From the sequence record KX130863: a stretch of 64,000 nucleotides of DNA. The stretch is one strand, 5' to 3'. The notes under the pieces were generated by a model. The model searched no databases and was not told where the DNA came from. It saw only the letters and a program-made list of their open reading frames with translations. The position numbers and the translations under genes are program-made. This document shows, in pieces, positions 1 through 64,000 of the stretch. Positions within the stretch are counted from its first letter, which is position 1; each line of letters starts with the position of its first letter. The DNA comes from Shigella phage SHSML-45.

Positions 1-327
1 TATCTTTAGATAAACCAGCTTGTCTCTCCGCTTCAGTAGCAGAAGCAGCAGATTGGGTTGCTGAAGCCTCAGAAGCATCAGCATGAATACCTGCTTGAAT
101 TTCTGAATCTTTAGCTTTATTCTCAGAATCTTTAGCTGCTATTTCAGAGTCTTTAGCAGCAGCAGCAGATCCTGCAGCGGCCTCAACAGCCGCTGTTAGT
201 TCACCAGCAGTAATAGAACTAATAGAATTACCTAAAACTACTGTGTATTTAGGATATTTACTAGCAGTAGTTGTAGTGTCATCTATGTTCAGAATCTGCT
301 GTACAATAATTTTAGTTTTAAGTGCCA
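1..327 (-). CDS. L-shaped tail fibre protein (pb1-like), N-terminal part; gene continues beyond window edge
   Basis: Minus-strand ATG at 325-327 directly after the p132-like stop; translation [35 protein letters not shown]..., Ala/Ser/Lys-rich repeats; position downstream of p132/pb4 as in T5. Partial. Confidence 0.5.
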
Positions 328-750
328 TTATTGAGTTACCCCATCACTGATAAATACTTTACCCTCCATTATACGAAAAGAGCTAATAGCTGATCCTATG
401 ACATCTCGTGTCATAATTATATCATAATAACCAGCAAAACGTTGTCTTGGGTTATACTTATCACGTTCTTTAGATGCTTTTTCACCAATATTAGTAACGT
501 CTGCAACGGAAAGACTAATTGCAGCAGCACCTTGAGCAGCATCAATAACACGAGTTTTAAAGTTAGCTAGAACCTCGGCGTTCTCATATAAACTAGATTT
601 AATAGTTCCTCGGAGTGAATACCCCGTCAAGTTAACAGGAACTTCTGTTGGTGGATATACACTATCATCAACATCCATAAATTGCATGATAAGACCATAA
701 GGTACTTTTTCATCAACAACAATATCAATAACTCGGTTTTCTGTACTCAT
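328..750 (-). CDS. small tail protein, p132-like (140 aa)
   Basis: 140-aa ORF immediately downstream of the pb4-like gene; size and position match T5 p132. Confidence 0.5.
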
Positions 751-755
751 TATAA

Positions 756-2828
756 TTACCTTATATGGATATACCCACTATTTAGGTCTATCTTCATCTT
801 GTAGTATGCTTCAGGGTTCCCTGATAATGCAGCATTTCTATCGTAGATTATATTAACACCGATTTGCGATAAGAAGGCATTTCCTGCCACAATCTTATCC
901 GCAGTAACAGTCCCATTAACAATCATATTGCCATGAAGAACCATTGCAGGGTTAATCCATCCAGTCCCGTTCCATTGACGGGTAAATGCTGTTTGTGGAG
1001 CATTACTGTTAAATTGTGTTAGAACATCGTATTTAACCGGAGGTTTTCCAAAGTTATTTTGGAAGAATGCGTTAGCTTGTCCATCATCCCAACCACCTAG
1101 TCCCGGAATACCCATAGAGTACATCCCCGGACCACGCTGTCCATCATGTCCTATAGTACCTTCAGTACCACTCCACTGCACCACATCAGACCAGCTAGTA
1201 CCTTCAAGAAGTTTGTTAGTAACTGGATCAAGTGTACCCGTAGTCGCATAGATATTTTGTGTCATATCTGTACGATTAGGTGGAGTTTTTGACCAACCAG
1301 GAGGTGGATAATCTTGTTCTAGTGGTTTAGCGGGTAGAGATGTTGCTAACTTATAAACAAATACTGTCTGTTTACCTTGTAAACCAGTTCCAATATCTAC
1401 GTCACCATTTGGTGTTCCAATTACTACACCACTAGAGATACGCAAAGTAGTACCATCATAACGTATCCATTGTGTAGCGTTACCAATGTCTAGTTTAGCT
1501 TTGGCAGAGGTATTATCCATACCCATCCAAATACCTGAGTTATTATCCCCCCAAGATTTACCTTGAGTGTAAATTGCTGGATTATCCTTACCTGATAAGT
1601 TAGTCATGATAAAGTTCGCAGCATTAATATCTCTAGTAATTACTTTACCATCAACGTTAACAACACGGTTTATAGGGTCAAAAGAAATAGGTGCTTTTCC
1701 TTCTTCATCCAGCAGACCAATGTTAATAGCACCAGTAGCTGCGTCGATTAAGAATGTCTGTCTCCAGATTTCTCCATCTTTCATGCTGCCCTTAATAAAG
1801 GCATAATTAACATCAATACCCGTCTCATTGACAAAGCTGTTGTCTAGAGGAGTATCTTCATTCAATATAAATGTTACAGGAGCTGATTCTGTTATATCTT
1901 GTTTATTTGGTCCCCAGGCAATTGATGATACCTTAAAAGTATGCTCAACTTTCCATGGGAATGATATAATCGTTGCAGCTCTAGCAGCCCCAACGTTTAT
2001 CTTTTGAGCTTTAGTCCAACCAGTCTTAGCATATTCTTCGGAGTTTATATAAGTAACCAGAAATTCACGGACATTAGCACCAGCACCACGTTCCCAGTCC
2101 CACTCTATTCTAACATCATATCGTTCCTTACCATCTGCAATTCGTGCAGCTTTAAAGGCAATGTTAGTAGGTGCAGTAGGTGGTACGAAATTATAAGCTA
2201 CAGTGAAAACGCTAGGATACTCATAATAACCAGATGAGTCAACGGTAACACCATCTGGCATCGTAACTTGACCAGATATTCTGATCTTATAATCACCAAC
2301 AGGAACACCACCAAATTTGATAGTAGGTCCCAGCGCGCCTATATAATACTTAACCCATTCACTATCTTCTGATGCAGTACTTTTTAATTCAATAGTGCAG
2401 TAACTAGCTTCACCAGCAGTCTCTACAACAACTATTGGAGCACCAACACCCACGTCGACGGGTTCTGATTCAGATCTTGCTGCAACAATTATTGGCTTCT
2501 CCTTTGTTCTAAAGTTAGTTTCATTAGAGAGGTTGATACCAATTTTTGCATTTAAAAGTTCTGAGTCGATAATTGAGTCATAGAAAGCCCCCTGAATCTC
2601 ATAGGAGGTAGAGGGGGTTAGATTATTAATCATTACGAAGAAAGTATCTATACCGGTGTAATCACGTCTATCTATACTTTCTCCTATTTTTAACCAAAAA
2701 GATCTACCAATAACATCATAATCAGTATAAATGGAGTGCTGGACATAAGCCAAAGTATATCCAGTCATTATACTATTTAAGACCATTTTGGCTGGTGCAT
2801 TATTTGAAATCATTAAATGGATGCCCAC
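756..2828 (-). CDS. baseplate/tail-tip protein pb4-like (690 aa)
   Basis: Large ORF between hub and p132-like genes; size and order as T5 pb4; beta-rich Gly/Thr composition typical of tail tip proteins. Confidence 0.6.
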
Positions 2829-5662
2829 TCCACAGACTGTTCTCCATCATCCCCTTCGGCCCTAATACGAAAATACAATTTTCTATTTATACCTAGAGCA
2901 CCACTATTCTGGAGAGCAAAGTCTGCCTTATTATACGTTAATAAATAGTCATAAGTATACTGATTTTCAATACGTACACTTCTTAACATCCTATTTTGTG
3001 AATCGTGTATTTCAAGGGTATAAAATATACTCTCTATTATATCTTCTTCAGGTATTCTATCCCAGGCTAGTTTCACATCTGGGCCAACAAACTCAGTTAC
3101 ATCTCCAGAAGCAGTATTAGTTACCCTAAAATTAGATACTACACTAAGGTTTTTAGCGGAGTTAAGTTCTATGGACAGAGTCACCGGAGAACTTCTTCTA
3201 CCATTAATATCCACTGCCCTTATCTCAAATATAGCCAGACCTGCTGGTTCCCCAATTATTTCTTGGATCATACGTTCGTTAGGATTGGTCTCTAACTGTT
3301 GTACTATGTAAGGTTCGGCATGGCCTGAGTGCACAATAGAGTAATAAACTACATTATTGGTTAGACTCGGAAGCCAGGATAACTCACCATTTTTACCTAT
3401 AGAGCCTACTAAACCGCCAGGAGTAGGGGTATACTTAAAGTCTCTAGGAGGAAGGACATTATTACTAATATCGGGAATATCATTACCGCTATTATCAACC
3501 TGCTCAGAGTTGATGAATACATCTTCTCCATACTCCTGTAGAGTAACATTTATCTTTCCTTCCCTAGAGTTTTCCACTTCGTCTACTAGGAAGTACTTCT
3601 TATCCCACCCATAACGGTCGTATGTAAATGCAATAGCATCATTAGGCTCAATACCAATGAATTGATATGGCAATGAGAAAGAAAGTGTTCTTGAGTATCT
3701 GGATTTCTTAAGTTCCCTATCAGCAAAACTTCTTGCAGTATAGTAATTAGTAATATTAGCAAAAGATAGTTGTAATTTTTTATCTAGGTTCTTGTCCTGT
3801 TCCTTATACTTGGAGTTATAGAATGTAATGGAATTAGTTTTCCAGCTAAGAGCTGGATCTACGATAGATGCTTGAACTGAGTTGAATTTATTTCTACCAG
3901 TAGTATCAGATAGCTCCAAATCACCGTAAGTATCTAGAAAATTAATCTCTAATGGAGTATTAGAGTATTTTTCTACAGTAACCCTATACTGGCCAGATAA
4001 ATTGTTAATAGCCCCACCATAGGACTCTAACAAACCTTGCACATTTTTAAATACTGATTCAGATGTATCCAGAATAGTATTCATTTGTACTATTTGTCTA
4101 TTTTCTGCTAGTGGATCAGTCCATCCAACGTATCTCCAATATGGCTGCCAAGATACCTGATAGGATTCATCTATAATATCTAAAATAGCTGCTTCCTGTA
4201 TTAGTTGCTGAAGGGGGAACTGATCAATGGTAATATTAGCGCCATATCTATCAGAGGTTAAGTAATCAAGTGTTTGCCAAATACCATTTAAACTAGTACT
4301 ATTAGCAGTTACTCTACCATCAGAATGGTAGACTTTTACCTTTTTACCTTGAATTTCAGCACTAACTTCTGGAATCTCAGTTCTGTTTTCATTAATAGTA
4401 AAACGCACTACGGCATAAGCAGTATCAAGTAGCTTATATCTAGCATCCCAGTATTCAGGCCCATTACCATTCATATTTTGAAGATAGAACCCACGTTCTT
4501 TAGCTATATCTACTAGTACTTCAGAAGCCGTTTGGTCAGATTTTCCATGATACGTCCAAATTCTTATGTCCCCATTACCATCATTATACTTATATTCCTG
4601 CCCATGCACGGAAGGGCTACTAGAGGGTGTTCCTGACGCTATTCTTTGCATGGTGTCCCCAGCCACTTTTTTAACACCAAAGCAGGTTCTGGAAGAACTA
4701 TCATTATCATTCATACAAATCATAGGGTTATCGCCAAAGGAAAAATCAAGAAAACCGTCTATCTCCCCTTCAGCAAAGGCATATACTACATAAACTATAT
4801 TAGGATTGTGTAGTTCTGTATCCGCAAAAATAGGTATTCCTGGTATTTTCTGCACGCCATAAACTACTGGTATATATTTAGCAGCAAGGTTAAAATCTAT
4901 ATCTACTTCCTTAGTAACAGTTTCATAGTACTTTTTAAGGCTATAGCTTCTAGATAAGCCAAATAGTTTTTTCTTTGATTTTAGCTTATACCTTTCTTCC
5001 TGTACTTGGTACTTTGCTAGTATAGATATACTTTTATTAGCATGAAAGAACCCATAGTCTTCTTGGTACTCAGGTCTTTTAGCCCCGTTAGATGGAACTA
5101 ATTGTCCCGCTACAACTTCAAGCCCCCTATGGGAAGCGTCATCAGTATATCTACCATTAACTCTATCAAAGTCATAGAATTGGTTAGAACAATTCCAGGT
5201 AATTGTAGAGGTTCCTACTCCAGAGGTACTAATGTTATCTTTAATGCCCCCTCCAGTAATCCTCCCCCTAAAATATAGTAAAGGACCATTTGTATCTGGG
5301 TCTACTGGTAGAATAGAACCATCCTCAGTAATAATTGCTTGATGAATTGATACGGTTCTATCTAAGAAGGATACACCATTTTGTACTAGTTTTAGTACTT
5401 CATCCTGTGCTGTACCAGTAATAGTAAAAGATAGACTACCAATAGATAAATCTCTATTTTGTTTGTGTGAGCTAATAGACTTAACTTTACCCGCCTGGTA
5501 TAAGATGCCATTATATAGTACATCCCTAAAATAATCAGTTAAATAAATAAAAGCAGTACTAGTACCAGTAGAGCCAGGTAACTCTAGAGAAATTAGACTA
5601 GCAGTTTTTATTCTGCTATTATTTTTTAAGTAGTTTCTAGCACTATCTAGTATTTTTTTCAT
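2813..5662 (-). CDS. baseplate hub protein pb3-like (949 aa)
   Basis: 949-aa ORF directly after the distal tail protein gene; same length as T5 pb3; overlapping start/stop coupling with neighbours. Confidence 0.7.
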   Translation of the reverse strand: MKKILDSARNYLKNNSRIKTASLISLELPGSTGTSTAFIYLTDYFRDVLYNGILYQAGKVKSISSHKQNRDLSIGSLSFTITGTAQDEVLKLVQNGVSFLDRTVSIHQAIITEDGSILPVDPDTNGPLLYFRGRITGGGIKDNISTSGVGTSTITWNCSNQFYDFDRVNGRYTDDASHRGLEVVAGQLVPSNGAKRPEYQEDYGFFHANKSISILAKYQVQEERYKLKSKKKLFGLSRSYSLKKYYETVTKEVDIDFNLAAKYIPVVYGVQKIPGIPIFADTELHNPNIVYVVYAFAEGEIDGFLDFSFGDNPMICMNDNDSSSRTCFGVKKVAGDTMQRIASGTPSSSPSVHGQEYKYNDGNGDIRIWTYHGKSDQTASEVLVDIAKERGFYLQNMNGNGPEYWDARYKLLDTAYAVVRFTINENRTEIPEVSAEIQGKKVKVYHSDGRVTANSTSLNGIWQTLDYLTSDRYGANITIDQFPLQQLIQEAAILDIIDESYQVSWQPYWRYVGWTDPLAENRQIVQMNTILDTSESVFKNVQGLLESYGGAINNLSGQYRVTVEKYSNTPLEINFLDTYGDLELSDTTGRNKFNSVQASIVDPALSWKTNSITFYNSKYKEQDKNLDKKLQLSFANITNYYTARSFADRELKKSRYSRTLSFSLPYQFIGIEPNDAIAFTYDRYGWDKKYFLVDEVENSREGKINVTLQEYGEDVFINSEQVDNSGNDIPDISNNVLPPRDFKYTPTPGGLVGSIGKNGELSWLPSLTNNVVYYSIVHSGHAEPYIVQQLETNPNERMIQEIIGEPAGLAIFEIRAVDINGRRSSPVTLSIELNSAKNLSVVSNFRVTNTASGDVTEFVGPDVKLAWDRIPEEDIIESIFYTLEIHDSQNRMLRSVRIENQYTYDYLLTYNKADFALQNSGALGINRKLYFRIRAEGDDGEQSVEWASI

Positions 5663-6273
5663 AAACTTTCCCGTAAATTTAATGAGATGCCGGAATATGT
5701 TCCGTTATTATTTAATGTAGATCCGAAAGCATCACCATTCATGAGTTTTGTTCTAAATAGTATCCCATTAAATACTGGTTTTTCAGCTCCAGTAGTAGTT
5801 ACAAATAAATCAGGATATACGTTAATAGACCATGAATTACCAGATCTATTAAATGATGTTATTTTATAAACTTTTGGGTGATTGGATAGTTTAAATAAAT
5901 CACCTGGTTTAGGGATACCAGTAAGAACACCTTTTGTATCCATAGTAATATTGGAGCCCTTTTGTCCTGCGGGTATATTTACTAAGTTAGTATTACCCCT
6001 AACCCTAAAAGCCTCATACTGAGGTAATATAACATCAATGTAGCCTCCTGTCCTTTTGTACTCTAGAATAAAAGCATCTAGAACACTATATTCATCTGGA
6101 AATAGTTCTGGGTAGGAAATATTTATACCCCAGTATTGAGCGGATACCTTAACTTCGTTAACTTTACCATTAGGTAACTCATCACGAATTACTGGGTCAT
6201 TATCAATCAGGTTAACACTTTCGAATCCTAATCCTGAAAGTTCTGGATTCGTGTATGGGTCTGGTAGTCTCAT
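5659..6273 (-). CDS. distal tail protein pb9-like (Dit, 204 aa)
   Basis: 204-aa ORF immediately downstream of the tape measure gene, the canonical Dit position; size matches T5 pb9. Confidence 0.6.
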   Translation of the reverse strand: MRLPDPYTNPELSGLGFESVNLIDNDPVIRDELPNGKVNEVKVSAQYWGINISYPELFPDEYSVLDAFILEYKRTGGYIDVILPQYEAFRVRGNTNLVNIPAGQKGSNITMDTKGVLTGIPKPGDLFKLSNHPKVYKITSFNRSGNSWSINVYPDLFVTTTGAEKPVFNGILFRTKLMNGDAFGSTLNNNGTYSGISLNLRESL

Positions 6274-6337
6274 AGTTAATTTCTCCTCTTAATAACAATA
6301 TTATAATAGGATTGGAAAATTTTATCAAGAAATTTTT

Positions 6338-6375
6338 ATTTTTCCATAAAGAAAAGGAGGACATAAAGTCCTCCT
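6338..6375 (-). terminator. rho-independent terminator after the tape measure gene
   Basis: Hairpin AGGAGGA-CATAAAG-TCCTCCT (6355-6375) followed on the minus strand by a U-rich tract. Confidence 0.6.
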
Positions 6376-6381
6376 CCAGTA

Positions 6382-9300
6382 TTAAGAATTACCAAGTGAT
6401 TTCAGGGTGGTTCCATTCTCATTAAGAGCCTGTTCCACGGCATCTCTTAAAGCAGTGCTGTTATTCGATGCAAAATCTCTAAAGCTAGCAGCATCCATTG
6501 TGCTAATATTCAGAATGATTGGTCTTCCAGAGGTAGTCTTTGATCCATCGGAAAGCTGATCATTAGGTGTAGCTTTCATAGGAACCATAGGAGTAATTAC
6601 CTCGGTACCGTGCTCACCCATTTGATAACTAACTCCAGGGTACATCATACCGCCCTCAGCACGCGGAACAAATGAGTTGGCATTACCAATACCTTTATCA
6701 CCGCGTAGGTAGGATAGTTCTCCTGAACTAGCTTGCATAGATACATCAACATTTTTCTGTCGCTCACCTAGAGTTAAGTACTGAGTAGTATCTGCCCCAG
6801 AATCCGCAATAGAAGACATGCCAGATGCAGAAGATGCTTGAGCAAGAGCTAGGGCACCTGCCAAACCTGCTGCCACCATTAAAGGAATAGAGAACGGGTA
6901 TGGTACAGCTGTTGCTGCTTGCATTACTGCTACTGCAGTTTGGATGATGATCTGCTTCTTAGCTGCGTCTTGTTGAATCTTCAGCTTTTCAGCTTCCAAC
7001 TTCTTCAACTTAGCTTTAGATGCTTCAGATTTACCATCTCGTTTCTGTTCTGCTGCAATAGCCTGATCAATCGCACTAACTTGTTGGCTAGTACTATATT
7101 GAATCATCGAGGCTACAGTCTGCATACCTGCTGCGATCGTGGAAGTAGTATCTAGAGATCCCTGAGAGAACTGAATCATAGCATTAGTTAAGTTACCCAT
7201 ACTTTGTGCTACTGCAGTTGCTTCAGAATTTAGCTCAGATAGCTTAGAGATTGCCTGATCATAAGAAGCCATTCTATTTCCCATATCAGCAAAATCTTTG
7301 TCTTCCCCGGATAGACCAGTTGTAGGAGTATAAGTAGCTCCAACAGAAGATCCAACAGAAGCTTGCATCTCCGCATTTCTCTGTGCCCTTAAACCTGCTA
7401 GTTGTGCCCTAGTTTCAGCTATCTTTTTATTATATTCCGCTTGTGCTGCAGCATTACCTAATGTTTTCTGCTTTAAGTCTTCATATAATTTTAGCTGTTC
7501 CTGTAAGCGCTCCGCATTTCCCATTAATGGTTTAGTAGTAAATTGTCTTTGCTGTTCTTCCTCTCTACCAGCAGCCATTGAAGCAATCTGATCTTGGCGG
7601 AATTTCCAGATTTCACGTTCAATTTGGGCTTGAGCACGTCTAGACTGTTCCGCCTCTTTCTGTTTATCAGCTTGTTTTGTATACCATTCGTACTTCTCTT
7701 TTTCAACGGTCAATTCAAGATTTAACTGTGCTAGACGATACTGAGTATCTGTCATAGTACGGTTATTTAAGAGAGCTATCTCACGATCTACACCCAGGAT
7801 TTTATCTGTATAATCCTTAACCTTCTTCTGGGCCTCCATACCCTGATTAGTAAGCTTAAGTTTCTCCAGCTGAATTTTTTCAATTTCTTTCTCAACAGCT
7901 TTATTTCCCTGGTTTGTTTGAAGAACACGGCGTAAAGCAGCTTCTTGCTCTTCTAACTGTTGGAGTTCTAAACGCCTACCGGCTTCCTGTGCTTTTTCTT
8001 TATCCTTAGTTTGGTTATATACATCAGCTATCTTCTGTTGAACTGCTAACTGGTTCTTAGTCTCATTACCAGTTAGTTTAACGTACTCAGATAAGGCCTG
8101 AGACGCAGTTTTCATTTCGGACAGAGTGTTGTAGCCTAGATTAAGATTTTTAACGTACTCATCAGCACTCTTACCAGTACCTAGAGATAGAGATTCTATG
8201 TTTTTTATAGCATCTGCTAAAGTAGCACTAGTTTTAGCAGCAGTATCTGTATTCTGAGCAACGTTCTGTATATCATTAGCTAAGTCACTAGCAGTTTTCT
8301 TAGTCTGATTGTACGCTTTCTGCTGCTCAGTTAGTCCTTTTAATACAGTAGAGTTAAAATCGTATACAGCATCAGGATCAGTAGTATCTCTCTGTAGATT
8401 AATTTGCTTCTGAAACTCTGGACTAGCCTTTGCAGCAGCGGCTCCAGCAGCTTGATACGCTGATTTCCAAGCATTGAGATTCTCTGTAGAATCCTCTACT
8501 TCCTTACCAAGTCTAGTTACTTGTAGACCCATAGCTGCAGTTTCTGCTACAAATTGCTTATTGGCCTCCGAAGCACCTGCTGCTGCAAGACCAACAGGAA
8601 TACCTTCACCAACTTGACGTATAGCTAATTTTGTATAGAAATCTGCTTGTTCCATTCGTTTATCAAACTCAGATTTTAGCTTATTACGCTTATCAAGAGA
8701 TTCCTTATACATATCTAGAGCTTTATTATAGCCTTCTTCAGAAGCAGCTAAACTTAAAGCAACAGCACCAACGTTGGTAGGGTCTATCTGTCTATTAGTT
8801 TTTTCTTGAGCTCTAGCTGCTTCAGCAGATACAGAAGCCTGAGAAGTATAAAATACTGTGTTGATAGCATCAATTACTGGCCCTAAGTATTTAGCAGCAG
8901 CCTGCTGAATCTTTCTCAGTGCGGCATCAGCATTAGCGGCAAATTGCTCCCACGGAGTTGCACGTAAAACTTCATCTAAGTAACCAAAACGTTTAGTAGA
9001 CTCTGCTATAACAGCATTAGCATACGCCTGCTGTTTCTGGAAAGTAGTAAGACTATTAACGTTATAAGTTATACCCGTATTAGCAGCATTCAACTGTTTA
9101 ACATAGTCAGCATACGCGTCATTAAGACGGATAGTAACACCAAGTTCATCCAGAAGTTCGATTTCTTGTTTAGATACACCTTTGATTACACGGTTAAGTG
9201 CATCAGTCATATCTACACCAAGAACAGCAGCAGCACGACGAGCTACTAGACCAAATTTATTAAGTTGTTCAGCATCAAAACCGTATGCAGAAGCAGAGGA

Positions 9301-10062
9301 TGCTTGTCTCATAGCTTCTTCAAAGGAAATAGCGTACCCAGCTGCCTCTTGTAGTGACCTAGCTAGGGACTGAACAGGGGTACCTGTCTGAGTACCTACT
9401 ATAACACCAAATTTTTCTAGACGATTTAGCTGGTCACCTAGTTTAAGTTGTTCGAATGCAGATTGCAAAACGAAGATGTTGGAAGCAAGAGCTGCGTACA
9501 TAATAGGTAAACTACCACCTATCTTAGCCATTGCTGCAAAATCACGAGTTGCACCGCGTGCTGAACCAGAAGTATTACCAATAGCCCTAGAAGCTCTACC
9601 AGCAGCACCAGTAGTATCGTTAAAGCCTTTAGTTGTGCCACCTAAAGCTCTATTAGTATCGTATAACCTATCTTGAACTTTCTCTGTTGCAGCTGCAACA
9701 TCATTACCCATTGCTTTAACAGATTTAGAAACTCCGTCGAATCCAATTTCTAGCTTATCTGTTACTTCAATAAGTTGGATAGCCAGGTAATCTAGCTTAT
9801 CACCAATACCATCAATAGATTTAGTGATACCAGCCATACCCCTACTAGCCTGCATTTTAGTAAGACTTTTTGCTGCTCTATCTGCCGCCCTCTCAATGGA
9901 GTATAGAGTTTTGGGCATTTTACCTAACTGCTCATTTGTCAGTTCGGAAGCAGCAGCAGCATTTTCTAACGCATCAGATACGTTTTCAATAGACTTTGCA
10001 GTACGAGTTGCCCCCTTCTGTTTAACGTCTATTAGTAGTTCTCGTATTAGCTTATCAGTCAT
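6382..10062 (-). CDS. tail tape measure protein pb2-like (1226 aa)
   Basis: Very long ORF, Ala/Gln/Lys-rich with extended coiled-coil character (QQ/EE/KK repeats), located between tail tube and Dit genes. Confidence 0.9.
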   Translation of the reverse strand: MTDKLIRELLIDVKQKGATRTAKSIENVSDALENAAAASELTNEQLGKMPKTLYSIERAADRAAKSLTKMQASRGMAGITKSIDGIGDKLDYLAIQLIEVTDKLEIGFDGVSKSVKAMGNDVAAATEKVQDRLYDTNRALGGTTKGFNDTTGAAGRASRAIGNTSGSARGATRDFAAMAKIGGSLPIMYAALASNIFVLQSAFEQLKLGDQLNRLEKFGVIVGTQTGTPVQSLARSLQEAAGYAISFEEAMRQASSASAYGFDAEQLNKFGLVARRAAAVLGVDMTDALNRVIKGVSKQEIELLDELGVTIRLNDAYADYVKQLNAANTGITYNVNSLTTFQKQQAYANAVIAESTKRFGYLDEVLRATPWEQFAANADAALRKIQQAAAKYLGPVIDAINTVFYTSQASVSAEAARAQEKTNRQIDPTNVGAVALSLAASEEGYNKALDMYKESLDKRNKLKSEFDKRMEQADFYTKLAIRQVGEGIPVGLAAAGASEANKQFVAETAAMGLQVTRLGKEVEDSTENLNAWKSAYQAAGAAAAKASPEFQKQINLQRDTTDPDAVYDFNSTVLKGLTEQQKAYNQTKKTASDLANDIQNVAQNTDTAAKTSATLADAIKNIESLSLGTGKSADEYVKNLNLGYNTLSEMKTASQALSEYVKLTGNETKNQLAVQQKIADVYNQTKDKEKAQEAGRRLELQQLEEQEAALRRVLQTNQGNKAVEKEIEKIQLEKLKLTNQGMEAQKKVKDYTDKILGVDREIALLNNRTMTDTQYRLAQLNLELTVEKEKYEWYTKQADKQKEAEQSRRAQAQIEREIWKFRQDQIASMAAGREEEQQRQFTTKPLMGNAERLQEQLKLYEDLKQKTLGNAAAQAEYNKKIAETRAQLAGLRAQRNAEMQASVGSSVGATYTPTTGLSGEDKDFADMGNRMASYDQAISKLSELNSEATAVAQSMGNLTNAMIQFSQGSLDTTSTIAAGMQTVASMIQYSTSQQVSAIDQAIAAEQKRDGKSEASKAKLKKLEAEKLKIQQDAAKKQIIIQTAVAVMQAATAVPYPFSIPLMVAAGLAGALALAQASSASGMSSIADSGADTTQYLTLGERQKNVDVSMQASSGELSYLRGDKGIGNANSFVPRAEGGMMYPGVSYQMGEHGTEVITPMVPMKATPNDQLSDGSKTTSGRPIILNISTMDAASFRDFASNNSTALRDAVEQALNENGTTLKSLGNS

Positions 10063-10074
10063 GTTTTATTTTTC

Positions 10075-10108
10075 CCAATAAAAAAGCTCTGGGCATATCA
10101 CCCAGAGC
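10075..10108 (-). terminator. rho-independent terminator immediately upstream of the tape measure start
   Basis: Hairpin GCTCTGGG-CATATCA-CCCAGAGC (10086-10108) followed on the minus strand by a T-run; shares flanking sequence with the 15074-15097 terminator. Confidence 0.6.
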
Positions 10109-10145
10109 CAAGCCTCATCGTGGAACGCCCCATTGGAGGAAACTT

Positions 10146-10637
10146 TTACCGTGCTCGAGATTTAGCATGTGGCTTAACGTTAGGTATTCTACCGTTTTGC
10201 GGCTTATGCTTCTCAGCACGTTTACGTGCAGCGTCTACAGCTTTAGCATCAAATATATTGATAATGTGTAGAACAAATTCTTTTTCTATAGGATCAGTAA
10301 TCCCATAAATATCAAATAAAACACCTAAAGCAGCCTTGTCTTTACCTATAAAGATAGGGAAGTCACCAGGTATGAAACAGTCAACTAGACTATTATAAAT
10401 ATTCATACTAATAGCTACAATAGGTGGAAAGTCTTCAAGTTCAACAGGCATAGCCTTAGGATCAGGTTCTATACCCATTGACTCACAAAGTATTAAATAT
10501 TGTTGTTTAGTCATTTTAGATGCTGAGCTTTTAATACACTTATCGGCAAAATCAGCAACAGCATCTAGTAGTTCTTTACGCTTTTGAGCTACGAAAAGTG
10601 TCGAGGTGGAACACTGTCTGGTTGATCCAAGAATCAA
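10146..10637 (-). CDS. hypothetical protein, tail assembly chaperone position (163 aa; true start may be internal)
   Basis: ORF between tail tube and tape measure genes; overlaps upstream ORF by 62 nt in a different frame. Confidence 0.4.
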   Translation of the reverse strand: MILGSTRQCSTSTLFVAQKRKELLDAVADFADKCIKSSASKMTKQQYLILCESMGIEPDPKAMPVELEDFPPIVAISMNIYNSLVDCFIPGDFPIFIGKDKAALGVLFDIYGITDPIEKEFVLHIINIFDAKAVDAARKRAEKHKPQNGRIPNVKPHAKSRAR

Positions 10638-10995
10638 ACGCAGCAGAGTTCTGCATAAGCATTACAGCATTATCATGACTAAATGGAACTTCAGTAGTAG
10701 GATCAGCATCTGTTTCAATCAGCATCAGCTTTTCAACGTCGCCTACAGTCAAACCAGTCCAACCTTTAATTGCAGCATCAACGAAAGCTTCAATAAACTT
10801 ATCGTCATCCTGTACTTGTATCAGCGTACCATTAACCCATTCGTCACGTTTAGCAGAAGAAATAACACGTTTAGAGGTAGCACGAGACATATAGTTAAGT
10901 TCTAGCTTAAAGTTCGGCATACCTGGGTATGAAAGAGTAATAGTGCGGGTATCAAGAGTAATATCTTTTAAATTAATCATTTTTAATTTCTCCAA
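10576..10995 (-). CDS. hypothetical protein, tail assembly chaperone position (139 aa)
   Basis: ORF between tail tube and tape measure genes, canonical chaperone location in siphophages. Confidence 0.45.
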   Translation of the reverse strand: MEKLKMINLKDITLDTRTITLSYPGMPNFKLELNYMSRATSKRVISSAKRDEWVNGTLIQVQDDDKFIEAFVDAAIKGWTGLTVGDVEKLMLIETDADPTTEVPFSHDNAVMLMQNSAAFDSWINQTVFHLDTFRSSKA

Positions 10996-11875
10996 AGAAA
11001 TCTATTCTCACGGGGTCTGAAGAAGCAGTAGGTATAATATCCCACTCAACTTTATACACATCTGAGAAATCTAGGCGTTTTGTAATACGTGCTAAAGGGA
11101 ATGTTATAGAAACATACTTATTTTTAATAATTAGTGGAGTTCTTGTTTCAGGGTCTAGATTCAAGGACTTATCTCCTACCAATCTCTTAACGTAATAGAA
11201 AGCTAGTGTTGCGGAAGCATTCATTTCATTGACATAAGCTCGTTTATTAGTATAAACTTTGTTTATATCAAATATACTTCTATCTTCTCTCCAAGAACAT
11301 TGTTGTTGGAAGGACATAGATGCTGAAATTAATGCCGGCAGCGGCGCGCTATTAGTATACACAGCTGGAGGACTATACGGAAGTACTTCACCTTGTGTAA
11401 TTGTATATCCATCACGGAAAGTAGATACTTCAGAGAATTTTCCAGACTCAATACCAACATTTAGAATTGGTACACTCTTATCTAGAGAAAAATCAACTGT
11501 TGATACATAACAGTTTTCGAAATAAATACAGCTATTATTATAATTAATAATATACATATTGAACATAATAGGTTCAATATTGGGAGTATTTCTTGGCAAA
11601 AATAAAGAATTTCCCTCGCGCGTGAATCCCATCCAATCAAAGAAATTAGATTCAATAAGCGTAGTACTGAAATTTATTGCCAATGAAATAGATGAAGGAT
11701 CTTGAGCATTAATAATAGAGTCTGCATAGTTAGTACGATTATGGATAGTACGTCTAAGAGTCTTAAACTCTTGAAAAGACGTACTAGCATCATAATTAGA
11801 GAGGGCATCGAAATGATACCCCCTACCATCGTACTCAATAACTATTTTAGACTCTCGCATGAGAGAATAAAACAT
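10973..11875 (-). CDS. tail-associated hypothetical protein (300 aa)
   Basis: ORF immediately downstream of the tail tube gene within the tail module. Confidence 0.4.
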   Translation of the reverse strand: MFYSLMRESKIVIEYDGRGYHFDALSNYDASTSFQEFKTLRRTIHNRTNYADSIINAQDPSSISLAINFSTTLIESNFFDWMGFTREGNSLFLPRNTPNIEPIMFNMYIINYNNSCIYFENCYVSTVDFSLDKSVPILNVGIESGKFSEVSTFRDGYTITQGEVLPYSPPAVYTNSAPLPALISASMSFQQQCSWREDRSIFDINKVYTNKRAYVNEMNASATLAFYYVKRLVGDKSLNLDPETRTPLIIKNKYVSITFPLARITKRLDFSDVYKVEWDIIPTASSDPVRIDFFGEIKND

Positions 11876-11879
11876 TTAA

Positions 11880-13274
11880 TTAACCACCTGTTACAGTAAT
11901 CTGTTTAGTACCTTTAACTCCAGAACCATCCTTAGCAGTAGCTTCTACAGTTACTTCACCAGTTTTAGTGGTGTCCGCAGTTAATAGGCCAGATTCTGGA
12001 TCAATTGTAGCTGCATCACCGGCAGTGATAGCCCAAGTAACTTCCTTATTCTTTGCGGAAGAAGGAGTAACTTCAACACTCATTTGAAGAGTAGCCGAGT
12101 TATTTACTGTAGTAACATCACCAGCAGATTTAACAGTGATTGCGGTTACAGCATTAGTAGCACCATCACCATTAACAATCAAGTTATTAATAGTTGTTTT
12201 GGTATATTTACTAGAGAAGCCTAAGTAACCTTCATCACCAGCATCCAGATCAGATGGAATAGCTTTAAACTCTACTGAAGTACCCAGTACATCATCAGTT
12301 TCAATAGTAGGAATATTAACGTGTGCTTGTTTAGCTACCAGAATAGCCGCAGGACGTTCTTCATCGTACTCACCACCAAGTACTAGAGCAATTTCGAAGC
12401 GGTTAACTACCTTCAGAGTTTTGATAAGATCTTTATACAGCTCCATAGAACCAAGAGATTTATCATTCAGATAAGCAGTTAATGAGCCAGTTAGTTCAAA
12501 TGCGCCAGTAAATGAACCGATCGGAATATTTACACGGGACATAATATTCGGGGTTAGATACGTGATGTTATTATTAATGGTGAAAGTACCACCAGTAATA
12601 GGTATGTCATAAGACTTATTGGTATCCATGTCCTTGATCTTCAAGATCGTTAGTTTGTTCTTAATATAAGAACCCTGGATAGTCATATAAGTTTCATCAT
12701 CAATACCTATTTCATCCGGATCAAATGGTTGCGCATCCAGAGGAATAAGCTGATTACCATTACCAGACCAAGTTACACGACCAATATCTTCGATATCAAC
12801 GTTAACCTCTGCCTGATTAATCTGACAGGAATCAATATAACTCCATGCTTTATCAGTCAGAATATAAATATGTAACATTGCTAACTCATGATAGGAGTTA
12901 TCTTTGAAGTTAACCATGAAGTTAGTTGTGTTATTGTGTGCCCCTGTATTACCTTCTAAGTTAATAGCTTTACCGCTAGAAAGTGCATGCCATAACATAT
13001 AGTCAGGAACAATTTGTTTGCTAGTAGTTTTATCTTTATACGGTAGGATGTAAGTAGAAAAACTCCACTCAGCTGCGTTTAAAGAGTCGTTAAAACGTTT
13101 AGAACCACGAGTTGGACGCGGACCAGCTTCATTAACAGTAATATCTGTTGAGTTACTGTCCTGACCCCAAGAAATATCATCCTGAACTAGAATCTCTTGC
13201 GTGTTGGTCTTATTATGACCAGTCTTAACCGTAGACACGAAGATTCGAGTATTACGTAATAGTTGTAAAGACAT
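11880..13274 (-). CDS. tail tube protein pb6-like (464 aa) with C-terminal Ig-like domain
   Basis: 464 aa, same length as T5 pb6; C-terminus (KEVTWAITAGDAATIDPESGLLTADTTKTGEVTVEATAKDGSG) looks like a bacterial Ig-like (Big_2-type) domain. Confidence 0.75.
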   Translation of the reverse strand: MSLQLLRNTRIFVSTVKTGHNKTNTQEILVQDDISWGQDSNSTDITVNEAGPRPTRGSKRFNDSLNAAEWSFSTYILPYKDKTTSKQIVPDYMLWHALSSGKAINLEGNTGAHNNTTNFMVNFKDNSYHELAMLHIYILTDKAWSYIDSCQINQAEVNVDIEDIGRVTWSGNGNQLIPLDAQPFDPDEIGIDDETYMTIQGSYIKNKLTILKIKDMDTNKSYDIPITGGTFTINNNITYLTPNIMSRVNIPIGSFTGAFELTGSLTAYLNDKSLGSMELYKDLIKTLKVVNRFEIALVLGGEYDEERPAAILVAKQAHVNIPTIETDDVLGTSVEFKAIPSDLDAGDEGYLGFSSKYTKTTINNLIVNGDGATNAVTAITVKSAGDVTTVNNSATLQMSVEVTPSSAKNKEVTWAITAGDAATIDPESGLLTADTTKTGEVTVEATAKDGSGVKGTKQITVTGG

Positions 13275-13300
13275 TTAATTATTTTCTCCTAATCTGTAAC

Positions 13301-13786
13301 TTATCTGCGAAGTGACCTACGTGGAGGCTGATACCTCACTGTTACATTTATTTCTGCTAAACCATATGGGGCCAGTAGACCCTCATCTGTACTAACTGAT
13401 GTAATGATCATATCAGTTGCCTCACATGGGAAGGTCGATCCATTAGGTTTACTAACAGTATATTCTAAATTTCCACCTGTGTCAATAACGGTTTTTATAT
13501 CCGCTACGAGTTTTTCAAGTTGCTCTTGAATGTCTGTTTTCTCTTTATCGTACACCAGGATTGGAAGTTCTAAAAACATCCACTGTTGGCCTGAAGGAAG
13601 ATACTGCCCAGTTTCAGTTCCGATATGAACTGCTACATAAGGAAACTCTCGTATTTCCTCAAATTTATAAGTTTGACGAGAAACGTTTCCGTATAGATTA
13701 TTAAAATATTCGTCAGGTTGAGAACCATCCATTTGTTTAGAGATTCGGTCAACCATAGCTTGTGCAATACTTGTTCTATGATCCAT
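13301..13786 (-). CDS. tail completion / tail terminator-like protein (161 aa)
   Basis: Position between neck genes and tail tube gene. Confidence 0.4.
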   Translation of the reverse strand: MDHRTSIAQAMVDRISKQMDGSQPDEYFNNLYGNVSRQTYKFEEIREFPYVAVHIGTETGQYLPSGQQWMFLELPILVYDKEKTDIQEQLEKLVADIKTVIDTGGNLEYTVSKPNGSTFPCEATDMIITSVSTDEGLLAPYGLAEINVTVRYQPPRRSLRR

Positions 13787-13789
13787 TTA

Positions 13790-14557
13790 TTAGGTTCCTT
13801 GATTAACCTTAATTTTATATCTGGAGTGAATCAGGTCTCTTGCAGCTTTTGCTATAGCCTCACCAATAAGTTTTTGTGGGTTTCTAGCGCCAGGATAAGG
13901 TCGTAGAGATAATCTTCTATATGTAGATACTGCAGGATTAAATACTGAATATGGACGTACCATATAATTATATGTAACATTTAATTCAGGAGCACCTTTG
14001 CTAGTTCCAGCATCTCTAAGCATAACATCTTTAACTTTTAGAGAATTTGCAAAACGACCTGTTCTAAATTTAAGTGGAGCTCCTGCTTTTTTCATATCCT
14101 TTATTAAGTATTCTTTAGCAACCAATTCCAGAATAACCTTCATATTACTATTTGATACAAAACGGCCAGAAGCACCTGTTACTGCACCAGAATATCCATC
14201 TTCTACGTCTCTAGGATCCCCAAAGTTTACTTGAACTCTGCCAGTAGAACGTTTTTTACCTACAGAGGATTTTTTACCAGCGGTTGCTTGAATAAGACTT
14301 TCTAAAGCACCTAAATCTCCAGAAAGATCTAAACTAGAGGATACAGCTTTTAATATAGAAGCTGTTCTAATGTTAAGGAGATCTTGTGATACAGGTTTTG
14401 AGAATTTAAAAGATACCTGAGCAACAGTACCATCTCTAGTAGGATCTTTCAGTCCTGTTTCAACAGAATATACAACAGTATTCTTATTGTTCTCGGAACG
14501 TCCAACATTATCTAGCTGCTCCTTAATAATTTGTGTAGCTAAATCAGAAAGAGACAT
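13790..14557 (-). CDS. neck / head completion protein (255 aa)
   Basis: Position between head-tail adaptor and tail completion genes; start-stop coupled to neighbours. Confidence 0.4.
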   Translation of the reverse strand: MSLSDLATQIIKEQLDNVGRSENNKNTVVYSVETGLKDPTRDGTVAQVSFKFSKPVSQDLLNIRTASILKAVSSSLDLSGDLGALESLIQATAGKKSSVGKKRSTGRVQVNFGDPRDVEDGYSGAVTGASGRFVSNSNMKVILELVAKEYLIKDMKKAGAPLKFRTGRFANSLKVKDVMLRDAGTSKGAPELNVTYNYMVRPYSVFNPAVSTYRRLSLRPYPGARNPQKLIGEAIAKAARDLIHSRYKIKVNQGT

Positions 14558-15069
14558 TATACTCTCCTGTAAACTTCAATAATAGTACGAATATGCTCTG
14601 GAATACCAGACTTAGTATTATTAAAAGTAACTGTTTCTCCACCAATTGTTTTAGCTTGGCGATAATCCTGTTTGTGCCAATGATCTACTAGCATACATGC
14701 TGCAAGTTTGAGATCCTCAGGTATTGGATTAAATCCACCTTGTGTGTATTCTACATCCATATAACCTTCTGGAGGGTTAAATTTAAGAAGTATAACCCCA
14801 TCAGAATACAACTTATACTGTTCGGGATCTATCTCCTTGTCGTTAATAGTCATTTTGGTTACTGAAGTAGCCGAGGGAGAACTTAAGAAGTATTTTTTAC
14901 GAGTAGGTTTTGTATTGATTAACTGGTCTACCGCATCAGCATCATCCATACCTAGGAGGCTAGTAATCAGCGCATTGGCAGCAGTAATCATCATTTCTAC
15001 TCCAGATTCTAGTTCAGGTCGTTTTAACCCGCCGTATAATCTATAGTCTTCAGCTGTGATTATTTGCAT
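14557..15069 (-). CDS. head-tail adaptor-like protein (170 aa)
   Basis: First gene downstream of the major capsid gene and its terminator. Confidence 0.45.
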   Translation of the reverse strand: MQIITAEDYRLYGGLKRPELESGVEMMITAANALITSLLGMDDADAVDQLINTKPTRKKYFLSSPSATSVTKMTINDKEIDPEQYKLYSDGVILLKFNPPEGYMDVEYTQGGFNPIPEDLKLAACMLVDHWHKQDYRQAKTIGGETVTFNNTKSGIPEHIRTIIEVYRRV

Positions 15070-15073
15070 TTAT

Positions 15074-15097
15074 TTTTCCCAATAAAAAAGGAGAGCC
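15074..15097 (-). terminator. rho-independent terminator after the major capsid gene
   Basis: Hairpin GGAGAGC-CGAA-GCTCTCC (15080-15097) followed on the minus strand by TTTTTTATT. Confidence 0.7.
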
Positions 15098-15128
15098 GAA
15101 GCTCTCCTTATCGGCTGAAAAGCCTGTA

Positions 15129-16505
15129 TTAAGATGCAGCGTAAGCACCAGATACAACGCCATTTGCAAAGTAACGTTGCAGGTTAACACGCTGAGTAAC
15201 GTAGTATGCGTCACGCTGTTTACCAGCTTGGCGCTCACGTTCAACAGTAACAGCACGCTGACGTGGCATTACGAAGTTATCTTTATAAACAATAACTGCG
15301 AACTCTTTATCAACCGCTTTAGCTGGGAAGTATTCAGAAACTACAACTGGCAGACCATAAATACGACCAACCTGACCCTGCAGTTTAACAGCATCGTTAC
15401 CAACCTGTGCAACATCCTGCCATTCTTCATCTTCCAGCAGATCGTAGTAAGCATCCATAGATACGATCAGTACCAGTTTGCTCAATTTCAGACCATGACG
15501 GCCAAGTTTACGACGCAGTTTAGAAATAGTTTTAGCAGTTACCAAAACAGTACCATCAGCTTTAGCTTCAGTAGTAACTTTAGCACCATCTTCACTAGCA
15601 AGAGTCAACAGACCTTTCGGCTGACCAGTACCATTACCAGTCATGAACGCTTCTTCGATAGAAACGGCATGTGCTTCGATCAGACGCTTACGCAGCAGAG
15701 GCAGCAGGGAGAAGATTGCATCTTCTTCAGTTTCATCAGTGATGAAGGACTTAGCAGCCAGCTTGTAAGTTTTGAAACTAATCTCAGTCAGAGTACCTTT
15801 AACTTCGTCACCAACAGTTTCGTCAGTACCGAATTTGGAAGCATCTACCCAAGTAGCTTTTCCAGCTTCTGGTTCAACCAGCATAGTAAGAATTTTGCTG
15901 GACATTGGCAGTTCATCGAACAGTGCGCCAACTACTAATTCTTTCTGCAGGTCACGGATAATACGAGTGGAGAAGATAGTTTCATATGCTTCGCTAGACA
16001 TAGAAACGGAAGAAGAACCATTAACAGCCTTAACGTGGGCTTTACCATGTTCAGTTTCAAATACATCCTTCTCCATCATATAAGACAGAAGAACCAGTTT
16101 TTCAACTTCATCTTCAAAAGCTTCCTGAGTACCATACAGTGCTTTAGCTACGCTATCACCGACGAAGGAACGTCCTTCACGAGCTGCCAGCAGAGATTTG
16201 ATTTCGTCCTGAAGACCAACAATAGTTTCCTGCTGCTTTTCTACAGTCTGTGCGAACAGTTCTGCACTCTTTTTAGATTTTTCATCCAGGGACTTAACCA
16301 GTTCCAGAGCTTCTTCTAGCTTCTGACGATCTTCGCCAACTGCTTTAGAAACCAGATCATTCATACGAGCCAGTTCTTTTTCTTCCTGCTCTTTGCGCAT
16401 ACGTTCAGCTTCAGCAGCTTTCTGAGCAGCGGTCAGACCTTCCAGAGATTTAGCCAGATCACCCAGACCAAGTTCTTCTTTCAGCTTATTAATATCAATA
16501 GTCAT
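15129..16505 (-). CDS. major capsid protein pb8-like (458 aa) with N-terminal scaffold-like delta domain
   Basis: 458 aa as T5 pb8; N-terminal ~150 aa is charged and coiled-coil-like (KLKEELGLGDLAKSLEG..., EKSKKSAELFAQTVEKQQETIVGLQDEIK); follows the prohead protease gene; strong terminator hairpin downstream. Confidence 0.85.
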   Translation of the reverse strand: MTIDINKLKEELGLGDLAKSLEGLTAAQKAAEAERMRKEQEEKELARMNDLVSKAVGEDRQKLEEALELVKSLDEKSKKSAELFAQTVEKQQETIVGLQDEIKSLLAAREGRSFVGDSVAKALYGTQEAFEDEVEKLVLLSYMMEKDVFETEHGKAHVKAVNGSSSVSMSSEAYETIFSTRIIRDLQKELVVGALFDELPMSSKILTMLVEPEAGKATWVDASKFGTDETVGDEVKGTLTEISFKTYKLAAKSFITDETEEDAIFSLLPLLRKRLIEAHAVSIEEAFMTGNGTGQPKGLLTLASEDGAKVTTEAKADGTVLVTAKTISKLRRKLGRHGLKLSKLVLIVSMDAYYDLLEDEEWQDVAQVGNDAVKLQGQVGRIYGLPVVVSEYFPAKAVDKEFAVIVYKDNFVMPRQRAVTVERERQAGKQRDAYYVTQRVNLQRYFANGVVSGAYAAS

Positions 16506-16522
16506 TTTTAAATAATTCTCCG

Positions 16523-17155
16523 TTATTCTTTAACGTAGCCTAAAGCTATCGCAAGTTTTTCTAGTTCAGAAAGATTACGTTCTTGAGCTGGGACAGCTTT
16601 AGAACTTATTGCAGTAAAAGATTTACGCCATTCAGTATAATCATGGCCATTCATGCTCTTAGCGAGATTGAATGTTGAGTCCTGATTACAAGGTACAGAA
16701 ACTACCGAAACTTCGTATAGTTCTAAATCTTTAATAATAAATATATCAGTAGCTTCATCCCACTCTGCATCTAGGCAGCGGAATCCGATACTAAAAGTTT
16801 TCAGTACACCGTTTTTAATTAGTGAAAAGATAGCCGGGTCAGAACTTTCATAGATCTCGCATTCTATTTCGAGACCCATTTCAGTAGGGTTAAGATCAAT
16901 ACACTTACCGATTGGACGACGATGATCGTGTCCGAAAAGAATAATCGGGTTTTTCATATAGTTAGTAAGTGCATTAGATGTTTTCCACGCAGAAGCAGGA
17001 ATTACATCACCAGCGCGATCTTTACTAATTGTATTAGCGAATCCACGGATTTTTACAACGCCCTCTTTGGATTCGCTATCAATAGATTTAATATAAGCAT
17101 CTAAATGAACGGGTGCTGATTTTAACTTGTTATAGTCAATAGCAGCTTGTGTCAT
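16523..17155 (-). CDS. prohead protease pb11-like (210 aa)
   Basis: 210-aa ORF immediately upstream of the major capsid gene; size and position match T5 pb11. Confidence 0.7.
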   Translation of the reverse strand: MTQAAIDYNKLKSAPVHLDAYIKSIDSESKEGVVKIRGFANTISKDRAGDVIPASAWKTSNALTNYMKNPIILFGHDHRRPIGKCIDLNPTEMGLEIECEIYESSDPAIFSLIKNGVLKTFSIGFRCLDAEWDEATDIFIIKDLELYEVSVVSVPCNQDSTFNLAKSMNGHDYTEWRKSFTAISSKAVPAQERNLSELEKLAIALGYVKE

Positions 17156-17158
17156 TTA

Positions 17159-17653
17159 TTAGCCTCCAGGAACAGTAGGATTAACTGTCACAGCACATGT
17201 AGCAGAGTCCTTGCTTACTTGCTTACTATCTGTTACAGTTACTTTATAGGCTCCAGAATCCTCCGTAGCTGCTGCAGGCTTAGTATAGGTAGCTCCTGAA
17301 GCACCAGGAATAGGAGAACCATCTTTAGTCCATGTATAAGTATATGGACCAGTACCACCAGTTGCAGTAACAGAAAGTGTTAATGCTGCTCCCTCTTCAA
17401 CTGACATGCTCGCAGTTAAATCTTTAGAAAGAGTTAAGGGTGGAGCCGGTGGAGCAGGAGGAACTGCTTTACCATAAGCCTCTACAAATTTCTTCCATAC
17501 TTTACGGTTAGTATGCGCAGATGAAAGCCCTAGTTCTCTACGCAGAAAAGCATAGCTAGGAACATATTTATGCGCAGCAACCGTAGCAAAGAAGATATGA
17601 GATTCTGGCAGTTTTTCACCAAAAATGGTCTTTAGACCATTATAATCAATCAT
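17159..17653 (-). CDS. capsid decoration protein pb10-like (164 aa) with Ig-like domain
   Basis: 164 aa; C-terminal half (LTLSVTATGGTGPYTYTWTKDGSPIPGASGATYTKPAAATEDSGAYKVTVTD) resembles an Ig-like domain; located between portal and protease genes. Confidence 0.6.
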   Translation of the reverse strand: MIDYNGLKTIFGEKLPESHIFFATVAAHKYVPSYAFLRRELGLSSAHTNRKVWKKFVEAYGKAVPPAPPAPPLTLSKDLTASMSVEEGAALTLSVTATGGTGPYTYTWTKDGSPIPGASGATYTKPAAATEDSGAYKVTVTDSKQVSKDSATCAVTVNPTVPGG

Positions 17654-18867
17654 TCTTTATCTCCCTCGGTGGAACCTTGAGGTCTACCACCTTCTTGACC
17701 AGATACACCTGTTGCAGAACCAGCAACGTTAGCAGGAATACGAATCCTATCCATCTGCTCATCATCTAAAGGTTCAAGGTTCAGCTCTAAACGAGCTTCG
17801 TTACCAGTCATAATACCATTATTAACCAATGAGGTTAAATGTTTAGCCTCAGCTTCTTTATCTGGTGTTAATGCAGCTACCTCCTTAGTATTAGGGGTAA
17901 TCTTATAACCAAAAAAGAAAGTAAGAGAACTAGTCAGTTTGTTCAGCATAGGAATGATAGTCATATAATAGAACAATTCGATGTTTGGTCGAATATTCGC
18001 ATTATTACCACCATCAAGTAGTACTTGCGGAACTCCAAAGGCTAGACAAATAGATTTATTAAATCCTTCGATGTCTTCCTTAAAGTCTAGATCTTTAAAA
18101 GAGGATATTTGGGAGTACGGTTTAGCTTTCATACCACCATCTAGAATCAGGACAGAAGACTGACCCGTACTAGGATTATAATCGAGTTGTAATTCTTCTT
18201 GTTTACGCTCACGCAATTTCTTGTTCAGGATTTCATCCGTCTCAAGAATAAGACCAATCACGGTTCCGTTATCGAGGAATTTCTCTTTAAAGTTAAGCAT
18301 CTTAGAACGCTTCTCAAGAGAATCAATAACAGTAGCAACACGAGATTGTCCAGAAATTTGAGAGTTTGTGCCACACACGTAACTGTTATCCTTTATAAAG
18401 ATAATCTCATCTACGCGATAGTCTATCTGATTATTAAATGTAAATTTTTTGATAAACTTATTGGCATCTGCCTCGACCTGCATAAGAGCAGCCGGGACAT
18501 GGTAAAGCGATGTGCCATCCCAATAGATGTATGCACAACCTTCAAAAAGTAGGTCAGTGACTACAAGTCTACGGAATGTGCTTATATCCATGAATGGATT
18601 AGGTCGTACATTTAAGAGAGTGTCTAGAGTCTTTGTTTTGACGCCATTAGCGTACGTAACAATATTATATTTATCTCCGACAGTATAAGAACACTCCGCC
18701 GCACTATCTATAACCATATTAGCAGTTCTATTGAGAATCTCAATTTTACTGTAGGCTTGTCCAGTGGTAAAAGGCTTACGGTTAGTGCGATGACTAACTG
18801 GTTCCATGTCTCTTATAATACGTTGACCCGGATTTAACTTTTCAGTAATCCAGCTTTTTAAACCCAT
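17650..18867 (-). CDS. portal protein (405 aa)
   Basis: Position between terminase and head genes; size close to the T5 portal. Confidence 0.7.
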   Translation of the reverse strand: MGLKSWITEKLNPGQRIIRDMEPVSHRTNRKPFTTGQAYSKIEILNRTANMVIDSAAECSYTVGDKYNIVTYANGVKTKTLDTLLNVRPNPFMDISTFRRLVVTDLLFEGCAYIYWDGTSLYHVPAALMQVEADANKFIKKFTFNNQIDYRVDEIIFIKDNSYVCGTNSQISGQSRVATVIDSLEKRSKMLNFKEKFLDNGTVIGLILETDEILNKKLRERKQEELQLDYNPSTGQSSVLILDGGMKAKPYSQISSFKDLDFKEDIEGFNKSICLAFGVPQVLLDGGNNANIRPNIELFYYMTIIPMLNKLTSSLTFFFGYKITPNTKEVAALTPDKEAEAKHLTSLVNNGIMTGNEARLELNLEPLDDEQMDRIRIPANVAGSATGVSGQEGGRPQGSTEGDKE

Positions 18868-19319
18868 TATAAGAACCTTGCGAATCCTGATTTTATTTCA
18901 GTCTTGACTTGTGTCTTTTCTTGAGGATTCTGTAATTTGTCTTTCTGCTTTTGAACCCACACTTTTTGCTTATTAGCAGAAAATAAAGGAGGTTCTTTCG
19001 TGTAAACCTTATGTAATAGTTGGTGATGGTGCTGGCACAATGTTACCACGTCCCTAACTAACTCATGCTCATATTTCTTGTAGAATGCTTCCCTATTTGA
19101 AAGGACGATATTCTCATCAGTGAAATCCAGCTGGAGTTCTTTAGCAAATTTTTTTATTAGCTGAGATATAGTATGATAGTGATGAAGTTCTAGGTCTTCA
19201 CTACTACCACATATAGCACAGCAACCATCCTTACTATACCTAGATTTTATACCATCCCTCATTATGGAAATGGCATCACGTTTGTACTTAGTATTAGTGG
19301 CCATACTCCTCCAATCCAA
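18867..19319 (-). CDS. HNH endonuclease (150 aa)
   Basis: Cys/His motif CAICGSSEDLELHHYH ... CQHHHQLLH typical of the HNH fold; sits between terminase and portal genes. Confidence 0.7.
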   Translation of the reverse strand: MDWRSMATNTKYKRDAISIMRDGIKSRYSKDGCCAICGSSEDLELHHYHTISQLIKKFAKELQLDFTDENIVLSNREAFYKKYEHELVRDVVTLCQHHHQLLHKVYTKEPPLFSANKQKVWVQKQKDKLQNPQEKTQVKTEIKSGFARFL

Positions 19320-19968
19320 AGCTATTTAGAAAGATTACTATATCCTCAGGAGCAACATTAAAAAATTCCGTGCTTCCTGTAAAATTAGAAAACCCACAGT
19401 TTTTATTATAATATTCTCTGTGAACTTCCTTTTCTAAATCTAAAGCAGTCTCTCTATCTGGCAGATGATACATGGTGAACAAGTACAGGTCAGAAAATCC
19501 AGATTCTCTTTTAACTTCATTCAACCGTTTCTCGGGATATAAGCTTATGCCTACTTTAGTACCGCTAGAGAAGGACATGATATAGAGGAATCCACCATTC
19601 TCCCACTTAAGAGAACAATAAGGACATCTCTTACCTTGAGTCAATCCATCTAAGGTAATGAAACAGTCATGCCCATTATTGCAGCGTAGATGTAGTTTTG
19701 TTTTAGCATTAGTATAGCTGCTTAACAGAGTATACCCTATATTAGATATTCTGTTACTAACTTCATCTAACGATATTGTATTATTGGAGCAGTGTGGACA
19801 ACCTCTCCTCATATGGAGTATAGAATGTGGTGTTGCTTCCCAAACGTGTGCTCTCTGGCATTTAAATACTGTTTTTGTACGTTGGTTTACATATTCACCG
19901 ACAATTTGGATTCCACGATCAGCTAATCTAATATTTATATCTTTTATTGTTAGCTTTTGTCGACCCAT
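19294..19968 (-). CDS. putative homing-endonuclease-like protein, T5orf172/GIY-YIG-related, with zinc ribbons (224 aa)
   Basis: Two CPxC zinc-ribbon motifs (CPHCSNN, CPYCSLK), GFLYIM...KVGIS core, C-terminal GSTEFFNV shared with a paralog at 50118-50816. Confidence 0.5.
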   Translation of the reverse strand: MGRQKLTIKDINIRLADRGIQIVGEYVNQRTKTVFKCQRAHVWEATPHSILHMRRGCPHCSNNTISLDEVSNRISNIGYTLLSSYTNAKTKLHLRCNNGHDCFITLDGLTQGKRCPYCSLKWENGGFLYIMSFSSGTKVGISLYPEKRLNEVKRESGFSDLYLFTMYHLPDRETALDLEKEVHREYYNKNCGFSNFTGSTEFFNVAPEDIVIFLNSFGLEEYGH

Positions 19969-20139
19969 AGAATCTCCTACACCCCATGTAGAGTATTAAT
20001 TTTTCTTGTTTACGTTCTATTATGGGAGAAGTTCTCCCGATCAATGAATATAGTATACATAATCGTATCGAATTTGTAAAGGGGATTTTAAAATACAGGA
20101 ATGGGATACCAACTGAGTAGTATCCCATCCTATACTTAT

Positions 20140-21456
20140 TTATTTACCACGGGAAATAGAGTAAATTCCATAGCGGAGCGCATCACAAAGGTGAGAGTTA
20201 GCATCATGACGTGGTTTTTCACGTGATAATTTCTCTTCACCCTCTTGGAAATCCCACTTATAGTTCTGCAATGCATGGATTAATGAGGAACATGAAGCAT
20301 CTACAATAATCTTGCCCTGCTGGAATAGTGCTTGCAAGCATGCTAGACCATCTAGGACAGATTTTTTAGCTGGAGCTGATGCAATTTCATGCTCATAAGC
20401 TAAGTCCTGTCGGAACTGGGCTGCTGCAGAGTCAACAAAAATACGATCAACTTTATAACGATCTATACAGTGCTGAATATAAGCAGCATGCTGAGCTGTA
20501 GTTTTCTCCGCCTGCTGGTACTCTTCTAGTACATAGTAAGTATCCGTGTCGTAATGATATTTAATAGTAAGAACTGCTGTAGGATCACGATAACCAACGT
20601 CAATACCAAGCAACGTTTCAAATGCTTCATCATCTTTAAAGAAGTGACGCATACCTTTGAGATCTTTAACATGATCTATAGCATTAAAGGTATCAAATAT
20701 CTGTCCTTCGAATACAGAGAAGTCAGCCTCGTATTCTTGGCGGAAGTAGTTTTTACTAACTGTACGACGTGCTTCCTCAATGTCATTCAGATCAGCACGT
20801 GGGTTATCACGATATGTACCATGAATAGATACCCAGTTAGGTAGTGTCTCGTTAAATCCTTTCTCATAAAACTCTTTGAACCAGTTACCACCACGAGGGG
20901 TAGAAATGAAAAGAGCCTTAGAGTTTGGTTTATCTAGGGTTGGACGAAGCTGAATATCGAATGCAGCACCACCAACGTCAGAGATTGCGGCTTCATCAAA
21001 GATGATGAAATCATAGGAACGACCAACTGCGGAGTCAGCCTGAGCAGCAGAAGCTAATTTGAACAGAGAACCGTTGGCCAGCTCAATTTCTTTATCTTTG
21101 GCATTCTCACGCTCAGTCTGCAATCCATATTTTTTAATTAGACCACGAATCTGTGACCAACCGATGTTTGCTAGTGAGTAGTTAGGTGCAACTACCAGCA
21201 CTTTTACATTAGGTTCTAGCAGTTTTAGGAACCCAAGTGTATATGCGATAAATGACTTACCTACACGACGTGATACACAAGCAGTTACGAAACGATGTCT
21301 AGGGTCTTCTAGGGCATTAATAATTGCTATTTGAGGACCATTAGGTGTAATACCTTCTTGTGCTAGTATTCCCGAAACAGGTAGACGAAAGAAACGCTTA
21401 TCTATTCCGAAATCAATAACATCTACTGTGTTAACATAGGGTCTTGACACTTCCAT
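20140..21456 (-). CDS. terminase large subunit (438 aa)
   Basis: Walker A-like VSRRVGKSF and Walker B-like FIIFDEAA motifs; nuclease-like C-terminal half; 438 aa as T5 TerL. Confidence 0.85.
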   Translation of the reverse strand: MEVSRPYVNTVDVIDFGIDKRFFRLPVSGILAQEGITPNGPQIAIINALEDPRHRFVTACVSRRVGKSFIAYTLGFLKLLEPNVKVLVVAPNYSLANIGWSQIRGLIKKYGLQTERENAKDKEIELANGSLFKLASAAQADSAVGRSYDFIIFDEAAISDVGGAAFDIQLRPTLDKPNSKALFISTPRGGNWFKEFYEKGFNETLPNWVSIHGTYRDNPRADLNDIEEARRTVSKNYFRQEYEADFSVFEGQIFDTFNAIDHVKDLKGMRHFFKDDEAFETLLGIDVGYRDPTAVLTIKYHYDTDTYYVLEEYQQAEKTTAQHAAYIQHCIDRYKVDRIFVDSAAAQFRQDLAYEHEIASAPAKKSVLDGLACLQALFQQGKIIVDASCSSLIHALQNYKWDFQEGEEKLSREKPRHDANSHLCDALRYGIYSISRGK

Positions 21457-21938
21457 TACTTCTTACCTCCAGTAGCTAGGGAAGTAATTAAGTCCATGTA
21501 GTTTTGATCCCCAGCTCCAGCAATAATATTATTCTGGATGTTAGTCTGATTAGCAGGAGCTCGAACGGCAGCTTTAGCTTTTTCTAACTCCACCATCATT
21601 TTCATTTCTTCCATCTTCATTTTGTGAGCTTTCCAGAGAATATCCATAATATCCTGGTCAGATCCCATACCCGTTTCTTCAAGTTCTTCCAGCTTACGCT
21701 TGATAACCTCATCAAGAACTCCAAACAACTTGTCACGGTTGCGGAACCCACTTTCCATAAAGATATCATTGAGGTAGTTCTTAACTTCCCCACGATTCAT
21801 AATATCCCTGAATGCAATTTCCGACATACCAAGACTACGGGCAGCCATGCGTACATCGCTACCGCACTGTAAATAAGCCTCGATTACATCCATGCCTTCA
21901 GGGGACATAAGATCTGGTACTAATACATCATTTGCCAT
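21456..21938 (-). CDS. terminase small subunit-like protein (160 aa)
   Basis: Small ORF directly upstream of and start-stop coupled to the large terminase gene; N-terminal HTH-like segment. Confidence 0.55.
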
Positions 21939-21948
21939 ATTTCCTCCT

Positions 21949-23706
21949 TTAGGTAAGGCGTTGAACTGTTACTCTTAGTCTAGGCAGGAAAACTGCACTA
22001 CCTAAACTCACGTGCATAACTACCCCTAGCTCTACATTTCCATTTCCCAGGTTTTTAACGGTGTATATAAAACTATTCCTGCTTAGAGCATTATTAGGGG
22101 TGTATCTAAAAGCTGCTGTAGTATGAAAAGGTACTAGGTAGCCCACAGGTAGCGTTAGAATCTGGTGGAATATTGCATCTCCATTACCATAACTATGCGC
22201 TTTTCTTCCTTGTACTTGAAACACCCTATCATTCCATGTATTAGCAGGAACACCTGCACAGTTAAGGTTACCGGATATAACTTCAGTAGTAAGAATAACT
22301 GTAGCATTACCGCCAGGGATACCTAACCCAATAGTTGATAAACCAACATACCTGTCGCCAGTTCCGGGATAGTAAGGAGTAATATCATCTCCCATATAAG
22401 AACTACCCACATTTCCACCAAAAAGTCGTAGTGGAACTGCTGAGGGTCCCCAAACAACTCCATGCTCATTACCAATAGTATTATCGTTAGAGTTTACATA
22501 CCACTGTTTACCTACTCCGAACTTATAAATGCTAATCTGTGATTTAGCTCCTCCATAATCTACAGGAGACCACAATCCTCCATTACTAGACCCTACAAGT
22601 TCACATCTTGCCGTGGTATCACCAAAAACTCCAGTATACGCTGCGTTATTTCCGATGAATTCCATATCTGGCCTATAGCCTAAGTTACCAAAAGCATTCT
22701 GGTTAATAAACTTATACCCGGTATTAGGGAGACTCACCCCTTTAATTATGAAATTAGAAGGAGATATAAGAATATCAGAACCAGTAAAGGGGTTGCCGGA
22801 AATACTCATACCACCATTCGAGTACCTTAAATTAAGAACATACCAAATAACCTTAGTAGGAGTTATATTATACCAATCCTGTATTACTGTAGGGTTGCCA
22901 GACTGATTGGCCAGATTAGTAGTAGACCCTCTACAAACAAATCTGTTCCCGCCGTCGTGGTACATAGTATTTACATTGCCTGGGAGCCCTTGTCTAACCC
23001 CACCATATCCACGTATATTAGAATTGCAGACATAAAACCAATCATGCCCTCTATGCGCTGCTCCTAGAGGCGACATCCATCCAGGATCCCAATAGTACGG
23101 GTTATTCCCATCTACAGGTACTGTGCTACTGTTAGTAGGAAACCCTAATTGTGCAAAAGCTTCTGCAACAGTAACACCTACAGGAGCTCCCGCACCAGGC
23201 CTAACTATACCATGGTAGGTACTATGTAACGTAGTACCACCTGTGCCACTCCTAGAGATAGATTCTTCGTGCCCTATCGAGGGGTTATAATTATAAGTTC
23301 CAGATGCGAGGCTGTTACCAAATGCAAATCCACTGGTTTGAGAAACACTAGCAAAAGATCTAAAGGGACCTGCTTGAGTAGCAACTATAGTTTGACCAAC
23401 TTTACTCTGAGTACCATTAAGAAAAGCCCTATGAGTACCATTAATCTCAATAGCAGTTAGTATAACTCTACCTGGGTCGTTGGATTTAATATTTATTATG
23501 TCAGAGGGCATCTGACAGACAAAAAACCCATTCCCGGCATCCCCTAATCCTGCCTCATAAGTACCATCAACTAGAACAAATGGCATATCACTATGAAAAA
23601 TACTATTATTATTTGGACTATAGTGACGATTAATGTCACCCCCAGATTCAGTATTTAAAGATAGTACGGTCTTACCATCGCTATATTTTCCAGCGAAAAA
23701 ACCCAT
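21949..23706 (-). CDS. receptor-binding protein pb5-like (585 aa)
   Basis: Gly/Asn/Thr-rich beta-type protein encoded divergently from a lipoprotein gene, the arrangement of T5 oad/llp; 585 aa (T5 pb5 is longer, suggesting a different receptor class). Confidence 0.65.
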
Positions 23707-23731
23707 ATAATCTCCTATTATAAAAATGTAT

Positions 23732-23760
23732 TTGCTTTCATCCCTCTATTTTGCTATAAT
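23732..23760 (+). promoter_or_regulatory. sigma70-type promoter for the Llp-like gene
   Basis: TTGCTT (23732-23737), 17-nt spacer, TATAAT (23755-23760), AT-rich upstream; GGAGAG RBS before ATG at 23792. Confidence 0.65.
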
Positions 23761-23791
23761 AAATTCATAAATTAGAAATGGAGAGATAAAT

Positions 23792-24058
23792 ATGAAAAAG
23801 TTTGTAATTGCACTAGTTGCCGCAGTTATGTTATCTGGTTGTGCACCTGCTCCCAAACCATTTTGTACTGGATTTGTAAAATCTTTTGGAGGTGCCGGAG
23901 AAGAACATTACGGCCTCAAGGTTCAAAAAGTTCGTATTAAGGGAGATCGCTTTCCAGTAGTACAGCTCCGTACTAAGTTTGGGTGGTGGGATCTCAGTCA
24001 GTTTGACCTTAAATACGGTGATTGTAAATTTAAACTAGAGCAATCTAATTACTTGTAA
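23792..24058 (+). CDS. llp: lipoprotein Llp-like (lytic conversion / receptor-blocking), 88 aa
   Basis: Signal peptide plus lipobox (VMLSGC) at the N-terminus; encoded divergently beside the receptor-binding protein gene. Confidence 0.65.
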   Translation: MKKFVIALVAAVMLSGCAPAPKPFCTGFVKSFGGAGEEHYGLKVQKVRIKGDRFPVVQLRTKFGWWDLSQFDLKYGDCKFKLEQSNYL

Positions 24059-24235
24059 TTAGTATAAAGCAAAAAGACATCCAAGTAAACTAAATTTTTT
24101 ATTTCTTGGACGGTATACTGGCAGAAAACACTACATAAGAAAAGTAGAAGTCCTTCTAGGAGTTCACAGGCACGGTTGGTTATGCCCAAATTATAAAATA
24201 TTTTAAAATACCACATTTATAGGAGCATGAAAGAT

Positions 24236-24364
24236 ATGTCAAACAAAAGAAAGAGCAGACGTGGAGAAGTGTACGATAGCTGGATTAATAGCTTTGGATT
24301 CGGAACTATCCTATTCTTTATTTTCGTAGGTTTTTGGTTAGCAGCTATGGCGGGGTGGATTTAA
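24236..24364 (+). CDS. small membrane protein (42 aa)
   Basis: AGGAG RBS before ATG; basic N-terminus then hydrophobic helix (GTILFFIFVGFWLAAMAGWI); below the ORF-track size cutoff. Confidence 0.45.
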   Translation: MSNKRKSRRGEVYDSWINSFGFGTILFFIFVGFWLAAMAGWI

Positions 24365-24471
24365 TGGAATGGGTAATTATTGCATTACTAGGGATTGTGA
24401 TTATCGGGCAATGTATTTTAGATATTCACTTAGCTAGAATTGAAACTTTATTACTGGAGAAGCGTAAATGA
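24364..24471 (+). CDS. small membrane protein (35 aa)
   Basis: ATG overlaps the preceding stop (TAATG); hydrophobic N-terminus MEWVIIALLGIVIIG. Confidence 0.4.
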   Translation: MEWVIIALLGIVIIGQCILDIHLARIETLLLEKRK

Positions 24472-24662
24472 TGGAAGTAGTAGCTACATTAATAGTATTA
24501 GTAGTTTGGGCAGCTTTCATTATTTCTTACACCGCGTATGTTCGCCTAAAAACTCTAGAAGCTCAGGTAAAACAGCAACAATTTGCTATAGAAAAAGTAG
24601 TAGAACTGCAACGTTGTGATAGTACCCGTATTCTGCAAATTGAGAGGGAATTAGATGTTTAG
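24468..24662 (+). CDS. small membrane protein (64 aa)
   Basis: ATGA start/stop overlap with the upstream ORF; one predicted TM helix then charged tail. Confidence 0.5.
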   Translation: MMEVVATLIVLVVWAAFIISYTAYVRLKTLEAQVKQQQFAIEKVVELQRCDSTRILQIERELDV

Positions 24663-24900
24663 TATTATAATTGCTTTTATTATCGGGGTAATCGCGGGAG
24701 TTTTCGGAATGACTGCGGCTATTAACAAGCATCGTAAGTATACTGCGGAAGTATCGCGGGAGATTGCGGAAAGGGAGCGGAAGTTTGAAGAGAAACGTGC
24801 GGAGTTTGAGCGGGAGTGGAATGATGGTTCTCGGGCGTCGCGGAAGAGATTTCGTGAGTTTAGACCTGAACATAGGTTTGATGACCCTTCTATGCGCTAA
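24655..24900 (+). CDS. small membrane protein with Arg/Glu-rich tail (81 aa)
   Basis: Overlaps the upstream ORF; N-terminal TM helix (IIIAFIIGVIAGVFGMTAAI), highly charged C-terminus. Confidence 0.5.
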   Translation: MFSIIIAFIIGVIAGVFGMTAAINKHRKYTAEVSREIAERERKFEEKRAEFEREWNDGSRASRKRFREFRPEHRFDDPSMR

Positions 24901-24942
24901 TTGGGAAATCTCGAAATTTCATAAGATTACACATGGGGGTTC

Positions 24943-25482
24943 ATGGTGAAGAATAATCTAAATATACAGGAAATACAAGAAGTATTTGCTTATGATCCCG
25001 AAACTGGAGTTTTTACCTGGAAAAGAGGCAATCGTAAGGGTAAAGAAGCAGGTACTTTAAATAGGGGATATAGGCAGCTTAAGTATCGAGGGTTTAAAGC
25101 TTATGCACATCAAGTAGCTTTTGTTATTATGGAGAATAGATGGCCAGCGGAATGTGTAGACCACATAGATAGGAATAAACTAAATAATAGATGGTCAAAT
25201 TTAAGAGAGGCTTCAATTACAGAGAATAATCATAATGGCAGAATCTCAAGAGCATCATCAGGCTATCTAAATGTTACATGGCATAAAGAACTTCAGAAGT
25301 GGATGGTAAGATTACATGATAAACAGGGGCTGATAAGGGGTACTACTAAGTACTTTCCCTATAGCGGATTAGAAGATGCCGTAAATTATGCAAATTTACT
25401 AAGAAGGACATTTCATGGTGACTTTGCAATACAGGAGATGTTCAAAGGAAGTATACCAGACGTTGCCCAATTAAACAGTTAA
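24943..25482 (+). CDS. HNH homing endonuclease (179 aa)
   Basis: Motif AHQVAFVIMENRWPAECVDHIDRNKLNNRWSNLREAS typical of phage HNH homing endonucleases; paralogs throughout the window. Confidence 0.75.
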   Translation: MVKNNLNIQEIQEVFAYDPETGVFTWKRGNRKGKEAGTLNRGYRQLKYRGFKAYAHQVAFVIMENRWPAECVDHIDRNKLNNRWSNLREASITENNHNGRISRASSGYLNVTWHKELQKWMVRLHDKQGLIRGTTKYFPYSGLEDAVNYANLLRRTFHGDFAIQEMFKGSIPDVAQLNS

Positions 25483-25529
25483 TTAGCGCTAAAATGACTT
25501 TTGCCAAATTCTTTGGATTACGTACGCGT

Positions 25530-25550
25530 GGGTGGGTGCAGTGGGTTGGG
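25530..25550 (+). other. G-quadruplex-type motif
   Basis: Four GGG tracts with short loops (GGGTGGGTGCAGTGGGTTGGG) in an intergenic region. Confidence 0.4.
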
Positions 25551-25603
25551 CGAAAATACTTAGTCTGCTAACCGCCACCCCCGTTACTATTACCATGCTA
25601 ACT

Positions 25604-25640
25604 GTTTCATCCTGCAACCATTTTAATTGCAGGATGAAAC
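25604..25640. terminator. perfect 14-bp stem hairpin between convergent genes
   Basis: GTTTCATCCTGCAA...TTGCAGGATGAAAC followed on the plus strand by a T-rich stretch; lies between the plus-strand HNH gene and the minus-strand dmp-like gene. Confidence 0.5.
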
Positions 25641-25657
25641 TATTTCAACTTTAATTA

Positions 25658-26392
25658 TTACGCGACTTTTAGTTTCTCAATATATTGTTGCGGGCTGCAA
25701 CTATATTCTGCGCGTTCTTCCTCGGTCATACTTTCCCAACATAATTGCAGGCGGTCGGCTAGGAATTGATAATCATTATCATCGTCGAGCGATTCATCAA
25801 TAAAGGTTTCACCTATCAATGTAACCCCAATCGATAGAATATCGTTAATAGCTTGCGCGTCCAGCGTTTTAAATCCGTATGACGCCGCCGCTGATAGCAC
25901 GCCTTTATGATCATCAATCATCGTAAAATCAGCGTTTGGATATAGCTGTTTAAATAATTCAAAATAATAAGATTTATATACCGCGTCCTTACTGTGGTAT
26001 ATCTCGCTAACTTTATCAGCCTCAAAATATTTGTGTAGTGTATCACGGGAAAACACGCGGATATTACTATCACCACGACCGCGCAACCCTTGTTTACGCA
26101 AATAATAATAGTCCGACTTGCTCATTAGTCGAGCGGTGCAAATAATGTTTAAAGTATTTGCGTCATTCATGCACTGGCGCATATATGTAACAAGGGGCAA
26201 TAGTGTATCTTGCATTATTAAATCATGTTTGCAGGCTTCATTTTTATACTTATTTAAATCTAAATTGCCCTCGCTATCAAAGCAAGGCGCTACACGATGA
26301 AACGAATTAACGATAGTGCCGTCCAGATCCCAGATCATGACGCGGGAAATATGCGGGAAATTACGGGTAATATTCGTTTTAACTTGATTCAT
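25658..26392 (-). CDS. dmp: 5-prime-deoxyribonucleotidase Dmp-like (HAD superfamily), 244 aa
   Basis: N-terminal HAD motif IWDLDGT; 244 aa as T5 Dmp; adjacent to the A1-like gene. Confidence 0.6.
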   Translation of the reverse strand: MNQVKTNITRNFPHISRVMIWDLDGTIVNSFHRVAPCFDSEGNLDLNKYKNEACKHDLIMQDTLLPLVTYMRQCMNDANTLNIICTARLMSKSDYYYLRKQGLRGRGDSNIRVFSRDTLHKYFEADKVSEIYHSKDAVYKSYYFELFKQLYPNADFTMIDDHKGVLSAAASYGFKTLDAQAINDILSIGVTLIGETFIDESLDDDNDYQFLADRLQLCWESMTEEERAEYSCSPQQYIEKLKVA

Positions 26393-26420
26393 TTTATTAC
26401 GTTCTCCATTTGAGGGATTA

Positions 26421-26454
26421 GATTAATTCAGCATTACCCGCTAGTAAATAGCGG
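26421..26454. promoter_or_regulatory. conserved palindromic motif upstream of the dmp-like gene
   Basis: CATTACCCGCTAGTAAATAGCGGGTAATAATAAA with an 8-bp inverted repeat; related copy at 30323-30352. Confidence 0.5.
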
Positions 26455-26472
26455 GTAATAATAAATTAACTA

Positions 26473-26865
26473 TTAAAGGCCATACGCAAGCGCGTCAGCG
26501 ATAAAACTAACATCCTCACCTGATACATAGGAACGAATACCCGCACAAGTATATACTTTTGCACTCATCAATTGATCATCTAGGCAAGCGGGGCAAGGCG
26601 CAACCACTGCGAAAGCTAAACCGGATTTTACCGCGTCGATGATAGTCGTTTCTTGTTTCATCGTGTCAACATAAACGCCTGCGGCCTTAATGTAACTACT
26701 TGCGCGGCCTTGCGTATAGGCGAAAGTAGTGATCTGTAAAGCGTCGTTAAATTCGATTAAATCATCGACAACATGCCCCGCCTCGACGTGATAACGTTCG
26801 CCATTAGAATAAACCAGAACAATAGAAGATTGAGCGCGGTCAAATGGAATATTTTGCTTTTTCAT
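26473..26865 (-). CDS. hypothetical pre-early protein (130 aa)
   Basis: ORF with RBS, GC-richer codon usage like neighbours; no recognisable motif. Confidence 0.45.
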   Translation of the reverse strand: MKKQNIPFDRAQSSIVLVYSNGERYHVEAGHVVDDLIEFNDALQITTFAYTQGRASSYIKAAGVYVDTMKQETTIIDAVKSGLAFAVVAPCPACLDDQLMSAKVYTCAGIRSYVSGEDVSFIADALAYGL

Positions 26866-26886
26866 ATTTATATAACTCCAATTAGT

Positions 26887-27396
26887 TTAATAAGGGATAT
26901 TAAATTCTTTACACTTTGATTTAACCCATTCTAAAAGAATAGATAAATCATAATTGCCTTTTGAAACATATTTATTTGTTATAGGGTTTTTAATTTTTGC
27001 CCTGTAATATTCTCCCGCTATGGGATCAACTTTATCAAGATAAATATATTTCGGTAGTTTATTACGCCTTTTATAATCACTCTTATTTGTCATATTAACA
27101 GCATGAGTAACTAGGCGTAAATTATTTATATCGTTGTTAACGGGGTAAGAAATTATTTTATGATCTATATCTAAATCAGGGTTAATTTCTTTATTAAATA
27201 AAACCCAAATTAAACGATGAGCTTTATATAATTCACCATTAATCATTACATCATAATAGCCTGTCTGATTTAATGTTCCCGCTACACTTCCAGCTTTCAC
27301 ACCGGGCTTACTTATTTTCCATCGTAAAAATGATGGGCTAGATTCATCATAATAAACATTCTCGTTAACTTCATTAAAATCTATTTCTTTTGCCAT
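26887..27396 (-). CDS. HNH homing endonuclease (169 aa)
   Basis: Motif YKAHRLIWVLFNKEINPDLDIDHKI...NLRLVTHAVN shared with other HNH paralogs. Confidence 0.7.
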   Translation of the reverse strand: MAKEIDFNEVNENVYYDESSPSFLRWKISKPGVKAGSVAGTLNQTGYYDVMINGELYKAHRLIWVLFNKEINPDLDIDHKIISYPVNNDINNLRLVTHAVNMTNKSDYKRRNKLPKYIYLDKVDPIAGEYYRAKIKNPITNKYVSKGNYDLSILLEWVKSKCKEFNIPY

Positions 27397-27466
27397 TTAT
27401 AATCCTCCAATTAATATTGTCTCACTAATTGGAGGATTTAGGCAAATAAGATTTTAATTTATTGGC

Positions 27467-29134
27467 TTACTGTACAAAAAATTTACCGTTTTTAAAGTCA
27501 ATCAAAGTGCGCTGACCGTTTGCATAGGTAATAATATGCGTTTGCGTCCAGCTTGACGCGCCAACGTTGTAGCCCATATCAAGCGACCCCGCCACGCCAG
27601 CGGTATAAACGCCGCCGTAAATGCTAGCCGTATGAGTATGACCAGTGTTAAGGCGTCCCAACTTTTTAAACTGCTTAGGATTGCCCCGACTGCCGTTAAT
27701 GCCATTGTGACCGTGTACGCCGCATTCAATGCCAGCGATTTTAAATGATTGGTCTGTCGTCAGGAAAATAGCGTTAAATTCGCAACCTGCGACACTACGC
27801 AAGGCGTAATCTAGAACGTTAAAGGTATCATCCTTTTCAGCAATAGCGGCGTAAATCGCGGCATTTAGACGGTGATACAATTCCGCGTTTGCGGGATCGT
27901 CTTTAATGTTTGCGTTACGATCATCTAGCCAGCGTGAAAGAGCTAAATCGTGATTCGATTCAACAATAATTGTCTGCGAAAAATCGCGTTCCATTGACTC
28001 CAGCACGCGTCCAGTATCGATAAGATCATCCAGAACTTTATCACGTCCGGCGGCGTACTGTTTAGCAAGGAATACACCACTTGCGCGGTTATGATGATTG
28101 CGCGATGTAAAATCATGCACATCATGAATAAACTGATATTTCGGTTTAAGAATATCAAGCAAGCTGTTTTCACTAGCCCATGACGCAGCGGCGCAATCAT
28201 CATCTAATTTTTCGGCGTGAATATCGCCATATTGCAAGCCTAGAACATGATCGGATGTTTCAAAACATCCGGTAGGCATAGCGCAAACATTCAAATCGTA
28301 GAACATGCCGCTTTCGTCCATTGTTTCAAGCTGGCGGCAATAAAATTCTCCGTCGTCGTCAAATTCTACTAGCAAAGCGCCGAAATTATGTAAAGCCTCG
28401 GCCTTTTGCCCTGCTTTCTGCTGAATGTAGTTTTTAAGCGTAGCCGTTCCGGTTGAGTACATACGGCGCACTACTTCACCTTTTAACGCTGGCACACTTT
28501 CAGCGGTGATTTTAGCATGACCGATTGCCAGACCTTCAATATTTAAAGCCGTGGCGGTTTCTGCGAATCCTGAAAGCGGATAATCTGCCGTTGGTAAAAC
28601 GTTAATTTCAGCCATGAAAGCAAAGCGGCGATTATTCAGGAAAACATTTTTATCGCAAATATATTTATCGAAAGCTGAATCATATTTGATTCCTTCGCTA
28701 CCTTCGCCGTTTTGGAATCCATTTTTATTATAAATGAATTTACTAACCAGCAATTCAGCACCGATATATTCAGCGAATTTTTCCAGACTTGCTAAAAAGT
28801 TTTTATGCGGGAAAGTATTATTTTGAATCGACGTTAGAATAAAACGGCGACCGGATTTAACTTCCCATTGTTCGACGGTACTAGAAACAATCCCCGCCGC
28901 TTCGGGGCGATCATCATTTTTAATCGCCTTTTCAGCTTTTGCCGCTTTCGGTTTCGCTGGCTTATTTGCTTCCAACCAGTCACAAATTGCGGTCGAATGT
29001 TTCGGCGTATCATAAACAGCTTTTGAAATATCGTCGCAAACTTCCAATTTAGTAGCGCGTAAACGCTTACCGTAGAAGTTAAAATCTGCGGCCATTTTCA
29101 AAATTTGAGCTTGTTTTTCTGCGGAAATAACCAT
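27467..29134 (-). CDS. A1: A1-like pre-early protein, metallophosphoesterase-type (555 aa)
   Basis: 555 aa (T5 A1 is about this size); C-terminal His-rich metal-binding motifs (GHNGINGSRGNP...GHTHTASIYGG); sits between dmp-like and A2-sized genes. Confidence 0.6.
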   Translation of the reverse strand: MVISAEKQAQILKMAADFNFYGKRLRATKLEVCDDISKAVYDTPKHSTAICDWLEANKPAKPKAAKAEKAIKNDDRPEAAGIVSSTVEQWEVKSGRRFILTSIQNNTFPHKNFLASLEKFAEYIGAELLVSKFIYNKNGFQNGEGSEGIKYDSAFDKYICDKNVFLNNRRFAFMAEINVLPTADYPLSGFAETATALNIEGLAIGHAKITAESVPALKGEVVRRMYSTGTATLKNYIQQKAGQKAEALHNFGALLVEFDDDGEFYCRQLETMDESGMFYDLNVCAMPTGCFETSDHVLGLQYGDIHAEKLDDDCAAASWASENSLLDILKPKYQFIHDVHDFTSRNHHNRASGVFLAKQYAAGRDKVLDDLIDTGRVLESMERDFSQTIIVESNHDLALSRWLDDRNANIKDDPANAELYHRLNAAIYAAIAEKDDTFNVLDYALRSVAGCEFNAIFLTTDQSFKIAGIECGVHGHNGINGSRGNPKQFKKLGRLNTGHTHTASIYGGVYTAGVAGSLDMGYNVGASSWTQTHIITYANGQRTLIDFKNGKFFVQ

Positions 29135-29230
29135 GATAATAAAACTCCGTTAAAGGGATTAAAAACTTTTGTTATTGGCAATATTGCCAGATATAACGCC
29201 TTGAATAATAGGCGTTATAATTTGCAACAT

Positions 29231-29428
29231 TTAACTAATCGGCATTAGGCTAGAACTAACACCACAAGCAACGGCGGCAATAAAACAAAGTAAGCCCAAA
29301 CGCTTAGCTAATTTAGATTTACGTTTAAAATAATATGAATCTAAATCATTTTGAAAATAAGCGAACAATAATGAGGCCGCCATAATAAATAAGCCTAGAA
29401 TTAAAGATTCAGTAGGAAAGAAAATCAT
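29231..29428 (-). CDS. small membrane protein (65 aa)
   Basis: Two hydrophobic helices flanking a basic loop (KRKSKLAKR). Confidence 0.4.
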   Translation of the reverse strand: MIFFPTESLILGLFIMAASLLFAYFQNDLDSYYFKRKSKLAKRLGLLCFIAAVACGVSSSLMPIS

Positions 29429-29517
29429 TTTTAAAACTCCTGATTTAAGGGAAGAAAATAACTATCGCTAAACAGTTATATTATTGCCCTCCCACTAGGA
29501 AGGGCAAGGTATAACTA

Positions 29518-29934
29518 TTATTCACCTGCGGCTTGTTTTACTTCATCGGCAACGCCTAACAGTTGCGCCACGGCGTCCAGTGTTTCCAATTTTGCACTTT
29601 CCAGTGATGCCAGATCGTCAACGTCTTTGATAATGCCTGAATCGATGGCATGTTTTGCAATAACACGCACATAATGCGCTTTACGGATGGAACTACCACC
29701 GCCAACTTTACGCGGCTTATCGCTTTTCTGATACGCTTTCGCGCTGGTCAATTTTGAGCGAACAGACACGGGGGAGGCCGCGCCAACTGTTTTCGCAATT
29801 TCTTTCAGGCCGTCGCTGTTGGCGAACTCTAATCCGTTTTCATTAATTAGCTGTTGATACATGGTAACAGCCTGCTGGGTGTTTTCTTCATTCCAAGCAA
29901 ATTTTGCGGTTTTTTCGGTTTTAACGTTAGCCAT
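29518..29934 (-). CDS. A2-like pre-early protein (138 aa)
   Basis: Size and position immediately upstream of the A1-like gene match T5 A2; basic central region. Weak assignment. Confidence 0.4.
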   Translation of the reverse strand: MANVKTEKTAKFAWNEENTQQAVTMYQQLINENGLEFANSDGLKEIAKTVGAASPVSVRSKLTSAKAYQKSDKPRKVGGGSSIRKAHYVRVIAKHAIDSGIIKDVDDLASLESAKLETLDAVAQLLGVADEVKQAAGE

Positions 29935-30035
29935 GATTGTAACTCCTATCGATTTAATTTAAGGGATAAGATTAACATAATGTTAATCGTTATATACCCC
30001 GAACTACTGGGGTATATAAAAGTAACACTATAAAC

Positions 30036-30287
30036 TTATGCTACAGCTTCCCATTTTTCATTGCGCTGGGCAACCTTTACAACGTCGCCGGATTTAACCC
30101 GAACGTTATAAACGGTTTTCCCGTTGTTACTCCGTTCCGTTTCAGCGTATACCGCATCAATTACATCAAACGGCATAAGCGCCGCGCCTTTAATGCGCTC
30201 GGCCTTTCCGGTTAATTCGTCCGTTTTAGTAACGAAAGGAATAAAAACGGATTGACCAATTTTTGGCGCATTAGTAACGTTTTTCAT
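30036..30287 (-). CDS. hypothetical protein (83 aa)
   Basis: ORF preceded by a conserved palindromic upstream motif also found before the dmp-like gene. Confidence 0.45.
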   Translation of the reverse strand: MKNVTNAPKIGQSVFIPFVTKTDELTGKAERIKGAALMPFDVIDAVYAETERSNNGKTVYNVRVKSGDVVKVAQRNEKWEAVA

Positions 30288-30322
30288 GGTATAAACTCCA
30301 ATTTATTCAGTGGATTGTTCCG

Positions 30323-30352
30323 CATTACCTGCTAGAAAGTAACAGGTAATAA
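30323..30352. promoter_or_regulatory. conserved palindromic motif upstream of ORF 30036-30287
   Basis: CATTACCTGCTAGAAAGTAACAGGTAATAA, same architecture as the copy at 26421-26454. Confidence 0.5.
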
Positions 30353-30485
30353 GAAAAAATCCGCTCGCCAATATAATCAATTTAAAGAACTCCACTCAGG
30401 CCGCTATATCCCAGTTAGGGGGCGGGACACATTATGGTAAGTGCCGACCGTCAAATTTTATCAAGTTATCGCTCTTATCGAACTG

Positions 30486-30509
30486 GGTACATCTTAAAGC
30501 CTATCGGCT
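30486..30509. repeat. 24-bp inverted repeat, left copy
   Basis: GGTACATCTTAAAGCCTATCGGC matches the reverse complement of 30752-30775 with one mismatch. Confidence 0.65.
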
Positions 30510-30515
30510 AGGGTG

Positions 30516-30719
30516 TCAAACAGTTTTTTGCAGTTTTTTATGATTTTCTTTCAGGTCAATCATAATATTGCGCCAGATCATTTCTAAACCTTGCTGGCGG
30601 CCTTTCTTGTACTGCGCAAATCGGTATTTTACGGATTGCTGGGCTATTGTCAACAATTTTTTTGTTTCGCTATCTAGTGCCTTGCTAGGCTTGCCAGTTA
30701 TTAAAAGCGTTTGTTTCAT
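30516..30719 (-). CDS. small basic protein (67 aa), possibly DNA-binding
   Basis: Lys/Arg/Gln-rich; bracketed exactly by a 24-bp inverted repeat pair. Confidence 0.4.
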   Translation of the reverse strand: MKQTLLITGKPSKALDSETKKLLTIAQQSVKYRFAQYKKGRQQGLEMIWRNIMIDLKENHKKLQKTV

Positions 30720-30751
30720 ATCGTCGATTCCTTATAATATATAAGTTTACC

Positions 30752-30775
30752 GCCGATAGGCTTTAAGATATACCC
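30752..30775. repeat. 24-bp inverted repeat, right copy
   Basis: GCCGATAGGCTTTAAGATATACC; partner of 30486-30509; lies in the upstream region of ORF 30516-30719. Confidence 0.65.
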
Positions 30776-30896
30776 AATTTTTAAAGAGCGTGGCGGTAAA
30801 CTTCCCGCCGTGTAGTTCGTCATTGCCGCCCTACGAGATAAATAATAGCAAATACCAAAAATGGCGCAACCTTATTTTTGTAAAGAAACGTAAGTT

Positions 30897-31238
30897 TTAC
30901 GCCTTTCTATAGTCCCCCTTATTTTGGTTGTTTTCGGCTTGAGTTACTAACCGTAAGTTATCAATAAAATTATTACTAGGGTTACGATCAATATGATCAA
31001 TTACTAGTTTGCTATCTATTTTATAGTTAAATAATAACCACACAATACGATGCGCTAGGTAACGCTCTTTATTGAGCTGTACAGACCAATAGCCATCCTT
31101 TCTTTTAGTGCCTGCTACCCCATGAAAGGCGCAACCGGGGCGGGATACTTTCCACCGTAGGCAACTGGGACTAGTTTCATCATAGTAAAGATTATCTAGC
31201 ACGGTTTCTAAATCAATATCTTTTGTTAACTCAATCAT
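30897..31238 (-). CDS. HNH homing endonuclease (113 aa)
   Basis: Motif AHRIVWLLFNYKIDSKLVIDHIDRNPSNNFIDNLRLVTQAEN. Confidence 0.7.
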   Translation of the reverse strand: MIELTKDIDLETVLDNLYYDETSPSCLRWKVSRPGCAFHGVAGTKRKDGYWSVQLNKERYLAHRIVWLLFNYKIDSKLVIDHIDRNPSNNFIDNLRLVTQAENNQNKGDYRKA

Positions 31239-31573
31239 TAATATTCTCCTATTAGTTTCATTTGGTTATTATATTATACCAAAATTATTAGCAATGTGGC
31301 TAATACAGTTTCACCGGACGCCGTCCAGCTATTGCCTAAGTTTAAAGGAAACGGGCGCGCGAATACCACAAAACAAAGCAGATAGGCAAGTAATTTTTTC
31401 ATATATATTTGCTTTGCCCTACTTGACAAAATCTAAAAAGCTCGTGGTAGCGATAAACGGCTTATCACCTTATGATGGGATGGCTAAAAACTTCATCGCG
31501 TTCTAGGGCGTTTTAGGCGCATTCTAGCCTTGTTGATAACTTATCCCCAGAAGCAAAAATGAAATTTTCCTAG

Positions 31574-31616
31574 TTATCCACTTGACTTTTATTTTCCAGT
31601 GGATAACTACTTATTT
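31574..31616. promoter_or_regulatory. inverted pair of DnaA-box-like sites
   Basis: TTATCCACT at 31574-31582 and its complement AGTGGATAA at 31608-31616; one mismatch to the TTATCCACA consensus. Confidence 0.5.
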
Positions 31617-31835
31617 TATGAAATAAATTAATTGACTTTTGTTTGTTAGTATGTATTGAGAGAATAGTAGGCTTATAATTGCTAGGATGATAATAATGCT
31701 GGTGGATTGTAACAGCCTGAACTATTAGCAGACTACTAATCCCGTAAAATCTCATTAGCCAACTAACTATTACATAATATATAATATATACATAAATTAA
31801 TAAGAAATAATAACGATAAGAAACTATCGGCCTAA

Positions 31836-31965
31836 GTGAGAAACACTATCATTTAAGTTATCCACAAGTTTATTAACAGCACTTTTTGACTTGACACGAT
31901 AGGCGGCGATATAAGGACTTTTACACAGACTTATCCACAGGTTATCCTACTGTATAAATATACAG
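31836..31965. repeat. left arm of ~130-bp imperfect inverted repeat, containing two DnaA boxes
   Basis: TTATCCACA at 31858-31866 and 31931-31939; reverse complement of 35225-35354 matches with few mismatches over the outer ~60 bp and inner ~42 bp. Confidence 0.7.
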
Positions 31966-32231
31966 GGTAAAAAGGTAGTGTTAACAACTGCAATCAATTT
32001 TAAGCGGCCTAAATCGCATTCTAACGAGCAAAACGCTGTAGGGTAATATTAAAGTAAAGCCTTCACCAGTCGCCCTGGTGGCTCCGCCGTGTTTTGCTCT
32101 TTACTATACCGCTGCGCAGTTAGCATAAAACTAGGCGTTAGGCAAGGAAAATAAAAAGGTAAAATAAACGTTGCCCCTAGAAAGAAAATACCTTTATCAT
32201 TCTCCTACCGATTAACGAGGGAGGCCAACAA

Positions 32232-33218
32232 ATGAGGCTATATAAACCAGATAACGCAACCGTCTTAAAAGGTGCATTGCGCAACCTGCTGGACGGTAGC
32301 AGAACAACCAGCATTAAACACTTTGTTAACAAGGCCGAAGATATTCACCAAAATTTTTTTGATGATTTCGATGCCTATGATATGAGTAGTTTTTTGCAAC
32401 TGTATAAGCAGGGGGCAACGATTATCTTGTATAATCGGGATAATCACCTGCTTACTAGCAGGGGGCCGGATACCGATTTCATAATTGTAAAAGGTAGCAC
32501 AGTAAAAGCCTATGATACTGGGGCGGGCTTAGAAGTTTTTTCAATAGAAAACTATGAAGCCAACCCCAATGATCTTTATGACGTTGAAAACTTTCTTGAT
32601 TCATTTTGGCGTTATTTATCCGTTGGCTGGAATCGGTCAATTGGTGACGGGTATCGTCTGGCGGCTGTAATGGCTTTTGATGATAACGGTAATTTTTTGC
32701 TACCGCCGGAATTATATGATCGTGTATATGAAGGCGATATTGTTGACGCCGGATTCTCTTTCGAAAGAGAAGAAAGTATTGGCAATATAGAAAAACATGC
32801 TGTAAATTCTAACACTCAAAGCGTTAATACTCAAATCACTGAAAATAAAGGAAAAAACACCATGACCAAGATCGCTAATATTGTTGCCGCTAATAAATCC
32901 GCTGTTGTAAACGCTGCAAAACTGGAAGCGGGTAAAATTGCACTGACTCAAATTACGAAAGTAGCGGCGAAAAAAGCACCGTTTATGATTAAAGGTTATA
33001 TTGATACACCTATCGGTCGAGTAGTGATTGCCAACCTGCTGAGCGTAGCGGTTGACCAGTACGCCCCAAGTAACCAAAAGGCGAAAGCGGTAGCAGGGGC
33101 AGCTATGGAAGCGGCAATGCTGGAAATGGTGCAAAGTTTTAACATCGCTGAAATGATTGATGAAATGGTGAAAGGTATTGATATTTCTACTTTTACCACT
33201 AGCACCGAAAGCGAGTAA
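32232..33218 (+). CDS. hypothetical protein (328 aa)
   Basis: Long plus-strand ORF inside the inverted-repeat-bracketed segment; Ala/Lys-rich helical C-terminal third; no recognised motif. Confidence 0.55.
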   Translation: MRLYKPDNATVLKGALRNLLDGSRTTSIKHFVNKAEDIHQNFFDDFDAYDMSSFLQLYKQGATIILYNRDNHLLTSRGPDTDFIIVKGSTVKAYDTGAGLEVFSIENYEANPNDLYDVENFLDSFWRYLSVGWNRSIGDGYRLAAVMAFDDNGNFLLPPELYDRVYEGDIVDAGFSFEREESIGNIEKHAVNSNTQSVNTQITENKGKNTMTKIANIVAANKSAVVNAAKLEAGKIALTQITKVAAKKAPFMIKGYIDTPIGRVVIANLLSVAVDQYAPSNQKAKAVAGAAMEAAMLEMVQSFNIAEMIDEMVKGIDISTFTTSTESE

Positions 33219-33283
33219 TAATATTAAGCGGGGATTGTTACCCCGCTTTACTATTCCCTTGTTAACTAATAGGAGGCTAATAA

Positions 33284-33778
33284 ATGGCTGCGGAAAAATA
33301 TGGCTTCTCACTGGGAGAAGTGAGCACGGCAAAACATGATATGATCATTTTGGTCGATTGTCATACTGGCTATTGCGGAGAAGGCTGGACGGAGGAACAT
33401 TTTGTTCCCGCTGGCTGTGATCTGGACGCTTTCGCAAACGAACACGCATATGATAATGCTTCTCGTTTCGGTAGTGATGGGGAAGAAGATGAAGAAACAG
33501 GGGAATGGATTGAAAATGATAATGTATACGCGAGTCTTTATCATTATCAATTGAGTAAGTCCGGTACTTATGTAAATGGTGGCGATCCTATTAATACCGT
33601 TATGAAACTAATTATTAAACACGGTGGCGCGGAAATAATTGGTAACAAGGCGTTATTATATGCAAATCGATTAAAACAGCTTGTTTATATTCCTGATAAT
33701 TCCCGTTGGGATGAATATGCCGTTTTACAGAAAGAACTAAAACGCTGTTTCGGCGTGGAAACATTAGAAATAGTCTAA
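33284..33778 (+). CDS. hypothetical protein (164 aa)
   Basis: ORF with AGGAGG RBS 8 nt upstream; acidic central stretch (DGEEDEETGEW). Confidence 0.55.
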   Translation: MAAEKYGFSLGEVSTAKHDMIILVDCHTGYCGEGWTEEHFVPAGCDLDAFANEHAYDNASRFGSDGEEDEETGEWIENDNVYASLYHYQLSKSGTYVNGGDPINTVMKLIIKHGGAEIIGNKALLYANRLKQLVYIPDNSRWDEYAVLQKELKRCFGVETLEIV

Positions 33779-34037
33779 TGTAAAGTTTTGTAAAGGTCGC
33801 CTATTATGGCGGCCTTTTTTGTTATAATGCCTTTACACCGAAACGGTGGACTGAAAATTTTCCCTGATTTCTAGGAGGCGTTAAAATGGTTATTTTTCGA
33901 TCTATTCTGGCTAGTATCTTGGGCGCTATTTTATCACTGTTTGCAATAGCTTTCGGAGTTCACGTGGTTATTATTGGAGCAGGTATCGCGGGGTTTTCTT
34001 ACTTGTTAGGCTGTATGACTGGTAAAGGGGAATAAAA

Positions 34038-34250
34038 ATGTTAAAGAATGTTTCCCTTGCCCGTTCCAAAGGTTTTAAGCTGGTGGATGTTAACACGTTC
34101 GAGCGTCCAGATTGTAAAATCGAATATGTAGCACGCAACAAAAACGCTTTCCGTGTTACAGAAAAGAAATTTGACAAGCGCGGCAATTTGGTAGCCGAAA
34201 CGGTTAAACACTTTGCCACCTTTTACGCTGCATTTCGTGGGGTATTATGA
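34038..34250 (+). CDS. hypothetical protein (70 aa)
   Basis: ORF start-coupled to an upstream small hydrophobic ORF (33887-34035). Confidence 0.4.
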   Translation: MLKNVSLARSKGFKLVDVNTFERPDCKIEYVARNKNAFRVTEKKFDKRGNLVAETVKHFATFYAAFRGVL

Positions 34251-34365
34251 TAGCGCAAATTAAAACAGCGTTTCGTTTCTGGGGAGTGATCCTCAGCGTA
34301 TGTTTTGGCATAGTTATTATTAGCCAGCTAATGATCATTGTTGCAATCGCAGGGGAAATGCTATC

Positions 34366-34710
34366 ATGGTAATTTATGAGGGCAATCGTTTTGTTACTAA
34401 TTGCCGTCCGGCATTATTAGCAAACTATTTAAACCAGCTTTCACCAGTTTATAAAGGCGTGGTTAATATCTATGAAGGCAAAGCACATTATAAAATTTCT
34501 GCCGTTGTCACCCGTGAACTAGCGTTTCAATTTTTAACTTTTGGGTCTTGTGACGTTCAGGTTATGGGGGAAGCGTTAATAGCAGAAAATGAAAATGAAT
34601 TTACTGACATTTTCCGCAAAGTATGTACGGAGCGCCTGATTATGAAAGGCGCATATATTCAATCCACTGCTGAAAGTATTGAAACAGCATTTCGAAAAAT
34701 TGCACAATGA
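34366..34710 (+). CDS. hypothetical protein (114 aa)
   Basis: ORF overlapping the stop of an upstream small hydrophobic ORF. Confidence 0.45.
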   Translation: MVIYEGNRFVTNCRPALLANYLNQLSPVYKGVVNIYEGKAHYKISAVVTRELAFQFLTFGSCDVQVMGEALIAENENEFTDIFRKVCTERLIMKGAYIQSTAESIETAFRKIAQ

Positions 34711-34837
34711 ATAGCTGGTGGCGAAAAACACAAAGCCATAAATCTAATAATACCGCTGGGAAGCATTCCCAGCGTTTACGATTTGGTAATGGCTTCACAA
34801 TGATATTGATAATCATTCTCATTCTAGGAGCAATGGC

Positions 34838-35077
34838 ATGGCTGTAAGAATTTTACGATATGTAGAACGTAAAGAAACCGATATTATGCAACATCATTTA
34901 ACTGATGGGCAATACGCGCAATTTTTAGAAATGCAGAAAAGCGGAGCTGATACAGCAACGCTAGGAGCGTGGATCAACTCAGTTTCAACGTGTACGCATT
35001 TTGATTCATACGGGTATACGCCAGCCGAAACCGTCCAGATCTTTGACGACTACGAGAAAGAATACATAACAGACTAA
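34838..35077 (+). CDS. hypothetical protein (79 aa)
   Basis: ORF with GGAG RBS; last gene before the right inverted-repeat arm. Confidence 0.45.
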   Translation: MAVRILRYVERKETDIMQHHLTDGQYAQFLEMQKSGADTATLGAWINSVSTCTHFDSYGYTPAETVQIFDDYEKEYITD

Positions 35078-35224
35078 TAATAACGGGGCGCAACTATCGG
35101 CCCCGCTTTTTCTGGCCTTCCTCAAATTTCCCCTTATTAAAGTACCTCCTCCAAAATTAAAACGCTTAGAATGCGTTTGAGAGCGTTTTAGACCTATATT
35201 AGAGTTATTCACTACGTAGGAATA

Positions 35225-35354
35225 CTGTATAAATATACAGTAGGATAACCTGTGGATAAGTCTGTTGAAAACGCCTCAAAATCGCTAGGGTTTTGTCAAG
35301 TCAAATCGTGCTGTTAATAAACCTGTGGATAACTTAAATAACAGTGTTTCTCAC
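35225..35354. repeat. right arm of ~130-bp imperfect inverted repeat, containing two DnaA boxes
   Basis: TGTGGATAA at 35251-35259 and 35325-35333; inverted partner of 31836-31965. Confidence 0.7.
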
Positions 35355-35510
35355 TTCCCTTTCTAAATGCGAATCATTCTCAGTATGTGACTCATTCGTA
35401 TTCAACTCTGTAAATGATAACCGTTCTCATTCCCCTTTCTAAACGCGAATCATTATCATTCGCATTCAACTTCTCAAATGCGAATCAATCTCATTATCAT
35501 TCGCATTCAG
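35345..35510. repeat. imperfect tandem direct repeats
   Basis: Recurring units CCCTTTCTAAA(T/C)GCGAATCATT and TCATTCGCATTCA read directly in the sequence. Confidence 0.6.
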
Positions 35511-35515
35511 GCGAG

Positions 35516-35531
35516 CAGGGCAATTGCCCTG
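35516..35531. repeat. perfect 16-bp palindrome CAGGGCAATTGCCCTG
   Basis: Self-complementary sequence immediately before the first GTGCAAATCCGA copy. Confidence 0.7.
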
Positions 35532-35566
35532 CGCTTTTGTGCAAATCCGACATTTGCCCCCATGGA

Positions 35567-36106
35567 TTACGCGTGGGCGTGTATGTGCAAATCCGACCCA
35601 TTTTTGGTAGTGTGCAAATCCGACCCTAAAATTTCATCCCTCCATTTTACTAGAAATTCTAGATCATATGAACACTTAGACTGAGTACCATTACTAGTAG
35701 GAACATAAGCCCGGTAATAATCACCCTTTGAGGTAGTTCTAGCAACACGAATATATTTTGGAAGATTGGTTGTTTTACTGTTGGTATTTTTGCGATTTCT
35801 AGCATTTTTATAGTCTGGTATTTGTCTTAGATTCTCAGGAGAATTATTAGTGGGATCCTGATCTATATGATCTACCTGCAACTCGGGATCAATACTGCCG
35901 TTATGCAGGCAGAAAACAATCCGAGAAACTGCTAGGGTTCCCACCCCAGATACAAAGACCACATAAGACTTCCTACCTTTTCCGTCGTCCCTTAAAGTGC
36001 CTGTATGTTTTCTTTTAGGTAATCTACTCAGCCCACTGGGACTTGATGGGTCAATAAAAAATAAGTCTTTCATTTGTGCATATTCGATAGGTATATATCT
36101 TGACAT
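35567..36106 (-). CDS. HNH homing endonuclease (about 179 aa from internal start)
   Basis: Motif LAVSRIVFCLHNGSIDPELQVDHIDQDPTNNSPENLR; GGAGG RBS before ATG at 36106; the track ORF extends to 36160. Confidence 0.65.
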   Translation of the reverse strand: MSRYIPIEYAQMKDLFFIDPSSPSGLSRLPKRKHTGTLRDDGKGRKSYVVFVSGVGTLAVSRIVFCLHNGSIDPELQVDHIDQDPTNNSPENLRQIPDYKNARNRKNTNSKTTNLPKYIRVARTTSKGDYYRAYVPTSNGTQSKCSYDLEFLVKWRDEILGSDLHTTKNGSDLHIHAHA

Positions 36107-36180
36107 AATAAAATTCCTCCTATGAAGTAATATTATAACAAAATTTTCGAAAGTGTGCAAGTGAAATTTTTATATTTGAA

Positions 36181-36207
36181 AATAACCGCCCTCCCTATAA
36201 CCGCCCT
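36181..36207 (+). repeat. direct repeat AATAAC(C/T)GCCCTCCCTATAACCGCCCT, copy 1
   Basis: Near-identical 27-bp sequence recurs at 36706-36732; each copy is followed by a GTGCAAATCCGA motif. Confidence 0.65.
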
Positions 36208-36705
36208 ATTCGAATCCTGTGGGATATGTGCAAATCCGACACGGTTTTTCTAGGATTAAGATGTGCGAATCCAATGAAATTTTTGTGACTTCGATGAGAG
36301 GGTGTGTGATTGTGTGAGTTTGGGGAGAAGTTGAGAGAGCGAGAGAAATTTAGAGGCTAGAAGGATGTGGGCGCAGGATTGGTGCGGAGCACCTGATTTG
36401 CGGGGATTTTGGGGAAGAGTTGAGATAATTTGGGAAGATTTGAGATAGGTGCAGAAAAAGTAAAATTTTATTAGCAAAATGGGGCAAAATAGCTTGACAA
36501 GTGGAAATTCTTGTGGATCTAAAAACTCAGGCAATCATGGGCCTTCGGCCCGAAATAATGCTGCTATTTTCGGGAGATTATATGTTCCTAAAAACTTAGG
36601 CATTTGTGCAAATCCGACCAGTTTTTAAACTCCTGTCAGTGTGCAAATCCGATAGCAATTTCCAGAAATGTGTTTTGGAAAAATGTCTTCTAGAAATAAC
36701 TGCCC

Positions 36706-36732
36706 TCCCTATAACCGCCCTGTATAGAAAAC
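36706..36732 (+). repeat. direct repeat AATAAC(C/T)GCCCTCCCTATAACCGCCCT, copy 2
   Basis: Matches 36181-36207 with one mismatch. Confidence 0.65.
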
Positions 36733-37234
36733 CGGCCTAAGATATGTGACGTTGGTGAGAAACTGCCCTAGAATGCGTGCAAATCCGATGAATATTTTTG
36801 TGTGATCTCTAGAATTTGTGCTTATCAATTTCCTAGAAACTTAGGAGTCTAGAAGAAAGTGTTGTGCCATCCTAGCAGATGAGCGGCAACCGGTGTATCA
36901 TCTTGAACGTTAATTTATCTATTCAACAGTATTAGTTTTTATATAAGTATAAGATCCCCAGGGTTCTCATATAGAGCTTTGCCCCCACCAGAAGGTCTCG
37001 TGATGTTTCTAGTAATCTTTATTAAATTACCTGTTGACTTGTCCTGTCGCTCCGTAACCTACGCTACAAGTCAGTAATTTAAGATTCCTGAACCACCACA
37101 CCTTCTGTGTGGCAACTCTAAATGGTTAATTCTATTAACTCATAGAGTTATGATAACATACATTTAGCTATCTGTCAACGAGAGTTTGTATTTGAGTCTC
37201 GGTACAGGTATTGTGCACCGAGACATGCAGAGTA

Positions 37235-38119
37235 CTATAATAATTCTTGGTATGCTTTCTGATACGCCTCAGTATCTGTAGGTGTATCTTTTGCTAACGC
37301 AATTAGTTCATCCGTTATCTGAATATTCGTATTATAACGTTGGTGGAACTCGTCTGGAATTTCTAGATATCTATTTATGAATGCTGCAGCAAGCGGTGTA
37401 ACTAACCCAATTTCTAGAGATAACTTAACTTGTTTCTCATAAATTAAATATTGAGAATCAGACGGTATTGGTGGGGTTACATCAATTTTTTCTGGTTCTT
37501 TTTCTGGTAGCAATGGATTGTTATACAATGCTTCATCTGGAAGCACAGATTTACGCTCTTTAAATATATAAGTTTCTAGATCAGATGCTTTAGACCCTGA
37601 ATACACAGCAAAAACGCTAGCTTTACCTTGAGATGCCCTAACTGGTAAGTAACTAGTAGGGTAGCTCCTTAATGCATCGTGGAATGGACTTCCTGAGTAT
37701 TTGTATGTATCCCCATAGAGATCATCAATATTCATTCGTTCATCTTCAAAGATATGGAAAGAGCTAAATGATGGGATAGTAAAGTATTCCATCTGTAATC
37801 CATAAACTAAGAAACGATGTGCGTATGCACTGATTTTTAAGACTGTAAATGCTTTCTCACCTTCTTTATAGGAATTGCCTTTTGAAGTAACTTGGTAACG
37901 TTTACAAAACATCTCTACTAGACGTTTCTCATTAATACCAAGAGTGGAGTACAGTCGTCCATTTAATCCTATAAGTGCATCGAACATAAATGCTAGTTTA
38001 TCTTTTTCTTCTTGGGATAGTTCTGGAAATGGCAATACTTTGGCATTAGGAACACTATTGTTCTCTTTAGGTTTTGTTTTACCAGCATTTTGTCTTAGTT
38101 TATCTTTAAAGTTATACAT
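37235..38119 (-). CDS. hypothetical protein (294 aa)
   Basis: First long minus-strand ORF after the repeat region; no recognised motif. Confidence 0.55.
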   Translation of the reverse strand: MYNFKDKLRQNAGKTKPKENNSVPNAKVLPFPELSQEEKDKLAFMFDALIGLNGRLYSTLGINEKRLVEMFCKRYQVTSKGNSYKEGEKAFTVLKISAYAHRFLVYGLQMEYFTIPSFSSFHIFEDERMNIDDLYGDTYKYSGSPFHDALRSYPTSYLPVRASQGKASVFAVYSGSKASDLETYIFKERKSVLPDEALYNNPLLPEKEPEKIDVTPPIPSDSQYLIYEKQVKLSLEIGLVTPLAAAFINRYLEIPDEFHQRYNTNIQITDELIALAKDTPTDTEAYQKAYQELL

Positions 38120-38198
38120 TATTATCTCCCGTTTTTAAGGTCTGGATGACCTTCTTTTTATTTTAGAGCCTCCGTAGAGGCTCATATATTAGGAATTA

Positions 38199-38810
38199 TT
38201 AATCCTTTTTACTCTCATTAATAACAGCCCCCAATGCTTCCATAATTGCATCTTCTAGACTTCCATGTTTATCAGGATTACTAAAATGAATAGTATAAAC
38301 AGAATTCCTAGAAACTCCAGCATCCGCAGGTGCTACGCTTCGCATATCAGATTCAAAAGCTTCTTGGGTATGTTGCAGCTGTACAGAAGGGCCGTAATCT
38401 TCACCAAACTTATATGACTGTGTGTTACTTACCACACCCCCACAAGGAACATTGTGCATATCCGACATTAATCTTTTATCAGAATTATTTAACATTGCAA
38501 TTGGCCCAGACTGCCATGGATCTCTAATAGTCACTGGAGTACTAGGGCGGTTCACCTCAGTCTTCACAAGTTTGTACCCTGCATCGATTAGTGCATTAAT
38601 CAGGTTATCCGCCGGGATGCGAGCCGTACCAAAAATCTTACGAGCATCTTCGAGCTTACCTTCAAGATCTTTACATGCTCTAAGGTCAGTGTGTGCAAAT
38701 GTTAGCTTCATAGATTTGAATTGTACAGTAGCAGTTAAATCTTTAAAGCTATAATCCCATGTGTTCAGTTCATGGTCTGGTACTACTTGAATAGGTTGTT
38801 GTGTAAACAT
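38199..38810 (-). CDS. hypothetical protein (203 aa)
   Basis: ORF start-stop coupled to the downstream small membrane protein genes. Confidence 0.5.
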   Translation of the reverse strand: MFTQQPIQVVPDHELNTWDYSFKDLTATVQFKSMKLTFAHTDLRACKDLEGKLEDARKIFGTARIPADNLINALIDAGYKLVKTEVNRPSTPVTIRDPWQSGPIAMLNNSDKRLMSDMHNVPCGGVVSNTQSYKFGEDYGPSVQLQHTQEAFESDMRSVAPADAGVSRNSVYTIHFSNPDKHGSLEDAIMEALGAVINESKKD

Positions 38811-38994
38811 TATTTATTCTCCAGTTTGTCTAACAGTTTATGGGCTGCTAGGTTATATTGCTCAAGTTCACGATTAAGGATTTGGTTTTCACACTTTAGC
38901 TCTAGATTCTTATTATTAAGAATATTGCAGATCAGTAGAAGTGCTAATATAACTAGCAAGGAACCTACAAGTATTAAAAGAAAAAGAGTTTCCA

Positions 38995-39228
38995 TTATTT
39001 AATTCCCATGTAACGTTTGAGATATATGACGAAGTCTTCTGCTGTATGCTCCACACTACCTTGAGCTACAAACAACTTTAAAGCCTCACGCTGTAATTTA
39101 AGAGCAGCTAACTCACCACGTAATTTTGTTATATCTTCCGCTAGTTCTCTAGCTCTGCGCATAATAGCAAATGATACAAATGTTACAATAAATAACATAA
39201 CTGCTAAAATAATTACTATGATCTCCAT
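38995..39228 (-). CDS. small membrane protein (77 aa)
   Basis: N-terminal TM helix (IIVIILAVMLFIVTFVSFAIM) then charged helical tail. Confidence 0.45.
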   Translation of the reverse strand: MEIIVIILAVMLFIVTFVSFAIMRRARELAEDITKLRGELAALKLQREALKLFVAQGSVEHTAEDFVIYLKRYMGIK

Positions 39229-39498
39229 ATTAACATCCAGCTTTTATCATATATTTGGGCATGTTCTACTAATTCATTTATTGATGTAGAATTATCGTAG
39301 ATACCCTCTAGTAAACGTTTTCTGTCAAATTTATCAACCAAATACTCCGCGCCATTTATCACTACCATATACAGCTCTGGAACTAAGGGGTGTTTGTTTG
39401 GTATTGGACGACTACCTAAGTCTATTTCATTTTTACCCCACTCTGTTTTAAACAGTCTGTTACTAAGTGCTGCTAGTGGGTTTGACCATACAATATAG

Positions 39499-40047
39499 CT
39501 ACTCACTACTTATCTCCATTCTTAGCTTTGAAAACTTATTATACCAAACTATATGATTATCGTCAATTACAAATTTATGGTAACATGCTGGTACGGTATA
39601 AGTTCCATAATCCGTGACACGCTGCACAACCTTGTGTGCACACAGTCGACAACCATGCCCTTCTAAATGAGATCTAGCAGTTTGCCAGTAATAACCCTTA
39701 TGGTCTGGACAATAGATCTCGACTTGCTGTTGCATTGTTTTATAATTTACACGCTCATACCCAAAGAAAGCCCCGTGAGCTGCAATGGCTTTCTTGATAA
39801 ATATAAGGTTTAGCGCCTCTTGCTGAAAATCGGGATGTAGCTGTTTAATCTTAGTTCTATTAATAGATCCATCCGATTTGATGAACCTATTTATTGGAAA
39901 GTTGTTAGCTTCCTCGATTAATAGTTCATTTACTTTCTCTCTCATATTAGATACTCTCACAACTAAGATGGAAACATTCGTAAGCATCTCCAGTAAACTC
40001 TTTATCTTGTAGTATACACTTAGCCTGGTCTTCTGGTACTCCAACAT
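39499..40047 (-). CDS. hypothetical Cys/His-containing protein (182 aa)
   Basis: ORF with CPDHKGYYW...GHGCRLCAH possible metal-binding motifs. Confidence 0.4.
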   Translation of the reverse strand: MLEYQKTRLSVYYKIKSLLEMLTNVSILVVRVSNMREKVNELLIEEANNFPINRFIKSDGSINRTKIKQLHPDFQQEALNLIFIKKAIAAHGAFFGYERVNYKTMQQQVEIYCPDHKGYYWQTARSHLEGHGCRLCAHKVVQRVTDYGTYTVPACYHKFVIDDNHIVWYNKFSKLRMEISSE

Positions 40048-40205
40048 CTAATAATTGTTGTTTACTTGGCTTTTCAGCGAATACTTTTACAAAATACTCA
40101 CCATCCTGATTATACTCATTTATATCTCTAGTAAGGACATATACTTGCATTTGAAGTTCCTTGAAACATAAAAGGCCAGAACAATTAAGTCCTGGCCTCC
40201 TAAAA

Positions 40206-40643
40206 TTAATGAAGTTGTTTACCACTTCTTAACATAGTGGCCGTTTCCATAAGACCTAGCGTAGCATCACGCTTATTGATCTGTTTACCAAGTTCATCAG
40301 TACGTTTACTGATGTAAGCATTAATAGCCATATTCATAGCTGTAGCGAGATCTTCTTTGGTTATCTCTTCATCGTCTAAAGCTAATTTAGCCAAAGAATC
40401 AAATGTGCTAGAGAGTCCTATAAGATCTGAGGTTTCTCCCGCCAAAATAGGATTAATATTATCTACTGTTACTTCTAGCATGGAGTTGACAATATCTTCA
40501 CCGTCTATTAGACCAGTTTCAATATTACTCTCCCACTCCTTCATCTGCTCCAATAATGGATTTTTCTTTTCTGTCATGGTAGAGGTTTCCTGTGTCAGTC
40601 GGTAAGAAGGATGATTGAGCTTTAGGCGGATGTTGCTTAGCAA
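40206..40643 (-). CDS. hypothetical protein (145 aa)
   Basis: ORF in a compact run of overlapping minus-strand early-type genes. Confidence 0.4.
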   Translation of the reverse strand: MLSNIRLKLNHPSYRLTQETSTMTEKKNPLLEQMKEWESNIETGLIDGEDIVNSMLEVTVDNINPILAGETSDLIGLSSTFDSLAKLALDDEEITKEDLATAMNMAINAYISKRTDELGKQINKRDATLGLMETATMLRSGKQLH

Positions 40644-41282
40644 TCCAGTTAAGAATCAGCACGCGACTAGGAACAATATCGGTGTTATACCAAAAATCGT
40701 GAACCCATTGACGAGCATCTTCAAACTTACCAAATTTATATGCTTTCTTAAACAATTCAAATCCAAAACAATCTGGTGTAAAGTCTACTTCGCGATATTG
40801 AATTACTTTAGAACCAGTTAGGTCTTGGATCGCTGCATTAATTTCTGTATGCGAGAACTTTGTTTCATGAAACTTATTAAAGAATCGGTAGTTGAAGCGT
40901 CCGTTCGTTTCGACAAACAACTGGATGAAAAGATCGTTAAATTGGTTATCAAACCAGTAATTCTGTAGTTGTTGTAGTGCTGTCATTTACGAACTCCGTT
41001 AATTGCCGTGATAATGCCTTCATACATAAAAGGAAGTAACCAAGAAGTATAGAATATATTTTCCGTTATTCCTAGATGTCGAAAAAGTATATTAAATAAT
41101 GCTGTTAGAAATACAATCTGAGGCAGTAATACAAAATACTCAGTTACAATCTTTGGTGCCTGATAAACAAGACGTTTTATCATTGTTTTTAAGTCTCCTT
41201 ATTACTTTGGCCTGCTCCACAATAATGAAAACTGCGAGCACTAATAGTGCTATTAGCCCCGCAGTAATTGGTACTAAATCAA

Positions 41283-41672
41283 TCATGGGAGACGCCATAC
41301 GTAATTAGCTGTCTGTAGAACTTCGGAAACATCATCATGTTGCATCACTACAGACGTTGGAGAGTAACTATTCGCCAGTTCTGTACGAACCATCTCACGT
41401 TCTTCTCCAGTTTCAATATTTTTAACAACCACCTTCATTTTGAGAGGTGTCAGTTCAGAGAGCGGTTTCCAAGAGTCCTCAATTGCAATTCCTACCTTTT
41501 TCTCGATTACCATGAGAACTTCTAGTGTGTCATCTGGAATACTAATATTATTATTTACAAACTGTAACAGCTCATGCAAAGTATTTAATTCGTTAAAATT
41601 AAGTTTCATCTTTAAGAATATCCTCAACCATATCACAGGACTGTTGCAATTCGTCAGCAATACGCTTAACAT
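41283..41672 (-). CDS. hypothetical protein (129 aa)
   Basis: ORF in a compact minus-strand gene run. Confidence 0.4.
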   Translation of the reverse strand: MLSVLLTNCNSPVIWLRIFLKMKLNFNELNTLHELLQFVNNNISIPDDTLEVLMVIEKKVGIAIEDSWKPLSELTPLKMKVVVKNIETGEEREMVRTELANSYSPTSVVMQHDDVSEVLQTANYVWRLP

Positions 41673-42636
41673 CGGTCTTCGTCACTTTACCAATTAACAT
41701 CACCAGTAGCATAGAAAGTATAATAAGTGGAACTGGAATAACAAATAATGCTACCTTAGCTATATTCTTCGGTGCCCATGTATGGTACTTAGTAACTAGA
41801 ACTCCTACCACGATTAGGTAAAATGCTAGAATAAACATCATCATTTTTTAATCTCCGTGATTATCTGTGTGCGCATTACTTTAGCAGGTAATTTATTATT
41901 CCCAACTATTGCTTCTATATTATTTAATTTTTCCTTAAGAATATCCGAGCGTCTTTGGGCTATTTCAATATCTTGCTCTAGCAAACGGTGGTGTAGTCCA
42001 TCGTTAGTAATAAGCATATTTTCCATGCTTTTTCGTGCATTCACAATCCCAATAACTCCGCCAATCGCTACTAGCGTAGTAAGAATTAGTAACCCAATAA
42101 GAATTTCAATCAACATTAAATATCCTTACATTTTTCATTGTTTGGAACTAGTTTACACAACTCCACATTTAACTCGTGGATAGAATTGTCTAGTTCTTCT
42201 AAACGTGTGTGAAGAGAAACTATACTATATATTAACACTCCTAAAAGGAATGACAGCATAAAAATGGATAGTCTTTCCATTATTTCTTACCTTTCAGTTG
42301 TTTAACTTCACGCTCAAAGCTAGCTGCTCGGCGTTCTGCCACTGCTTGATGCTCCTTAGCAAAGCGTGCCTCTTGTTTTGCTAAGTTAAAGGCCATAGCG
42401 TTCTTGTTAAGAGAATCGTACATCTTTTTCATTGCTGGGATGGACATTTTCATCAGTTGCCCCTCAAATCCTTGCATGTCGAGGAGAATTGCTAATACAT
42501 TGGCCATTTCAGTCTTGGTAAGGTTAGAGGCGTCGAAGTCTTTAGTCATGTTTTCCATTAGAATTTCCTCTCTCATTAATTTATGAACTTATTATACAGA
42601 ATTTTAAGGCTTAAAGCAACTGAATTTTTTAATTAC

Positions 42637-43068
42637 TTACCAATCGTTAACGAAACCTGAGAACTCAGAAGCAAAAACTTTTTCAAATTTTTCTGCAATT
42701 TCAGGATGATCTTTACAGATTAACTCAATACATGCTTCTGGAGCTATTCCTTCGTCTTCAGGATCACCGTAATATTTGTCCCAAAGATCATCAGGGATGA
42801 TGTGCTCTGCCAAATCTTGGAAAGAGATTAGCTGATAACGTTCTGCTTCCTCGGGGATAAGGATTTCACAAAGATCTTTATCTATATCACTACGGTAATC
42901 AGCAATTAGCAAGGCATTGCAAGCATGGCACTCCCAAACCATCAAGCGTTCAGAAATAGGATTAGACTTATCCTGAACGTAAGACTGAAACAGGGGTCGG
43001 AAAGTAGCTTTGACTTGTTCAAACTTATCTGCTGCTGCGAAAACTAGAGCCTTATCAACTTTGTTCAT
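42637..43068 (-). CDS. hypothetical protein (143 aa)
   Basis: ORF with acidic composition. Confidence 0.45.
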   Translation of the reverse strand: MNKVDKALVFAAADKFEQVKATFRPLFQSYVQDKSNPISERLMVWECHACNALLIADYRSDIDKDLCEILIPEEAERYQLISFQDLAEHIIPDDLWDKYYGDPEDEGIAPEACIELICKDHPEIAEKFEKVFASEFSGFVNDW

Positions 43069-43235
43069 TTTATCTCCTTCTCATCAATTTATAGAGTAAT
43101 TATACAGAAACTTAGGCATTTTAGCAAATAAAACTTTTAATTAAAATGCCTAATCCTGTACTAATAGCAATACAAATGATTATAAGTATTGCTACTGCTT
43201 GTATGATTCGTTTAATAATAGCCTCAGCTATATAC

Positions 43236-43757
43236 TTAGACATTTAACATCCAGCTAATTTTATCGTGGGAAGTATACCTACCACTCATGATGTCTTCCA
43301 GTCGTACTGGTGATTTTGCATACTCTACACAAACGTTAATATAACGGGGATCTCCCATTAATTCAAAGTGAGTATGCCCATGTAAGTTCTTCTTACCCCT
43401 CAGCTCTCCTGGATGTACTGGAGCATGGGAAAGCCAGAAGTTTTTATATTTAACTAGTGATTGTACATTATCTACAACTCCTGCTAAGTCTTTGAAAGAT
43501 AATCCTTCTCGCTCTAAGTCGTGGTTCCCCAAAACCAGTGTAGTTCTAACATTGCTAAAGAGTTTTCCGAACTTCTCCAAACCATTTCTAGATACAAATG
43601 CATCTCCTAAAATATAAAATACTGTACGCTTATCTTTCATGGATGTAATAGTATCCATAATAAATTCATCATGCTCTTCCATAGTAGAGAAGATTGGCCT
43701 GAATTTAGTAATATTTGCATGTCCTAAATGGAGATCACTCCAAAAGCAAACTTTCAT
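43236..43757 (-). CDS. metallophosphoesterase (calcineurin-like fold), 173 aa
   Basis: Motifs DLHLGH, GDAF, GNHD and GHTH characteristic of the metallophosphatase fold. Confidence 0.65.
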   Translation of the reverse strand: MKVCFWSDLHLGHANITKFRPIFSTMEEHDEFIMDTITSMKDKRTVFYILGDAFVSRNGLEKFGKLFSNVRTTLVLGNHDLEREGLSFKDLAGVVDNVQSLVKYKNFWLSHAPVHPGELRGKKNLHGHTHFELMGDPRYINVCVEYAKSPVRLEDIMSGRYTSHDKISWMLNV

Positions 43758-44633
43758 TTAAAGAATCCTCTGTACACCACAGCTATTATTTTTGTCAGTG
43801 GTAAATGTTGTGATTTTGCCAGTTTCATCATTAACCTGCGCAACCGTCAACTGCCCGTTGAAAACACCGCCAGTATCAAGATAAACACGGTTCTGGTATA
43901 AAATCGGGTAAGGTACTCCAGTATGTCCGTGAAACACGAAATCTACTCCTTTAACTGGAGGTATTTCTACTGTGTATTTTTCTTTAAACCCAGAATAACG
44001 CTGGAAATAGGGGTGTTCCTCACCATTTTTAGACAAGTGGAAGCCTATCTCTTGGATTACATCTCGATCCCATAAGTATGGTTCAACATGGTATCCAGGA
44101 TGGTCATGTGGGTCTTCCTTAGCTGCTTCTACTTGTGCAATAAGGTTATCCCATACTGGGGTTTCTACCTCATTACCACATTCTTTATACGTGAATGGTA
44201 CACCACCATGAACAACACCATACTTCTTACCACGATGCAGCACAGTCAGGAATACTGGAAGTTTTTCAGCCATGTCTTCGGCAATATTTTTAATGATATC
44301 TGTATCTAGTTCATTCATAGCCCACATACCACCGTTATACATCCAGTTAGCCCAATCCCCTACAATCATAAACTGGTCATGATTTCCACGAACGCTACAG
44401 AAACGTGGATTATACAGGAATTTGGCTAAAACTTGTAGGTTTTGTGTGCCTCGGTCAATTAAGTCCCCTACACATACAACGCAATCTTTCTTGCCGTTAT
44501 AGCCAGCTAATTGTAGTGCATCTTCTAGTAAATCGTTGCATCCATGAATATCACCAACAAAGAATAAGTTAACATCATCAGGTACTACTAGTGTTTTATG
44601 CACATTAAATTCTTTTTTCATAATTATTCCCAA
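43758..44633 (-). CDS. Ser/Thr protein phosphatase, PPP family (291 aa)
   Basis: Canonical PPP motifs GDIHGC, GDLIDRG and RGNHD in correct order and spacing. Confidence 0.8.
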   Translation of the reverse strand: MGIIMKKEFNVHKTLVVPDDVNLFFVGDIHGCNDLLEDALQLAGYNGKKDCVVCVGDLIDRGTQNLQVLAKFLYNPRFCSVRGNHDQFMIVGDWANWMYNGGMWAMNELDTDIIKNIAEDMAEKLPVFLTVLHRGKKYGVVHGGVPFTYKECGNEVETPVWDNLIAQVEAAKEDPHDHPGYHVEPYLWDRDVIQEIGFHLSKNGEEHPYFQRYSGFKEKYTVEIPPVKGVDFVFHGHTGVPYPILYQNRVYLDTGGVFNGQLTVAQVNDETGKITTFTTDKNNSCGVQRIL

Positions 44634-44873
44634 ATAACATTTAAAATAGTTGTACCATAGTTATTAGATAGTTTGAGAGTATAACCCTCTTTATAAATGG
44701 CTTTTATGGCCTCATAACTAATTTCATCACGGTTAAACTGCACATAAGAACCACCACATTCTACAGAAGATATAATCCGTCTTTTAACGTATCTATACGG
44801 TTTCTTTCTGCTCTTGAGAAGAGCAGCTCTATTAACTCTAGCTAAATGTTTTGCTTGCTCTGCTAACATTTAA

Positions 44874-45251
44874 TTATCTCCAATGGTTAGTATGTTTTTC
44901 AGCCTCTTCATCATTAGGCTCAAATACTACGTGGCAATCTACAGCTTCCCAAAAGGCTTCACGGATTAAGGAGTTCTTAGCTGAAATATCTAACTCTTCC
45001 CACTCCTCTAAAGTCTCTAGGTCTGTATCAACTTCGGTATCACAGCCAACCAAACCCAGAGACACAACAAGAGTAAGACGATCTTCACGTTCTTCGGGAT
45101 AAACCTCAGCATACTCCCAAGCAGCTTCTTCAACATAATATTGTTGTTCCTTTTCTGGAAGTGACTTATACTTTTCCTCTGTAATACCCATCTCAACAGC
45201 GCGAGTACCACAAACTACGTTATTATTAATAATTAGATATGCATAGTTCAT
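44874..45251 (-). CDS. hypothetical acidic protein (125 aa)
   Basis: ORF, Glu-rich. Confidence 0.4.
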   Translation of the reverse strand: MNYAYLIINNNVVCGTRAVEMGITEEKYKSLPEKEQQYYVEEAAWEYAEVYPEEREDRLTLVVSLGLVGCDTEVDTDLETLEEWEELDISAKNSLIREAFWEAVDCHVVFEPNDEEAEKHTNHWR

Positions 45252-45378
45252 TGGAATACTCCTATTTCTTGTAGTGCGTAGATAGCCTTCTCATCAATTT
45301 ATATAAGTATTATACCAAAATTTTTAGCAAAAAGCAAGTAAAATAAAAGCCTGATCCGCTAAGATCAGGCTTGGTTTA

Positions 45379-45675
45379 TTAATCCTCTGGATTATCATCC
45401 AGGAAATTTTTAATAGCTTCGTGCATAGTTTCTTTACGAAGCTGACGTCCAATCAAAATATGGTTAGCTTCTACTCGACCATTAGGTAAGCGATCTGCCA
45501 GAACTACTACAGGAACTTGGCGTACACCAAATTTCTGCATTAATTCTGTATTATCAGTCTCTTTATGGACTTCCAAATTATATTCATTGACTACTTTATC
45601 AAACACAGGTTCGAAAAGAGCACAAGGACGACACGTGGAACCTTTTAATAAATAAATAACTTTGCTCATATACAC
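45379..45675 (-). CDS. thioredoxin/glutaredoxin-fold protein (98 aa)
   Basis: N-terminal CxxC motif (GSTCRPCALFEPVF) in a ~100-aa protein. Confidence 0.5.
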   Translation of the reverse strand: MYMSKVIYLLKGSTCRPCALFEPVFDKVVNEYNLEVHKETDNTELMQKFGVRQVPVVVLADRLPNGRVEANHILIGRQLRKETMHEAIKNFLDDNPED

Positions 45676-45682
45676 TCCTATT

Positions 45683-46222
45683 TTACTTGTTAAGCTCTTC
45701 TAAATCTGGTATATATCCAAGAAACTCCTCAATTAAAGCGTACTCCCCAGCAATCTCCTGTCTAGACTTATTTGCTAAGTCTACTGCCAGAGCTAAGTCT
45801 TCATAATTGAAAGTTCCTTTCATACGTTTTCGGCCTGTTTCATCCGTAATTTGAACTCTCCATTTCTGCCTATCTTTAGCCCACATAACATTTGCATATC
45901 CAGATTTGGACTTTCTATGCTTCTTATTACGACAATTTTGTGGTTTAGATGCAGAACGTAAGTTTTTCCATCGGTTATTTTGTGGATTTCTATCTATGTG
46001 ATCCACAAATTCAGGTATATATCCTTCCATATATAGGAAGGCCCATCTATGGGCTCCCTGCCTCTCCCCTTCCACCATTATCATTATGTAATCATTGTTG
46101 TATAGAGTTCCAGCTTCCATTCCCCTCTTTACATACTGATTATTACCATCTATCTTCCAGGTAAATATCCCGGTTTCTGGGTTATATTCTAGTAATTCTT
46201 TTAGTCTTTCTTGAGTAATCAC
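45683..46222 (-). CDS. HNH homing endonuclease (179 aa)
   Basis: Motif AHRWAFLYMEGYIPEFVDHIDRNPQNNRWKNLRSAS, close paralog of 24943-25482. Confidence 0.75.
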   Translation of the reverse strand: MITQERLKELLEYNPETGIFTWKIDGNNQYVKRGMEAGTLYNNDYIMIMVEGERQGAHRWAFLYMEGYIPEFVDHIDRNPQNNRWKNLRSASKPQNCRNKKHRKSKSGYANVMWAKDRQKWRVQITDETGRKRMKGTFNYEDLALAVDLANKSRQEIAGEYALIEEFLGYIPDLEELNK

Positions 46223-46623
46223 AATTTATTAATGGCCTCTAAGAAGTTTTTCATGCACTTAACAGTTGCGGTGCTCAGATCAAGATTTACACCCAAACAC
46301 TCGGTTAATGCTTCCTGATAAGGAGCCTTTAATCTGCCTTCTGGGACTTCTACCTTCTTATATTCTTTATTTTTGACCTTTTTAATCATAGTCTCTAGTA
46401 CAAGAAGCGGTAATTTAGCACCTTCAATATCAGTACCCAAAAGTTCAGTTAAAATTTTATTAAGATCAAGACGAGTTAACTTTTTGCCCTTAGACATAGT
46501 AGTTCCTGCCTTCTTCTCAAGTTTTTTACGCTCTGGTGAATCGAGGTCACGTAATGCGATGTTCAACTCATATGGAGCCATGTTATAATGTTCCGCCATT
46601 TGAGTGTAGAAACGATCAGACAT
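46219..46623 (-). CDS. hypothetical protein (134 aa)
   Basis: ORF start-stop coupled to the HNH gene. Confidence 0.4.
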   Translation of the reverse strand: MSDRFYTQMAEHYNMAPYELNIALRDLDSPERKKLEKKAGTTMSKGKKLTRLDLNKILTELLGTDIEGAKLPLLVLETMIKKVKNKEYKKVEVPEGRLKAPYQEALTECLGVNLDLSTATVKCMKNFLEAINKL

Positions 46624-46698
46624 AATATATACCTCTCTTAACTAATTTATGTATATATTATATAATAACTAGGGCTAAAAGTCAACTACTTTTTTATC

Positions 46699-47115
46699 TT
46701 AATCTACTACATGTATAAATCTTTTCCTAACTAGATACATAGTTATTGGGTAAATTGAGTACATAAGTATCGGGGAGAAAAGGGTGAAATACGCTGTAAC
46801 TCCCCCAGCTAACATCAAAGGTATTAATGCTAGAGTAAGGGCCATAAGAATCATACCGAATGAAACAGCCAAAGCTATGGATATAGGATTCTCTAGTTCC
46901 ATCCATAACCAACAATATTTCGTATCTCTATGGCAATTGCATTTACAAACGCCGAATGAACCCATAATTATATACTCTAGTCCGTGAATAACCTTTATTA
47001 ATAAGCTATTTCGGGTAGTTAATGCAAGGATAGTAAAGACTATCATTAAAACGAATACTACTAGACTTATTTTCCAGATACCTAGCAGCATCATAGTGAA
47101 TAGTTCTGCAAACAT
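46699..47115 (-). CDS. multi-pass membrane protein (138 aa)
   Basis: Several hydrophobic helices; immediately downstream of the endolysin terminator. Confidence 0.45.
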   Translation of the reverse strand: MFAELFTMMLLGIWKISLVVFVLMIVFTILALTTRNSLLIKVIHGLEYIIMGSFGVCKCNCHRDTKYCWLWMELENPISIALAVSFGMILMALTLALIPLMLAGGVTAYFTLFSPILMYSIYPITMYLVRKRFIHVVD

Positions 47116-47156
47116 GGCTTTCTCCTATCTTCAAAAATTATTAAAGCCCCCTTTGC

Positions 47157-47181
47157 CTAAAAAGGCGGGAATACTCCCGCC
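47157..47181 (-). terminator. rho-independent terminator after the endolysin gene
   Basis: Hairpin GGCGGGAATACTCCCGCC (47164-47181) followed on the minus strand by a T-run. Confidence 0.6.
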
Positions 47182-47190
47182 GTATCTTAC

Positions 47191-47604
47191 TTAAATCAAT
47201 TCTATATGTGGGCCATCAAAAGTACCACGTTGGATTTCATCCTTATAACTTCCGTTCTGGTTCCAATCACCACCCCATCTAATCTTTACCCCTAGCTCTT
47301 CTGCTGCCTTAAAGAAGGCATCTGCCACTAATTTGAATGATTCTAAATCATTCCAATCAATCTTCCCATTTTTAAGAGGAGCAAAGTCAACGGCCAGCCC
47401 TTGTACGTGTTTTGACTTGCTCGGGTCTTTTAAAAACGAGGTTCCATTCTTAATATTTTGGGCGCTTTGTTCTAAGGAACGTAATCCTTCTGTAATCGTA
47501 AAATCATATGGGCTTAATTCTAAAGCTCTATGAGTTACTCTTACTAAATCTGGATGAACACCCTTTAATCTATCTAAACTTCTTTTACCAAATTTAAAAC
47601 TCAT
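47191..47604 (-). CDS. lys: endolysin, L-alanyl-D-glutamate peptidase type (137 aa)
   Basis: 137 aa as T5 endolysin; metal-binding peptidase motifs (HVQGLAVDF, GGDWN, DGPHIEL); adjacent to a holin-like gene. Confidence 0.75.
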   Translation of the reverse strand: MSFKFGKRSLDRLKGVHPDLVRVTHRALELSPYDFTITEGLRSLEQSAQNIKNGTSFLKDPSKSKHVQGLAVDFAPLKNGKIDWNDLESFKLVADAFFKAAEELGVKIRWGGDWNQNGSYKDEIQRGTFDGPHIELI

Positions 47605-48257
47605 ATTGATCTACCTAAAGATCTCTGTTGTGGGGAACAGAGCTTTGTTAAATACTCGTTAAATTTCTCAGAATCGGCTGCATCTACAGGATTATCTTTC
47701 CAAGCAATACCAATATATCCAGCATAGATATTGTTTAGATTGAAATAGGGACAAGTGTATATGTAATTAAAAGTAACGTTCTTAAACGCAGGTATATTTA
47801 ACCCCATGTATTTATTTACTTTTACACTTAAATCCGATGCGTAGTTAAAGCCTTCCAAGTGACGTCTATATAGCTCAGACGTTTTATTTACCGCTTTATC
47901 GGCCAAGTCAGCCCTATCTAATTGCGCATTGCTTTCCCATGCAATAATGTTAGAATAATCATTAATGGCATCGGGTTTATACTTGACGACAAAAACAGCA
48001 TCCGCACCCGTTTGAGAAAAGAGTACCATGCTCTTTTCTCTAGCTACATTAGGAAAGTTATCTATCCTTTGAGTTTGAACATCCTGTAGAACCGCAGACG
48101 TGGAGAAAGTCTTTAAGAATGACATCACCTCGCTAGTATTACTAACAAATAAGAAAATAATGACAGCAACTAAGATAGTTAGCAGACGTTTAAGAAGCGA
48201 TGCTGGATCTTTCGCTTCTTGGAGCAGTACCGTTAATAATTGTAAGAACTTTTCCAA
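47601..48257 (-). CDS. holin-like membrane protein (218 aa)
   Basis: N-terminal hydrophobic helix (LLTILVAVIIFLFV); directly upstream of and overlapping the endolysin gene; size matches T5 holin. Confidence 0.55.
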   Translation of the reverse strand: MEKFLQLLTVLLQEAKDPASLLKRLLTILVAVIIFLFVSNTSEVMSFLKTFSTSAVLQDVQTQRIDNFPNVAREKSMVLFSQTGADAVFVVKYKPDAINDYSNIIAWESNAQLDRADLADKAVNKTSELYRRHLEGFNYASDLSVKVNKYMGLNIPAFKNVTFNYIYTCPYFNLNNIYAGYIGIAWKDNPVDAADSEKFNEYLTKLCSPQQRSLGRSI

Positions 48258-48412
48258 TTGTAACCTCCTCTAACCAGTACCATTATACTAATTTTGGAGG
48301 AAAATTACAATGTGTTTTTAAAGATCACTTCTGGAGCACAAAATTATGTCGTTGTCAAGAAGAATTTTAGATAAAAGAAAAGCCAGGGTACTTAACCCTG
48401 GCTTAAAATTAC

Positions 48413-49012
48413 TTACTCTTCGTTGTGCTCCTCGGATTGAGGTAACTGAGCTTTATTATATTGCTCAGATCGATATTTTGCCAAGATTTCAGTACGCTTA
48501 TGAATTTCCTTGCTATCTAGATAGATATTTTTGTTGTCTTTTACCATCTCGTCGATTTCATCTATTGAGAAGAACGGATAGTAGACATCTAGCATCATAT
48601 CTTCTACAAACTTGTTGTAAGATTCATAGGCTTTCTTGATTTCTTGACCTTTCTCACAGAACCCGCCAGAGAACGTGTGCCCCATTAGCGTAGCATGTGG
48701 ATGTACTACCCATCCATGACAAGATAGGAAAATTGTGCAGTAAGCAGAAGCACTAGGACCAATCAGGTGTCCTATAACTGTTCCACGGCAATTAGCAATT
48801 AAGTTAGATAACTGTGCAGCAGTATCAACATAACCACCTGGACCATTAATCATCAGATTAATTTCGTCGTCCTCATTTGCCTGCATAAGTACCATTGATA
48901 AATCACGGTATTCATCCGGTGGGCCTAATTCTTCATCAAAGAAAAAGGTATACTCGTTAGATTGGCGAATGGAGTGAAACAGGTTAGTCTTTTCTTCTTT
49001 TTTATTAGTCAT
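48413..49012 (-). CDS. hypothetical protein, possibly ClpP-like peptidase fold (199 aa)
   Basis: Segment MINGPGGYVDTAAQLSNLIANCRGTVIGHLIGPSASAY resembles the ClpP core; weak, unverified. Confidence 0.35.
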   Translation of the reverse strand: MTNKKEEKTNLFHSIRQSNEYTFFFDEELGPPDEYRDLSMVLMQANEDDEINLMINGPGGYVDTAAQLSNLIANCRGTVIGHLIGPSASAYCTIFLSCHGWVVHPHATLMGHTFSGGFCEKGQEIKKAYESYNKFVEDMMLDVYYPFFSIDEIDEMVKDNKNIYLDSKEIHKRTEILAKYRSEQYNKAQLPQSEEHNEE

Positions 49013-49024
49013 AGCGATCCTTGA

Positions 49025-49777
49025 TTATCCAACTAGTGGTTCTAGCTCTAAGTCACAGAAGTTATAAACTTCTAGTTTAAGGTTATTGATACCATCGAAT
49101 TTATTAACTAATTCGTGAGTAATATATTTTGCAGGAATACCACTTTCAGATGGATGATCTGATTTAATAGTGAACTTCTGCTCAGCGGGTACTACATTTA
49201 CTATCAAAGAATCCATATCTAAATGGTTTGTTTCTCTGAGTAACTCTCCTTCATTGGGGAATCTAACATCTGTTATTACGGCGACATCTGGGTCGTCTTT
49301 AGCGATGGATTGCTCCAGAATTATGAGCCAAATGCGTTCATGCACCAGCTGCCTTCCTAGCTCTGTCCCTACGAGCTGTAACATTTTTCTCGGAGAAATA
49401 AATAAACTATAAAGACCATCTTCTTTACTCTCTGAGATAAGTTGTTGAGGATTAAGATATTTTTCCTCAAAAATAGGCCAAACGTACGAGAAGTCTTCAA
49501 ACTTATCGATACCATACTTAACCCACACATCTCTAGCTCGCTCCAACTGAGATTGTGTGACCGTAAACCATTGGTCAATTTCTTTTCCCCTGCGCTCTCC
49601 TAGAAACTCTGGAGTTACCCCGAGGATTACGGATGCAAGCTCATAAACTGGTTTAGCAAAACTGTAACGACGGGGTAAACACGTTGGATACGTGTCATTA
49701 CACCAATCGATAATTAATTTTGCAACGGTATCTTTTCCTGCACCTGCCTCGCCATGTAAACCTACTAATACTGACAT
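49025..49777 (-). CDS. deoxynucleoside monophosphate kinase-like P-loop protein (250 aa)
   Basis: N-terminal Walker A GEAGAGKDT; 250 aa as T5 dNMP kinase. Confidence 0.55.
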   Translation of the reverse strand: MSVLVGLHGEAGAGKDTVAKLIIDWCNDTYPTCLPRRYSFAKPVYELASVILGVTPEFLGERRGKEIDQWFTVTQSQLERARDVWVKYGIDKFEDFSYVWPIFEEKYLNPQQLISESKEDGLYSLFISPRKMLQLVGTELGRQLVHERIWLIILEQSIAKDDPDVAVITDVRFPNEGELLRETNHLDMDSLIVNVVPAEQKFTIKSDHPSESGIPAKYITHELVNKFDGINNLKLEVYNFCDLELEPLVG

Positions 49778-50130
49778 TAATCTTTCCTATTGTTAATGGG
49801 TGGATAGTAAATTAAGCAACGTTTTTCTTGTAAATCTTGGCGATAAAAGCAAACCATACTAGTCAATCGTGAGATATATGAATATTCTGCCTCGCGGCAT
49901 TTTGCCAACATATTCCAATCTTTATATGGTACGACTACTACTACGCCATCCTCCCCATTTGTAGCTAATTTCTTTTCGAATTTGAAATCAAAGCTACAAG
50001 GTTGAAGTCCTTTAGGCCAGTCCACATGAGCTGTTGGTAGTTCATGGGTAGGTTCTGGCTTTATTTCTTGTGCACAGCCTGTGATTGTGATTGCGGCTGC
50101 GAGCAGTATTCCAAGTTTTATTTTGTGCAT
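49777..50130 (-). CDS. lipoprotein (117 aa)
   Basis: Signal peptide with lipobox (ITGC); Pro-rich segment after the lipobox; several Cys. Confidence 0.55.
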   Translation of the reverse strand: MHKIKLGILLAAAITITGCAQEIKPEPTHELPTAHVDWPKGLQPCSFDFKFEKKLATNGEDGVVVVVPYKDWNMLAKCREAEYSYISRLTSMVCFYRQDLQEKRCLIYYPPINNRKD

Positions 50131-50816
50131 CTACGCACCTCATAATGTGTTTCTATGTATTGTTCCACTTCTACTGGAGAAACATTGAAAAACTCTGTAC
50201 TTCCACTAAACCCCCCATAACTGCATCTTTTATTTTTATAGACACTATGTAGGTCAGCTTCGATCTTAGCTGTTTCTTCCTTAGAACCCTTGCCACAAAT
50301 ATAGTAAGATGATACTCTCAGATCTTTAAAACCACTACAAGACTTAACTTCTAGAAGTCTTTTCTGCACACTCTTACTTATACCTATTTTTATGCCTTTA
50401 TCTGAAACAAATATGTATAAAAATCCTTGTGTATCCCAAGCTGTTTTGGCACAATTTGGGCACCCACTATGGTGTAAAACGTGGTTAGTGGTTGTCTCCC
50501 ACTGATGGGAACATGTATTACATAAAAACTTTAGCTTAGAAGTAGAATTAGTATATTCACTTAGTAATACGATTTTTCTAGGACTGAGGAGTGAGTTAAT
50601 CCTGTCTTTGGTTAACTTTTCATTGCCTGCACATTTTGGGCATCCTCTACCTTTATTTCTGACATTTGTAGGGGCTGTTAACCATGTATTAGAGCATATA
50701 AGACACTTAAATTGTGTCTTTGTCTTATTATGTTCATATTCCCCTACTAATCTTACTGTCCTACCTTGAGCTTCTAAATCTTTATTAAAGATTTCTTTAT
50801 TTATTTTTACGCTCAT
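50118..50816 (-). CDS. putative homing-endonuclease-like protein, T5orf172/GIY-YIG-related, with zinc ribbons (232 aa)
   Basis: CPKC and CPNC zinc-ribbon motifs, GFLYIF...KIGIS core, C-terminal GSTEFFNV; paralog of 19294-19968. Confidence 0.5.
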   Translation of the reverse strand: MSVKINKEIFNKDLEAQGRTVRLVGEYEHNKTKTQFKCLICSNTWLTAPTNVRNKGRGCPKCAGNEKLTKDRINSLLSPRKIVLLSEYTNSTSKLKFLCNTCSHQWETTTNHVLHHSGCPNCAKTAWDTQGFLYIFVSDKGIKIGISKSVQKRLLEVKSCSGFKDLRVSSYYICGKGSKEETAKIEADLHSVYKNKRCSYGGFSGSTEFFNVSPVEVEQYIETHYEVRRCTK

Positions 50817-51222
50817 CCCTACAGTACTCCAAGCTACCAGAAAGACATGCTAATCTTTCCTCGAATTCCTTACTCTGCTTTTTAGCAATTAATGTAACCA
50901 ATCCAGGCTTTGCAGCTATAATATCTTGACGACTAAGTGCTTTATCAAGCTGATTAATTTTCTTGTCTAGATCTGCTTGCGAAACATTATTCATTGTGAA
51001 ATACTGATTCATTCGAGTCTCACGAAGTTCACTCTCAGCCCTCACATTATTAAGGGAAGTTTCTAGAGAAGAGATCTTTTTAGTAGCTACTGCAAGATCA
51101 CCTGCTAGAGTCTCAACCTTATTAACTAAGTGATAAGCACCGAATCCGATGCCTATCGCCAAACCAGCTCCCAGGATATACCACTTACCTTGCCATAGAG
51201 AACTAATAAAGTTTTTTATCAT
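50797..51222 (-). CDS. membrane-anchored coiled-coil protein, spanin-like (141 aa)
   Basis: N-terminal TM helix (WYILGAGLAIGIGFGAY) followed by a long charged helical region. Confidence 0.4.
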   Translation of the reverse strand: MIKNFISSLWQGKWYILGAGLAIGIGFGAYHLVNKVETLAGDLAVATKKISSLETSLNNVRAESELRETRMNQYFTMNNVSQADLDKKINQLDKALSRQDIIAAKPGLVTLIAKKQSKEFEERLACLSGSLEYCRDERKNK

Positions 51223-51899
51223 CTTTTCATATTCCTGAATGACGTAACCGTATCAAATCCATGTGCTGCTAGGCGGTCTTTATCAGAAATGGTAATAATA
51301 TCTGGTTCTCCTGTTCCAAGTACGCCCCAGATATATTGTTCAATTCTCTGGTGTAATCGGTATAAGTTGCTTTCAACTTCCTGCCACGGAATACCTGATA
51401 GATGTAGGCGTGGGTTAGTTATAACCTTGAAATACTTATTACTATCTTTATCATTTGGAACTACTGAGTCTAGAACCGCTAAAGGTACTCTTAACTCAGC
51501 TAAGGCTTCTTCAGCTTTAGAGGTAACTTCTTCTTGCCAGGATAGAATAGATTCTTTTGGCTTTCCTCTATTTATATCTAGTAGAGAAAATCCCGTTGAC
51601 CATCCATTCTCTTTCAAAACTTCTAATGCTTTGTCTAGGTTGAAAGTTTTTACTTGAGTATCCAATACATCAATATGGTACATCCAGTAAATCTCTCCTG
51701 CTAGGAAAAACGGTAGAATTTTAAAGTAGCCTTTCTTTTCACCAACACGAGCAATCATACGTTCTTGCATAATCATGTAGTTGCCATCATCTGGAGCCTT
51801 TATTGTTAGCTCTTCAGTTTTACGCTCCCAAGCACGATCGGGGTCAAACAAGCTGTTCTGCAAATCGTATACATCTGCCCATTTACTAATAATTCTCAT
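51219..51899 (-). CDS. hypothetical protein (226 aa)
   Basis: ORF start-stop coupled to neighbours. Confidence 0.45.
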   Translation of the reverse strand: MRIISKWADVYDLQNSLFDPDRAWERKTEELTIKAPDDGNYMIMQERMIARVGEKKGYFKILPFFLAGEIYWMYHIDVLDTQVKTFNLDKALEVLKENGWSTGFSLLDINRGKPKESILSWQEEVTSKAEEALAELRVPLAVLDSVVPNDKDSNKYFKVITNPRLHLSGIPWQEVESNLYRLHQRIEQYIWGVLGTGEPDIITISDKDRLAAHGFDTVTSFRNMKR

Positions 51900-51902
51900 A
51901 GT

Positions 51903-52418
51903 TTATCCTCTAAATCCCTCGTAAATAGCAAATTCACCAAAATACTCGAATCTTAACTCATTAGCAGTTTCTACTGCTTCTTTAAGATCACTAAAGATTC
52001 CGCCATAGATTGTTTTTCTATCTTTAGTAACAGAAACTTGCCACTTATTAGCTCTTTTATTCCAACTTACATTTTTGTAACCTGAAGTATTATTAGAGTA
52101 CTTTGACTTATTGGCATTATTCTGTGATTCAGTAGACTCCCTCAAGTTATCCCAAACATTATTTGTTGGGTTAATATCTTTATGGTCTATGTTTTCTGGT
52201 ATATAACCTTTCTTATATAGAAAGGCTAACTGATGAGCATAGTAAGGTTTTCCATCAATTCTTATAGAAATATACCCATTGGATTTTCCACCAGCTAAAC
52301 ATCCAGCATGTCTGGCATTCCATGCATTATCTAACTCTTTTCTGAACTTCCACCTAAAATTTCCAATATGTTCATCATACTCCAGAATACTTTTTAGGTA
52401 TTCTTGTGTTAATTCCAT
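51903..52418 (-). CDS. HNH homing endonuclease (171 aa)
   Basis: Motif AHQLAFLYKKGYIPENIDHKDINPTNNVWDNLRES. Confidence 0.7.
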   Translation of the reverse strand: MELTQEYLKSILEYDEHIGNFRWKFRKELDNAWNARHAGCLAGGKSNGYISIRIDGKPYYAHQLAFLYKKGYIPENIDHKDINPTNNVWDNLRESTESQNNANKSKYSNNTSGYKNVSWNKRANKWQVSVTKDRKTIYGGIFSDLKEAVETANELRFEYFGEFAIYEGFRG

Positions 52419-52568
52419 AATATAATTGATCCTTTTGCCTCAATCTATAAACATATTATACAATACTTGTGGCATCTGAGCAACTGAAATTTTATTACAA
52501 AAATAGCCCAGTCGCAAAATTGCAGGCTGGGCTTTGTCATTATTATTCTTGCTAGGAGGTGATTATCA

Positions 52569-52958
52569 TCACTCTTGTTTACTTAATTCTCTAGCACGAC
52601 GTAGCGATCCAGCGGTTCTCCATAGTTTAATGTCGTCAACAACTTCTTTGTAGGGAGCAATAGTAAGACCTAGCGGCCCCGCTACCAACAGTCCAAAGAA
52701 ACCAATTACACGCATGTAAAGCAAGCATTCTTTGGGAGTCATTGACTGGACAGCCTGTCTTTCCTCAGCACTGTCGAACTCGTGTTCTTGATAGTCTAAA
52801 CGTAGGTACTTAATAAACCATTCAGCAGAATATTCATCCAGATGACGAATAACTGCAATAGCATAGCCTAAACCAATAATAAACCATGCTGCTACAATGA
52901 ATAAAATAAAGCTCATGATATCTCCAGTTAAAGTTGAGGTCAGCGACCAACTCACCAC
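52569..52958 (-). CDS. membrane protein (129 aa)
   Basis: Two hydrophobic helices. Confidence 0.4.
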   Translation of the reverse strand: MVSWSLTSTLTGDIMSFILFIVAAWFIIGLGYAIAVIRHLDEYSAEWFIKYLRLDYQEHEFDSAEERQAVQSMTPKECLLYMRVIGFFGLLVAGPLGLTIAPYKEVVDDIKLWRTAGSLRRARELSKQE

Positions 52959-54264
52959 TTACCGCACTAAGGGGCACGACTCCCTTATCCGTAACAGTTG
53001 CAGGTGACGCAACTCGGTCCTACGCGAGTTCTTTACTTGCTCTGCATTTCAGCGCGAAACTTTTTCATCTTACGAGTTTTACGGAAGAAGAAGTAAGTAG
53101 CTACTGGCCCGAACAAGGTGTCCATGATAAGCATACCTGACATAATGAATTTGAACATCTTTTCATCGTCAAATTCTGCTAATTCTGGTGGACGATATTT
53201 GTTTATAACATAAAGAATAACATCTTTATTTTTAGAGATATACAGATCATCAATCAGGCTGTAAATCGCGACAACTGCACCAATAACAAACCACAAAGCA
53301 AATGGAGAGATAATCATTTAAGATCCTTTTCATCAATTAGAATAGTAACAAACAATGGTACACAACCTGGGCACAAATCTTTACCAAACTTTTCCATCAC
53401 ATCCCAAAGTGGTAAAGTAATCACACCATTCTTAACTCTAGGATCTGTATACTCAGCTATTCGTTTATTTGCAAAATCAGTAGCTAAATCTGAGTTATGC
53501 TCGTAGCTATAATCAGTCCAGAATTTAACATGATCCTTTCTAAGATATTCTAGTACAGCATCAGTTGCTGGAATCTGTACTAGACTGTTGAGATTTAGCT
53601 CTTTCACGTTCTTCTCTCCGACGTTTGCGTTCTTTCATCATGTAAGCTGCTACAACTTCATGGTAGTAGTCGTTAATGTTACCTTCAGGCAAGAAATGCT
53701 TAATCGTTTCTAGCTGGCAGACAACACGGTAAAGATGTTTATTTGGTAAACATAATTTCATGCCCATAACAAATCCAGAGAAGCCTGGAACACTGAACAT
53801 GGGTTGGGCTTCTACGTTGCCCTCTGGATTGATACTAAGTTCAATCGAGATGCCCATTTTCATGCTATAAAGCTGACAGCCTTCACCATTGCCAAATCTT
53901 GACCAAACAGTGAAGTCCTCATCTATCTGATCTTGGATTTCTTCGACTGCATGTTTAATTCTAGGGTCTAAATTACTCATCTTCACCTTCAAAGCCGCAG
54001 TCATAACGGCAAGTAAAAGAATCAGAACTATTAGTACGTTGAGTAGTGATTTCACCACGTTTACTAACAGTAATAGCCGGAGTAGAGAAGTTTTTATTAG
54101 TATAGATTTCTACTTTGCCATTACGTTCTTTAACATCACGTACTTTACCATATTCGGTGGTAATGCCGTTCTGTTGTATCCTAACACTACCATTTTTCAT
54201 AGAAACTTTGGTAGATGCCAGAGAACCGAAACTAACTGCTGAGATTACTAGAGCAATAATAAAC

Positions 54265-54546
54265 TTATTCATCTTCATCGTCCTCTTTACAGTCACGGCA
54301 TACATCATAATCATTGAAAGAATGTTCGTGAGCTTCACACCACCAAGAACAAGAATCGCACAAGAAAATTTCTGTTTTCTCTATTGACTGTCCAAGCAGT
54401 TCGTCTGCTTCATCTTCTGTGATTTTCAAACTACAAACATCAGCAACACGTTTAACAATCATTTTACCTGCTTCATGATAAGACATACAAGTCCCAACAA
54501 CATCATGCTCAAGTACATGAACAGCACAGTCTAAGTGAGTTTTCAT
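54265..54546 (-). CDS. Cys-rich small protein (93 aa)
   Basis: CDSCSWWCEAHEH...CRDCKE paired-cysteine motifs. Confidence 0.4.
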   Translation of the reverse strand: MKTHLDCAVHVLEHDVVGTCMSYHEAGKMIVKRVADVCSLKITEDEADELLGQSIEKTEIFLCDSCSWWCEAHEHSFNDYDVCRDCKEDDEDE

Positions 54547-54623
54547 TTCAAAGCCCTCTCTATCAATTTATATAAATATTATATCAATAAAGAGGCTCTT
54601 TAGCAAATGAATTATTTACGAAA

Positions 54624-54971
54624 TTAGTCGTAGCACCACCATAAACCACGCTTACGCATGTCATGGTCGCGATTATAATCATAATTTTCTGGATCTTTCA
54701 TCACGCGGTGGAGTTCTTGACGATTCCCTTGACGAACCATTTTATTAGAATGCCACTTAACATTCTTACTAATAGAATTCCAGTTATAACCATCCTTTTT
54801 CTCATTACGAATGGTTGCTTCCTTCATTTCTTTTTTGATGTCGTCCCAAGATTTGGCATAAGTAACACGAATGTAGTAGCCACTTGCTTTGAGGAAAGTA
54901 TATCCCTGGGTGTAATTAGCTTTAGACTTCCACCACTGATCACCAGTTTGTCTACGATAAGTACGGCTCAT
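54624..54971 (-). CDS. hypothetical basic protein (115 aa)
   Basis: ORF, Arg/Lys/Trp-rich. Confidence 0.4.
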   Translation of the reverse strand: MSRTYRRQTGDQWWKSKANYTQGYTFLKASGYYIRVTYAKSWDDIKKEMKEATIRNEKKDGYNWNSISKNVKWHSNKMVRQGNRQELHRVMKDPENYDYNRDHDMRKRGLWWCYD

Positions 54972-55092
54972 ATTACCTCCATTAAGTCTTTTAAATTAAC
55001 CTAATGTGGATGAATTTTATTATACATAAACTATTTTCCTGTACACAGAAAAACCCCAGACTACTTATTCAATAGCTGGGGTTTGTTATTAA

Positions 55093-55407
55093 TTACAGAT
55101 CGGGGCGTTCATCTTCGAAACAGCCTGAGCTAATTCCTTCTCCGAATCCTACAAAGCCATCAAATTCGTCATTTGAGATGCCCATAATCATTGCTTCCAT
55201 TTTCCTAATCTCCGAGATTTTCATGCCTGCTTTACTATTCTTATAGTACTTGCGAGGGTTCCCACACATCCAACAAGAACAGATGCAAGGAGTAGTAGTG
55301 ATAATACCTAACCGTTTAGGGCTTTCTTCATGTGGGAAGACTGTCCAATACTTTTTGCGATTGTTCTTCACACGTTGCCGGTGATGGCGTCTCAATGCTC
55401 GATCCAC
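55093..55407 (-). CDS. small zinc-ribbon protein (104 aa)
   Basis: CICSCWMCGNPRK motif. Confidence 0.4.
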   Translation of the reverse strand: MDRALRRHHRQRVKNNRKKYWTVFPHEESPKRLGIITTTPCICSCWMCGNPRKYYKNSKAGMKISEIRKMEAMIMGISNDEFDGFVGFGEGISSGCFEDERPDL

Positions 55408-55488
55408 ACATTTCTCCTAAAACTTGGGAGATAAATGGAGTTTGCTCGACTACCTTGCGTAGCTGGGAGAAATCGTATCCAAACCCCA

Positions 55489-55857
55489 TTACATCGCCTG
55501 AGTAAATGTACGACTAATAACGTCGTTCTGTTGTTCACGAGTCAGTGCGTTAAAACGTACAGCGTACCCTGAAACACGGATAGTTAATTGAGGGTATTTT
55601 TCAGGATGTTTCTGTGCATCCAAAAGCTGATCACGACTTAACACATTGACATTTAGGTGCTGACCTCCCTCGATTTGAGGAACTACTTCCACCTTGACTT
55701 CACGGAAGGATTCGGGGTCAAAATGTGGTGTGATACCTTCTAGATCCTCAACCAGAACTTTTTGTTTAAGTTCACCATCTTTAGAGTACAGTTGAATAAT
55801 CTGATTATCATGAACAAGATTAATTACGCCAGACTTAAGATTTTGATATGCTTTCAT
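55489..55857 (-). CDS. grcA: autonomous glycyl radical cofactor GrcA-like (about 122 aa)
   Basis: C-terminus [57 protein letters not shown] closely matches recalled E. coli GrcA/YfiD including the RVSGY glycyl radical motif; AGGAG RBS before ATG at 55857; the track ORF extends into the adjacent tRNA. Confidence 0.8.
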
Positions 55858-55870
55858 TAGCTCTCCTGTT

Positions 55871-55946
55871 TGGTAGTTAGTAGTGGATTTGAACCACTGT
55901 AGTCGCTCCGTATGAAGGAGGTGCATAACCACTCTGCCAACTAACT
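55871..55946 (-). tRNA. tRNA, anticodon CAU (Met or Ile2)
   Basis: Cloverleaf read manually: 7-bp acceptor stem, T-arm AGTGG-TTCAAAT-CCACT, anticodon loop TTCATAC, encoded CCA. Confidence 0.7.
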
Positions 55947-56042
55947 ATTATGTTTTACTAGGCTAAGTAAGTATTCTTTATACTCTTTAGACCAACTAGC
56001 TTTTTTAAACTTTCCTGGACGCATAGCCTTAATTCCTAGATT

Positions 56043-56119
56043 TGGTACTCCGGGAGGGATTTAAACCCCCGATCTCTCGGTTATCAGCCGAGTGCTTTAG
56101 ATCGCTAAGCTACCGAAGC
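56043..56119 (-). tRNA. tRNA-Ile (GAU)
   Basis: Anticodon arm CTCGG-CTGATAA-CCGAG; T-arm with TTTAAAT loop; acceptor stem with two G-U pairs; encoded CCA. Confidence 0.6.
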
Positions 56120-56134
56120 ATTAAAATATTTACA

Positions 56135-56425
56135 TCACACACTGTCTAAGTAAGAAGTATAGTGGAATTTAGTTTCTCCAGTATTATCTACTTCTACCTC
56201 AGTTCGTGGTACTTGACGAACCACACCATGAATCATCTTATATCGGATGCCTCTAGCTGGTTCATGATCTTTTGGAAATACTTGTTTAACCGTCACTACT
56301 TTATATTCTTCACGCGGTGTTAGCACTACTACTTGATCACCCTCTTTGATTTTCCAAGAAGATGGAAATTCATAGGTGTATCTTTGACCACCGGTAAGGA
56401 ATATAACAGAAAGATAACGTTTCAT
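56135..56425 (-). CDS. hypothetical protein (96 aa)
   Basis: ORF between tRNA genes. Confidence 0.4.
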   Translation of the reverse strand: MKRYLSVIFLTGGQRYTYEFPSSWKIKEGDQVVVLTPREEYKVVTVKQVFPKDHEPARGIRYKMIHGVVRQVPRTEVEVDNTGETKFHYTSYLDSV

Positions 56426-56502
56426 TTGGTTTCCCTCTCATTAATTTATATAAATATTATAGCAATAAATAAGAGAGAAAGCAAATGAGTTTTTCTTGAA
56501 AT

Positions 56503-56578
56503 TGGTAGCGGGTTCCAGTACTGCCCTGGACTTACTTAGCTTATGAGACTAAGAAGAACTCTATGCCTCCCACCCGCA
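56503..56578 (-). tRNA. tRNA-like, anticodon CAU, atypical T-loop
   Basis: 76 nt fitting standard cloverleaf positions: anticodon arm TTAGT-CTCATAA-GCTAA, T-stem TCCAG/CTGGA with non-canonical loop GGCAGTA, one acceptor mismatch, encoded CCA. Confidence 0.45.
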
Positions 56579-56831
56579 ATTGTTTGGTCATTCTAGGCAG
56601 GACTCGAACCTGCTATCACTTGTGCGGACTTACGAGAACCATTCTTTCACTCGAATCGAACGAGCTTCTGCCCTCGCCAAGTTGGTTTCCCCATCAACCA
56701 CGCTAGAATGTTAGATTGTTTTCAGTGCAAGAGTCCGAGTCTTGGACACGACCGCTTCGCAAGTACATAGGCAGCTTATCATGAGTCAGCACTTCCGAAT
56801 TGCTAGCTCCGTGTTCTGCACTGAAATTCTG

Positions 56832-57179
56832 TTAGTTTAATCGTAAAGTATTATCTACTTCACCATTAATTGTTCGGCATTCCTCTGGGATTGCCGGGGT
56901 GGCCTTGTATTCCCACCACTCAGCACCATCATATTCCCCACGTTCTAGCCAAGTTCCATCGGCAAACCATACATTACCATAAAGTAATTGTCCACCGTAT
57001 CCAGAATCATATTCAAAGTCTAGGTTATTAAGAAAATCCTCAATGTATTCTTCTGTATAACCTAAAGGTAATACCCAAACTTTTTTATCCCCATAATACC
57101 CGAATTCTATTTTAATACACTTAACTTTAGAATTGGTATTTTTTAAGGCGAGTAACAGCTCTTCTTTAGCATTACGCAT
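56832..57179 (-). CDS. hypothetical protein (115 aa)
   Basis: ORF between tRNA genes. Confidence 0.4.
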   Translation of the reverse strand: MRNAKEELLLALKNTNSKVKCIKIEFGYYGDKKVWVLPLGYTEEYIEDFLNNLDFEYDSGYGGQLLYGNVWFADGTWLERGEYDGAEWWEYKATPAIPEECRTINGEVDNTLRLN

Positions 57180-57204
57180 AGTATATTCTCATACTGAATT
57201 ATTT

Positions 57205-57281
57205 TGGCGCGACCGATGGGATTTGAACCCACATTCCCTCCCGTGACAGGGGAGTACCATTACCAAGCCAGCCCCGGTCGC
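57205..57281 (-). tRNA. tRNA-Asp (GUC)
   Basis: Acceptor GCGACCG/CGGTCGC, anticodon arm CTCCC-CTGTCAC-GGGAG, T-loop TTCAAAT, encoded CCA. Confidence 0.75.
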
Positions 57282-57578
57282 ATAATTTATTTACTCAGCT
57301 TTGAGTTTTTCAATAGCTGCATTAAGTTCTTTAAGAAACTCTTTTCGTACATTAAGACGATTGAGACTTACTAGTATATCATGTTTAAGTTCTTCGATGT
57401 ATTTCTTCTCAACTTCAATATTGTTGATAGTGCTATCACGATGAACTTCTAGCTGCGCAATCACATTCTTGGACATGCTTGTTTCCTCAGTTATTAATGA
57501 AAATGGTATCTGTGGCTGAATTCGATGTCAGCAATGATAGCTGGTTGGCTACCGGTTTACTTAACTCTACACAGAATT

Positions 57579-57661
57579 TGGCGGGCCGTGTAGGATTCGA
57601 ACCTACGTTGTCTTTCGACACGGATTAACAATCCGCCGCCAAACCGCTTGGCTAACGACCC
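57579..57661 (-). tRNA. tRNA with anticodon GUU (Asn) and unusually long variable region
   Basis: Anticodon arm GCGGA-TTGTTAA-TCCGT, T-arm GTAGG-TTCGAAT-CCTAC, encoded CCA; 83 nt with a 13-nt variable segment GTCGAAAGACAAC. Confidence 0.55.
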
Positions 57662-57813
57662 TAAATTTATATTGCTGACTAGGATTTTCACCTAGACGGA
57701 GTTAGCACCGTAGCGTGTAGCGGCATACCTCTCCAAACCGTGCCTCATCTTTCAATTACGGAGACAGTGTTCCTACGCGTGCCTGAATTGATTTAACAAT
57801 TCTTTCAGCAAAT

Positions 57814-57889
57814 TGGACGACCGCATGAGATTTGAACTCACATAAAAAGGATTTGCAATCCTTCGCCTAAGCCATTCAGCCAACGGTCG
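57814..57889 (-). tRNA. tRNA-Cys (GCA)
   Basis: Anticodon arm AAGGA-TTGCAAA-TCCTT, T-arm GTGAG-TTCAAAT-CTCAT, encoded CCA. Confidence 0.7.
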
Positions 57890-58406
57890 ATCTATCTTGT
57901 TTTTCGAGATCTTCAAATTCTAGATCATTGAAGTTCCCTAGAGTACGGGTGTAGAACCTATCTCCTGAGTCATAGCCTGATTTACCACAATCATACATTT
58001 TAAATTCACGAAGAGGTGTGAAAATGTGTTCAGAACCACAACACTTAAATCTAACTAATCGTTTCATTAGCTTCTCCAGTTCAATTTATGTAATTATTAT
58101 ATAGAACTTTTGGAAACTAAGCGACTACATTTTTTAAGAATTTGATGCCTTTCTTTTTCTTCTTATATTTCCACGTTAATGGATTTTGTCGATTATGAGC
58201 GCTTGAGATCTTTGTCTCGTCAAAGTTCTTCAATATCATGTAATCACAGGATAATTGTTCTAGTGGAATGTGATCACCGTCAAAAGCGTATACATAAGGC
58301 TGTTGACTAGCACGATAATGATAGACTTTGTTAATTCTACGTTTCAGCGACTTATCCGCGCAGTAAATAAAGAAGTTTTCAGGATGCATCAGCATCTACT
58401 TCAATT

Positions 58407-58490
58407 TGGTGCATCGTGATGGATTTGAACCACCAACCCCGAAGGGCACGGATTTACAGACCGCTGCAATAGACATTCTGCCAACGATGC
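58407..58490 (-). tRNA. tRNA, probable Tyr (GUA), class II with long variable arm
   Basis: Acceptor GCATCGT/ACGATGC, T-arm GGTGG-TTCAAAT-CCATC, anticodon loop CTGTAAA, ~15-nt variable arm; anticodon stem imperfect. Confidence 0.5.
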
Positions 58491-59366
58491 ACATTTAAAA
58501 GTATTCAAATACTAGTTTAAACACTTTTAAATATGTTTCCAAATTAGATAACTATTATACCAAGTTTTAAGGCACTGAGCAAGTCAAATTTCGAAGAACT
58601 TGCTCAGTGCTGTATTAGTTAGTCGAACTTAGGAGTGACAGTTAAGGAGAACGGAAGTTCAAAAACTTCTTCCCCCTCATTACTAACTGTAACTACACGA
58701 CCTTTAAGTTCAGACATTAAAATATCAATATCAGCTTTTGCATCTGGAGCCATGCCAGCTTCAACACATTTAGCTTTAACTTCCGGAAGGAGTTCTACAT
58801 CGTAGAAATAAAGCCATTCAATCTCACCTTCCCAGCCTTCCCAGGATTTACAGATTGCACTTTCAATACCAGTTGCTATAACACGATTTTGCATTCGTTA
58901 ACTCCTTCATCAATTTATATAACTATTATATCAGAAATTTAAAGTAAAAGGCAAGTACATTTTTAAAAATTCTATTCGGAGGAGCTAAACTCCAGATTCT
59001 TCGGCCAAGTCTAGACTAATAAGAGTTATAGCCATAATTGCCGCACCATGTTCTTTTTCCCCGGTGTTTTTAGCAGAGTCTATAATATCCTTAATCTGTT
59101 CGTAATAACTTTTTACTTCTTGTTCAATACCTGCCTCGGCTATCATGCCTTTAGTCATGATTCGTTGCATAGTAATTTCACGGTTAGCCATGATGTTTCT
59201 CCAGCTTCATTTTTAATAGTTTACAAATGAAGTCAACGTCTTCATCTGTGCCTAGATCTCTATCTTCAAGAGTTGCCTTGAAGTTTTTCGTTAGTTCCAT
59301 AAGAACTACTTCTCTAGAACGACGTGTTGGCGGGGGTGGATGTCTATACATCTTATTTCCTTAATT

Positions 59367-59441
59367 TGGTGGGTCGGAGGAGAATCTAACTCCTACTCGT
59401 TAGCTTATGAGGCCACCGCTTTAACTTTAAGCTACCGACCC
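59367..59441 (-). tRNA. tRNA, anticodon CAU (Met or Ile2)
   Basis: Acceptor GGGTCGG/CCGACCC, D-arm GCTT-AAAGTTA-AAGC, anticodon loop CTCATAA, T-arm AGGAG-TTAGATT-CTCCT, encoded CCA. Confidence 0.55.
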
Positions 59442-59447
59442 TATGTT

Positions 59448-59536
59448 TGGCGGAAGAAGGGGGAATCGAACCCACAAGGCTATATTTCAAACCGACAGAT
59501 TAGCAATCTGCTGCAATACCGTTATGCTATTCTTCC
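59448..59536 (-). tRNA. tRNA-Ser (GCU), class II
   Basis: Acceptor GGAAGAA/TTCTTCC, anticodon arm GCAGA-TTGCTAA-TCTGT, long variable arm, T-loop TTCGATT, encoded CCA; 89 nt. Confidence 0.65.
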
Positions 59537-59557
59537 GAATTTATAAGATATATTATA

Positions 59558-60076
59558 TTAGAAATTTAGCTTCATGGCAAGAAAATTTTTCAAGTTTTCG
59601 GTAGACATCTCATCCACATCTATAGGAGAAACAAACCCATTTAATTGTCTAGCAAACTTTTCGCCAGCAGGATCATTATCCCCAACAGCTACCAATTTAA
59701 AAGGTAGTAATTTCAATTGCTTTAATAGCGGTTTTCCTGGAGAAGAACCCAACATTGCTAGAGCAGGATACCCAGCATTATGTAATGCTACAGCCTTAAA
59801 TACAGATTCAGCAATTAATACTACTTTTTCATCCCCATTGAGAGTTTCTAGTCCCCATACACACTGTGTAGTAGAATAAGTAAAATATCTAGCTTCAAAG
59901 GGGCACTTACCATGACCTTTTGGAGCAGAAGGATTATAAGTCTGATAGCCTCTCAACATTCCAGAGAAGTCATACAATGGGACTGTTAGCCATCCTTCTG
60001 GGCTTAACCAGCAGTGATATTTATCTGTATCAAACCCTCTAGATAAGAGATGTTCTGTTAGTTCATCAATAGTCAT
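59558..60076 (-). CDS. Toprim-domain protein (about 172 aa from internal start)
   Basis: Toprim-like signature: conserved Glu in VVLIAESVFKAVAL and DxD in LVAVGDNDPAGEKFARQL; GAGAGG RBS before ATG at 60076. Confidence 0.5.
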   Translation of the reverse strand: MTIDELTEHLLSRGFDTDKYHCWLSPEGWLTVPLYDFSGMLRGYQTYNPSAPKGHGKCPFEARYFTYSTTQCVWGLETLNGDEKVVLIAESVFKAVALHNAGYPALAMLGSSPGKPLLKQLKLLPFKLVAVGDNDPAGEKFARQLNGFVSPIDVDEMSTENLKNFLAMKLNF

Positions 60077-60361
60077 ACTAGATTCCTCTCTCAAATTTAT
60101 AAATATATTATGCAGAGAATTTAGCATTCAAGCAATTGAATTTTTTAACTTTTTAGAGGAAAATCACAGGATGCTTAAGGGTAGCAGGTAAGTGGGTAGA
60201 CCCCAAAATTGTTATCCCCACTTGATTTTCAATGTGATATAGTGTAAAGTATTTGTCATAGCTGAGTGACCAAAGAGACACACTTATCCTCTACCTTAAA
60301 ACAGAAAAGCCCTGCGCTCTCCAGGGAACACAGGGCTTACTTCGAATATTACGTGTGGGAA

Positions 60362-61309
60362 TTACTTGTTACGCATATCCATAATCATCTGGCCATCGTA
60401 ACCAGTGCCAACTACTGTTTGAGGTACACCGCCTTGATATTTCTGAGCACGAATCATTTCAACTTCTAGTTGTTTCCAGCGAATCATCTCAGGAGTAATA
60501 GTACGTTGCAGAGCGGCGTTAGCTTCGGCTTCCTTCTTAGCTGCGTACAGTTTAGCATCTGCATCACGTTCGTTTGCAATAGCTTGGTTGTTACGAGCTT
60601 CACGATCTGCTTCTGCTTGTTTAACCTTCTGCTGTGCTTCTTGTTCAACACGAGCCAACTCAGCTTTCGCAGCATTAACTTGTTCCTCACGAACTTTGGT
60701 ATTCTGTACCTGTTCCACGATTACAGGCGGCAAAGTAATATCCTGAAGGAACACTTGCTTAACTGTGTAACCATAAGGGCGTGCATACTCTTCAACTTCC
60801 TGTTGAATTGCGGTTTGTAATTGAGCCTGGATTTTAGCATCAAACAAATCTTGTGCTTTAGGAACAGACTTACCGAACTCACGAATAGTGGACAGTAATT
60901 TTTCAGTTACATATTTGTCTAATGCTTGATCCTGGGTACCTGCGTTAATACGGTTAATCGGTGCCTTAGAACCATCAAACTGCAACATAACAGTCAGGTC
61001 AACAGTGGATTTAAACTTATCCTGACTAGGAACCTGAAGTTTATCTAATTTTACAGCAATGTCTTTTGTACTAAAAGTATCGAAAGATGCAAATGGGTTT
61101 ACAAGATGAAAACCAGGTAATACAGGATTAGGGTCTACTTTACCCAGAAATGTTTGGGTTTTAACCGTACCATCAGAAACAATAGTATATGAATTAAAAG
61201 CTAGGATTAAACCTGCTAAACCAACTACAGCACCAATACCCCAACGTTTAATAGTGCGAATTACTTTTTGCTCAGAAGTCAGTTCTTTCATATTTTTAGT
61301 ATTAAACAT
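60362..61309 (-). CDS. SPFH/band-7 (stomatin/prohibitin-like) membrane protein (315 aa)
   Basis: N-terminal TM anchor, central SPFH-like region, C-terminal Ala/Glu/Gln-rich coiled coil. Confidence 0.6.
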   Translation of the reverse strand: MFNTKNMKELTSEQKVIRTIKRWGIGAVVGLAGLILAFNSYTIVSDGTVKTQTFLGKVDPNPVLPGFHLVNPFASFDTFSTKDIAVKLDKLQVPSQDKFKSTVDLTVMLQFDGSKAPINRINAGTQDQALDKYVTEKLLSTIREFGKSVPKAQDLFDAKIQAQLQTAIQQEVEEYARPYGYTVKQVFLQDITLPPVIVEQVQNTKVREEQVNAAKAELARVEQEAQQKVKQAEADREARNNQAIANERDADAKLYAAKKEAEANAALQRTITPEMIRWKQLEVEMIRAQKYQGGVPQTVVGTGYDGQMIMDMRNK

Positions 61310-61547
61310 ATATTTCCTTATTATTTAGAAGAGTTAGCTACTACAGTTACTTTAGTTGCAGAAATAAACAGGCTAGCATCCACAGCAAATTCAGGAGCTT
61401 TGATATCTCCATTATGAAATATGACTATACCGGAGACTACTTCAAATGCTAGTGCTGTAACATCGGTGGTATTTACTTGTGAATGTTCACCTACTACTTT
61501 TACTATATATCGTGTTTTCACTTTATTTTCCTAGCAGTTAATAAAAT

Positions 61548-61622
61548 TGGCCGAGGTGACAGGATTCGAACCTGCATAAAGGAATTTAGAAGACTCCTGC
61601 CTCTCCCTTAGACTACACCCCG
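61548..61622 (-). tRNA. tRNA-Arg (UCU)
   Basis: Acceptor CGGGGTG/CACCTCG, anticodon arm GGAGT-CTTCTAA-ATTCC, T-arm GCAGG-TTCGAAT-CCTGT, encoded CCA. Confidence 0.6.
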
Positions 61623-62123
61623 TTTAAGTATTTTTAAGAACTCTCGTAAAAACTCTTAAAAATACAGACGATACCGGGAGAGTCATAAGTCTCACTCATT
61701 AAGTATTTCAAGACAAAATACAGTAACGTCTATTATTTTCCAGTTTAAGTCAAGGTGACTTAGTGGTTATGTCCTGCGGTATACTGAGGACTCGGTTAGG
61801 TTAGGGTCATGACTCCCCACCTTTTGCTGCTACTCAACAGGAGTTATCGCGAATTACCTGTGCTATTGTGCACCATTAGTGACATCTCTCATGTCAGCAT
61901 TTCCCACTTTGTGGATAGCTTGAAAAACTACTCCGATATGGAGAAAGAACTTCACTATCCTAGAATACCTTCTAAAGTTCTTCTTTAGCCTGGACATAGT
62001 TAAATCGTAATAAAACTATTCAGCAGACTGGTTGGTTAGTCTGGAACCAACTACCGCGTGGTTTAGGCAGTGCGCAACTAACCTCGGAAGCTTTTACGTT
62101 AAAAGCACCAGTTATCCAGTTCT

Positions 62124-62195
62124 TACCGACCGTAGGATTCGAACCTACATCTTCCACCAGTTACGGCTTGATAATACCGTTTATACTAGATCGGC
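62124..62195 (-). tRNA. tRNA-like sequence, anticodon undetermined, no encoded CCA
   Basis: Canonical T-arm GTAGG-TTCGAAT-CCTAC and pairable acceptor GCCGATC/GGTCGGT, but no convincing anticodon stem by manual folding. Confidence 0.4.
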
Positions 62196-62308
62196 AGTGT
62201 TACTACATAAGTGATTTCCACACCCCACTATTTATAAATTAGAGAAGAATTACTCTCTAATTTATGAATATATTATACAGAATTTATAAGCATTTAGCAA
62301 ATGAATTT

Positions 62309-62743
62309 TTAGAAAAACTCGCTAGCAATCAAGGCGGCTGTTTTACCATCATAACGCCCCGGAAACTCTGCCTTAATAGTTTTCATTAGGAGAGCTTTGG
62401 TAATACCTGGGTTTAGCTTAACCAATTCTGCAAAATATTTACGAATTTCAGTTTCAGTTAGCTGTTGTAGTGCATAATCATGCTCTAAACGCGCTAAAAG
62501 ATCTAAGTATTCAGCATCAGGAGTATAGTCAACATTCGATTTTTCAGCGGCAATCCGTGTATTCTCAATTGCTTTGAGTTGTGATTTCAACCAGTTAGTA
62601 AACTCCAGCTCAGTTACGCAATCTTTATCAATACGTTGCAGGTCTCCTAGAACCGTACTTAGATGCTTAACTGATACAGCGTCACCACTTTTGCGAGCAG
62701 CTTCAATCAACTCTCGCAGTACATAAAGCATGTTCATGCCCAT
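62309..62743 (-). CDS. hypothetical protein (144 aa)
   Basis: ORF. Confidence 0.45.
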   Translation of the reverse strand: MGMNMLYVLRELIEAARKSGDAVSVKHLSTVLGDLQRIDKDCVTELEFTNWLKSQLKAIENTRIAAEKSNVDYTPDAEYLDLLARLEHDYALQQLTETEIRKYFAELVKLNPGITKALLMKTIKAEFPGRYDGKTAALIASEFF

Positions 62744-62981
62744 TATTTCATCCCCAATGCTTGGTTAAAAGATTGTTCTGTCATAACTACTGAGACTTTG
62801 GCGAAATCAAACTTTTTAGGGTTCGTAGTGATCTCAGCAACGTTGGAAGTTTTAACAGTTTTCGTAGTACGAATACCGCGAGTGCTAACACCAATGACGA
62901 TCAAGTTTTTCATATTTCGCTTCCTCTCATTAATTTATGAAAGTATTATACAGAAGTTTAAGTATTTAAGCAAATAAATTT

Positions 62982-63431
62982 TTAAGTTTTAGTGACAGCA
63001 GGCTTATAAAATGTATGTCCCTTAATCTTAGTTGTTTTCTTAAACTTCTTTGTCCAGTATGGTTTATCTTTACCACTATGGAAGTATAAAGCTCCATGTG
63101 TAGGATCTTGTGGTAAATCAACGTAGTATATCACTCTAGCTAAATTCTTGGCAGTTTGCCAAGCCTCATCGGTTTTATCAACTTTTGGTCTCTTAGATAC
63201 CCAAGAGAACTGGTTAGACTGATATACTACTTTACAGTAGGAATCTGGAAATTTGCCGGAGTTTACACGGTTTTTAGTAACCTGTGCAACCGCCATCATT
63301 CCCTTTATGCCCTCACCACGACTCTCGAAATAGATATTTTTAGCAATGCAATCTATTTCTTTTGCATCGTGCGATGCTTGACTACTAAAGCTGAAGGTAA
63401 GGGCAGCTACTAAAAGCAAAGCTGCCTTCAT
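62982..63431 (-). CDS. secreted cell wall hydrolase, SleB-like (149 aa)
   Basis: N-terminal signal peptide (MKAALLLVAALTFSFSSQA); motif NIYFESRGEG...MAVAQVTKNRV typical of SleB-type hydrolases. Confidence 0.55.
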   Translation of the reverse strand: MKAALLLVAALTFSFSSQASHDAKEIDCIAKNIYFESRGEGIKGMMAVAQVTKNRVNSGKFPDSYCKVVYQSNQFSWVSKRPKVDKTDEAWQTAKNLARVIYYVDLPQDPTHGALYFHSGKDKPYWTKKFKKTTKIKGHTFYKPAVTKT

Positions 63432-63443
63432 TCTTTTTACTCC

Positions 63444-63875
63444 TTAAAATAGATCATATTCTAATCTATTGGGATTTTCTCGGTATCCATAAGACGTAAG
63501 AGTACCCCTCATATACTCTGCGTCAACAGGATTAGATGTTACTAGAACCACTTTTAGTGGTCTTTGACCTAAAAATAGTATATGATCTAATAAGTCTTTT
63601 CCTTGTACCTCTGGATCTCCTAAATCTGAGTCCATAAATAAATAGGATCCTGTGAAACTAAATATATCTGATAGCTCCAGCGCACCTATAACTGTACGAC
63701 AAATAATGGACATTTCAGGTAGATCTCTAACATCGTCTATTAGAATATTGGTCTGCTTCCCAATTTCTGCATTACATAAACCATTTACTAGTTTTTCTCT
63801 TTCCCCTTTAGCTTGTTCGAAAGTGGTGAAGCCAGGAGATACGAAAAACTTTCCACCTAATGTAATGCTATACAC
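63444..63875 (-). CDS. hypothetical protein (143 aa)
   Basis: ORF. Confidence 0.45.
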   Translation of the reverse strand: MYSITLGGKFFVSPGFTTFEQAKGEREKLVNGLCNAEIGKQTNILIDDVRDLPEMSIICRTVIGALELSDIFSFTGSYLFMDSDLGDPEVQGKDLLDHILFLGQRPLKVVLVTSNPVDAEYMRGTLTSYGYRENPNRLEYDLF

Positions 63876-64000
63876 AAAACCCTCGGGGAGGAGTTCTACA
63901 CCTACGGTTTTATTAGTATTAATCCTATTTAACTTAAAATTTGTCTCTCTTAGATTAATAATTCTGTTATCCCACGGTATAGTATTTATATGGTCGATCA

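What the first reader, a model, noticed from the sequence alone, without database searches (positions are those of the whole stretch)
49777..51222. Spanin-like gene pair apparently split by a homing-endonuclease-like gene
A TM-plus-coiled-coil protein (50797-51222) and a lipoprotein with lipobox (49777-50130) have the features of inner- and outer-membrane spanin subunits. They are separated by a T5orf172/GIY-YIG-like gene (50118-50816) that overlaps both. The pair lies about 2.5 kb from the holin and endolysin genes. This could be a lysis module interrupted by a selfish element, or the lipoprotein may have another role.
Basis: inference. Interest (0 to 1): 0.45.

Follow-up and report, generated by a model that had tools for sequence, protein, structure and literature searches.

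The report
Phage spanin genes split by homing endonuclease
In this T5-like Salmonella phage (Shivani), the two genes that break the host's outer membrane at lysis, which normally overlap, are separated by a selfish endonuclease gene; this is real but was already published in 2015 and 2018.

Summary
The window is Salmonella phage Shivani (T5-like, 99.9% identical to KP143763). On the minus strand lie an i-spanin (51222..50797, 141 aa), a 232-aa gene (50816..50118) with two zinc fingers and a T5orf172/GIY-YIG nuclease domain, and an o-spanin lipoprotein (50130..49777, 117 aa). The middle gene overlaps its neighbours by 20 and 13 nt.

All 28 endonuclease-free close relatives I examined have a 147-aa i-spanin that overlaps the o-spanin by 70 nt. 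More distant Demerecviridae also overlap (34 and 88 nt). The split state is therefore derived.

The inserted cassette is flanked by an imperfect 16-nt duplication of the overlap. It supplies a new i-spanin tail after the last conserved Cys, and a new ribosome-binding site and start codon for the o-spanin.

Among six carrier phages the endonuclease gene has synonymous divergence of 0-0.05, against 0.06-0.66 in the adjacent spanin sequence. Its dN/dS is about 0.1. Both point to a recently mobile and functional element.

GenBank annotates both spanins, the 2015 genome announcement notes the intervening gene, and Kongari et al. [quoted passage not shown] Interest is low; only the junction and mobility details are added here.

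The parts
50797..51222 (-). i-spanin gene (CPT_Shivani47), 141 aa: N-terminal membrane anchor (residues 14-33, about 51124..51183), helical periplasmic domain, conserved Cys126 and Cys134, and a 7-residue tail (RDERKNK) supplied by the inserted cassette.
   Evidence: ORF; PHROG 739 Rz-like spanin, E 7e-38; GenBank label i-spanin; hydropathy and Cys positions; family alignment with invariant C126, G129 and C134 and a variable tail.
50118..50816 (-). Free-standing homing-endonuclease gene (CPT_Shivani46), 232 aa. It has two Cys4 zinc-finger DNA-binding modules (residues about 21-63 and 90-124; Cys38/41/59/62 and Cys99/102/119/122) and a C-terminal T5orf172/GIY-YIG nuclease domain (residues 131-222).
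49777..50130 (-). o-spanin gene (CPT_Shivani45), 117 aa: signal peptide with lipobox ITG|C (50074..50085), Ala at +2, a proline-rich start of the mature part, and four conserved periplasmic Cys. The first four codons (MHKI) are specific to the cassette.
   Evidence: ORF; PHROG 812, E 2e-29; GenBank label o-spanin; lipobox, Cys and Pro counts; invariant G18, C19, C45, C78, C94 and C105.
50821..50836 (-). Left copy of the duplicated overlap segment (TAGCTTGGAGTACTGT). It now encodes only i-spanin residues S130-C134 and carries a TAG in the former o-spanin frame. It contains the GGAG that lies 10 nt before the endonuclease ATG.
   Evidence: Junction comparison of 9 occupied and 5 empty alleles; sequence read directly.
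50103..50118 (-). Right copy of the duplicated overlap segment (AAACTTGGAATACTGC), identical to the T5-type empty site. It now encodes only o-spanin residues K5-L10.
50128..50141 (-). New translation start for the o-spanin, carried inside the 3' end of the endonuclease gene: Shine-Dalgarno GAGGTG (50136..50141) and ATG (50128..50130).
   Evidence: Sequence; conserved in all nine occupied alleles; the RBS is annotated in the GenBank record.
49987..51068 (-). 1082-nt tract with no mismatch to phage H8. It covers the last 272 nt of the i-spanin gene, the whole endonuclease gene and the first 144 nt of the o-spanin gene, and is flanked by 7-15% divergence. I read it as a gene-conversion tract centred on the endonuclease gene.
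   Evidence: Mismatch positions in the alignment of occupied alleles; identity profile.
48380..48404 (-). Terminator-like hairpin after the Clp-like protease gene. It is the first such site on this strand downstream of the spanin genes, so HNH, the 226-aa gene, i-spanin, endonuclease, o-spanin, dnk and clp appear to form one transcription unit separate from holin and endolysin.
   Evidence: Pattern scan. T5 has an annotated terminator and promoter at the equivalent places. Inference only.

Best explanation
The window is Salmonella phage Shivani, a T5-like phage. The 141-aa inner-membrane protein and the 117-aa lipoprotein are its two-component spanin. This is the complex that bridges the periplasm and disrupts the outer membrane as the last step of lysis. 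In the family's usual state the i-spanin gene runs 70 nt into the o-spanin gene.

In Shivani and a small minority of relatives, a free-standing T5orf172 (GIY-YIG superfamily) homing-endonuclease gene sits in that overlap. The insertion duplicated the start of the overlap. At least 16 nt of the duplication are still recognisable.

- The left copy keeps the i-spanin reading frame up to its last conserved cysteine. A short new tail and stop codon then follow, overlapping the endonuclease start codon.
- The right copy keeps the o-spanin signal peptide. A new ribosome-binding site and ATG are embedded in the end of the endonuclease gene.

All three genes are packed head to tail in one operon, so the spanin pair very probably still works.

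The endonuclease presumably binds the empty, dual-coding junction of endonuclease-free phages during mixed infection and cuts nearby. It is then copied in by repair, together with some flanking spanin sequence.

Shown here: the gene identities, the fold, the ancestral overlap, the junction anatomy, purifying selection on the endonuclease, and its discordant, much younger history relative to its flanks. Inferred: the actual cleavage site, homing in vivo, and spanin function in lysis.
For: Identity: 99.9% to KP143763, whose record labels o-spanin and i-spanin.

Family matches:
- PHROG 739 and 812 Rz-like spanins, and PHROG 681 endonuclease.
- Pfam CapR, DUF4379, MUG113 and T5orf172, all above cut-off.

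Ancestral overlap:
- 28 of 28 endonuclease-free Markadamsvirinae loci (27 distinct sequences) have a 147-aa i-spanin and a 70-nt overlap.
- Sugarland overlaps by 88 nt and My1 by 34 nt.
- Only 18 of about 450-540 matching records carry the gene.

Junction: the architecture is the same in all nine occupied alleles, with the imperfect repeat, the new tail and the new SD plus ATG. A contig with an endonuclease only 57% identical has the gene at the same site. Its right copy still encodes an i-spanin-like remnant in the other frame.

Tolerance: the i-spanin tail after Cys134 and o-spanin residues 2-4 are the only unconserved positions near the junction.

Mobility:
- There are zero mismatches over 1082 nt between Shivani and H8, against 7-15% outside that tract.
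- Endonuclease dS is 0-0.05, against 0.06-0.66 in the i-spanin and 0-0.42 in the o-spanin (0 only for LmqsSP1 vs Sen_I1), among six carriers.
- The carriers sit on at least five different local haplotypes.

Functionality: dN/dS is 0.07-0.23.

Literature: the same conclusion appears in Kongari et al. 2018. T5orf172 genes with CapR-type zinc fingers are described as abundant homing endonucleases of T5-like phages in Barth et al. 2023.
Against: - No cleavage or homing experiment exists for this protein, and its target site is unknown.
- The T5-family spanins have not, to my knowledge, been tested genetically. The local Pfam and NCBIfam copies have no model that hits them.
- The hydropathy of the i-spanin anchor is borderline (1.55 over 19 residues).
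- The low divergence of the endonuclease gene relative to its flanks could in principle reflect ordinary recombination of a short segment rather than endonuclease-driven conversion.
- VAH1 carries a frameshifted copy, although that record has several other split genes.
Confidence: 0.85

Rival explanations
1. The separated arrangement with the endonuclease gene is ancestral. The overlapped arrangement of T5 and most relatives arose by deleting the endonuclease gene.
For: Kongari et al. 2018 left the direction open. The imperfect direct repeat flanking the cassette could mediate a precise deletion.
Against: - The overlap is universal in the endonuclease-free members sampled (28 of 28, always 70 nt) and also occurs in other Demerecviridae lineages with different lengths.
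- The occupied state is rare and scattered over different haplotypes and two genera.
- The left repeat copy now carries a TAG in the o-spanin frame, so deletion between the repeats would give a dead o-spanin.
- The right copy in L038 retains an i-spanin-like remnant in the other frame, which only makes sense if an overlap came first.
Confidence: 0.05
2. The middle gene is no longer a mobile endonuclease. It is a domesticated DNA-binding protein, like the satellite repressor CapR, retained because it regulates expression of phage or competitor genes.
For: - Strong purifying selection (dN/dS about 0.1) persists across lineages with dS up to about 2.
- The site is identical in very divergent phages.
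- CapR-type zinc fingers are known to act as repressors, and I-TevI doubles as an autorepressor.
Against: - The nuclease domain is intact, with a GIY-YIG fold.
- The motif residues (LYI, KIG, Arg153, Glu208) are conserved in all seven aligned proteins that carry the domain.
- Distribution is sporadic, in under 5% of relatives.
- The gene's history is discordant and far younger than that of its flanks, which is the hallmark of ongoing horizontal spread.
Confidence: 0.07
3. The lipoprotein is not an o-spanin but has another role, for example a receptor-blocking lipoprotein like T5 Llp. On this view the adjacency to the membrane protein is incidental.
For: No curated Pfam or NCBIfam model in the local copies hits it. 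The pair lies in an operon with dNMP kinase rather than with holin and endolysin.
Against: - It matches PHROG 812 at E 2e-29 and is 97% identical to T5.044, annotated as a PseT.2-like spanin.
- A homologue in L038 carries the precomputed Pfam hit Phage_T4_Spanin.
- It is invariably coupled, usually overlapped, with the i-spanin gene in every relative examined.
- It has four conserved periplasmic Cys and a proline-rich N-terminal region typical of o-spanins.
- The genome paper states that Shivani lacks Llp, which is a different protein.
Confidence: 0.03

Closest known systems
T5-family two-component spanins, 'separated' variants of Shivani and phiR201 (Kongari et al. 2018, BMC Bioinformatics 19:326, Fig. 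6d-f)
   Same: This is the same locus. [quoted passage not shown] It also notes that the i-spanin differs only at its extreme C-terminus and the o-spanin only in the first signal-peptide residues.
   Different: Nothing differs in kind. Added here are the direction of the event, the 16-nt imperfect duplication with the cassette-borne SD and ATG, the fold check, the dN/dS values, and the co-conversion signature across more carriers.
Lambda Rz/Rz1 and T4 PseT.3/PseT.2 spanins
   Same: All share the two-part design: a type II inner-membrane protein with a helical periplasmic domain, plus a small outer-membrane lipoprotein with periplasmic Cys, encoded side by side. The T5 record notes similarity to T4 PseT.2 and PseT.3.
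   Different: Lambda Rz1 is embedded entirely within Rz, and the T4 genes are naturally separate (my own knowledge of Summer et al. 2007). Here a normally overlapped pair has been pulled apart by a mobile gene. The pair is also not next to the holin and endolysin genes.
T5orf172 homing endonucleases with CapR-type zinc-finger DNA-binding modules (ICP1 and T5-like phages; Barth, Dunham and Seed 2023)
   Same: The domain plan is the same: tandem CapR/DUF4379 zinc fingers followed by a T5orf172 domain. The genes are free-standing, lie next to essential genes, and are enriched in T5-like phages.
   Different: That study does not mention spanins (0 occurrences). The nearest relatives outside the spanin site are below 60% identical, so this is a distinct, site-faithful lineage.
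T4 free-standing GIY-YIG endonucleases (SegA-G) and the mobE-split nrdA of phage Aeh1
   Same: These are intergenic, promoterless endonuclease genes that spread by cutting the endonuclease-free allele and co-converting flanking markers. In Aeh1 such an insertion splits a coding region while function is retained (my own knowledge for the Seg details).
   Different: Seg proteins have the nuclease domain at the N-terminus and different DNA-binding domains. Here the inserted site is a two-frame overlap of two genes rather than a single gene or an intergenic spacer.

Membership tests
Two-component spanin (i-spanin / o-spanin) | The i-spanin is a type II inner-membrane protein with one N-terminal transmembrane segment and a largely helical, charged periplasmic domain. 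| tested here: met
   A hydrophobic segment lies at residues 14-33 (KD 1.55 over 19 residues, borderline). The periplasmic part is 108 aa and 32% charged. PHROG 739 matches at E 7e-38. The Sugarland homologue is annotated with an N-terminal TMD.
Two-component spanin (i-spanin / o-spanin) | The o-spanin is a small outer-membrane lipoprotein with a signal peptide, a lipobox Cys and no Asp at +2. | tested here: met
   The lipobox is ITG|C at residues 16-19, with Ala at +2 and a mature length of 99 aa. G18 and C19 are invariant in the family. PHROG 812 matches at E 2e-29.
Two-component spanin (i-spanin / o-spanin) | The two genes are tightly linked (embedded, overlapped or adjacent). | tested here: met
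   They overlap by 70 nt in 28 of 28 endonuclease-free relatives, and by 34 and 88 nt in My1 and Sugarland. In Shivani they are 666 nt apart only because of the inserted gene.
Two-component spanin (i-spanin / o-spanin) | Conserved periplasmic cysteines are available for disulfide-linked complexes. | tested here: met
   i-spanin C126 and C134, and o-spanin C45, C78, C94 and C105, are invariant across seven divergent members. Whether disulfides actually form was not tested.
Two-component spanin (i-spanin / o-spanin) | The pair is required for outer-membrane disruption at lysis. | not testable with these tools
   This needs genetics: knockouts in Mg2+ medium, or complementation of lambda Rz/Rz1. 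No such experiment on T5-family spanins was found in the searchable literature.
GIY-YIG superfamily, T5orf172 subfamily nuclease | Profile match to T5orf172 or MUG113 above the curated threshold. | tested here: met
   T5orf172 scores 34.8 bits (cut-off 20) and MUG113 41.9 bits (cut-off 22.3), over residues 131-222.
GIY-YIG superfamily, T5orf172 subfamily nuclease | GIY-YIG alpha/beta fold. | tested here: met
GIY-YIG superfamily, T5orf172 subfamily nuclease | Catalytic motif residues are present (Tyr of the first motif, Arg, catalytic Glu). | tested here: inconclusive
   'GFLYI' (Y134), 'KIGIS', R153 and 'TEFF' (E208) are conserved in all seven aligned proteins that carry the domain. Assigning them to catalytic roles rests on analogy with the literature. 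They were not superposed on a solved active site.
Free-standing homing endonuclease gene | Sporadic presence or absence at one fixed site among close relatives. | tested here: met
   18 records carry it at 86% nucleotide identity or better, all at the spanin junction. This compares with 448-538 records that have the locus. The carriers include Tequintavirus and Epseptimavirus members and a distant contig.
Free-standing homing endonuclease gene | The gene's history is discordant with its flanks, with co-conversion tracts. | tested here: met
   A 1082-nt identical tract to H8 lies within flanks that are 7-15% diverged. Endonuclease dS is 0-0.05, against i-spanin dS of 0.06-0.66 and o-spanin dS of 0.10-0.42 in all but one pair.
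Free-standing homing endonuclease gene | Site-specific cleavage of the endonuclease-free allele and super-Mendelian inheritance in mixed infection. | not testable with these tools
   This requires biochemistry and phage crosses.

The most novel reading that the evidence does not exclude
The endonuclease lineage may be specialised on the two-frame spanin overlap. That stretch is about 40% less variable than the sequence on either side, so it cannot easily mutate to escape.

Each invasion would resolve the overlap by carrying its own recoded copy of the shared segment, a new i-spanin tail, and a new o-spanin start. That would make the locus a natural experiment showing that the i-spanin residues beyond Cys134 and the overlap itself are dispensable. 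It would also be an example, together with the hegF-linked alternative i-spanin N-terminus, of homing cassettes that bring replacement gene ends with them.
Probability: 0.5. Interest if true: 0.3.

Novelty: already known. Interest (0 to 1): 0.15.

Why it matters
It matters little beyond housekeeping. It confirms that the lysis function of a therapeutic-cocktail phage is intact despite an inserted selfish gene. It also gives a tidy worked example of how a homing-endonuclease cassette can sit inside a two-frame gene overlap without destroying either gene.

The junction details could guide spanin truncation experiments: the tail after Cys134 is replaceable. They could also guide the choice of a substrate for testing T5orf172 endonuclease specificity. 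The central fact is already in the literature.

Tried and rejected
- Sequence search of the endonuclease and the i-spanin against solved structures gave only insignificant hits. The best was a DUF4379 zinc ribbon at E 0.33.
- The local Pfam and NCBIfam copies have no model for either spanin, even at E up to 10.
- The RNA fold around the endonuclease start shows no structure beyond shuffled controls (z = 0.0). There is therefore no evidence of the RBS-sequestering hairpin seen in some T4 endonuclease genes.
- The promoter scan found no more sites than chance and no internal terminator. An own promoter for the endonuclease gene is not supported.
- The word-indexed protein search returned only 12 relatives, which made for a shallow alignment, although the model was still confident.
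- I considered that the lipoprotein might be Llp-like and rejected this (see rival explanations).
- I considered deletion rather than insertion as the direction of the event and rejected it (see rival explanations).
- The VAH1 frameshift was not taken as evidence of decay, because that record has several other split genes.
Full report
**What is there.** The 4.1-kb stretch around the finding is 99.9% identical to Salmonella phage Shivani (KP143763 / NC_028754), a T5-like siphophage of the genus Tequintavirus. All genes in the region are on the minus strand. In the direction of transcription they are:

- an HNH-AP2 endonuclease gene (52418..51903);
- a conserved 226-aa gene (51899..51219);
- the 141-aa membrane protein (51222..50797);
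- the 232-aa middle gene (50816..50118);
- the 117-aa lipoprotein (50130..49777);
- dNMP kinase (49777..49025);
- a Clp-like protease (49012..48413).

A terminator-like hairpin and a promoter-like site follow, and then holin (48257..47601) and endolysin (47604..47191). The middle gene overlaps its neighbours by 20 and 13 nt. The coordinates and features in the finding are therefore correct.

**Identity of the three proteins.**

- The membrane protein matches PHROG 739 'Rz-like spanin' (E 7e-38) and the lipoprotein PHROG 812 'Rz-like spanin' (E 2e-29). The Shivani GenBank record already calls them i-spanin and o-spanin.
- The i-spanin has a hydrophobic segment at residues 14-33, a charged 108-aa periplasmic part, and two Cys near the C-terminus.
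- The o-spanin has lipobox ITG|C, Ala at +2, a proline-rich start of the mature chain, and four further Cys.
- Seven members were aligned, ranging from T5 to Klebsiella phage Sugarland, Pectobacterium phage My1 and a metagenomic contig. In all of them the i-spanin Cys126 and Cys134, the o-spanin lipobox, and its four periplasmic Cys are invariant.

**The normal state of the locus.** In T5, HildyBeyeler, vaffelhjerte and 25 endonuclease-free IMG/VR loci, the i-spanin is always 147 aa and runs 70 nt into the o-spanin gene. That is 28 endonuclease-free loci with 27 distinct sequences. Sugarland (88-nt overlap) and My1 (34-nt overlap) show that overlap is the rule across Demerecviridae.

The middle gene, at 86% nucleotide identity or better, occurs in only 18 records, some of them duplicates or fragments. 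This compares with 448 records that match the region and 538 that encode the i-spanin. Wherever it occurs it lies between the spanins. Carriers include:

- Tequintavirus members Shivani, H8, NR01, R2, LmqsSP1, Sen_I1, VAH1 and IrisVonRoten;
- the Epseptimavirus phiR2-01;
- a Logan contig with a 57%-identical copy at the same site.

The split arrangement is therefore derived, by insertion.

**Junction anatomy**.

- Empty T5-type site: GCATGTTTAACTGGAAACTTGGAATACTGC|TCGCAGCC.
- Occupied site, left side: GCATGTCTTTCTGGTAGCTTGGAGTACTGT|AGGGATGAGCG...
- Occupied site, right side: ...GAGGTGCGTAGATGCACAAAATAAAACTTGGAATACTGC|TCGCAGCC.

A 16-nt piece of the overlap is thus present twice, at window 50836..50821 and 50118..50103, with 12 of 16 positions identical.

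The left copy keeps the i-spanin frame through S-L-E-Y-C134. Seven new codons (RDERKNK) and a stop then follow, overlapping the endonuclease ATG. This copy now has a TAG in the old o-spanin frame.

The right copy keeps the o-spanin codons K5-L10. It is preceded by four new codons (MHKI), an ATG and a GAGGTG Shine-Dalgarno, all lying inside the last codons of the endonuclease gene.

The positions that changed, the i-spanin tail after Cys134 and o-spanin residues 2-4, are exactly those that vary across the family. In the distant contig L038 the right copy still encodes an i-spanin-like remnant (C-I-L-V-G-N-L-E-S-C) in the other frame. That remnant is only expected if an overlap existed before the insertion.

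In endonuclease-free alleles the overlap is the less variable part of the locus, with pi 0.057 against 0.098 on either side.

**Is the inserted gene alive and mobile?**

- Its dN/dS is 0.07-0.23 between lineages with dS from 0.05 to above 2, so the protein is under purifying selection.
- Within the Shivani-type group (Shivani, H8, NR01, LmqsSP1, Sen_I1, R2) its synonymous divergence is 0-0.05. The i-spanin beside it has dS 0.06-0.66. The o-spanin has 0.10-0.42 in all but one pair, LmqsSP1 vs Sen_I1, where it is 0.
- Shivani and H8 are identical over 1082 nt centred on the gene (window 49987..51068) and differ by 7-15% immediately outside.
- The carriers sit on different local backgrounds. These include two very different alleles of the upstream 226-aa gene, presence or absence of the hegF-like HNH gene, and two genera.

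This is the pattern expected of a homing endonuclease gene that has recently spread with short co-conversion tracts. Cleavage itself was not and cannot be tested here.

**Expression context.** No terminator-like site on the minus strand lies between about 52500 and 48404. No promoter-like excess over chance was found. The RNA around the endonuclease start is no more structured than shuffled sequence. The three genes therefore appear to be translated from one message together with dnk and clp, as in T5, where the promoter and terminator are annotated at the equivalent places. This is inference.

**Comparison with what is known.** The Shivani genome announcement (2015) states that its spanin layout differs from T5 because a conserved hypothetical gene separates the two lysis proteins.

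Kongari et al. 2018 make three relevant points:

- The i-spanins differ only at the extreme C-terminus and the o-spanins only in the first residues of the signal sequence.
- They left the direction of the change open.

Barth et al. 2023 describe T5orf172 endonucleases with CapR-type zinc fingers as abundant in T5-like phages and clustered near essential genes.

The finding is therefore already known. What this analysis adds is the polarity (insertion), the duplicated and recoded junction, the cassette-borne translation signals, the fold confirmation, and quantitative evidence of recent lateral spread.

**Verdict.** Novelty: already known. Interest is low (0.15).

Noticed in passing
window 19294..19968 (-): A second T5orf172 endonuclease gene (224 aa) has the same zinc-finger plus nuclease plan and is 36% identical to the spanin-junction one. 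It lies between the large terminase gene (20140..21456) and an HNH ORF (18867..19319) followed by a 405-aa ORF (17650..18867) that I take, unverified, to be the portal gene. Two different endonuclease genes therefore sit together between packaging genes.
   Followed up: partly
window 51903..52418 (-) and 45683..46222 (-): Two HNH_3/AP2-type endonuclease genes (171 and 179 aa) flank the lysis region. The first lies just upstream of the 226-aa gene that precedes the i-spanin. The region is a hotspot for such genes.
   Followed up: partly
L003 (T5) 6246..6743; also L007, L034, L035, L037 and six IMG/VR loci: In 37 T5-like loci, a 496-nt hegF-like HNH gene inserted immediately upstream of the i-spanin (11 loci) is perfectly associated with a different i-spanin N-terminus. 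With the insertion the N-terminus reads M[RW]K[WG]FVDLVW[ND]NKM. Without it the N-terminus reads MIKNFISSLWQGKW or LIQKLLSGIW. This upstream cassette also seems to bring its own version of the neighbouring gene end. Shivani lacks it.
   Followed up: partly
L007 (phage H8) 3356..3892: H8 has a further 178-aa HNH-AP2 gene between the o-spanin and dnk. There, each spanin gene is bracketed by endonuclease genes: hegF, i-spanin, T5orf172 gene, o-spanin, HNH, dnk.
   Followed up: no
window 51219..51899 (-) and homologues in L003-L037: The conserved 226-aa gene upstream of the i-spanin (PHROG 4243, unknown function) occurs as two very different allele classes among otherwise close phages. Identity to Shivani is about 55% in one class and 88-100% in the other. 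The classes are distributed independently of the spanin-junction endonuclease.
   Followed up: no
L036 (phage VAH1) 2501..3200: The VAH1 copy of the endonuclease gene is 700 nt rather than 699 and is annotated as a shorter ORF. The same record also has split dnk, truncated Clp and truncated holin genes, so sequencing error is as likely as decay.
   Followed up: no
and one search hit lists: Short records labelled 'Listeria phage LM 4-11-1' and 'Campylobacter phage C13/D1' carry T5-like spanin or endonuclease sequence at high identity. These look like mislabelled or contaminating T5-like fragments in the public collection.
   Followed up: no

What the first reader, a model, noticed from the sequence alone, without database searches (positions are those of the whole stretch)
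55489..55946. Phage-encoded GrcA-like glycyl radical protein immediately downstream of a tRNA
The C-terminal 60 residues closely match recalled E. coli GrcA, including the RVSGY glycyl radical loop. A phage copy could act as a spare part for oxygen-damaged host pyruvate formate-lyase or anaerobic ribonucleotide reductase during infection in low-oxygen conditions. The longest ORF would overlap the CAU tRNA at 55871-55946, but an internal ATG at 55857 with an AGGAG RBS resolves this.
Basis: partly seen in the sequence, partly recalled or inferred. Interest (0 to 1): 0.5.

Follow-up and report, generated by a model that had tools for sequence, protein, structure and literature searches.

The report
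T5-like phage GrcA spare-part protein
This is a real 122-residue phage gene for a small glycyl-radical "spare part" protein of the GrcA/YfiD kind, which most likely repairs the host's oxygen-damaged pyruvate formate-lyase; the kind is already known from phage T4 and already annotated in close T5-like relatives, so it is ordinary.

Summary
Window 55489-55857 (- strand) is a 122-aa gene starting at ATG 55857, with AGGAG at 55867-55863, 13 nt downstream of tRNA-Met(CAU) at 55871-55946.

- **Source:** this part of the window is 100% identical to Salmonella phage Shivani (Tequintavirus, T5-like), gene CPT_Shivani58.
- **C-terminal half:** residues 62-122 are a PFL-type glycyl radical domain (TIRVSGYAV, Gly97). 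They are 77-82% identical to the last 62 residues of E. coli GrcA, PflB and TdcE.
- **Phage relatives:** the whole protein is 53% identical to T4 Y06I. With E. coli YfiD, Y06I is one of only two spare-part proteins shown biochemically to be activated by PFL-activase and to rebuild oxygen-cleaved PFL. An identical protein in a sister phage is already annotated "autonomous glycyl radical cofactor", and about 1,580 phage records carry a homologue.
- **RNR alternative rejected:** there is no similarity to the phage's own NrdD, whose radical site reads RVCGYLG.
- **Activase:** none was detected in the phage, so host PflA must arm the protein.
- **T5-clade features:** the first ~35 residues have no detectable relatives, and the C-terminal tail is TdcE-like.
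- **tRNA adjacency:** it results from a ~260-bp difference (a 65-aa ORF) relative to T5.

Verdict: correct reading, known kind, low interest.

The parts
55489..55857 (-). Coding sequence of the 122-aa GrcA-like protein (ATG 55857-55855; stop TAA 55491-55489). Equals CPT_Shivani58 / AJA73505.1.
   Evidence: phrog_1209 full-length E 9.4e-48. Against T5_ev219 there are 9 synonymous versus 4 non-synonymous codon differences.
55863..55867 (-). Shine-Dalgarno AGGAG, 5 nt before the ATG. The stretch GGAGAGCTAATG is conserved in T5_ev219.
   Evidence: Annotated as an RBS in KP143763.1.
55675..55857 (-). N-terminal half (residues 1-61), specific to the T5-like clade. Residues 35-61 align with other phage GrcAs, and only about residues 51-61 align with bacterial GrcA. 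AlphaFold2 predicts beta strands at modest confidence.
   Evidence: hhalign. TIGR04365 matches residues 50-122 only. phmmer of residues 1-59 against 1.84 billion representatives gave no true relative outside the clade. AF2 block-mean pLDDT 62-81.
55492..55674 (-). C-terminal glycyl radical domain (residues 62-122), PFL-type.
   Evidence: Pfam PF01228 residues 62-103. Over the last 62 residues (61-122): 79% identical to PflB, 82% to TdcE, 77% to GrcA, 79% to T4 Y06I. The C-terminal part of the model (alignments of about 50-60 columns) superposes on 6OWR and 2PFL. DNA is 74% identical to E. coli pflB over nt 184-369.
55558..55584 (-). Glycyl radical loop TIRVSGYAV (residues 92-100). The Gly97 codon GGG is at 55569-55567 and is the predicted radical site, equivalent to GrcA G102 and PflB G734.
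   Evidence: Regex match. The columns are invariant in alignments A1 and A2. The model places the motif in a beta hairpin, strands 92-95 and 98-101.
55871..55946 (-). tRNA-Met (anticodon CAU) with encoded CCA, 13 nt upstream of the ATG. It is a neighbour on the same strand and presumably on the same transcript. It is not a functional part of the gene.
   Evidence: ARAGORN and Rfam RF00005 at 51.5 bits. In T5_ev219 a 65-aa ORF separates the tRNA from grcA.
55050..55084 (-). Intrinsic terminator (GC-rich hairpin followed by a U run). It lies after the next gene (55093-55407) and is the likely 3' end of the transcript carrying the GrcA-like gene.
   Evidence: RNA fold -19.3 kcal/mol, z = -3.5. 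Annotated as a terminator in KP143763.1 at 29659-29686. The simple pattern scan missed it.

Best explanation

Mechanism, inferred by homology:
1. The protein is made from the early-region transcript that also carries the phage tRNA cluster.
2. Under low oxygen, the host radical-SAM activase PflA abstracts a hydrogen atom from Gly97 in the RVSGY loop.
3. The C-terminal 60-residue domain copies the part of host pyruvate formate-lyase (PflB, or its paralogue TdcE) that is lost when oxygen cleaves the enzyme at its own radical glycine. It docks into the damaged enzyme.
4. [quoted passage not shown]

Likely benefit to the phage, which is inference only: this keeps fermentative ATP and acetyl-CoA production running in a microaerobic infected cell. 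It would also keep up formate, the reductant of the characterised E. coli-type class III ribonucleotide reductases, and the phage encodes an NrdD of that class. Host protein synthesis, and hence renewal of PFL and host GrcA, is presumably shut off in such a cell.

What is shown: the sequence and fold identity of the radical domain, homology to T4 Y06I, and the absence of a phage activase. What is inferred: activation by PflA, docking to cleaved PFL, and any benefit during infection.
For: - **Radical domain:** Pfam Gly_radical E 4.7e-18. PDB GrcA 6OWR E 2.5e-30 and PflB 698-759 E 5.8e-27.
- **Identity of the last 62 residues:** 48-51 of 62 identical to E. coli GrcA, PflB and TdcE. E63 through T119 are largely invariant across 40 phage and bacterial GrcAs.
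- **Structure:** the predicted C-terminal domain superposes on the YfiD NMR structure and on PFL crystal structures.
- **T4 homology:** full-length homology to T4 Y06I, 53% identity, E 4e-40.
- **Literature:** Y06I and YfiD are the two spare parts validated biochemically. Both receive the radical from PFL-AE and form a complex with oxygen-cleaved PFL (PMC8683613; PMC13450708). In vivo, GrcA G102 passes the radical to PflB C419 (PMC12338860).
- **Purifying selection:** 9 synonymous versus 4 non-synonymous codon changes against T5_ev219.
- **Distribution:** homologues in 1,583 phage records, of which 435 are at least 80% identical.
- **Activase:** no PflA- or NrdG-like protein by tblastn in the window plus the Shivani loci, with a positive control recovered. 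No radical-SAM domain in the ORFs next to nrdD.
- **NrdD and formate:** the phage carries NrdD. Formate is the reductant of most characterised class III RNRs, shown originally for the E. coli enzyme (PMC4493059).
Against: - No experiment exists for any T5-like member.
- The protein fails NCBI's GrcA equivalog cut-off: TIGR04365 scores 121 bits against 170, because only residues 50-122 match.
- In E. coli YfiD the N-terminal half matters for binding cleaved PFL and for efficient activation. The N-terminal ~35 residues here are unrelated in sequence to bacterial GrcA, so binding behaviour could differ.
- From memory, not checked here: the gene lies in the tRNA-rich region that T5 deletion mutants can lose, so any benefit must be conditional.
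- The link between GrcA and NrdD in phages is only anecdotal. Both occur in T4-like and T5-like phages, but no formal co-occurrence test was possible.
Confidence: 0.78

Rival explanations
1. It is a spare part for a class III (anaerobic) ribonucleotide reductase, either the phage's own NrdD or the host's. It would replace the oxygen-cleaved C-terminus of that enzyme.
For: The phage encodes NrdD, itself a glycyl radical enzyme, about 21 kb away in the Shivani record. Reviewers of the field speculate that spare parts for other glycyl radical enzymes may exist (PMC8683613).
Against: - BLASTP of the protein against the phage NrdD finds nothing (best E 16).
- The NrdD radical site reads RRVCGYLGSPG and follows a Cys-rich zinc-ribbon-like segment. 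It is unlike [14 protein letters not shown].
- Every NCBIfam and PDB hit is of the PFL/dehydratase branch, with the best being GrcA, GrcA2/3 and PflB. No NrdD model or structure is hit.
- No NrdG-like activase was found.
Confidence: 0.03
2. It is a decoy rather than a repair part. It would soak up host PflA, or occupy PFL unproductively, to shut down or redirect host fermentation. Its clade-specific N-terminal half would provide the altered behaviour.
For: The N-terminal ~35 residues have no detectable relatives. They are predicted as a beta sheet at block-mean pLDDT 62-81, whereas the YfiD N-terminus is disordered by NMR. The protein fails the GrcA equivalog cut-off.
Against: - All residues of the radical domain that are invariant in bona fide GrcAs and PflB are kept, including Gly97 and the flanking RVSGYAVRF. 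A pure decoy would not need them all.
- The T4 homologue, which shares the MKAYQ start and overall architecture, restores PFL activity.
- The modest pLDDT and low pTM (0.38) make the N-terminal fold uncertain.
Confidence: 0.06
3. It is dedicated to the PFL paralogue TdcE (2-ketobutyrate/pyruvate formate-lyase) rather than to PflB.
For: The last 22 residues are 20/22 identical to E. coli TdcE, against 17/22 for PflB and 15/22 for GrcA. Over 62 residues TdcE is the closest, at 51/62.
Against: The differences are small (51, 49 and 48 of 62). At the DNA level pflB is the best E. coli match. TdcE is a minor, threonine-induced enzyme (own knowledge). T4 Y06I, whose domain is 60/62 identical to host GrcA, works on PflB.
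Confidence: 0.08
4. It is a neutral passenger: a fragment of a host pfl-type gene picked up by the phage, with no function in infection.
For: It lies in a mosaic, indel-rich region full of small ORFs, tRNAs and homing endonucleases. From memory, the corresponding T5 region is deletable.
Against: - It is kept intact at 122 aa in hundreds of T5-like genomes.
- Synonymous changes exceed non-synonymous ones.
- Its own SD and start codon are conserved.
- Homologues are kept independently in T4-like, jumbo, Aeromonas and Vibrio phages.
Confidence: 0.05

Closest known systems
Bacteriophage T4 Y06I (Wagner et al. 2001, BBRC 285:456). By position it lies in the regB-denV interval of T4 (locus L004:4001-4360).
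   Same: Phage-encoded, about 120 aa, same MKAYQ start, same two-part architecture. 53% identity over the full length, E 4e-40. The radical domain is 79% identical. Both fall in the same PHROG family, phrog_1209. Y06I is activated by PFL-AE and reconstitutes oxygen-cleaved PFL.
   Different: - The T4 radical domain is almost a copy of host GrcA (60/62). The T5-like one is equidistant from GrcA, PflB and TdcE at 48-51/62.
- The T4-type N-terminal half is clearly homologous to that of bacterial GrcA (hhalign probability 97.9%, E 5.5e-13). In the T5-like protein only residues 35-61 align, and it carries an extra [12 protein letters not shown] segment.
- The T5-like member has not been tested experimentally.
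E. coli GrcA / YfiD (P68066; PDB 6OWR; TIGR04365; InterPro IPR011140)
   Same: Stand-alone small glycyl radical protein. The C-terminal domain is 77% identical, including RVSGYAVRF. The predicted fold of the C-terminal domain is the same.
   Different: It scores below the NCBIfam equivalog cut-off (121 versus 170 bits), and only residues 50-122 match. The N-terminal ~50 residues are not recognisably similar. It is phage-borne and sits in a tRNA cluster, rather than under the host's own regulation (FNR and acid control, from own knowledge).
C-terminal glycyl radical domains of E. coli PflB (residues 698-759) and TdcE
   Same: 79% (PflB) and 82% (TdcE) identity over 62 residues. 74% DNA identity to pflB. 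It is the very segment that oxygen cleavage removes or disables.
   Different: It lacks the ~700-residue catalytic barrel and cannot be an enzyme on its own.
GrcA-like proteins of other T5-like phages (for example PV654516.1 'autonomous glycyl radical cofactor', LR597655.1 'gcrA putative autonomous glycyl radical cofactor GrcA')
   Same: 89-100% identical, 122 aa, same genomic neighbourhood.
   Different: Only the annotation wording differs ('acetyltransferase', 'pyruvate formate-lyase', 'ribonucleotide reductase subunit', 'hypothetical'). In T5 proper a 65-aa ORF lies between the tRNA-Met and the gene.

Membership tests
GrcA/YfiD autonomous glycyl radical cofactors | Small stand-alone protein (~120-130 aa) without the glycyl-radical-enzyme catalytic barrel | tested here: met
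   122 aa, with a conserved start and stop.
GrcA/YfiD autonomous glycyl radical cofactors | C-terminal glycyl radical domain with the signature [STIV]-x-R-[IVT]-[CSA]-G-Y-x-[GACV] (PROSITE pattern quoted from memory), and close similarity to the last ~60 residues of PFL | tested here: met
   TIRVSGYAV at residues 92-100. Pfam PF01228 E 4.7e-18. 79% identical to PflB 698-759. The model's C-terminal domain matches 6OWR and 2PFL.
GrcA/YfiD autonomous glycyl radical cofactors | Scores above the curated NCBIfam equivalog threshold (TIGR04365, 170 bits) | tested here: not met
   121.1 bits, with only residues 50-122 aligned. The shortfall comes from the divergent N-terminal half, not from the radical domain.
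GrcA/YfiD autonomous glycyl radical cofactors | N-terminal half homologous to that of bacterial GrcA (needed in YfiD for binding cleaved PFL) | tested here: inconclusive
   - T5-clade N-terminus versus the bacterial profile: only 11 columns align, probability 6.8%.
- T5-clade N-terminus versus other phage GrcAs: residues 35-61 align, probability 91%.
- Other phage GrcAs versus bacterial GrcA: 58 columns align, probability 97.9%.

The region is therefore linked transitively, but the first ~35 residues are not recognisable.
GrcA/YfiD autonomous glycyl radical cofactors | Glycyl radical installed by PFL-activating enzyme, and activity restored to oxygen-cleaved PFL | not testable with these tools
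   Shown only for E. coli YfiD and T4 Y06I (PMC8683613).
Phage GrcA-like proteins (phrog_1209; T4 Y06I type) | Full-length match to the phage family profile and to T4 Y06I | tested here: met
   phrog_1209 E 9.4e-48, residues 1-122 on profile positions 1-121. T4 Y06I E 4e-40 over residues 1-122.
Spare part for class III ribonucleotide reductase (hypothetical family) | Radical domain resembling the NrdD C-terminus (RxCGY after a Zn-binding Cys cluster) | tested here: not met
   No alignment to the phage NrdD. The NrdD C-terminus reads CFNCGY...CPSCGS...RRVCGYLG. No NrdD family or structure appears among the hits.

The most novel reading that the evidence does not exclude
The T5-like clade may have remodelled GrcA into a phage-specific tool. 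Three observations point that way:
- The N-terminal ~35 residues have no relatives anywhere in 1.84 billion representative proteins, and they are predicted to be folded rather than disordered.
- The tail is TdcE-like.
- The genome carries NrdD but no activase.

The protein might then recognise a different state or paralogue of host formate-lyase (for example intact or un-activated PflB, or TdcE). Its main role could be to secure formate for phage class III ribonucleotide reduction. That would be a metabolic coupling between two glycyl-radical systems that has not been described for phages.
Probability: 0.12. Interest if true: 0.45.

Novelty: already known. Interest (0 to 1): 0.15.

Why it matters
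It matters little beyond correct annotation. The public records name this same protein in six or more different ways ('acetyltransferase', 'pyruvate formate-lyase', '2-ketobutyrate formate-lyase', 'ribonucleotide reductase subunit', 'hypothetical protein', 'autonomous glycyl radical cofactor'). The evidence here supports only the last.

Biologically, it is one more sign that T5-like and T4-like enterobacterial phages are equipped for the low-oxygen gut. They carry NrdD plus a PFL spare part and rely on host activases. A conditional phenotype for this gene has never been reported. A simple knockout study under oxygen shifts would show whether phages really benefit from repairing a host fermentative enzyme.

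Tried and rejected
- **NrdD as target.** BLASTP against the phage NrdD found nothing. Rejected.
- **Phage-encoded activase.** Pfam scans of the six ORFs around nrdD gave only HAD_SAK_2, DUF7415 and T5orf172-type domains. tblastn with E. coli PflA and a phage NrdG found nothing in the window plus Shivani loci L003 and L009 (best E about 1), while the positive control was recovered.
- **Longer 147-aa ORF from GTG 55932.** Rejected. It overlaps the tRNA, and the extension is stop-ridden in T5_ev219.
- **Functional coupling of the tRNA with the gene.** Rejected. The adjacency reflects a ~260-bp difference relative to T5, which has a 65-aa ORF there.
- **Promoter and terminator pattern scan of 54900-58000.** It gave counts no higher than in shuffles and missed the real terminator. 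Folding the RNA recovered it.
- **Independent relatives of the N-terminal half.** phmmer of residues 1-59 against 1.84 billion representatives returned two hits. One is a frameshifted T5-like fragment. The other is a mycoplasma-type repeat protein, matched through a low-complexity KDGKLKIKV repeat, which is a chance hit. Foldseek against viral models gave only weak hits to small beta proteins (E > 0.05).
- **Literature on a T5-like GrcA.** Searches returned no paper.
- **Formal GrcA/NrdD co-occurrence test.** Not possible, because the search tool lists at most 60 records. Only the overall counts could be compared: 1,583 records with GrcA against 2,921 with NrdD.

Full report
**What is there.** On the minus strand of the window, ARAGORN and Rfam place a tRNA-Met (anticodon CAU) at 55871-55946. 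Thirteen bases downstream an ATG at 55857 opens a 122-codon reading frame that ends with TAA at 55491-55489. AGGAG lies at 55867-55863, five bases before the ATG. The mechanically longest ORF (GTG 55932, 147 aa) runs through the tRNA and is not the gene, for four reasons:
- All 32 close homologues listed are 122 aa, and the seven of them aligned begin MKAYQ or MKVYQ.
- The T4 homologue starts with the same five residues.
- GenBank annotators of two relatives chose the same ATG.
- In T5_ev219 the in-frame upstream extension has three stop codons.

**Where the window comes from.** Window 55000-57000 is 100% identical to Salmonella phage Shivani KP143763.1 (Demerecviridae, Tequintavirus, a T5-like phage). 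About 450 T5-like records match at 80-100%. The gene is CPT_Shivani58 (AJA73505.1), annotated 'acetyltransferase, glycine radical domain'. The window as a whole is a permuted relative of Shivani rather than the record itself. Window 1-21938 holds structural and tail genes at 93-95% identity. Window 25479-36519 matches the terminal-repeat region. Window 50791-64000 is 99.76% identical to Shivani 25396-38605.

**What the protein is.** Residues 62-103 match Pfam Gly_radical (E 4.7e-18). The best solved-structure matches are E. coli GrcA/YfiD (6OWR, E 2.5e-30) and the last 62 residues of pyruvate formate-lyase (E 5.8e-27). Over the last 62 residues the protein is identical at:
- 48 positions to E. 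coli GrcA,
- 49 positions to PflB,
- 51 positions to TdcE,
- 49 positions to T4 Y06I.

The radical loop TIRVSGYAV (residues 92-100, Gly97) and some 40 other positions are invariant across phage GrcAs, bacterial GrcAs and PflB. At the DNA level, nt 184-369 are 74% identical to E. coli pflB. An AlphaFold2 model (mean pLDDT 71) gives helix 75-83, hairpin 92-95/98-101 and helix 107-117. Foldseek finds the YfiD NMR structure and PFL crystal structures as the top hits. The whole protein matches PHROG family phrog_1209 end to end (E 9.4e-48). It is 53% identical over its full length to the T4 protein at L004:4001-4360 (E 4e-40), which is T4 Y06I.

**What is known about the kind.** Wagner et al. (2001) showed that E. 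coli YfiD and T4 Y06I receive a glycyl radical from the PFL-activating enzyme. Both then form a complex with oxygen-cleaved PFL that is catalytically active. According to a 2021 JBC paper these remain the only two validated spare-part proteins (PMC8683613; see also PMC13450708). In vivo, the radical on GrcA G102 is passed to PflB C419 (PMC12338860). A phage-encoded GrcA is therefore an established concept. The T5-like version is already labelled 'autonomous glycyl radical cofactor' in several GenBank records, including one encoding an identical protein (PV654516.1). tblastn finds homologues in 1,583 phage records: T5-like, T4-like, jumbo phages of Serratia, Klebsiella, Salmonella and Yersinia, and Aeromonas and Vibrio phages. 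From my own knowledge, these hosts are facultative anaerobes of the Gammaproteobacteria.

**How it most likely works.** By homology, host PflA arms Gly97. The C-terminal domain substitutes for the oxygen-destroyed C-terminus of host PflB (or TdcE), and pyruvate cleavage to acetyl-CoA and formate resumes. The phage brings no activase of its own:
- The ORFs around its nrdD carry no radical-SAM domain.
- tblastn with E. coli PflA and a phage NrdG finds nothing in the window plus the remaining Shivani sequence, although the control locus is recovered.

The gene is under purifying selection, with 9 synonymous versus 4 non-synonymous codon differences from T5_ev219. It lies on the same strand as the tRNA cluster. 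It is followed by one more gene (55093-55407) and then a strong intrinsic terminator at about 55050-55084. It is thus probably expressed from the tRNA-region transcript.

Why a phage would want it is inference. In an infected cell whose own protein synthesis is curtailed, repair of PFL would sustain fermentative energy and acetyl-CoA. It would also sustain formate, the reductant of most characterised class III ribonucleotide reductases, shown originally for the E. coli enzyme (PMC4493059). The phage encodes such an NrdD. Both T4-like and T5-like phages carry NrdD and GrcA, but I could not run a formal co-occurrence test.

The phage NrdD ends ...CFNCGY...CPSCGS...RRVCGYLGSPG. BLASTP between it and the small protein finds nothing (best E 16). 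No NrdD family or structure appears among the NCBIfam or PDB hits. The domain is of the PFL type.

**How it differs from canonical GrcA.** The protein fails the NCBIfam GrcA equivalog threshold (121 versus 170 bits), because only residues 50-122 align. Profile comparison of the N-terminal halves gives three results:
- T4-like and jumbo-phage proteins are clearly homologous to bacterial GrcA over all 58 columns (probability 97.9%).
- The T5-clade N-terminus aligns with the other phage proteins only over residues 35-61 (probability 91%).
- It aligns with bacterial GrcA only over the last 11 residues.

A phmmer search of residues 1-59 against 1.84 billion representative proteins found only a frameshifted T5-like fragment and a chance repeat-protein hit. 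The model predicts beta strands in this half at modest confidence, whereas the YfiD N-terminus is disordered by NMR yet needed for binding cleaved PFL. The last 22 residues are closest to TdcE (20/22). These features leave room for altered partner recognition, but they are small variations on a known theme.

**The tRNA adjacency is not meaningful.** In T5_ev219 a 65-aa ORF (about 260 bp) sits between the same tRNA-Met and the gene. The conserved sequence resumes exactly at GGAGAGCTAATG. The 13-nt spacing in the window lineage is an indel outcome.

**Verdict.** The gene is an already-known kind, present and in part correctly annotated in public records, with a biochemically characterised T4 homologue. 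Interest is low. The only open points are experimental: no T5-like member has been tested, and no infection phenotype is known for any phage GrcA.

Noticed in passing
window 55871-62196 (- strand): All ten tRNA genes are on the minus strand by ARAGORN and Rfam, the same strand as the flanking genes. The Shivani GenBank record KP143763.1 annotates them on the opposite strand, while T5_ev219 has them on the minus strand. This is probably a strand error in the Shivani record.
   Followed up: partly
window 62123-62196 (- strand): ARAGORN calls this tRNA 'Ser, anticodon ACT', an unusual anticodon. It has the weakest Rfam score of the cluster (36.8 bits) and is not annotated at the corresponding place in the Shivani record (36728-36801). 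It may be a degenerate or atypical tRNA.
   Followed up: no
window 55858-55870, compared with L002:2359-2632: T5_ev219 has an extra 65-aa ORF (about 260 bp) between tRNA-Met and the GrcA-like gene. It is absent in the window lineage. It illustrates the indel mosaicism of the tRNA region.
   Followed up: yes
window 1-64000: The window is not colinear with the linear Shivani record. Tail and structural genes (1-21938, 93-95% identity) are followed by terminal-repeat-region sequence (25479-36519), and then by the early/tRNA region (50791-64000, 99.76% identity). This suggests a circularly permuted assembly of a mosaic Shivani relative.
   Followed up: partly
L003:26064-27890 (Shivani nrdD; outside the window): The Shivani-type NrdD is only about 60% identical to the NrdD of most other T5-like phages. 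Just 49 records are at least 95% identical. This indicates replacement of the nrdD allele within the genus. No NrdG-like activase was detected.
   Followed up: partly
window 55328-55489 (- strand): A 53-aa ORF starts at an ATG that overlaps the GrcA stop codon (TAATG). It overlaps, in another frame, the annotated next gene (GTG 55407, 104 aa). Against T5_ev219, by my reading of the alignment, its first ~20 codons carry mostly non-synonymous changes. It is probably not coding.
   Followed up: partly
window 55941-56024 (- strand): A 27-aa ORF is annotated in Shivani (CPT_Shivani59) between tRNA-Ile and tRNA-Met, overlapping the tRNA-Met by 6 nt. Its reality is doubtful.
   Followed up: no

What the first reader, a model, noticed from the sequence alone, without database searches (positions are those of the whole stretch)
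55871..62195. tRNA cluster with three CAU tRNAs and several atypical members
At least eleven minus-strand tRNA-like genes were folded by hand. Three carry CAU anticodons (55871, 56503, 59367), consistent with separate initiator, elongator and Ile2 species. Two have non-canonical T-loops (GGCAGTA, TTAGATT). The GUU tRNA at 57579 has a 13-nt variable segment, unusual for Asn. The 62124 element has a perfect T-arm but no clear anticodon stem. Further T-arm-like hairpins at about 57504-57576 and 57672-57811 could not be resolved.
Basis: seen in the sequence. Interest (0 to 1): 0.5.

Follow-up and report, generated by a model that had tools for sequence, protein, structure and literature searches.

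The report
T5-like phage tRNA-rich region
This is the known tRNA gene cluster of a T5-like Salmonella phage, and one of its three CAU tRNAs belongs to a virus-only family of initiator-type tRNAs with a rewired core that standard tRNA finders and all public annotations I checked miss.

Summary
The window is 99.8% identical to Salmonella phage Shivani, a T5-like phage. The stretch 55871-62258 is its tRNA-rich region.

- **Called tRNAs.** ARAGORN and Rfam both call the same ten minus-strand tRNAs.
- **The eleventh, 56503-56578 (CAU).** Both tools miss it, but it is real. It sits where T5 has tRNA-fMet. It belongs to a family of 26 distinct sequences from phages and metagenomes. The cloverleaf shows strong covariation, and every acceptor-stem formylation determinant is present. 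The core is altered: G8..C14, no GG in the D-loop, T-loop KGCRRUA.
- **The three CAU genes.** They fit elongator Met (55871), initiator type (56503) and Ile2 type (59367), as T5 is annotated.
- **Asn(GUU).** Its 13-nt extra arm is conserved and covaries across unrelated phages.
- **Non-decoding elements.** 62124, 57504-57576 and 57672-57811 are tRNA-shaped RNAs. Two match T5 "stable RNAs of unknown function" (RNAX and RNA3), as does a fourth element, RNA2 at 56585-56710. The third is not annotated in the records I inspected.

The cluster itself is already known. The rewired initiator-type family appears undescribed. No expression or charging data exist, so the functional roles are inferred.

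The parts
55871..55946 (-). tRNA-Met(CAU), elongator type; encoded CCA; A1:U72, A73; canonical T-loop UUCAAAU
   Evidence: ARAGORN. RF00005 51.5 bits. Near-identical to T5 tRNAM(CAU) T5t01.
56043..56119 (-). tRNA-Ile(GAU); T-loop UUUAAAU (U56) with D-loop AGCGAUCUA (G18 A19), which suggests A19:U56 replaces the G19:C56 elbow pair
   Evidence: T5 T5t02 has the same loops.
56503..56578 (-). Atypical initiator-type tRNA(CAU), 76 nt with encoded CCA. Features: U1*U72 mismatch, G2:C71, C3:G70, G4:C69, A73, A11:U24, G8..C14, D-loop CAUAGAGU without GG, T-loop GGCAGUA.
   Evidence: Missed by ARAGORN and Rfam. Occupies the position of T5 tRNAfM. Family covariation. CM R1 88 bits. Family statistics.
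56585..56710 (-). tRNA-like stable RNA, homolog of T5 'RNA2'. It has an acceptor stem, D-arm, T-arm and an anticodon-type stem. That stem encloses about 55 nt holding a second T-loop-like hairpin (GCUCG UUCGAUU CGAGU).
   Evidence: 97.5% identical to T5 at the RNA2 misc_RNA. RNAalifold on six Demerecviridae gives 17 of 35 pairs with compensatory changes.
57205..57281 (-). tRNA-Asp(GUC), G73, encoded CCA
57504..57576 (-). D-armless tRNA-like RNA, homolog of T5 'RNA3'. It has a 6-bp acceptor stem, a 6-bp stem with a 6-nt loop CAACCA, and a T-like arm with an 8-nt loop.
   Evidence: T5 misc_RNA rna3 maps here. Fold z-score -2.7. Two double compensatory changes in the middle stem in phage UTK0009. 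Present at >=90% identity in 352 of 353 matching phage records; no row listed shows a tRNA annotated on the element itself, only the neighbouring tRNA-Asn or tRNA-Cys.
57579..57661 (-). tRNA-Asn(GUU) with a 13-nt variable arm (GUC-GAAA-GAC), G73, encoded CCA. Its anticodon arm GCGGA-UUGUUAA-UCCGU keeps U36AAUCC41.
   Evidence: The same architecture, with a covarying arm, occurs in CC31 (T4-like), Proteus PM135 and SB9; T5 and DevonBitter carry a short-arm Asn instead.
57672..57811 (-). About 140-nt tRNA-shaped RNA, not annotated in any of the five records I inspected and absent from T5. A 7-bp terminal stem (UUGCUGA/UCAGCAA) closes it. Inside are a D-like hairpin, a large conserved middle domain, and a T-arm-like hairpin (CUAGG UGAAAAU CCUAG) next to the 3' strand.
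   Evidence: 6 of 40 pairs are compensatory across four phages, including Klebsiella DevonBitter and Yersinia phiR2-01. 184 phage records cover >=80% of the 251-nt query that contains it plus tRNA-Asn. No Rfam match.
57814..57889 (-). tRNA-Cys(GCA), U73, encoded CCA
58407..58490 (-). tRNA-Tyr(GUA), 84 nt, A73. This allele is unlike the T5 tRNA-Tyr.
   Evidence: At least five different Tyr alleles occur among the T5-like loci examined.
59367..59441 (-). tRNA(CAU), Ile2 type by position. It has G1:C72 and A73. Its T-loop is UUAGAUU (A56) and its D-loop AAAGUUA (G18 U19), which suggests U19:A56 replaces G19:C56.
   Evidence: It occupies the slot of T5 tRNAI2(CAU) but is a different allele. Found in 37 T5-likes, in Klebsiella Sugarlandvirus-type phages (e.g. 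phage Sugarland) and in Cronobacter GAP32, annotated tRNA-Met or tRNA-Ile.
59448..59536 (-). tRNA-Ser(GCU), type II, encoded CCA
61548..61622 (-). tRNA-Arg(UCU), encoded CCA
61623..62258 (-). Homolog of T5 'RNAX' (stable RNA of unknown function). It is the non-coding transcript from the promoter to tRNA-Arg, with a hairpin leader, a tRNA-like domain and a conserved multi-helix core (about 61734-61961).
   Evidence: T5 misc_RNA rnaX maps here. Alignments of nine Demerecviridae show invariant motifs and compensatory hairpins. No Rfam family at E<=10. Found only in T5-size viral contigs.
62124..62195 (-). tRNA-like domain of RNAX. It has a 7-bp acceptor stem, a D-arm with GG and a canonical T-arm. 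In place of the anticodon arm is a 3-4-bp stem with a 6-nt loop (GUAACU). No CCA is encoded.
   Evidence: RF00005 36.8 bits with 18 nt unaligned. ARAGORN forces 'Ser(ACT)'. Pair counts on eight phages: 87.5% paired, 5 compensatory pairs. Annotated as pseudo-tRNA, tRNA-OTHER, tRNA-Sec or tRNA-Undet in other records.
62272..62300 (-). Sigma-70-type promoter (TTGCTA-17-TATAAT) driving RNAX and tRNA-Arg; matches T5 promoter P16-17
59552..59580 (-). Sigma-70-type promoter (TTGCCA-17-TATAAT) in front of the tRNA-Ser(GCU)/tRNA(CAU) pair; matches T5 P15b

Best explanation
**What it is.** The stretch is the tRNA-rich region of a T5-like phage, Salmonella phage Shivani. Short transcription units start at strong sigma-70-type early promoters. 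They carry eleven tRNA genes, all with encoded CCA, interleaved with tiny ORFs. They also carry four tRNA-shaped RNAs that keep the acceptor/T-arm half but lack a 7-nt anticodon loop.

**How it most likely works (inferred).** Host RNase P and 3'-end nucleases release the tRNAs, and host synthetases charge them.
- 55871 is an elongator tRNA-Met.
- 59367 is an elongator-type CAU tRNA. Host TilS most likely converts it to lysidine so that it reads AUA. AUA makes up 25% of Ile codons in this phage.
- 56503 is an initiator-type tRNA. MetRS would charge it through CAU and A73. The host formyltransferase would formylate it, because it has every acceptor-stem determinant. The 1:72 mismatch would keep it off EF-Tu.
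- In 56503 the D-loop/T-loop core is rewired and the anticodon stem is not GGG:CCC. I read this as escape from host enzymes or defence nucleases that recognise the host initiator tRNA.
- The reduced set kept by this phage (Tyr, Asn, Asp, Arg-UCU, initiator type, Ile2 type and others) serves two purposes. It decodes codons the phage overuses, and it replaces host tRNAs that defence tRNases destroy.
- The tRNA-shaped RNAs are conserved, structured products of the same transcripts. Most likely they act as processing handles or as decoys for proteins that bind the top half of tRNA.
For: **Shown here**
- Identity: 99.8% to phage Shivani, and hundreds of T5-like relatives.
- Ten tRNAs by two independent methods.
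- Synteny with the curated T5 record, which lists tRNAM, tRNAfM and tRNAI2 plus the stable RNAs RNA2, RNA3 and RNAX at the homologous places.
- 56503 family cloverleaf: 95.2% of cells paired against 33-48% for slid controls; 13 of 21 pairs with compensatory changes.
- 56503 family features in 26 distinct members:
  - 1:72 is never G-C or C-G (15 mismatches, 11 weak pairs)
  - G2:C71 in 25
  - C3:G70 in 26
  - G4:C69 in 24
  - A73 in 22
  - A11:U24 in 26
- Members sit inside dense tRNA arrays of unrelated phages.
- 54/58 covary as U..A in 14 and G..G in 10.
- The Asn extra arm covaries in four phage lineages.
- RNA2, RNA3, the 57672-57811 element and the RNAX tRNA-like domain all show compensatory changes.
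- Promoters lie in front of the units.
- Codon use in the window's ORFs: AUA 16.0 and AGA 13.2 per thousand.

**From the literature**
- The formyltransferase determinants are the unpaired 1-72 pair plus A73, G2-C71, C3-G70 and G4-C69, together with R11:Y24. Asn identity is the anticodon plus G73 (PMC9976931).
- T5 codes Met- and fMet-specific tRNAs (Chen et al. 1975, cited as reference 49 in PMC4810235; title only, paper not held).
- The tRNA-rich region is dispensable and counters retron defence through tRNA-Tyr (PMC11555353).
- T5 Lys, Thr and Asn variants neutralise PARIS (PMC12409363).
Against: - No expression, processing, charging, formylation or modification data exist for this phage. 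Every functional step is inferred.
- The 56503 family lacks the three consecutive G:C pairs of the anticodon stem that, from established knowledge, bacterial initiators use for P-site selection (29:41 is A-U in 17 of 26).
- The family also lacks U54 (in the window's copy and 10 other members), U55 (in every member with an intact T-loop) and the D-loop GG.
- Single-sequence folding of 56503 is not better than shuffles (z -1.1) and prefers an alternative D/anticodon pairing.
- For 59367, the acceptor pairs 4:69 and 5:68 are U-A and C-G, against C-G and C-G in E. coli tRNA-Ile2 as I recall them. TilS recognition is therefore uncertain.
- The long-arm Asn keeps the exact E. coli AriB cleavage context UAAUCC. 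It is therefore not obviously a PARIS-resistant variant.
- The decoy or processing role of the tRNA-shaped RNAs has no direct support.
Confidence: 0.75

Rival explanations
1. The 56503 element and its family are tRNA mimics that are never used in translation. They would be decoys or sponges that bind and occupy a host factor or a defence nuclease specific for initiator tRNA.
For: - RF00005 misses the window's copy and five of six further members tested, with only a marginal misaligned hit for the sixth.
- U55 and the D-loop GG are absent, and in the window's subtype U54 and A58 as well.
- The anticodon stem lacks the initiator GGG:CCC.
- The same region carries four other tRNA-shaped RNAs that cannot decode.
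- PMC12409363 raises the idea that overexpressed viral tRNAs may inhibit AriB directly.
Against: - The anticodon loop is a perfect 7-nt YUCAUAM in all 26 members.
- The full set of aminoacylation and formylation determinants is conserved. A pure decoy would not need all of them.
- CCA is encoded in 17 of 26 members.
- In the T5-likes it replaces the canonical-looking tRNAfM allele at the same locus rather than adding to it.
Confidence: 0.2
2. 56503 in this phage is a decaying pseudogene of the T5 tRNA-fMet gene, left behind after the deletion that removed tRNA-Pro, T5.066 and RNAIV.
For: ARAGORN and Rfam do not detect it. Shivani has lost about half of the T5 tRNA set. The element is unannotated in every T5-like record listed.
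Against: - The same allele is 95-100% conserved in 55 phage records, including phages that still have the neighbouring tRNA-Pro.
- It differs from the T5 allele by coordinated changes that keep all four stems.
- Distant relatives in Klebsiella and Aeromonas phages and about 20 metagenomic contigs keep the same odd D-arm and T-loop with full stem covariation.
Confidence: 0.04
3. The isotype roles are assigned the other way round. 59367 would be a plain second tRNA-Met, or 56503 would be the lysidine-modified Ile2 species, and the phage would have no initiator tRNA of its own.
For: - Most public records call 59367 tRNA-Met.
- Its 4:69 pair is U-A, as in E. coli elongator tRNA-Met (own knowledge).
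- PMC10264068 reports that phages generally avoid encoding tRNA-fMet.
Against: - 59367 has a strong G1:C72 pair, which is elongator-type. 56503 has a 1:72 mismatch, which elongators avoid.
- T5 curators label the homologous slots I2 and fM.
- Several records annotate the 59367 allele as tRNA-Ile.
- AUA is heavily used by the phage, and no UAU-anticodon tRNA is present.
Confidence: 0.15
4. The four tRNA-shaped RNAs (56585-56710, 57504-57576, 57672-57811 and the 62124 domain of RNAX) are only relics of dead tRNA genes. They would survive because RNase P and RNase E still need them as spacers, and would have no function of their own.
For: Each keeps an acceptor stem and a T-like arm next to real tRNAs. 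CCA ends are not conserved in RNA2. T5 curators list their functions as unknown.
Against: - The internal, non-tRNA parts are the most conserved. Examples are the RNA2 insert motifs, the 100% conserved middle of the 57672-57811 element, and the invariant anticodon-region sequence of the 62124 domain.
- The RNAX core of about 230 nt is conserved, with compensatory hairpins, across genera.
Confidence: 0.3

Closest known systems
tRNA gene region of bacteriophage T5 (RefSeq NC_005859: 25 tRNA features plus misc_RNAs RNAI, RNAIII, RNAIV, RNA1, RNA2, RNA2H, RNA3 and RNAX); the 'tRNA-rich region' (TRR) of T5-like phages in PMC11555353
   Same: - Gene order is the same.
- The flanking genes are the same: the GrcA-like protein, the Toprim protein, the band-7 lipoprotein and the YqeY-like protein.
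- Promoters, RNA2, RNA3 and RNAX are shared.
- Seven tRNAs are near-identical.
   Different: - Shivani lacks about 6 kb, and with it 14 of the T5 tRNAs, RNAI, RNAIII, RNAIV, RNA1, RNA2H and the homing endonucleases.
- It carries other alleles of the initiator-type CAU, the Ile2-type CAU, Asn and Tyr.
- It has the 57672-57811 RNA where T5 has ORF T5.069.
Bacterial initiator tRNA-fMet (E. coli metZWV/metY type)
   Same: It shares the CAU anticodon and A73. It shares an unpaired or weak 1:72 pair. It shares G2:C71, C3:G70, G4:C69 and A11:U24 (determinants as listed in PMC9976931).
   Different: - No three consecutive G:C pairs in the anticodon stem.
- G8..C14 instead of U8..A14.
- D-loop CAnAGAGY without G18G19.
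- T-loop KGCRRUA instead of UUCAAAU, so no U55, and no U54 in 11 of 25 members with an intact T-loop.
- Practically confined to viral sequences.
tRNA-Ile2 (CAU read as lysidine-AU; E. coli ileX)
   Same: 59367 has a CAU anticodon and an elongator-type G1:C72 with A73. It sits in the slot T5 curators call tRNAI2, and some records annotate it as tRNA-Ile.
   Different: Acceptor pairs 4:69 and 5:68 are U-A and C-G. The elbow pair is U19:A56. The allele is unrelated in sequence to the T5 I2 gene.
Type II (long variable arm) bacterial tRNAs, especially phage tRNA-Tyr
   Same: The Asn gene has a base-paired extra arm capped by a GNRA loop. Parts of its body resemble the neighbouring phage tRNA-Tyr: acceptor xxxUCGU/ACGAxxx and the anticodon stem GCGG-/UCCGU.
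   Different: The anticodon is GUU and the discriminator is G73, which are the two Asn identity elements (PMC9976931). Type II tRNAs in bacteria are otherwise Leu, Ser, Tyr and Sec (established knowledge).
Large or tRNA-mimicking non-coding RNAs found next to tRNA genes in phages and bacteria (GOLLD, ROOL, YrlA; tRNA-like processing handles such as mascRNA)
   Same: The context is the same: structured non-coding RNAs of 70-640 nt embedded in a phage tRNA cluster. Several contain an acceptor/T-arm module that RNase P should recognise.
   Different: No Rfam family matches any of them at E<=10. The topology differs from YrlA, because here the 5' and 3' ends form the acceptor stem. The resemblance is by context and recalled from memory, not tested further.

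Membership tests
tRNA (Rfam RF00005 / ARAGORN cloverleaf), ten called genes | Score at or above the family's gathering threshold, and a cloverleaf with a 7-nt anticodon loop | tested here: met
   Nine genes score 46.7-64.7 bits against a gathering score of 29, all with 7-nt anticodon loops and encoded CCA. The tenth, 62124, is tested separately below.
tRNA (RF00005), element 56503-56578 | Detection by the general tRNA covariance model | tested here: not met
   No RF00005 hit even at E<=10 on 9.5 kb. Five of six further family members are also missed, and the sixth gets only a marginal, misaligned hit.
tRNA, element 56503-56578 | Four-stem cloverleaf maintained by compensatory substitutions, with a 7-nt anticodon loop | tested here: met
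   95.2% of cells are paired, 13 of 21 pairs have changes on both sides, and slid controls give 33-48%. The loop is CUCAUAA or UUCAUAC in all 26 members.
Bacterial initiator tRNA (formylatable tRNA-fMet) | Unpaired or weak 1:72 pair | tested here: met
   The window has U1*U72. In the family there are 15 mismatches, 11 weak pairs (U-A, A-U, U-G) and no G-C or C-G among 26 members.
Bacterial initiator tRNA (formylatable tRNA-fMet) | Minor formylation determinants A73, G2:C71, C3:G70 and G4:C69, and R11:Y24 | tested here: met
   All are present in the window's copy. Family counts are 22, 25, 26, 24 and 26 of 26. The rule is taken from PMC9976931.
Bacterial initiator tRNA (formylatable tRNA-fMet) | Three consecutive G:C pairs, 29:41, 30:40 and 31:39 (established knowledge) | tested here: not met
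   The window has A29:U41, G30:C40 and U31:G39. In the family, 29:41 is A-U in 17 of 26 and only 30:40 is mostly G-C (20 of 26). The T5 tRNAfM allele also lacks them.
Bacterial initiator tRNA (formylatable tRNA-fMet) | Charged with Met, formylated, and used at the P site | not testable with these tools
   This needs biochemistry. Only the title of Chen et al. 1975 (T5 codes Met- and fMet-specific tRNAs) could be seen, through reference 49 of PMC4810235.
tRNA-Ile2 (lysidine), gene 59367 | CAU anticodon on an elongator body (paired 1:72) | tested here: met
   G1:C72, A73 and loop CUCAUAA.
tRNA-Ile2 (lysidine), gene 59367 | TilS acceptor-stem determinants C4:G69 and C5:G68 (recalled from the E. 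coli literature) | tested here: inconclusive
   The gene has U4:A69 and C5:G68, and the T5 I2 allele has the same pairs. Public records are split between tRNA-Met and tRNA-Ile.
tRNA-Asn, gene 57579 | Anticodon GUU plus discriminator G73 (PMC9976931) | tested here: met
   Both are present here and in the CC31, PM135 and SB9 homologs.
Type II tRNA, gene 57579 | Base-paired variable arm of more than 10 nt | tested here: met
   The region is 13 nt. The helix reads GUC/GAC here, and GUCA/UGAC, GUUC/GAAC and AUCC/GGAU in relatives, all with GNRA loops. It is predicted in the MFE fold.
Decoding tRNA, element 62124-62195 | 5-bp anticodon stem with a 7-nt loop, and a CCA end | tested here: not met
   It reaches the RF00005 threshold (36.8 bits) on its other arms only. 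A 3-4-bp stem with a 6-nt loop is conserved in eight phages, and no CCA is encoded.
T5 stable RNAs RNA2, RNA3 and RNAX | Sequence homology and the same position relative to flanking genes as the T5 misc_RNA features | tested here: met
   Window 56587-57603 matches T5 at 97.5% across RNA2 and RNA3. Window 61495-62600 matches at 94-96% across RNAX.
GOLLD, ROOL, YrlA, tmRNA and other curated RNA families | Match to the Rfam covariance model | tested here: not met
   In 54500-64000 at E<=10, only tRNA hits and weak hits far below every gathering score (none to GOLLD, ROOL, YrlA or tmRNA) were found.

The most novel reading that the evidence does not exclude
The 56503 gene represents a virus-restricted class of initiator tRNAs. 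Its tertiary core has been rebuilt: G8..C14, a D-loop without GG, G55, and 54/58 switching between U..A and G..G. Its anticodon stem is no longer GGG:CCC. On this reading, phages use it as a replacement initiator that host or defence nucleases aimed at tRNA-fMet (for example VapC-type toxins) cannot recognise. It would be the first counter-defence acting on translation initiation, and it has gone unseen because tRNA finders skip it. The neighbouring tRNA-shaped RNAs (RNA2, RNA3, the 57672-57811 RNA and RNAX) would then be further parts of the same RNA-based anti-defence toolkit.
Probability: 0.25. Interest if true: 0.7.

Novelty: new variant of a known kind. Interest (0 to 1): 0.42.

Why it matters
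**The cluster itself is ordinary.** T5-like phages have been known to carry it for fifty years. It is now studied as a counter-measure to tRNA-cleaving defences such as PARIS, retron-Eco7, PrrC and Schlafen.

**What the check adds.**
- One member is an initiator-type tRNA whose whole family is invisible to the Rfam tRNA model and half invisible to ARAGORN.
- It is unannotated in every phage record I inspected. Surveys that conclude "phages avoid encoding tRNA-fMet" (PMC10264068) may therefore be undercounting.
- The family gives a natural experiment on how far the tRNA elbow and core can be rebuilt while the acceptor-stem identity set is kept.
- The region also holds four conserved tRNA-shaped RNAs without a known function, one of them unannotated in the records I inspected. 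These are cheap targets for deletion and pull-down experiments in a tractable phage.

Tried and rejected
- **Known RNA classes.** I looked for a curated family behind the unresolved stretches (tmRNA, YrlA, GOLLD, ROOL, tRNA-Sec, group I intron). Rfam at E<=10 gave only tRNA hits and weak hits far below threshold.
- **Chimeric tRNA-Tyr.** A BLAST piece joined the 3' end of tRNA-Tyr to the T5 tRNA-Phe, which suggested a Phe/Tyr deletion chimera. The shared part is only the last few bases and the downstream flank, and the Tyr acceptor stem is perfectly paired. Rejected.
- **Alternative fold of 56503.** The MFE fold pairs GAGGC with G30-C34. Position 31 varies to G or A in six members while 31:39 stays paired (25 of 26), so the cloverleaf is better supported.
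- **RNA2 as an intron-containing tRNA.** The 55-nt insert is far too short for a group I intron, and its sequence is more conserved than the tRNA-like arms. Not pursued further.
- **Bulk collection of T5-like loci.** Searching IMG/VR through the neighbouring YqeY-like protein gave only 7 loci. Diversity had to come from GenBank phage records instead.
- **Bacterial genomes.** The pattern scan returned 4 hits, and only one (a 2-kb MAG contig) is a true family member.
- **Original 1975 paper.** The paper on T5 Met and fMet tRNAs is not held, and two literature searches for 'stable RNA' in T5 found nothing relevant.
- **Neighbouring small ORFs.** A Pfam scan gave only DUF7337 and a Toprim domain. 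Nothing was tRNA-related.

Full report
**Where the window comes from**

The stretch 55700-62400 is 99.8% identical over its full length to Salmonella phage Shivani (Tequintavirus, Demerecviridae). It matches 510 phage records, nearly all T5-like. Most relatives spread the same sequence over 11-13 kb, so Shivani carries a shortened version of the region. This region is the 'tRNA-rich region' of T5-like phages. It is about 8 kb, is dispensable in the laboratory, and has been shown to counter retron defence through its tRNA-Tyr and an ORF (PMC11555353). T5 tRNA-Lys, Thr and Asn variants neutralise the PARIS nuclease AriB (PMC12409363).

**Check of the observation**

ARAGORN finds ten tRNA genes in the whole 64-kb window. 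All are on the minus strand between 55871 and 62196. Rfam's tRNA model finds the same ten at 36.8-64.7 bits, with E from 9e-12 to 4.4e-4. Nine are ordinary in outline and carry an encoded CCA.

- The T-loop of the CAU gene at 59367 is UUAGAUU.
- The Asn gene has a 13-nt variable segment.
- At 62124 the acceptor, D and T arms align to the model, while 18 nt replace the anticodon arm.

A third unusual T-loop was overlooked: UUUAAAU in tRNA-Ile(GAU) at 56043. In both 56043 (U56, with G18 A19 in the D-loop) and 59367 (A56, with G18 U19), the change at 56 is matched by a complementary base at 19. The elbow pair therefore appears to be kept by covariation. This reading comes from the sequence and assumes standard numbering.

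Rfam does not report it either, even at E<=10 with permissive filters.

**Comparison with T5**

The curated T5 RefSeq record annotates three CAU genes at homologous positions: tRNAM(CAU), tRNAfM(CAU, 'initiator tRNA fMet') and tRNAI2(CAU). It also lists eight misc_RNAs described as stable or tRNA-like RNAs of unknown function. Mapping T5 onto the window gives:

| Window | T5 feature |
|---|---|
| 55871 | tRNAM |
| 56503 | the tRNAfM slot |
| 59367 | the tRNAI2 slot |
| 56586-56710 | RNA2 |
| 57504-57576 | RNA3 |
| 61623-62258 | RNAX |

Another T5 record marks the 62124 element as a pseudo-tRNA. Shivani lacks about 6 kb that in T5 hold fourteen further tRNAs, five stable RNAs and the homing endonucleases.

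**The element at 56503**

*Cloverleaf in the window.* It reads:

U-GCGGGU / GG / GAGG-CAUAGAGU-UCUU / C / UUAGU-CUCAUAA-GCUAA / GUAAG / UCCAG-GGCAGUA-CUGGA / ACCCGC-U / A-CCA

*Relation to the T5 allele.* It shares the acceptor stem and anticodon loop with the T5 tRNAfM. The D-arm, variable region and T-arm are entirely different, and the stem changes are compensatory.

*Distribution among T5-likes.*
- The T5-type allele occurs in 367 phage records at >=95% identity, where it is annotated tRNA-Met.
- The Shivani-type allele occurs in 55 records at >=95% identity.
- None of the T5-like records listed annotates it. That includes RefSeq records such as smaug, whose tRNA list skips the interval.

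*Distant relatives.* They exist in a Klebsiella myovirus and in Aeromonas phages. Pattern scans of IMG/VR and JGI metagenomes brought in about twenty more. In several of these contigs (L008, L009, L013, L015, L103) the member sits inside a dense tRNA array whose other members Rfam does find.

*Covariation.* On ten diverse members, the cloverleaf I specified pairs 95.2% of cells. Partners slid by 1-3 columns pair 33-48%. Thirteen of 21 pairs have changes on both sides, and no shuffle reached the observed covariation score.

*Covariance model.* A model built from these ten sequences scores the window's copy at 88 bits. It scores the T5-type allele at 48 bits and the 59367 gene at only 20 bits.

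*Features over 26 distinct members.*

| Feature | Count |
|---|---|
| Anticodon loop | CUCAUAA 21, UUCAUAC 5 |
| 1:72 | 15 mismatches (UU, CA, UC, AC, AA, CC); 11 weak pairs; no G-C or C-G |
| G2:C71 | 25 |
| C3:G70 | 26 |
| G4:C69 | 24 |
| A73 | 22 |
| A11:U24 | 26 |

*Match to initiator identity.* These are exactly the identity elements of methionyl-tRNA formyltransferase, plus the R11:Y24 pair that marks bacterial initiators (PMC9976931). T5 has long been reported to code both Met- and fMet-specific tRNAs (title of Chen et al. 1975, reference 49 in PMC4810235; the paper itself is not held).

*What is not initiator-like.*
- The anticodon stem is A-U at 29:41 in 17 of 26. Only 30:40 is mostly G-C.
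- The core is altered. G8 with C14 occurs in all 26, and the D-loop is CAnAGAGY without GG.
- The T-loop is KGCRRUA, with 54/58 as U..A (14) or G..G (10).

*Detection and host range.*
- RF00005 misses five of six further members tested. The sixth gets only a marginal, misaligned hit.
- ARAGORN finds 13 of 26, and only 1 of the 12 with G or A at position 54.
- Among one genome for each of 185,579 bacterial and archaeal species, the pattern found a single true member, on a 2-kb MAG contig.
- The family is therefore essentially viral.

*Conclusion.* I conclude that 56503 is a real gene for an initiator-type tRNA with a rebuilt core. That it is charged, formylated and used in initiation is inference. 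That the rebuilding serves escape from nucleases aimed at the host initiator tRNA is speculation. One published survey states that phages generally avoid encoding tRNA-fMet (PMC10264068). A class of genes that finders skip bears on that statement.

**The other two CAU genes**

55871 is nearly identical to T5 tRNAM. It has A1:U72, A73 and a canonical T-loop.

59367 is an elongator-type tRNA (G1:C72) in the tRNAI2 slot, but it is unrelated in sequence to the T5 allele. The same allele occurs in 37 T5-likes, in Klebsiella Sugarlandvirus-type phages and in Cronobacter phage GAP32. It is annotated tRNA-Met in some records and tRNA-Ile in others.

The phage ORFs in the window use AUA for 25% of Ile codons (16.0 per thousand) and AGA for 30.5% of Arg codons. 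As I recall, both codons are rare in enterobacteria. This fits the retention of an Ile2-type tRNA and of tRNA-Arg(UCU). The acceptor pairs that I recall as TilS determinants are only half matched (U4:A69, C5:G68), so the Ile2 assignment stays probable rather than shown.

**The Asn gene**

The long-arm architecture is not a local accident.
- Enterobacter phage CC31 (T4-like), Proteus phage PM135 and Salmonella phage SB9 carry homologs.
- Their extra arm reads GUCA/UGAC, GUUC/GAAC and AUCC/GGAU, against GUC/GAC here. Each arm is capped by a GNRA loop.
- All keep GUU and G73, the two Asn identity elements (PMC9976931).
- T5 itself and Klebsiella phage DevonBitter have a different, short-arm Asn.
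- Parts of the body resemble the neighbouring phage tRNA-Tyr.

AriB of PARIS cleaves E. coli tRNA-Asn at U36AAUC|C41 (PMC12409363). The window's Asn keeps UAAUCC, whereas by my reading of the sequence the T5 allele has UAAGUU. If the long-arm allele resists AriB, it must do so in another way.

**tRNA-shaped RNAs**

*RNA2 (56585-56710).* It has a 7-8-bp acceptor stem, a D-arm, a T-arm and an anticodon-type stem. That stem encloses about 55 nt, including a second T-loop-like hairpin. Across six Demerecviridae from four host genera, 17 of 35 predicted pairs show compensatory changes.

*RNA3 (57504-57576).* It lacks a D-arm and has a 6-nt and an 8-nt loop. Its middle stem carries two double compensatory changes in phage UTK0009.

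*57672-57811.* T5 has ORF T5.069 at this position. The stretch folds into an RNA closed by a 7-bp stem, with a D-like hairpin and a T-like hairpin in the tRNA positions and a large invariant middle. Six pairs covary among four phages, including ones from Klebsiella and Yersinia. None of the five records I inspected annotates it.

*The 62124 element.* It is the 5' domain of the RNAX transcript. In eight phages it is always 72 nt, with a 3-4-bp stem and a 6-nt loop in place of the anticodon arm and no CCA. 87.5% of cells are paired and 5 pairs are compensatory. Downstream lie a conserved hairpin and a core of about 230 nt with invariant motifs and compensatory hairpins. It is found only in T5-size viral contigs.

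*What they share.* No Rfam family matches any of these. All keep the acceptor/T-arm half that RNase P and other tRNA enzymes read, and all lack a decodable anticodon loop. A role as processing handles or as decoys is my inference.

**Verdict**

The cluster is a known feature of a sequenced phage, so most of the finding is ordinary. The part that goes beyond current annotation has two pieces. One is the rewired initiator-type tRNA family, which the standard detectors miss. The other is the 57672-57811 RNA, which no inspected record annotates.

Noticed in passing
window 55871-61622; L001 (NC_028754.1): The RefSeq record of phage Shivani annotates all nine of its tRNA genes on the strand opposite to the one on which ARAGORN and Rfam find them. 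The coordinates are the same and only the strand is wrong. The near-identical record PV654516 has them on the correct strand.
   Followed up: partly
window 56712-56832 (-): Between the stop of the 115-aa ORF and RNA2 lies about 110 nt of non-coding sequence closed by a 10-bp stem (UUUCAGUGCA...UGCACUGAAA). It is 97.5% conserved in T5 and unannotated there. The fold is not better than shuffles (z -1.2), so its status is open.
   Followed up: partly
L089, L091, L092 (about 60-250 nt downstream of position 8432): In some T5-like phages the loop of the RNAX leader hairpin carries an extra conserved insert of about 150 nt (AGCGAGCCGAUUACGCUGA...GAGGCGUCUGAAACCUCUCC). It is absent from the window. 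It may be another structured RNA module.
   Followed up: no
L008:488-595 and L008:784-897 (Klebsiella phage vB_KpM_FBKp34): Next to the tRNA array that holds a family member there is a weak Y-RNA-like (YrlA) match: 39.6 bits against a gathering score of 69. The record also annotates a 114-nt 'tRNA-Asp', and Rfam gives tRNA 47.7 bits over 111 nt. That is a tRNA with an insertion of about 40 nt.
   Followed up: no
window 58407-58490; L003, L087, L088, L089, L135: tRNA-Tyr is hypervariable among T5-like phages. At least five alleles of 81-91 nt, with different acceptor stems and variable arms, occupy the same slot. This fits the published targeting of tRNA-Tyr by retron-Eco7/PtuAB.
   Followed up: partly
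L103:542-618 and 728-803; L015:528-616: One metagenomic contig carries a canonical-looking initiator-type CAU tRNA (U1*U72, T-loop UUCGAAU) 110 nt upstream of a rewired family member. Another contig has a family member with a 19-nt base-paired variable arm.
   Followed up: no
window 57579-57661 versus L003:6953-7030: The long-arm Asn keeps the E. coli AriB (PARIS) cleavage context U36AAUCC41. The T5 short-arm Asn has UAAGUU and a poorly paired anticodon stem, with 3 of 5 pairs by my reading.
   Followed up: partly
window 55871-61622: The reduced tRNA set kept by this phage is rich in species I recall as known targets of tRNases. Tyr, Asn and Asp are colicin E5 targets, Tyr also of PtuAB, and Asn also of AriB. 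Arg is a colicin D target, and initiator tRNA a VapC target. It is also rich in readers of codons the phage overuses: AUA at 16.0 and AGA at 13.2 per thousand.
   Followed up: partly
window 57291-57476, 59558-60076, 62309-62743 (-): Small ORFs are interleaved with the tRNAs. They include a DUF7337 protein (E 5e-30) and a 172-aa Toprim-domain protein annotated 'DNA primase'. The 144-aa protein upstream of RNAX is annotated 'tRNA amidotransferase' or YqeY-like in relatives, but had no Pfam match here.
   Followed up: partly
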